Below, piece after piece: positions 1 through 16,206 of a stretch of DNA of 16,206 nucleotides. Each line of letters opens with the position of its first letter. Within the stretch, counting starts at the first letter, position 1. Below the pieces are notes generated by a model. It was not told the DNA's origin. It worked only from the letters and a program-made list of their open reading frames with translations, and did not search any database. The stretch spans positions 1-16,206 of the forward strand of contig JAVYWK010000035.1 of the NCBI GenBank assembly GCA_038727095.1, in the 5' to 3' direction. The stretch is from Thermofilaceae archaeon (GTDB lineage: Archaea; Thermoproteota; Thermoprotei; Thermofilales; Thermofilaceae). Both the position numbers and the translations under genes were made by a program.

Positions 1-64
1 AGGTCTCGAAAGCCCTGTCGAAGGGTTCGACCACGTGCACCTTCGTGAATTCGTCGAGCTCCAT
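1..64 (-). CDS. 5' end of an unknown protein running off the window (MELDEFTKVHVVEPFDRAFET...)
   Basis: Manual translation: ATG at 64-62, open to position 1, codon usage like its neighbours. TATA-like TTAAA on the minus strand at 89-93, 25-29 nt upstream. Not in the ORF track. Confidence 0.6.
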   Translation of the reverse strand, partial: MELDEFTKVHVVEPFDRAFET

Positions 65-88
65 TGCGCGGATCAACCGGAGAGAAGG

Positions 89-93
89 TTTAA
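89..93. promoter_or_regulatory. TATA-like element, possibly bidirectional (partial CDS on -, sRNA on +)
   Basis: TTTAA lies about 25-30 nt from both the ATG at 64 (-) and the C box at 120 (+). Purine-rich BRE-like AGAGAAGG precedes it on +. Confidence 0.5.
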
Positions 94-119
94 GGCGATC
101 TACTCTACTTCTCCCCCGC

Positions 120-170
120 GTGATGAGGGAAGAGACAATGGAGCGGTGACAGGGAGCCGTCTCACGCTGA
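120..170 (+). ncRNA. Box C/D methylation-guide sRNA (candidate)
   Basis: Perfect C box GTGATGA (120-126) and D box CTGA (167-170) spanning 51 nt. Degenerate D' (TGGA 139-142) and C' (GTGACAG about 146-152) with 12-14 nt guides. Intergenic, with an upstream TATA. Confidence 0.7.
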
Positions 171-175
171 CCCCT

Positions 176-1048
176 CTAAACGAGCTCCTTGACGCTCAAG
201 TACTCGGTCCCAACTGTCCGGAGACCGTTTGCGAGCAGGTTCTCGACGATCAGCCTCTTTGATGCGTCAATGGGTATGACGACAGCCCTAGCCCCCTGCT
301 CCAAGCCGACCTGCCTGAGCCCCACTAGTAGAGCCTTGAGGGCCTCCAAGGCCGAATAGGAGGATAGGGCCATGTAATCGACGTAGAGCTCGTCGTCCAG
401 CGAGAACTCGGCCACGCCCCTCAACCTCCTCCCCTTGTACGCTAACAGGGCTTCCTCCACCGGGTACCTCCTGTAGACTAGGCGATCCACCGGCTCGGTG
501 AGTGAGCTCCACCAGGTTGACGGTTTGAACCTGGAGCTGCGGAGCACCCCCGCCTGCCGGCGCTTAAGGGTGAAAGTGTCGGAAGCCCGGGCTGGGAGGG
601 CTTCTACCGGCGCGGACATTATGAGCACGATGCCCTTCAGCTGGTAACCGTTGCGAAGGTAGAAGTCGAGGGCGCGCTTGTTGCTGTCCTTCACGCTCAG
701 AGCGACAACTTCAGCCCCATCGCGCCTCAGCTCGTCCTCCAGGTAAGCTAGGAGCCTGCTCCCCACCCCCATGCTCCTGCACTCGGGCTTCACAGCGATG
801 CTGTCGATGTAGGCGAGCCTCCTGTATCGGTAGGCGATGGCGAAGCCCACCACTTGCCCGTCGTACTCCGCGACCAGAACCTTCCTCCTCCGGGATCTCA
901 CGCTCAGCAGAGCCTTGAACCACTCAGGGTCCTCCTCGTCCAGCCCCTCCAGCGATTGGAGGTGGATCTCGAAGATCGCCTTGTAGTCGCTGCGCCGGGC
1001 AGGGCGCAGCAGTAGCTCAGCCGCGGGCTTGCCGCCCGCTTTACCTAT
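176..1048 (-). CDS. Tandem GNAT-family N-acetyltransferase (start uncertain; ORF track starts at 901)
   Basis: Acetyl-CoA motif RSMGVGSRLL and NKRALDFYLRNGY, plus a second degenerate GNAT domain at the C-terminus. The frame stays open upstream of 901 to 1051 and encodes the typical first GNAT strand and helix (LLLRPARRSDYKAIFEIH). Confidence 0.8.
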   Translation of the reverse strand: MGKAGGKPAAELLLRPARRSDYKAIFEIHLQSLEGLDEEDPEWFKALLSVRSRRRKVLVAEYDGQVVGFAIAYRYRRLAYIDSIAVKPECRSMGVGSRLLAYLEDELRRDGAEVVALSVKDSNKRALDFYLRNGYQLKGIVLIMSAPVEALPARASDTFTLKRRQAGVLRSSRFKPSTWWSSLTEPVDRLVYRRYPVEEALLAYKGRRLRGVAEFSLDDELYVDYMALSSYSALEALKALLVGLRQVGLEQGARAVVIPIDASKRLIVENLLANGLRTVGTEYLSVKELV

Positions 1049-1094
1049 GAGTCAACTCATGATTACTCCAGCAGAGGCTTGCCACCGGTCCCCC

Positions 1095-1101
1095 TTATAA
1101 A
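1095..1101 (-). promoter_or_regulatory. TATA box of the GNAT gene
   Basis: TTTATAA on the minus strand, followed downstream by GGAG and the ATG at 1060. Confidence 0.6.
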
Positions 1102-1116
1102 GTTTAGGCAACGTTT

Positions 1117-1156
1117 AGAGAGAAAAAAGTGGCAAAGAGATAGAAGAGGAAGAGGC
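1117..1156 (-). terminator. Pyrimidine/oligo-T tract, putative archaeal terminator
   Basis: The minus strand reads CCTCTTCCTCTTCTATCTCTTTGCCACTTTTTTCTCTC just after the stop at 1166, with T6 at 1123-1128. Confidence 0.5.
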
Positions 1157-1165
1157 GTGCGGGCA

Positions 1166-1702
1166 TCACTTGACCCTCTCCGCTCTCCTGCGGGTCTTAC
1201 GGCGCCTACTCTTCAGCGCCTTGCGACCGAAGCACGCGGCTAGCGCGGCCACCACGAGGCCCACGGCTGGGAAAGCCCACGCTGGAGCGGGCTCCTTCTC
1301 CGCGTAGATCTTGATCGAGGCGAACGAGGGGTCAGCGTTGTCCGCGAAGGCTGTGGCGACAACCGTCCCTGTCCCATCCCTGCACCTCATTGGCACGAGC
1401 ACCCTCTTCGCGGCCCCTACAGTCACGTTGCCGAGCGTTAGCGACAGATTCGACCTCCAAACGCCCCTCTCGTCGAGGAGCTCGGCGCACCCCGTCGCTG
1501 CGAGGGTGAGATGGACGTTTTCAGCCGGGGCTGCTCCAAGGTTTCTTACGACGAGAAGTATCGAGCCCGGCCTGCTCGAGGTGAGGTTGACTTGCGCGCT
1601 CGCCGGCTCAACGATTATGACAGTTAAATCCGTCGGCTGCGCTAAAGTGATGATGATGAGCGCGGGGATTACGAGCGTGAACGGTGCGCAGCGCACGCGC
1701 AT
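1166..1702 (-). CDS. Secreted, C-terminally membrane-anchored protein with an Ig/CARDB-like beta domain
   Basis: N-terminal hydrophobic signal, VRNLGAAPAENVHLTL CARDB-like strand pattern, NxS/T sequons, C-terminal TM helix and Arg/Lys tail. The spacing of the TATA TTTTTAA (1718-1724) favours GTG 1696 as the start. Confidence 0.7.
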   Translation of the reverse strand: MRVRCAPFTLVIPALIIITLAQPTDLTVIIVEPASAQVNLTSSRPGSILLVVRNLGAAPAENVHLTLAATGCAELLDERGVWRSNLSLTLGNVTVGAAKRVLVPMRCRDGTGTVVATAFADNADPSFASIKIYAEKEPAPAWAFPAVGLVVAALAACFGRKALKSRRRKTRRRAERVK

Positions 1703-1822
1703 CAGCCCGCCCGGCCCTTAAAAACTAGGTTGCGAGCCAGCGTGGGGCTGCCACAGCAGATTCTTCCGAATGCCGCTGCTCAATAAACATGCAAGTGGTG
1801 CCGCAGGGCGAGGGGTTTGGGG

Positions 1823-2674
1823 CTAGTAGGTGCCCAATCGCCCCGTCGCCTTCAAGCGGTTCTCCACGAGCTTTACCGCAGAGATGCCCAGAGCGAGCAG
1901 CAAAGCGGTGTAAGAGATTAGGACAACGAACTCGAGGGTTAAGGGGAGCAGCGTTGGAGTAGCCATGCTGTAGTGCCTCAGAAGGTCGATCGAGTAGGTG
2001 AAGGGGAGGGCGAGAGCCGCGACCCTGGCGCTCTCTGGCAGAGCGGTTACGGGGAAGAAAGCGCCGCTTAGCCCGAGTATGATGAACTGTAGGATGTTGT
2101 TTAGGGGGCCTACCTGCTTGAAGCGTAGGACGAGGGCGCCGTAGAGGAGGCCGAAACCCATCGCGGTGAAGAGGCCGATGAGGAGGCTCAAGGCGACCCC
2201 AACCGGGTTAATTACGACGACTTTGACGTTGAAGAGAAGAGTGAAGAAGGCGTACACGTAGGTTAGCGAGAGTGCGAGCGAGACGATGCGGCTGAAGATG
2301 TCCCTGGAGAAGAGGATCGCCCTGCTGGCGTTCGTGAGCATGAGGAACTCTAGCGTACCCATCTGCTGCTCCCGCCTTATGGCGTTTCCGAAGTTCCAGA
2401 GGCCGGCGCTGACGATATCCCAGAAGATCCACCCCCAGAACAGCATCGTCAGCGTCTGGGGGTTGCTCCACTGCTCACGGGGCAGGAAGAGCAGGATGGG
2501 TAGGATGAAGAGAACGAGCCAAGCCGGCGTCGTCACAATGTCCGCGACGAGCCAAGCCGGGTACCTCAGGTAGATCCTCACGCTGACTGAGGCTGCGGCT
2601 TGAAGCTCCTGCAAAAGCGACCGGAGCGGGATGCGGCTAGTACTTGGAGAGCTCCCCCCTCTTCTTAGCTGCAT
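1823..2674 (-). CDS. ABC-2 type transporter permease
   Basis: About 6 TM segments, REQQMGTLE and SGAFFPVTALP ABC-2 signatures. Overlaps the upstream permease. Confidence 0.9.
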   Translation of the reverse strand: MQLRRGGSSPSTSRIPLRSLLQELQAAASVSVRIYLRYPAWLVADIVTTPAWLVLFILPILLFLPREQWSNPQTLTMLFWGWIFWDIVSAGLWNFGNAIRREQQMGTLEFLMLTNASRAILFSRDIFSRIVSLALSLTYVYAFFTLLFNVKVVVINPVGVALSLLIGLFTAMGFGLLYGALVLRFKQVGPLNNILQFIILGLSGAFFPVTALPESARVAALALPFTYSIDLLRHYSMATPTLLPLTLEFVVLISYTALLLALGISAVKLVENRLKATGRLGTY

Positions 2675-3479
2675 ACTCCCACCTCAAGTAGAACGCTCGA
2701 CCCACAGCGAGGTACGCTAGCCCGAGAGCGAACATCACGGCCAGCCTCTCCCAGAGGTTGAGGCTCGAGGCTGTGCCGGTGAACAGGCTCCTCAGCAGCT
2801 GGGCTGCGTGAGAAGTGGGGAGGAACTGGGAGGCGAGCCTCACAGCCATCGGGAAGACCTCGAGCGGGTAGTAGAAGCCCGAGAGCATCGCAACGAAGGC
2901 GTTAACCGAGCTGGCCACAGCCCACACCTCCTTGAACCTGACGGTGAGGGCGGCGACCACTAGGCCGAGGCCCGCCAGGGGGAGTAGGCCGAGCAGCGTG
3001 ATGCCGGCCGCGATCAACCAGTCTACAGGGGAGGGGAGCGAGGTTCTCAGGGCTAGGACGGCGATCACGTTCACGGCCATTACCCCGAGCGTGATCAGGG
3101 CGGACGAGAGCGAGTGGAAGAGCCACAGCAGGATCGTGTTGTTGGGGGTGAGGTAGTGCAGCTCGAAAGTACCCATCATCTGTTCTTCACGTATTATGCC
3201 CGAGGTGTTCTCGATTAGAACCATGCAGCCGATCATTAGCACTCCACCCAGCACGGTGTAGAGCAGCGGGTCCTCAACCCCCGTGTTTGACGCGAAGTTC
3301 CTCGGGGCCGAGGGGCCAGCGATCGCGTAGCCGATCCCCATCATCATGCCGCTGAACATGAAGGGTAGCGAGGCCATCATCACCAGGAAGCCGATGTATC
3401 TGGACGTTATTTTCATCTCCTTCACTACGACTGCGGCCAACGTCTGAAGCGCTCGTCTAGCTTTCCTCAAGCCTCTCAC
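2637..3479 (-). CDS. ABC-2 type transporter permease
   Basis: REEQMMGTFE and SGFYYPLEVFP signatures, multi-TM. Alternative start TTG at 3470. Confidence 0.9.
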   Translation of the reverse strand: MRGLRKARRALQTLAAVVVKEMKITSRYIGFLVMMASLPFMFSGMMMGIGYAIAGPSAPRNFASNTGVEDPLLYTVLGGVLMIGCMVLIENTSGIIREEQMMGTFELHYLTPNNTILLWLFHSLSSALITLGVMAVNVIAVLALRTSLPSPVDWLIAAGITLLGLLPLAGLGLVVAALTVRFKEVWAVASSVNAFVAMLSGFYYPLEVFPMAVRLASQFLPTSHAAQLLRSLFTGTASSLNLWERLAVMFALGLAYLAVGRAFYLRWEYAAKKRGELSKY

Positions 3480-4452
3480 CCGTCAAGGCGACGAACACGT
3501 CCTCTAGGCTGGGCTCCAGGTTCCTGATGGAGAGAACCTTAACGTCCGCCGTGAAGAGGGGGGAGAGGATTTCCCGGAGACTGTCGCTGTAGACCACCTT
3601 GACCTCTGCCACACCCGCTACGGGGTCTCGAATCCTCGTTGCAACTCCCACGACGCCGGGTACTTCCCTAAGCTTAGACAGAAGCCCATCTTCGAAGCCA
3701 ACGAGCGTAACTTCAACAACCTTGTGCTGCGCCATCTTCGACTTCAGATCGTTCGGCGTACCGACTGCTATGATCCTCCCCCGGCTGATGATGGCAACCC
3801 GATCGCAGAGCGCGTCGGCTTCGAACATGTTGTGCGTAGTGAGAAGGATCGTCTTCCCCTCGCGCTTCAACTCCAGGATAACCTCCCTCACTTTCCTCGC
3901 CGAGTTAGGGTCGAGCCCTATCGTTGGTTCATCAAGGAAGAGGATCGGAGGGTCGTGCAGCAAGGCCCTCGCGATGTTGAGCTTCGACTTCATGCCCGTA
4001 CTATACTCCTCCACCAACCTGTCCGCGTCCTCGCTCAGGTCAAGGAGCTCGAGGAGCTGGTCGATCTTACGCCTCGCGTACCGCTCGTCCAGGTGGTGCA
4101 AGCGGGCGAAGTAGAGGAGGTTCTCCCGGCCTGTCAGCTTCCAGTAGAAGCCCCTATCGCTGTAGAGGCTGACCCCTATCACCTCCCTCACCCTCGGAGC
4201 TTCCCTCACCACGTGGAAGCCCCCGACCCACGCTTCGCCCGAGTCGGGTAGCAGGAGCGTGCTCAGTATCTTAATAGTGGTCGTTTTGCCGGCGCCGTTG
4301 GGGCCCAGTAAGCCGAAGATCTCCCCCTTCCTGACCTCGAAGGACACATCTTTGAGCGCTTCAACGATCTTCCTCCTCCCGCGGAAGAGCACTCCTCCCT
4401 CTCTCGTGACGAAAGTTTTCCGGAGTTCAACGGCTTTGATAGCAGCGTCCAC
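3457..4452 (-). CDS. ABC transporter ATP-binding protein (DrrA/CcmA-like)
   Basis: Walker A GPNGAGKTT, signature YSTGM, Walker B ILFLDEPT, H-loop TTH, C-terminal PSLEDVFVALTG. Confidence 0.95.
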   Translation of the reverse strand: MDAAIKAVELRKTFVTREGGVLFRGRRKIVEALKDVSFEVRKGEIFGLLGPNGAGKTTTIKILSTLLLPDSGEAWVGGFHVVREAPRVREVIGVSLYSDRGFYWKLTGRENLLYFARLHHLDERYARRKIDQLLELLDLSEDADRLVEEYSTGMKSKLNIARALLHDPPILFLDEPTIGLDPNSARKVREVILELKREGKTILLTTHNMFEADALCDRVAIISRGRIIAVGTPNDLKSKMAQHKVVEVTLVGFEDGLLSKLREVPGVVGVATRIRDPVAGVAEVKVVYSDSLREILSPLFTADVKVLSIRNLEPSLEDVFVALTGERLEES

Positions 4453-4472
4453 GCTCGCGCCTCACTGGCTAC

Positions 4473-4573
4473 AATATATATGCGTTAGTTTACACAACCC
4501 CGCTCAAACTGTAGTTCAGCGAGAGCGGGATTGCGTCATCCCCGCGTGGCCTGTGGTTCGCGCTAGGGTTAAA
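4473..4573. promoter_or_regulatory. Divergent promoter region between the ABC operon and GH2
   Basis: ATATATATT on - (4473-4481) lies 21-29 nt before GTG 4452. TTAAA on + (4569-4573) lies 24-28 nt before GTG 4597. Confidence 0.55.
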
Positions 4574-4596
4574 GCGGTCCCGAGGCTGTTCCTCCC

Positions 4597-6669
4597 GTGC
4601 TGCTGCTCGCTCTCTTGCTGATCGCCTTGCTGGCGTCACCCGCGATGGTCTACTCCCGCCCGCTGGCTCCACCAACCCTTCAGCTGGTGGAGGTAGACGG
4701 GGTGCTTGTGCCCTTGCAGAACGGTGTCGTTTACCCGACCTTCGCTTTCCAGCCCTCCCGCAGGTACATCGATCTGGGGGGCGAGTGGGAGATCCTCTAC
4801 GATGAGGAGGGGGGTGAGGCAAAGTTCGGCGGTGTAAGGCTCTCGCTGGCGCCGAGAACGGGTGGGGTGCTTCAGCTGCTCGAGCAGCAGATGAGGGCGG
4901 CCCTGGCTAGGGGCGGCTGGATGAGAACGCGAGTCCCCTCGTGCAATAACGCGAGGGGCTCCGCAAGGGAGGGGTACCAGGGGGTTGCATGGTACCGGAG
5001 GGTCTTCGAGGTCGCCGGCGGTCAGCTGGAGGGGCGCGCGAGGGTATTCCTGGTCTTCCACGGGGTCAACTACGTGGCCGACGTCTGGCTGAACGGCGTG
5101 TATCTGGGCTACCACGAGGGCGGCTTCACGCCCTTCCTGTTCGATGCTACACGCGCGCTTAAGCCCGGGTTGAACGAGCTCGTCGTCCGGGTCGATAACG
5201 TGCCCTGGGACTCGCCCGACTCCCGCTTCCTCACGGTCCCCTACGCGAAGTGCGACTGGTGGAACTACGGTGGCATCTACCGGGAGGTCTACATAGAGAT
5301 CGTGAACTCCACGTACATCGCCCGGCTCGATCTGATAGCCGAGAGAGGTTCGGGTTGGACTCTCAGGGCCCGGGCCACGATCGTGAGCAACGGAGCCCGT
5401 AGGGCGACGCTCAAGCTCGCGCTCTACCCGGCCAACGCGGCGGGGCGGCTCGAGTGGAGCCCAGCCCTCGTGGCCGATCGCTCAGCACCGCTGGCTGAAC
5501 TAGCCCGGGAGGTCGAGCTGCGGGCAGGGATCAGCGTTTTCGAAGTCCGCCTGGACGGCCTAGAGGTCTCTGAGTGGAGCCCCGAGAACCCCCGCCTCCA
5601 CGTCGTGGGCGCCCAATTGGTTGTGGACGGCTTGGTTCTGGACGAGCTCTACGACCAGTTCGGCTTTAGAACAGTCGGTGTCAGTGGGGGTAGGATCACG
5701 ATCAACGGGGAACCCGTCTTCCTGAGGGGTGTGGCCAGGCACGAGGACCACCCCGCCTACGGAAGATCGATGCTACCAGAGCTGATCTACGGGGACCTCG
5801 TCATCGTGAAGGAGGTGGGGGCGAACTTCCTTAGGACAGCCCACTACCCGAACCACCCGCTCACCTACGTGTACGCGGATCGGCTTGGCCTCCTGGTCTG
5901 GGAGGAGATACCGGTCTACTGGTTCGACTGCGCGGGCTTCCGGGTAGTAATGGAGAGGGGCGTTGCGGAGCAGATGCTGCTGGAGATGATCTTCAGAGAC
6001 TTCAACCGACCCTCGATCATCATCTGGAGCTTCGCGAACGAGTGCGCCTGCAGAGAGGAGCGCGTCGCCTACCTGAGGAGGATGAGGGAGCTGGCGAAGA
6101 GGATCGATCCCACCCGGCTCCTCACCCAGGCGGTGCGGTGGGACCCGACAGACGACACCTCGCTGAGAGCCGGGCTCGACGTGCTGGCGGTCAACATGTA
6201 CTTCGGCGTCTTCTACGGGAGGATCGAGGACCTGGACGGGGCGATACAGGAGCATCGGAGTAGGTACCCAAGCCTTCCCCTCTTGATCAGCGAGTTCGGC
6301 TACTGGTCTGGAGGCGGCGTGGGCGAGGCTGGGCAGTTGGAGTACTTCATTAAAGCATGGAGGATTATCAGGTCGAGGGCCGGGGAACTGGCTGGCGCCG
6401 TCTGGTGGACCATCTTCGACTACGACAGCATGATCGTGTTCAACACGTTCGGCGCGCTCGACTGGCACCGTACCCACCGCAAGCTGCTGTACCAGGGGCT
6501 TCGAGAGGCCTACCACGCCCCTCTCGAGCCGGAAGCTCGAGGGCAATGGGTTCCGCAGCTTTTCGCCGCGCTGATCGCAGCCTCCCTACTCGCTCTCGTT
6601 GCCGCCCGCAGGTTTCGTAAAGCATCTGAAAAAGGCATCGCTCAGAATCCCCGCGGCTCCGGTGCGTAA
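4597..6669 (+). CDS. Extracellular membrane-anchored glycoside hydrolase family 2 (beta-galactosidase/glucuronidase-like)
   Basis: HEGGFTPF, DWWNYGGIYR, RGVARHED, RTAHYP, acid/base WSFANE and nucleophile ISEFG. Signal peptide, C-terminal TM and basic tail. Confidence 0.92.
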   Translation: MLLLALLLIALLASPAMVYSRPLAPPTLQLVEVDGVLVPLQNGVVYPTFAFQPSRRYIDLGGEWEILYDEEGGEAKFGGVRLSLAPRTGGVLQLLEQQMRAALARGGWMRTRVPSCNNARGSAREGYQGVAWYRRVFEVAGGQLEGRARVFLVFHGVNYVADVWLNGVYLGYHEGGFTPFLFDATRALKPGLNELVVRVDNVPWDSPDSRFLTVPYAKCDWWNYGGIYREVYIEIVNSTYIARLDLIAERGSGWTLRARATIVSNGARRATLKLALYPANAAGRLEWSPALVADRSAPLAELAREVELRAGISVFEVRLDGLEVSEWSPENPRLHVVGAQLVVDGLVLDELYDQFGFRTVGVSGGRITINGEPVFLRGVARHEDHPAYGRSMLPELIYGDLVIVKEVGANFLRTAHYPNHPLTYVYADRLGLLVWEEIPVYWFDCAGFRVVMERGVAEQMLLEMIFRDFNRPSIIIWSFANECACREERVAYLRRMRELAKRIDPTRLLTQAVRWDPTDDTSLRAGLDVLAVNMYFGVFYGRIEDLDGAIQEHRSRYPSLPLLISEFGYWSGGGVGEAGQLEYFIKAWRIIRSRAGELAGAVWWTIFDYDSMIVFNTFGALDWHRTHRKLLYQGLREAYHAPLEPEARGQWVPQLFAALIAASLLALVAARRFRKASEKGIAQNPRGSGA

Positions 6670-6798
6670 GTCAGCTTTTCAACATGAACTTCCAAGAGTC
6701 TATGAAGTGTCGGGATGATTGTGCGAGTTGCGGTTTTTGCACTCATGGTAGTCTACTAACGGTCTTAAGCTCGAGCATGGACTCGCAAACGGTAAGTT

Positions 6799-7770
6799 GT
6801 GACCGAGGAGGATTCGTCGAGTAAACTGGTCGAGCGATCAACACCCTTAATTAGGAGCAGAGTTCTCGCCCGCTTCCTCGGCTTCGACGGGAAGCCCCTC
6901 TACTTCAAGTGGGAGGGCGCGAACCCAACCGGTACGCACAAGGATAGAGCGGCTCTCGCTCACGTACTCTCAGCGCTCGAGAGGGGGATGGAGGTTGTAA
7001 CGGTCGGCACCTGCGGGAACTACGGCGTGGCTCTCGCGTACTACGCGCGCCAGTTCGGCCTCTCAGCGGTGATCTACGTACCGGCGGGCTACGAGAACAG
7101 CAGGATCGATGAGATGAGAAGGCTGGGAGCAAAGGTTGTGCTCGTCGAGGGGGGCTACGAGGAGGCGGTTGAAGCGAGCGTTAGAGCGGCAGCGAGTAAC
7201 GGGTGGTACGACGCGAACCCGGGTAGCGTCAACAACGAACTGAGCCTCGAAGCCTACTCGAACATCGCGAGCGAAATCGTGAGGCAGTTGGGCGACGCGC
7301 CTTACGCCGTTGCGGTCCCGGTGGGCAACGGGACGACGCTCGCCGGCCTCTACAGGGGTTTCCTAAGGATGTACAGGGAGGGCTACGCGACCGGCATCCC
7401 CCGGCTCATCGCTGCAACCACTTCTCACGCCAACCAGCTCGCGCTGATCTGGAGGAGGGAAGCTACCCTGGATGAGCCGGTTCAAGTAAGGGAGACGTGG
7501 ATCAACGAGCCGCTGGCGGCAGCTAAAGCCCTCGACGCCGTGGAAGCCCTCGAAGCTCTCCGCTCCACGAGGGGCGCGGTCTACACGTTCAGCGACGAGG
7601 AGATGCTGGAGGCAGCCATGCTGATGAGAGCCCTCGAGAGGCTCCCCGCGCTCCCAGCCTCCGCCTCGTCCCTGCTTGCTCTTAACAAGTTGAAAAGCGA
7701 GGAGCTCGAGGGACCGGTAGTGGCTGTGGTGACCGGCAGGTGGATGAACGGCCGAAAGCTGTCATACTAG
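6799..7770 (+). CDS. PLP-dependent fold-type II enzyme, threonine-synthase-like but probably not ThrC
   Basis: KWEGANPTGTHKDR (PLP lysine), GTCGNYG and PVGNGTT. Lacks the NSxN..R.EGQKT substrate-phosphate segment of true ThrC. Confidence 0.85.
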   Translation: MTEEDSSSKLVERSTPLIRSRVLARFLGFDGKPLYFKWEGANPTGTHKDRAALAHVLSALERGMEVVTVGTCGNYGVALAYYARQFGLSAVIYVPAGYENSRIDEMRRLGAKVVLVEGGYEEAVEASVRAAASNGWYDANPGSVNNELSLEAYSNIASEIVRQLGDAPYAVAVPVGNGTTLAGLYRGFLRMYREGYATGIPRLIAATTSHANQLALIWRREATLDEPVQVRETWINEPLAAAKALDAVEALEALRSTRGAVYTFSDEEMLEAAMLMRALERLPALPASASSLLALNKLKSEELEGPVVAVVTGRWMNGRKLSY

Positions 7771-8804
7771 CGGAGGGCTCGTACGCGACCACCGACGCTA
7801 AGACGGCCCACGGCCTGGTGAGGAGGAGCGAGCGCTACAGGATCGTCGGCGTCATCGATAGCAGGCTCGCCGGCCGGGACGCTGGGGAGGTTCTCGACGG
7901 AAAACGCCGGGGCATCAAGATCTACACGTCGCTCGAGGAGGCGCTAGGGGAACACCCCGACGTGAGGTACCTGATAATCGGTGTTGCAACCACGGGGGGA
8001 GTACTACCTCCGGGCTACAGGGAGACGGTGAAAGCGGCGCTCAAGAGAGGGATCAGCGTCGTCTCCGGCCTCCACGAGTTCCTCAGCGACGACCCTGAGC
8101 TTGCTCAGATCGCTCGCTCCACAGGCGCGGAGATCATAGACGTCCGCAAGCTCTTCTACGGCATGCGCATCCACTACAGCGGTAGAATAAGGGAGGTGAA
8201 GGCGCTGAAGATCGTGGTGGCGGGGACGGACTCCGCCGTGGGTAAGCGGACGACCGCCTGGATGATCGCTGACGAGCTGAACAGGCGCAGCGTTAAAACG
8301 GTCTTCATCGGGACGGGGCAGACCGCGTGGATGCAGGGGGCTAAGTACGCCTTCGTCCTGGACAGCCTGATCAACGACTTCATTCCAGGAGTCCTCGAAG
8401 AAGTCGTCTGGAGGGCGTACGTTGAGGAGCGCCCAAAGGCGATTGTCGTGCCTGGCCAGGGCTCACCCCTCCACCCGGTTTTCCCCGGAACCTTCGAGAT
8501 CCTCAACCTGCTGAAGCCGGAGGTAACGATTCTGCAGCACGCGCCCGCCAGGAAGCACTTTGACGGCTTCCCCGAGTACACCATGCCCCCGCTGGAAGAC
8601 TACCTCAAGCTGCTGGAGATCCTCACCGGGAGGAGCGTCTTCGCGATCACGCTGAACACCGAGGGTTTGACGAGGGAGGAGGCCCTAGCCATCGGGGCGG
8701 AGCTCGAGAGGAAGTACGGCATACCAACCGTCGTGCCCCCAGAGGAGGGAGTTGGCAGGATTGTGGACTTGATCCTGGAGAAGTTCCCCGAGCTGAAGAG
8801 CTAG
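7740..8804 (+). CDS. DUF1611 family protein (DgcN / D-glutamate N-acetyltransferase-like)
   Basis: AKTAHGLVR, IIGVATTGG, VSGLHEFL, GTDSAVGKRTT, TGQTAWMQG, DFIPG and GQGSPLHP match the DUF1611 pattern. 31-nt overlap with the PLP enzyme. Confidence 0.85.
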   Translation: MDERPKAVILAEGSYATTDAKTAHGLVRRSERYRIVGVIDSRLAGRDAGEVLDGKRRGIKIYTSLEEALGEHPDVRYLIIGVATTGGVLPPGYRETVKAALKRGISVVSGLHEFLSDDPELAQIARSTGAEIIDVRKLFYGMRIHYSGRIREVKALKIVVAGTDSAVGKRTTAWMIADELNRRSVKTVFIGTGQTAWMQGAKYAFVLDSLINDFIPGVLEEVVWRAYVEERPKAIVVPGQGSPLHPVFPGTFEILNLLKPEVTILQHAPARKHFDGFPEYTMPPLEDYLKLLEILTGRSVFAITLNTEGLTREEALAIGAELERKYGIPTVVPPEEGVGRIVDLILEKFPELKS

Positions 8805-9550
8805 AGGTTCAACTCGAAGCCGCTGGGAGTTTTCCGGACGATTATCTTCACCTTCCTTACCCCATACTTCACCAGGTTCTCCGCCAAATCGACACCGACT
8901 GAGGCTACGATTAGCGCACCCACGAGCTCGCACTTGGCCTGCTCCAGTATGGAGGAGATCGCCTGGAGGGATTCGAAGTTCCTCGTCACACTCTTCACCA
9001 CCAGGACCTTCGCTCCCTTCTCGAGGGCCTCCCTCGGGATGTGCAGGTAGACCGTCTCGCCCCTCTCGCTCGAACGATAGGAGGCGGTGTACAGCTTCCC
9101 CCAGCTCGCCCAAGCCCTCTCGGTCGCAACGCACGCGTCCGCGCTCAACCAGTCCGCTACTATCGCGGCGAGAGCCGAATCGCGCTCGTTCGTCGCCAGC
9201 ACCAGGTCGACGTTATCCTGCCCGAACGCTTTCCACGCTATGTAGCCGACCAGGTTGAGGAAGCGGGGGTTGAAGAACAGGCGCCACTCCTCCGCTATGC
9301 CCTGGGGCTTTACGACGAGCTCTCTGATCGCACGCTCCAGAAGGTGCTTGCTCTCGATCGCGTCCAGCAGCTTCTTCGCGGTTCCGCGCTCAGGGAACTG
9401 GACGTGACTCGTGTACCTCCACAGGACCTGCGCTGGGACGTCTAGGAGCCCCTCTAGCTCCTTAAAGGTGTAGACCTCCTTCAACCCGCCCAGTAGCCGC
9501 ACAGCGACGTACGAGCTCTCCTTATCCTTATCCCCCGAGTTAGGGGGCAT
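8801..9550 (-). CDS. HTH + phosphoribosyltransferase-fold protein (putative regulator, degenerate PRPP loop)
   Basis: Likely start ATG 9550 with an AGGGAGGG SD. N-terminal YTFKELEGLLDVPAQVLWRY HTH, then a type I PRTase fold (LHIPREALEKGAKVLVV...). Confidence 0.75.
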   Translation of the reverse strand: MPPNSGDKDKESSYVAVRLLGGLKEVYTFKELEGLLDVPAQVLWRYTSHVQFPERGTAKKLLDAIESKHLLERAIRELVVKPQGIAEEWRLFFNPRFLNLVGYIAWKAFGQDNVDLVLATNERDSALAAIVADWLSADACVATERAWASWGKLYTASYRSSERGETVYLHIPREALEKGAKVLVVKSVTRNFESLQAISSILEQAKCELVGALIVASVGVDLAENLVKYGVRKVKIIVRKTPSGFELNL

Positions 9551-9552
9551 TT

Positions 9553-9586
9553 CCCTCCCTGTGTCGGGAGGGGTGCACAATAAATA
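9553..9586. promoter_or_regulatory. Compact divergent promoter with an inverted repeat
   Basis: AATAAATA (9579-9586) lies between ATG 9550 (-) and GTG 9608 (+). Perfect IR CCCTCCC-N6-GGGAGGG at 9553-9572. Confidence 0.5.
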
Positions 9587-9607
9587 CCTTCTGCAAAAAC
9601 GGGGCTC

Positions 9608-10717
9608 GTGATACTCTACGAGTTCGAGGTTAAGCGGATCCTCGAGGAGTATGGAATCCCCACAGAGCGCGCAGTCCTGGTCGGCGAGGCAGACGTGGGG
9701 AGATTCGAGGAGCTGATTTCCTACCTCAAACCCCCCTACGTCGTAAAAGCTCAGGTTCGCGGGTGGGGCAGGGGGAGGATGGGCCTGGTGAGGACCGCGG
9801 GAACGCCCAGCGAGGCTAAGTCGCACGCGCTGCAAATACTCGGTGCAACGTTCAGGGGCGAGAGAGTCAAGCACGTGATGGTCTCAGAGAAGCTCCGCGT
9901 GGTGAGGGAGCTGTACTTGTCCATGATGGTGGGTGGCTCTCCGCCGGGGGTGCTTCTCTTAGCCAGCTCCGCCGGCGGGATCGAGGTGGAGGAGGCTGTG
10001 GGAGGCGTGCTCATGCTGAGGGTGGATCCGCACACGGGCCTCAGGAGCTACCACGTGAGGCGGGTTGCGAAGCAGCTGAACACGCCGGAGAGCGCGATCG
10101 AGCCCATCCTGCGGGGCATGTACAAGGCCCTTTGGGACTACAGCCTCACCCTCCTCGAGCTCAACCCCCTCGCCGAGACTGAGCAGGGGCTCGTTGCAGT
10201 GGATCGCAAGGCCATCGCGGACACCGACTCGGGCAACCCTAGGCTCGCAGAGTTCATCTCCAGGTACGAGGAGGAGCTCGGCCCCCTGCAGCTCGAAGCT
10301 AAGCGGTGGGGTTTCGCCGCGGTGAAGCTCGAGGGGGACGTCGCGGTGGTCGGTAACGGCGCGGGGCTGACGCTGGCCACCTTGGACGCGGTAGCTGAGG
10401 CCGGCGGGAGGCCGGGCCTCTTCCTCGACCTGGGCGGTGGAGCAGCGGCGGAGCGCGTGAAAGCTGCGCTAAAGCTCGTGCTGAGCGAGCCCGGCATCCG
10501 GAAGGTGCTGGTGAACATCGTGGGCGGGATCACGAGGTGCGATGAGGTGGCGAAGGGGGTTGTCGAAGCCCTACGGGAGGCTGGCGGAGAGGGCGTTAAG
10601 CTGGCAGTACGCTTGACCGGTTTCATGGAAGAGGAGGGGAGGAGGATCCTCAGCGAGGCGGGGGTCAAGGCCTTCGGCTCGCTGGAGGGAGCTGTAGGCG
10701 AGGTGGTCGGCCCGTGA
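9608..10717 (+). CDS. sucC: Succinyl-CoA synthetase (NDP-forming) beta subunit
   Basis: LYEFEVK, KAQVRGWGRGR ATP-grasp, ELNPL, GNGAGL, FLDLGGGA and NIVGGITRCD. Confidence 0.92.
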   Translation: MILYEFEVKRILEEYGIPTERAVLVGEADVGRFEELISYLKPPYVVKAQVRGWGRGRMGLVRTAGTPSEAKSHALQILGATFRGERVKHVMVSEKLRVVRELYLSMMVGGSPPGVLLLASSAGGIEVEEAVGGVLMLRVDPHTGLRSYHVRRVAKQLNTPESAIEPILRGMYKALWDYSLTLLELNPLAETEQGLVAVDRKAIADTDSGNPRLAEFISRYEEELGPLQLEAKRWGFAAVKLEGDVAVVGNGAGLTLATLDAVAEAGGRPGLFLDLGGGAAAERVKAALKLVLSEPGIRKVLVNIVGGITRCDEVAKGVVEALREAGGEGVKLAVRLTGFMEEEGRRILSEAGVKAFGSLEGAVGEVVGP

Positions 10718-11601
10718 CGATTCTCGTCGACGAGGGCACGAGGGTCCTCGTGCAGGGGATCACGGGGAGGCAGGGGAGCCTGCACACGGAGGAGATGCTA
10801 CGCTACGGGACGAGGGTCGTGGCCGGAGTTTCGCCCGGCAAGGGGGGTGGGAGGGTGCACGGCGTCCCAGTCTACGATACAGTGGCTGAGGCGGTGGAGG
10901 CCCACCCCGACATCAATGCGTCGATAATCTTCGTCCCGGCGCGCTACGCTCCAGACGCCGTCTATGAGGCGGTTGACGCTGGGATCCCGCTGGTAGTGGT
11001 TATCACGGAGGGGATCCCGGTGCACGAAACCCTCCTCATGGTCAACTACGCCACGCGGCGGGGCTCCACGATCATCGGCCCAAACACGCCGGGCGTGATC
11101 AGCGTTGGGAAGTGCAAGGTGGGGATCATGCCGGGCCACCTCTTCAAGCCCGGGAGGATCGGTATCGTTTCGAGGAGCGGGACGCTCACCTACGAGGTCG
11201 CGTTGAGGCTCGCCGAGGCGGGCTTCGGAGTATCGACCGCCGTCGGGATCGGCGGGGACCCCGTCACTGGGCTCAGCTTCTGGGATGTCTACGAGATGTT
11301 CCAGCGGGATCCCGAAACGGACGCCGTGGTGCTCGTGGGAGAGATCGGTGGAACGAGGGAGGAGGAGCTCGCCAGGGCGTACGCTGTAAGGCGCGGTAAG
11401 CCCGTCGTCGCGTACATAGCCGGCCGCTACGCGCCACCCGGCAGGAGGATGGGTCACGCCGGTGCCATAGCATTCGGCGCCCGGGGTACTTACGAGGGGA
11501 AGGTTGAGGAGCTCTCCCGAGCCGGAGTGCCTGTAGCCGGTAGCTTACGCGAGATCCCAGCGCTACTATCGCGGGTCCTAAGAGAGGCCGGCTCGGGGTA
11601 A
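10714..11601 (+). CDS. sucD: Succinyl-CoA synthetase alpha subunit
   Basis: VQGITG, ITEGIP, IGPNTPG, SRSGTLTYE, GEIGG and phospho-His MGHAGA. GTGA overlap with sucC. Confidence 0.96.
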   Translation: MTILVDEGTRVLVQGITGRQGSLHTEEMLRYGTRVVAGVSPGKGGGRVHGVPVYDTVAEAVEAHPDINASIIFVPARYAPDAVYEAVDAGIPLVVVITEGIPVHETLLMVNYATRRGSTIIGPNTPGVISVGKCKVGIMPGHLFKPGRIGIVSRSGTLTYEVALRLAEAGFGVSTAVGIGGDPVTGLSFWDVYEMFQRDPETDAVVLVGEIGGTREEELARAYAVRRGKPVVAYIAGRYAPPGRRMGHAGAIAFGARGTYEGKVEELSRAGVPVAGSLREIPALLSRVLREAGSG

Positions 11602-11712
11602 ACCGAGGATCGAGCGTAGCGGCTAAACAGCGCTCGTTTGACCGCGGTTAGCCAGCTCGTTGAAGGATTGCTAGGCCGACGGTAGATCTTCGCTCTAGCG
11701 ATCGGCGAGGGG

Positions 11713-12549
11713 TTAGCTGAACCTGGCTAGCAGCTTCGCTAGGGTGAGCTTCCTTAGGCTCGCGAGCTCTGCGGGCTGCTTAACCAAGTGCTTGAAGTTC
11801 TCCTCGAAGGCCGGCTTCTCGACATCGTAGAGCACGCCGAGCGGGATCTTCTCCGCCTCCAAGGCAAGGTTCAAAGCCACCTTGAAGTCCGCGGGGTCGT
11901 GCCCCTCCAGCTTGTACAGCCTTCCCCTGATCTCGCGCCTCACGTCGTAGAAGGTGGGGCAGGGCTGAATGACGTCGATTATCGCGAAGCCCCTGTGGTT
12001 TACGGCGCGCTTAATCAGCTCCTTCAAGTGCTGGACGTCGTCGCTGAAGCCGCGAGCGACGAAAGTCGCCCCGCTAGCCAAGGCTAGCAGAATTGGGTTG
12101 AAGGGCTCCTCCGGGTTTCCGGACGGCGTCGATCTGGTTCTAACACCCTTCGGAGTCGTGGGGCCCGCCTGGCCCGTCGTAAGGGCGAAGATCATGTTGT
12201 TGTGGACGATGACCGCGATACCTACGTTCCTCCGGGCTGCGTGGAGCAGGTGGCTGAGGCCGATCGAGTACGCGTCCCCGTCGCCGGTGTGGACGATAAC
12301 CTTCAGGCTGGGGTTCGCCAGCTTCACGCCGACTGCAACGGGTACCGCCCTCCCGTGTATCGCGTGAAAGGCGTTCACCCCCAGGTACTCCGTCATCCTG
12401 CCGTGGCAGCCGATGCCAGCAACCGCGACCACGCTCTCCGGCTTGAGCCCCAGCTCGGCGAGCGCTGCTCTCACTGCCGCGAGGATGCCGTAGTTCCCGC
12501 AGCCCGGGCACCACTGGGGCCGCCTACCCGTGTCGAAGGCGCTAGCCAC
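11713..12549 (-). CDS. korB: 2-oxoacid:ferredoxin oxidoreductase beta subunit
   Basis: WCPGCGN, GIGC, TPP motif GDGD...HNN, TTGQ and QPCPTF. Likely start GTG 12549 overlapping the korA stop, with a GGGAGG SD. Confidence 0.92.
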   Translation of the reverse strand: MASAFDTGRRPQWCPGCGNYGILAAVRAALAELGLKPESVVAVAGIGCHGRMTEYLGVNAFHAIHGRAVPVAVGVKLANPSLKVIVHTGDGDAYSIGLSHLLHAARRNVGIAVIVHNNMIFALTTGQAGPTTPKGVRTRSTPSGNPEEPFNPILLALASGATFVARGFSDDVQHLKELIKRAVNHRGFAIIDVIQPCPTFYDVRREIRGRLYKLEGHDPADFKVALNLALEAEKIPLGVLYDVEKPAFEENFKHLVKQPAELASLRKLTLAKLLARFS

Positions 12550-14239
12550 CCCTCCCACCCCGCACGAACTCCACGATCTCCTCCGGCTCCAACTGCCTCC
12601 CATCGTAGCGTAGCAGCAGCGAATCGGGCTCCCGCAGCAGGTGCTCCCTCACCAGCGACGCCAGCTGCCCCGTCGCGTTGTTCTCGGCCACCAGCACTCT
12701 GCACCCCTCGAGCTCCCTCCCGAGCGATTGGGCTGGGAAGGGCTCTAGCCAGACGACTTGGACGAGCTTCACCCCCTCCAGCTCCCTCAGGGCCTCCAGC
12801 GCCACCATCTTCGTCGAGCCCCAGACGAGGAGCGCCACCCTACCCGAACCGTACACCTTCACCCCCCTCTCCTCCGCCAGCGCCCTCAGTATCCTGAGCT
12901 TCCTGAACCGCTTCTCCTGCATCCTCCTGACAGTCTCCGGGTCGACGGTGACGAACCCCTCCTCGTCGTGCTCGTTCGCATTCGCGTAGACCCTTGCGCC
13001 CCTCGAGCCGGGGAGCAGCATCGGCGAGACGCCGTCATCTGTCACGCGGTACCTGGCATAGCCCGCTGGTGCCTCACCAACGATGATGGACCCCTCGTCG
13101 GGCTCAACCCTCGGCAGCCCATCAATCGTCCAGTAGCTCTCCCCCAGGTACTTGTCGGTCAGGAGGATGACGGGAACCTGGTAGCGCCATGCAAGGTTCA
13201 GCGCCTCGCAGGTCAGCTGGTAGGCTTCAACTGGATCGCCCGGTGCCAGCACGACGCGCGGGAACTCGCCGTGAGAAGCGTGGATGGCGAACCTCAAGTC
13301 GCCTTGAGCTGTGTGAGTGGGGAGCCCAGTGCTCGGTCCCGCCCGCTGGACGTTCACGACCACGATCGGCGTCTCAGTCATCGCGGCTTCGCCGAGCGCC
13401 TCAGCCATCAGAGAGAAACCGGGGCCTGAGGTTGCGACGACAGCCCTCGCTCCGGCGTACGCGGCTCCCACAGCCATGTTGATGGCCGCTAGCTCGCACT
13501 CGGCTTGAACCACGATCGCTCCAACCTCCTCCTGAACTTCGGCTAAGAAATGGAGGATAGGGGAGGCGGGCGTGATCGGGTAGGCTGCGAAGAAGCTCAT
13601 GCCCCCGGCTAGCGCCCCCAACGCGACGGCCGAGTTGCCGTCTAAGAGCAGACGCCCCCCTCGCGGCTCATACTTGAGCTTGAGGCTGGGTAAGGCTTCA
13701 AGCTTAACCCCCAACTCGTAAGCCATCGTCGCGACTCGCACGTTGAGCTCTGCGAGCCTCTCCCGACCCCTGTAGTAGCTCTTCACCGCCTCGAGAATCG
13801 GCTCCAGCCTCGCACCCATCATCGCTAGGAGGGCGCACAAACCCGCGACGTTCACCGCCACCGGAGGCGCACCAGCCTTTTCCACAACCTCTCGGAGGCC
13901 CAGCGCTACGATGCGCGCGTTGCTGCGAAGCCCCTTTGCCACAGACTCGTCGCAGACGACTACCCCTCCCTCCCCCAATTTCGCTTCGTGAAACCTAATG
14001 GACTCCGCGTCGAGCGCGAGCAGCGCGTCGATCGACCGGCAGTGCGCGTACACGTTTTCGCCCAATCGACCCCTGACGAGAACCCACTGGTGCCCGCCCC
14101 TGATCGTACTAGGGTACTCGTTCGTCGCGAAGGCGCTGTAGCCGTGGTAGAGCAGGGCTCTCGCTGCGATCGCTCCGGTGGCGAACACGCCCGAACCCGC
14201 CGGCCCACCAACCAGGACGGCTAGCTCCTTGGCAGCCAT
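12542..14239 (-). CDS. korA: 2-oxoacid:ferredoxin oxidoreductase alpha subunit (gamma-alpha fusion)
   Basis: GGPAGSG and YPSTIRGG gamma domain, then GNSAVA, YPITP, ATSGPG, QRAGPSTGLPT and NEHDE. Confidence 0.93.
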   Translation of the reverse strand: MAAKELAVLVGGPAGSGVFATGAIAARALLYHGYSAFATNEYPSTIRGGHQWVLVRGRLGENVYAHCRSIDALLALDAESIRFHEAKLGEGGVVVCDESVAKGLRSNARIVALGLREVVEKAGAPPVAVNVAGLCALLAMMGARLEPILEAVKSYYRGRERLAELNVRVATMAYELGVKLEALPSLKLKYEPRGGRLLLDGNSAVALGALAGGMSFFAAYPITPASPILHFLAEVQEEVGAIVVQAECELAAINMAVGAAYAGARAVVATSGPGFSLMAEALGEAAMTETPIVVVNVQRAGPSTGLPTHTAQGDLRFAIHASHGEFPRVVLAPGDPVEAYQLTCEALNLAWRYQVPVILLTDKYLGESYWTIDGLPRVEPDEGSIIVGEAPAGYARYRVTDDGVSPMLLPGSRGARVYANANEHDEEGFVTVDPETVRRMQEKRFRKLRILRALAEERGVKVYGSGRVALLVWGSTKMVALEALRELEGVKLVQVVWLEPFPAQSLGRELEGCRVLVAENNATGQLASLVREHLLREPDSLLLRYDGRQLEPEEIVEFVRGGRGG

Positions 14240-14260
14240 TACGCACGCGGTAGCTCAGAG

Positions 14261-14414
14261 TATGATATTTGTTGCTGCTCAACGCACGAAACACCATCGG
14301 AGCGCGCGTGCAGCCTCCGTTGCGAAACGGGCGATACCGCCAGCCGTCCGTTAAAACTTCATTAACCGGGAGGCAGACCCCCTTGCCGACTCATTAGGCG
14401 TCCACATTTATTTA
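14261..14414. promoter_or_regulatory. Divergent korAB / gdh promoter region
   Basis: AAATATCATA on - (14261-14270) before ATG 14239. TTTATTTA on + (14407-14414), 23-30 nt before GTG 14437. Confidence 0.55.
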
Positions 14415-14436
14415 CCGTTCGCCCCGATCCTCAAGC

Positions 14437-15705
14437 GTGAGCGAAGGCTCCTCACAACTGCTCAGAACCGTGTTAACGACCCTGCGAAGGGGGGTTGAGC
14501 TGGGAGGTTTCCCGGAGCAGTTTTACACCACCCTGAGCAAGCCGGAGAGGGTGGTCATCGTCTCGATACCGGTCCGCATGGACGACAACAGGCTTGAGGT
14601 CTTCGAGGGCTTCAGAGTCCAGCACTGCAGCGCTCTAGGCCCCTACAAGGGCGGGATCCGCTTCCACCCAAACGTCACGCTGGAGGACGATATCGCGCTA
14701 GCGATGCTGATGACTCTGAAGAACTCCCTTGCCGGCCTACCCTACGGGGGTGGGAAAGGGGCTGTTCGGGTGGACCCCCGCAAGCTCACCCGGCGCGAAC
14801 TGGAGATGCTGTCGAGAGGATACGTAAGAGCCCTATACTCCGTTCTCGGCGAGCTTCTCGATATCCCCGGACCCGACTCTGGGACCGATCAGCAAGTGAT
14901 GGCGTGGATGGTCGACGAGTACAGCAGGTTGAAGGGCTATCCCAGCCCCGCCTCCTTCACGGGTAAGCCGGTGGAGCTTGGCGGCGACCCGGCGAGGGTT
15001 TACGCGACCGGCTTCGGGTGCGCCGTAATCACGAAGCTGGCCGCTGAGGAATTCATCGGGACCTCGAAGGGGTTGACGCTGGCCATCCAGGGCTTCGGGA
15101 ACGTGGGCTCCTGGCACGCCTACTGGGCCTCCAAGATGGGCTTCAAGATCGTCGCAATATCCGACATCGGCGGCACGGTGTACGACCCCTCCGGCATCGA
15201 CGTGGAAAAGGCAATGAAGGTCGCGAGGGAGACAGGTACGATCTACAACTACCCCGGTGGCGAGCACTCGAGGGATACGAAGGGGGCTCTCTACGCCGAC
15301 GCCGATATTGTCGCCCCAGACGCGCTCGAGAACCAACTGACGGTCGAGAACGTGCACCTCGTCAAAGCGAAGATCGTGGTGGAGGGCGCCAACGGCCCCA
15401 CCACCCCTGAGGCCGAGAGGATCCTGGCCGAGAGAGGAATCGTCGTGGTCCCGGACATGCTCGCCAACGCGGGTGGAGTTGTTACGAGCTACTTCGAGTG
15501 GGCTCAAAACCTTCAGCGCTGGAGCTGGGGCGAGGAGGAGACGAGGTCCAGGCTGGCAAAACTGATGGAGTCCAACTTCAGGAGGGTGTGCGAGCACTGG
15601 GGGAAGCTGAGGAGCCAGCGCAAGGACGCGTCCATGAGGGATGCGGCTGTCGTGGCCGCGCTGCAGCGCGTGTACGACGCCATGAAGCTTCGCGGCTGGA
15701 TTTAA
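14437..15705 (+). CDS. gdhA: Glutamate dehydrogenase (Glu/Leu/Phe/Val family)
   Basis: GPYKGGIRF, MTLKN, GGGKG, FTGKP, ATGFG, IQGFGNVG, EGANGP and NAGGVVTSYFEW. Confidence 0.93.
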   Translation: MSEGSSQLLRTVLTTLRRGVELGGFPEQFYTTLSKPERVVIVSIPVRMDDNRLEVFEGFRVQHCSALGPYKGGIRFHPNVTLEDDIALAMLMTLKNSLAGLPYGGGKGAVRVDPRKLTRRELEMLSRGYVRALYSVLGELLDIPGPDSGTDQQVMAWMVDEYSRLKGYPSPASFTGKPVELGGDPARVYATGFGCAVITKLAAEEFIGTSKGLTLAIQGFGNVGSWHAYWASKMGFKIVAISDIGGTVYDPSGIDVEKAMKVARETGTIYNYPGGEHSRDTKGALYADADIVAPDALENQLTVENVHLVKAKIVVEGANGPTTPEAERILAERGIVVVPDMLANAGGVVTSYFEWAQNLQRWSWGEEETRSRLAKLMESNFRRVCEHWGKLRSQRKDASMRDAAVVAALQRVYDAMKLRGWI

Positions 15706-15754
15706 GCCCCCGACCTCAAGCTTCGCTTATATCTTCCCCATTCACGACTCGGGC

Positions 15755-16206
15755 GTGGAAGAGGTCAGAAGACAGAAGGAGGAGATCAGGAGGAGGGTTT
15801 GGAGGCTGCTGAGGGAGAGGGGGGTTGCTAGGCCGCCCTTCCCCATTGAGGGGAGGATCCCGAACTTCGCGGGTGCCGAGGCGGCGGCCGCGCTGCTGGT
15901 ACGCTCACGGGCCTTCCTGAAGGCCGAAGCGGTCTTCTGCAACCCCGATTCGCCGCAGAGGCCCGTCAGAGAGGCGGCACTGCACTACGGGAAGATGGTC
16001 GTGATGGCGTCGCCGAGGCTGAGGAGCGGGTTCCTCGTGCTGGACCCCTCCAAGATCCCCCGGAGCGCCTACCGGGAGGCCTCCACAATCGCCGGGGCCT
16101 TCAAGTACGGCAGCCAGACTCTCGACAAGCTGCCGCAGATCGATCTGAAGGTCGCCGGCAGCGTAGCAGTCAGCGCAGAGGGGGGGAGGGTGGGGAAGGG
16201 GGGCGG
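15755..16206 (+). CDS. 5-formyltetrahydrofolate cyclo-ligase-like protein (COG0212/MTHFSD-type), 3' truncated
   Basis: Manual translation from GTG 15755: KEEIRRRVW...GRIPNFAGAE...NPDSPQ...SPRLRSG...GSVAV...GRVGKGG. TATA TTATAT at 15727-15732. Absent from the ORF track. Confidence 0.88.
   Translation, partial: MEEVRRQKEEIRRRVWRLLRERGVARPPFPIEGRIPNFAGAEAAAALLVRSRAFLKAEAVFCNPDSPQRPVREAALHYGKMVVMASPRLRSGFLVLDPSKIPRSAYREASTIAGAFKYGSQTLDKLPQIDLKVAGSVAVSAEGGRVGKGG

Follow-up and report, generated by a model that had tools for sequence, protein, structure and literature searches.

The window analysed here, a stretch of 16,206 nucleotides from a Thermofilaceae archaeon, carries eight contiguous genes between positions 6799 and 15705, which are exactly the start of the gene for a PLP enzyme and the stop of gdh. 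The genes form five transcription units, with two divergent pairs, regulator/sucC and korA/gdh, separated by spacers of 57 bp and 197 bp, respectively, and two convergent pairs, DUF1611/regulator and sucD/korB. The number of genes, the five units, the two divergent pairs and the gene identities had been proposed in a preliminary description of this DNA, and a six-frame list of open reading frames, together with Pfam and NCBIfam scans, confirmed all of them, coordinates included.

The first gene (6799-7770, forward strand) encodes a threonine-synthase-like enzyme of the PRK06381 family. Like the threonine synthases and PRK06381 enzymes, it is a fold-type II PLP enzyme (PF00291, E 6e-64), passes the model NF004996 ("PRK06381 threonine synthase"; 392 bits, cutoff 266) and keeps the catalytic lysine, which belongs to a GT[HQ]KDR motif and is invariant in an alignment of 18 PLP enzyme sequences. 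It differs from threonine synthases in failing the thrC model TIGR00260 (107.8 bits, under the cutoff of 167.1), and in being genetically coupled not to threonine-pathway genes, but to DUF1611 and to a third protein of about 470 aa, which we call X473.

Overlapping the PLP gene by 31 nt is the gene for a DUF1611 protein (7740-8804, forward strand; PF07755, PF17396), a putative N-acyltransferase related to DgcN, with a Rossmann-like N domain, a P-loop C domain and the PDB relatives 2g0t, 7xrj and 2obn. The DgcN model NF041892 is its sole NCBIfam match (E 5e-46), in line with the earlier statement that DUF1611 includes DgcN. With 157 bits against an equivalog cutoff of 480, the protein is rejected as a DgcN equivalog; all nine clade members tested against this model score 144-171 bits. 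In a quick tree, it is sister to an Infirmifilum sequence (support 99), and the pair is nested in an archaeal clade where the PLP enzyme and X473 are usual. DgcN is part of the DgcN-DgcA-DgcH route, which breaks down D-glutamate (Yu et al. 2023, as given in passages of PMC12363236 and PMC13759103). The window shares with this route the DUF1611 fold and family (NF041892, PDB 7xrj), but the route needs a racemase and a deacylase, and the window has no racemase/epimerase, deacylase, X473 or MR/MLE gene. What also sets the clade apart is its link with a PLP enzyme resembling ThrC and an ATPase resembling MurL, neither of which, to our knowledge, belongs to the Dgc route itself.

The wider distribution of the pair was assessed by a scan with a DUF1611 alignment, which gave 80 loci with DUF1611 as the sole anchor and flanks of up to 10 kb on each side. 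Searches of these loci with the window proteins (tblastn, E <= 1e-4, no coverage filter) found DUF1611 in all 80, the PLP enzyme in 63, the HTH-PRT protein in three, sucC in two and sucD in one; korA, korB, gdh and MTHFS were detected in none of the 80. By a careful count, the PLP gene adjoins DUF1611 in 62 of the 80 loci (59 of the 74 that have at least 1 kb upstream), and X473 is the third gene in 64 of them (60 of the 72 with at least 1.5 kb downstream). A creatininase domain occurs in 17/80 loci and an MR/MLE protein in 23/80. Bacterial cassettes add both, a creatininase-type amidohydrolase and an MR/MLE epimerase, and with a racemase-like gene and an amidohydrolase domain following DUF1611 they resemble the acylate-racemise-deacylate logic of the Dgc route. 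A small GNAT follows X473 in four loci (L003, L004, L007, L008), a feature of some archaea, and the Thermoplasmata cassette is surrounded by the housekeeping genes LeuRS, CTP synthase, PolD and DTD2. DUF1611 is also present in 25 clusters of 843-871 aa (among 28 long matches), one of which, P0134, matches the X473 profile over residues 379-850 (E 9e-144), and a long gene model of 1762 aa, P0147, contains in order PALP, DUF1611, about 500 aa, Creatininase and MR/MLE. The window holds a reduced copy of the cassette, with the PLP and DUF1611 genes only.

As for X473, 48 of its 53 members contain the motif SSGGK[DE]S, and its AlphaFold2 model (pLDDT 90.0) has QatC, Cap9 and QueC as best Foldseek matches (probability 1.0, E 2e-5 to 3e-4). 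MurL-family clusters make up 28 of the 30 matches in an Atlas feature search (score 0.96). X473 itself does not match the NCBIfam MurL model NF041275, which is reached through intermediates only, at 18-45 bits; 16 of 18 intermediate relatives match it, and hhalign aligns X473 with these relatives at probability 100 (E 2e-42). By profile and predicted structure, X473 has the QueC fold of a putative PP-loop ATPase and is a relative of MurL, an epimerase that depends on ATP. MurD2 and MurL constitute an alternative D-Glu route of peptidoglycan synthesis (PMC8788868; PMC5808125), and MurL is described as unidirectional, from L to D (PMC8788868). The adenylation mechanism proposed for MurL fits the PP-loop, QueC-like fold of X473. 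The cassette differs from the MurD2/MurL route in lacking MurD2 and a peptidoglycan context and in having mostly archaeal hosts.

Downstream of DUF1611, on the reverse strand (8801-9550), lies the candidate HTH-PRT regulator, recognised from alignment, AlphaFold2, Foldseek and a match to NF006328 that falls short of the cutoff (100 bits against 184). Its longest open reading frame (8801-9874) overlaps sucC; a 17-sequence alignment places the real start at the ATG at 9550, for a protein of 249 aa. The protein combines an N-terminal helical, HTH-like domain with a PRT-fold domain whose PRPP loop is degenerate. The best Foldseek matches of its model (pLDDT 88.3, pTM 0.86) are XPRT, PurR and APRT (probability 1.0, E 4e-12), and the sequence match to PurR is weak (E 0.002). 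GfcR and PurR are transcription regulators of the HTH-PRT type (PMC10838023), and with this precedent and the PurR-like PRT fold, the regulatory role suggested earlier is plausible. The candidate shares the PRT fold and the N-terminal helical domain with them, but its PRPP loop reads VLVVKSVTRNFES, without the two aspartates and without the T-x-G-T phosphate loop. We found 33 homologues, all sequences being Thermofilaceae-type and the named minority all Thermofilum or Infirmifilum. In all three DUF1611 loci that carry it (L001, L002, L003), the regulator adjoins the cassette; it goes with PLP/DUF1611, not with sucCD.

The remaining five genes encode ordinary enzymes of known chemistry. Succinyl-CoA synthetase is represented by a divergent beta subunit, sucC (9608-10717, forward strand; 293 bits against NF001913, short of its cutoff of 370; closest in the PDB to 3ufx_B, E 4e-65), and, overlapping by 4 nt, its alpha subunit, sucD (10714-11601, forward strand; TIGR01019, 398 bits, cutoff 353). 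On the reverse strand follow the 2-oxoacid:ferredoxin oxidoreductase genes korB (beta subunit, 11713-12603; TIGR02177, 336 bits, cutoff 262), which probably begins a few codons further downstream than 12603, and korA (alpha subunit with fused gamma domain, 12542-14239; TIGR03710, 569 bits, cutoff 483), with PDB matches to the 2-oxoacid:ferredoxin oxidoreductases 5b48 and 5b46 and to 6n2n over the full length. These best models describe general 2-oxoacid:acceptor oxidoreductases, and the name "kor" holds at the level of the family only. The Pfam scan and the best PDB match, 1v9l (540 bits, E 5e-161), identify gdh (14437-15705, forward strand) as glutamate dehydrogenase, as do all 41 PDB entries among the matches listed. 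Together, the three enzymes take glutamate to succinate and yield ATP and reduced ferredoxin, established biochemistry that had been stated correctly before. Peptide-fermenting archaea such as the Thermococcales ferment glutamate in this way, with glutamate dehydrogenase, 2-oxoglutarate:ferredoxin oxidoreductase and an ADP-forming succinyl-CoA synthetase. The window encodes the same three reactions, with an unambiguous glutamate dehydrogenase and an oxidoreductase of the two-subunit type, a candidate for 2-oxoglutarate by family only; its succinyl-CoA synthetase is of the classical SucCD type and differs in this from the Thermococcus enzyme, which is of the ACS type. PMC4463584 lists both KGOR and SCS. 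Three operons for consecutive steps are unlikely to stand side by side by accident.

Two exact 9-mers, each occurring exactly twice in the window, are common to the region upstream of the PLP operon (6670-6798) and the regulator/sucC spacer (9551-9607). The first, GTGTCGGGA, lies at 6707-6715 and 9561-9569; the second is GTTTTTGCA at 6733-6741 and, as its reverse complement TGCAAAAAC, at 9592-9600. The spacer also contains a TATA-like AATAAATA (9579-9586), and since one 9-mer lies between this box and the sucC start, the shared words leave room for local co-regulation: sucCD could be controlled along with the cassette in this genome. Random segment pairs of the same size shared at least two 9-mers in 56 of 20000 trials, but correction for the 15 region pairs tested leaves a significance of only about 0.04.

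The preliminary description had gone beyond the gene identities, the glutamate-to-succinate chemistry and the kinship to DgcN, all of which stand, and had suggested that the eight genes may be one dedicated pathway: the PLP and DUF1611 proteins would convert D-glutamate or an analogue to L-glutamate or 2-oxoglutarate, and GDH, KOR and SCS would burn the product to succinate and ATP under control of the HTH-PRT regulator. The genes are contiguous, the 9-mers are shared, and the characterised relatives of DUF1611 (DgcN), X473 (MurL) and MR/MLE (models for L-Ala-D/L-Glu epimerase and DgcA) all work at stereocentres of glutamate, which is also what the GDH next door uses. Moreover, in one locus (L028) sucCD follows the cassette at a distance of 4 kb, and the nearest relative (L001, DUF1611 78% identical) has part of sucC inside the 10-kb flank, straight after an MR/MLE gene, but some 9 kb of unrelated genes separate it from the regulator. 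Among the 80 DUF1611-anchored loci, however, linkage to sucCD, kor and gdh is essentially absent; kor and gdh in none of the loci and sucC in two is about what we estimate for chance in 20-kb windows of genomes of about 2 Mb, and Infirmifilum (L002) has no sucCD, kor or gdh within 10 kb. L001, L002 and L003 do not retain the 9-mers, which the sucC promoter of L001 lacks as well, and the korA/gdh spacer yielded no shared motif. With no epimerase or deacylase in the window and a DUF1611 protein that is not a DgcN equivalog, we regard a single catabolic unit as quite unlikely; the adjacency of the triad to PLP/DUF1611/regulator is no more than that of any cluster to its neighbour and is not conserved.

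Still less probable, to the point of being barely credible, is that the PLP enzyme is simply the threonine synthase of the organism, as its PRK06381 name has it, and DUF1611 an unrelated neighbour. The NF004996 score, the best four PDB matches (all threonine synthases, E 1e-28 to 8e-32) and the automatic name of the closest Atlas cluster speak for it; the miss of the curated thrC equivalog, the overlap with DUF1611, their adjacency in Archaea and Bacteria alike, their fusion in P0147 and the absence of other threonine-pathway genes from the Pfam and NCBIfam scans of the window speak against it. A somewhat better, though still small, chance belongs to a biosynthetic rather than catabolic cassette whose product is an amino acid in D or N-acyl form, be it an osmolyte, a signal or the precursor of a cofactor; the two-gene form of the window would make only the N-acyl-L compound. 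ThrC-type enzymes are biosynthetic, and the one-way action of MurL, the housekeeping surroundings in Thermoplasmata and the extra GNAT behind X473 agree with it. The amidohydrolase domain and MR/MLE epimerase of the bacterial cassettes, however, recall the catabolic Dgc route.

We therefore favour, as the probable explanation, two separate modules that lie side by side: the cassette with its regulator, and central metabolism, their juxtaposition being a property of this genome and not a conserved pathway. The first (6670-9607) would be a reduced copy of a full cassette of ThrC-like PLP enzyme, DUF1611 protein and MurL-like PP-loop ATPase, plus a lineage-specific regulator; the second (9608-15705), with sucCD, the two-subunit oxidoreductase and gdh, would convert L-glutamate to succinate with one ATP. 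The mechanism proposed for the uncharacterised PLP/DUF1611 subfamily is modelled on distant relatives. The PLP enzyme may make or convert an amino acid, probably glutamate or a similar acidic one, by beta/gamma replacement or elimination; DUF1611 may then N-acylate it from acyl-CoA, as DgcN does with D-glutamate, and in relatives the N-acylated form may be the substrate for C-alpha inversion by the MurL-like protein (using ATP, via an adenylate) and MR/MLE enzymes. The cassette may work in either direction, salvaging D forms or building a D- or N-acyl product, and the PRT-fold protein may sense a small ligand and control both the cassette and its own promoter. Judged by its gene content across genomes, the PLP/DUF1611 pair is part of a widespread, uncharacterised and putatively amino-acid-modifying cassette with its own regulator.

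The six-frame ORF list, combined with Pfam and NCBIfam scans, bears out the eight genes named in the preliminary description, as well as their arrangement in five transcription units with two divergent pairs. A fold-type II PLP enzyme gene (6799-7770, plus strand) overlaps by 31 nt a DUF1611 gene (7740-8804, plus strand), whose best named relatives are Thermofilum and Infirmifilum proteins (Thermofilaceae, 71-77% identity). The gene of a PRT-like protein, here called the regulator, lies on the minus strand. Its longest ORF (8801-9874) runs over into the sucC coding region, which is an over-extension; homologue alignment and the sequence place its true start codon (ATG) at 9550, for a product of 249 aa. 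The divergent spacer between regulator and sucC measures 57 bp and carries a TATA-like AATAAATA about 25 nt ahead of the sucC GTG. Downstream are sucC (9608-10717, plus strand) and sucD (10714-11601, plus strand), the beta (11713-12603) and alpha (12542-14239) subunit genes of a two-subunit 2-oxoacid:ferredoxin oxidoreductase, both on the minus strand, and gdh (14437-15705, plus strand; PF00208 and PF02812). A 5-formyltetrahydrofolate cyclo-ligase family gene (PF01812, 15755-16204, plus strand), which leaves the window at its end, begins 49 bp past gdh, and because of the shared strand and the short gap the two may be co-transcribed. At the other end of the window are a 178-aa ORF without family match (1166-1702, minus strand) and an ABC-2-type exporter operon (1823-4452, minus strand) with two permeases and a DrrA-like ATPase (TIGR01188, 308 bits, slightly under the cutoff of 312), which is unrelated to the eight genes. 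Rfam and tRNA scans detected no RNA families or tRNAs in the window.

The glutamate dehydrogenase, oxidoreductase and succinyl-CoA synthetase (SCS) half of the region is ordinary, textbook central metabolism. In peptide-fermenting archaea, the conversion of glutamate via 2-oxoglutarate and succinyl-CoA to succinate and ATP is established biochemistry. The identity of the dehydrogenase is confirmed by its best PDB match (1v9l, 540 bits), and all 41 PDB matches listed are glutamate dehydrogenases. Both SCS subunits are present: sucD scores above its NCBIfam cutoff, and the divergent sucC stays below its own (293 bits, cutoff 370), with the SCS beta subunit still its best family and best PDB match. 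The oxidoreductase passes just the general 2-oxoacid:acceptor oxidoreductase models of NCBIfam; 2-oxoglutarate is a candidate substrate. Its PDB relatives are 6n2n and 5b46/5b48, which the depositors name merely “2-oxoacid--ferredoxin oxidoreductase” and which we take to have a broad substrate range. Since only general models match and the protein resembles both 5b46/5b48 and 6n2n, the label “kor” is plausible but provisional.

The preliminary description had tentatively joined all eight genes into a single amino-acid-to-ATP pathway. To compare gene neighborhoods, the window DUF1611 and 11 named homologues were aligned, and the profile was scanned against one genome per species; the scan gave 599 stretches, and the best 80 of 582 confirmed DUF1611 relatives were kept with up to 10 kb of flank per side, a set outside which the named Thermofilum genomes lie. 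With DUF1611 as the sole anchor, tblastn of the window proteins (E <= 1e-4, no coverage filter) matched DUF1611 in 80/80 of these loci, the PLP enzyme in 63, the regulator in three (L001, L002 and L003), sucC in two, sucD and a GH2 glycosidase in one each, and korA, korB, gdh and the cyclo-ligase family gene in none. Linkage of the PLP/DUF1611 pair to the energy genes is thus essentially absent from these relatives. L028, a Thermoplasmatota MAG, has sucCD 4 kb downstream, beyond a ribosome-biogenesis gene and a thermosome gene, and the Infirmifilum locus L002 lacks all five energy genes within 10 kb. In L001, a Thermofilales MAG and the closest relative (DUF1611 78% identical), a 90-residue sucC fragment sits at the extreme edge of the fetched locus, 9 kb past the regulator. 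The roughly 9 kb from regulator to sucC (L001:11878-20723) hold an unknown 462-aa protein, a ClC channel with CBS domains, a GFO/IDH/MocA oxidoreductase, a CN-hydrolase, a xylose-isomerase-like (sugar-isomerase-like) TIM barrel and an MR/MLE gene, the last of which stops 50 bp short of sucC; the stretch was either inserted in L001 or lost from the window. The proposed new catabolic locus does not survive this lack of conserved linkage to the energy genes: the observation was right, and its interpretation as one unified pathway is not supported. The region instead consists of a PLP/DUF1611 cassette in reduced form, accompanied by a regulator of its own, and, beside it, a conventional group of glutamate-oxidation and TCA genes.

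What is conserved is the surrounding of DUF1611 itself. All ORFs of the 80 loci were clustered, followed by a careful tblastn count. In 62 of the best 80 of 582 loci (59 of the 74 that have at least 1 kb of upstream flank), as in the window, DUF1611 is immediately preceded by a PLP gene in the same orientation. Directly downstream, 64 of these 80 loci (60 of the 72 whose downstream flank reaches 1.5 kb) carry a gene for a protein of about 470 aa without Pfam family, which we call X473 (e.g. L002:11104-12501). In bacteria, X473 has a C-terminal creatininase-type amidohydrolase domain (17 of the best 80 of 582 loci; PF02633, E 3e-69 in L044) and is followed by an MR/MLE enolase-superfamily gene (23 of the same 80), whose NCBIfam matches, all under their cutoffs, include L-Ala-D/L-Glu epimerase and the N-acetyl-D-Glu racemase DgcA. 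A small GNAT gene follows X473 in L003 (12453-12956), L004 (3902-4501), L007 (2990-3496) and L008 (8700-9200); the GNAT gene of the window (176-901) was considered as its counterpart and rejected, as it is not an orthologue. In 21 Thermoplasmata loci (including L010, L012 and L019), a D-aminoacyl-tRNA deacylase gene (PF04414) lies just upstream of the PLP gene. As the entire neighborhood is syntenic housekeeping (LeuRS, CTP synthase, PolD), this proximity may be inherited gene order only.

The same components also occur as fusions, and X473 in particular is often joined to DUF1611, in proteins of about 855 aa, or to a creatininase domain. A search for longer proteins gave 28 matches, with 25 clusters of 843-871 aa containing DUF1611. 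Residues 379-850 of one of them, P0134, match the X473 profile; from their length and one source name mentioning 7-cyano-7-deazaguanine synthase, the remaining clusters are probably X473 fusions as well. In P0148, DUF1611 is fused with an alanine-racemase N domain. A gene model of 1762 aa from a eukaryote data set, P0147, follows the order of the operon, with PALP, DUF1611, a gap of about 500 aa that matches X473 in size, Creatininase and MR/MLE. As it is a gene model, it may be a genuine fusion or may reflect a bacterial operon that was modelled wrongly. A full-text literature search found no published account of a PLP-DUF1611-X473 cassette.

The window carries the cassette in reduced form. 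Tblastn with 53 X473 and 18 MR/MLE queries found neither gene in the window (best E 0.03), and the downstream X473 gene is missing from L001 too, where the 462-aa ORF adjoining the regulator was rejected as a candidate because it is not an X473 relative. Among cases with adequate flank, only the window and L001 have PLP and DUF1611 without X473 or MR/MLE. A quick maximum-likelihood tree of DUF1611 (72 loci and the window; L001 and seven others were left out because ORF calling had missed their DUF1611 gene) places the window protein as sister to Infirmifilum (support 99), nested in an archaeal clade in which PLP plus X473 is the rule. A GH2 glycosidase gene (4597-6669, plus strand) lies directly upstream of the PLP gene, and L001 has the same gene upstream (L001:5182-7905, 68% identity), with a GlmS-C/GlmD-like SIS-domain protein (L001:7811-8860) between GH2 and the PLP gene. 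These neighbors hint at an amino-sugar context in this lineage.

Several tests bear on the identity of X473. The sequence SSGGK[DE]S, resembling SGGxDS, which we take to be the PP-loop signature, is found in 48 of 53 members, and a Cys cluster is also conserved. The AlphaFold2 model (pLDDT 90.0, pTM 0.90) has the QueC-like PP-loop enzymes QatC, Cap9 and QueC as nearest Foldseek matches (probability 1.0, E 2e-5 to 3e-4). Direct profile searches with X473 gave nothing better than QueC in Pfam and NCBIfam (E 0.025) and TtuA in the PDB (E 0.027, the only match). A profile of 12 X473 proteins retrieved 692 representatives (E <= 1e-3), and 18 full-length-like proteins (443-502 aa, E 1e-20 to 1e-37) from the 150 of these that were listed served as intermediates. 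The NCBIfam MurL model NF041275 is the only or top family for 16 of the 18, at E 6e-12 to 9e-4 and 18-45 bits, with the equivalog cutoff of 700 far above, and hhalign joins X473 to nine intermediates with probability 100 (E 2e-42, 290 columns). Judged by these matches and by the profile alignment, X473 belongs to the MurL superfamily as a distant relative, without being an orthologue of MurL. The latter is described as an ATP-dependent, unidirectional epimerase of the C-terminal glutamate in an N-acylated substrate, and is proposed to work via an acyl-adenylate (PMC8788868).

The window DUF1611 had been connected to DgcN in the preliminary description, and at the level of the family this holds, since the DgcN model (NF041892) is its sole NCBIfam match. 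It does not hold for the protein itself, which scores 157.2 bits against an equivalog cutoff of 480. All nine clade members tested on this model, including those beside MR/MLE alone, score 144-171 bits, which marks the clade as a sister subfamily rather than DgcN. DgcN itself is presented as the gene on which an acylation-dependent “irreversible racemisation” of D-glutamate hinges (PMC12363236). The partners in the DgcN route are a racemase (DgcA, MR/MLE) and a deacetylase; the window DUF1611, in contrast, has no such genomic partnership. The PLP enzyme exceeds the cutoff of NF004996 (PRK06381, “threonine synthase”; 392.3 bits against 266) and misses the thrC equivalog TIGR00260 (107.8 bits against 167.1). 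To our knowledge, the former name goes back to a legacy model, and no tested member underlies it. The nearest solved relatives in the PDB are threonine synthases, and an Atlas search with the enzyme returned just “PALP / threonine synthase”. Its K48, in the motif GTHKDR, is invariant in 18/18 aligned sequences and, from its position in the PALP family, would be the Schiff-base lysine.

The regulator has a narrow distribution. Only 33 homologues were found, all of those with an organism name from Thermofilum or Infirmifilum, and they are called “hypothetical” or “adenine phosphoribosyltransferase”. The AlphaFold2 model (pLDDT 88.3) consists of a helical N-terminal domain and a PRT fold, the latter with XPRT, PurR and APRT as Foldseek matches (probability 1.0, E 4e-12 to 1e-9, about 190 aligned columns, comprising about 190 of the 249 model residues). 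Residues 5-79 form five helices, one of them with a conserved QVLWRY; there was no Pfam HTH match, and these helices are a candidate N-terminal HTH. The PRT fold is thus shared with the PurR/GfcR-type HTH-PRT regulators, whereas the PRPP loop is degenerate. In the window it reads VLVVKSVTRNFES (V-L-V-V-K-S-V-T-R-N-F-E-S), with the family consensus VLVVKGVxRNFES, and the homologue alignment contains neither an acidic pair nor T-x-G-T. By comparison, in the conserved PRPP loop of GfcR and OMPS a pair of acidic residues precedes the T/S-x-G-T phosphate loop (PMC10838023). The degeneracy makes a catalytic role unlikely, and by analogy with GfcR a ligand-sensing role is likely (PMC10838023). The gene is tail-to-tail with DUF1611 in the window and L001, follows X473 in L002, and is divergent from the PLP gene in L003. 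Adjacency to the cassette in all three of the best 80 of 582 loci that carry the regulator, in three arrangements counting the window, is an argument for assigning it to the cassette rather than to sucCD.

Could the regulator nevertheless connect the cassette to sucCD in this organism? The PLP upstream region and the regulator/sucC spacer have two exact 9-mers in common: GTGTCGGGA occurs at 6707-6715 and 9561-9569, and GTTTTTGCA at 6733-6741 with its reverse complement at 9592-9600, and both are found nowhere else in the window. At least two shared 9-mers were seen in 56 of 20000 random same-size segment pairs, which corresponds to about 0.04 after 15 comparisons. Among the 15 pairs that can be formed from the six intergenic regions, this pair alone stands out; 8-mers are shared in 4/15 pairs against a shuffle mean of 3.4, and the korA/gdh spacer shares nothing notable. 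The 9-mers are a possible operator for the PRT-fold regulator. As one of the copies falls in the interval from the TATA-like box to the sucC start, an effect on sucCD expression is possible, although autoregulation is the simpler reading. Phylogenetic footprinting revealed no conserved copies in L001, L002 and L003, with weak look-alikes only in L001, whose sucC promoter is without the word.

The most likely mechanism of the cassette, judged from distant homology only, would be an N-acylation-dependent handling of the stereocenter of glutamate or a similar acid, with the PLP step before or after. A more far-reaching reading combines the cassette with the regulator and the energy genes. It supposes that an undescribed pathway, widespread in Archaea and Bacteria, has left the PLP/DUF1611 pair as its local remnant. 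This pathway would consist of a PLP enzyme resembling ThrC, an acyltransferase resembling DgcN and an ATP-driven epimerase resembling MurL, in some cases joined by a deacylase, GNAT or MR/MLE enzyme, and it would use N-acyl intermediates to invert or install the stereocenter of glutamate or an acid like it. The Thermofilaceae version would have gained a regulator with a degenerate PRT fold and, in this organism, would be wired to sucCD via the shared operator-like 9-mers, so that the cassette product could be fed into glutamate dehydrogenase, the oxidoreductase and SCS for ATP. That all of these elements hold jointly seems rather improbable to us.

The lead is therefore the cassette, not the eight-gene locus. 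It comprises three to five genes, ranges from Thermoplasmata, Thermococcus and Thermofilaceae to Acidobacteriota, Bacteroidota and Myxococcota, and is fused in some proteins. Its nearest characterized relatives are DgcN, MurL and dipeptide or N-acetyl-Glu epimerases. All three act on the chirality of glutamate, which makes the cassette a concrete candidate for the handling of D-amino acids in archaea that lack peptidoglycan. It offers a testable function for DUF1611, for a large family mis-annotated as “threonine synthase”, and for a new branch of PRT-fold regulators.
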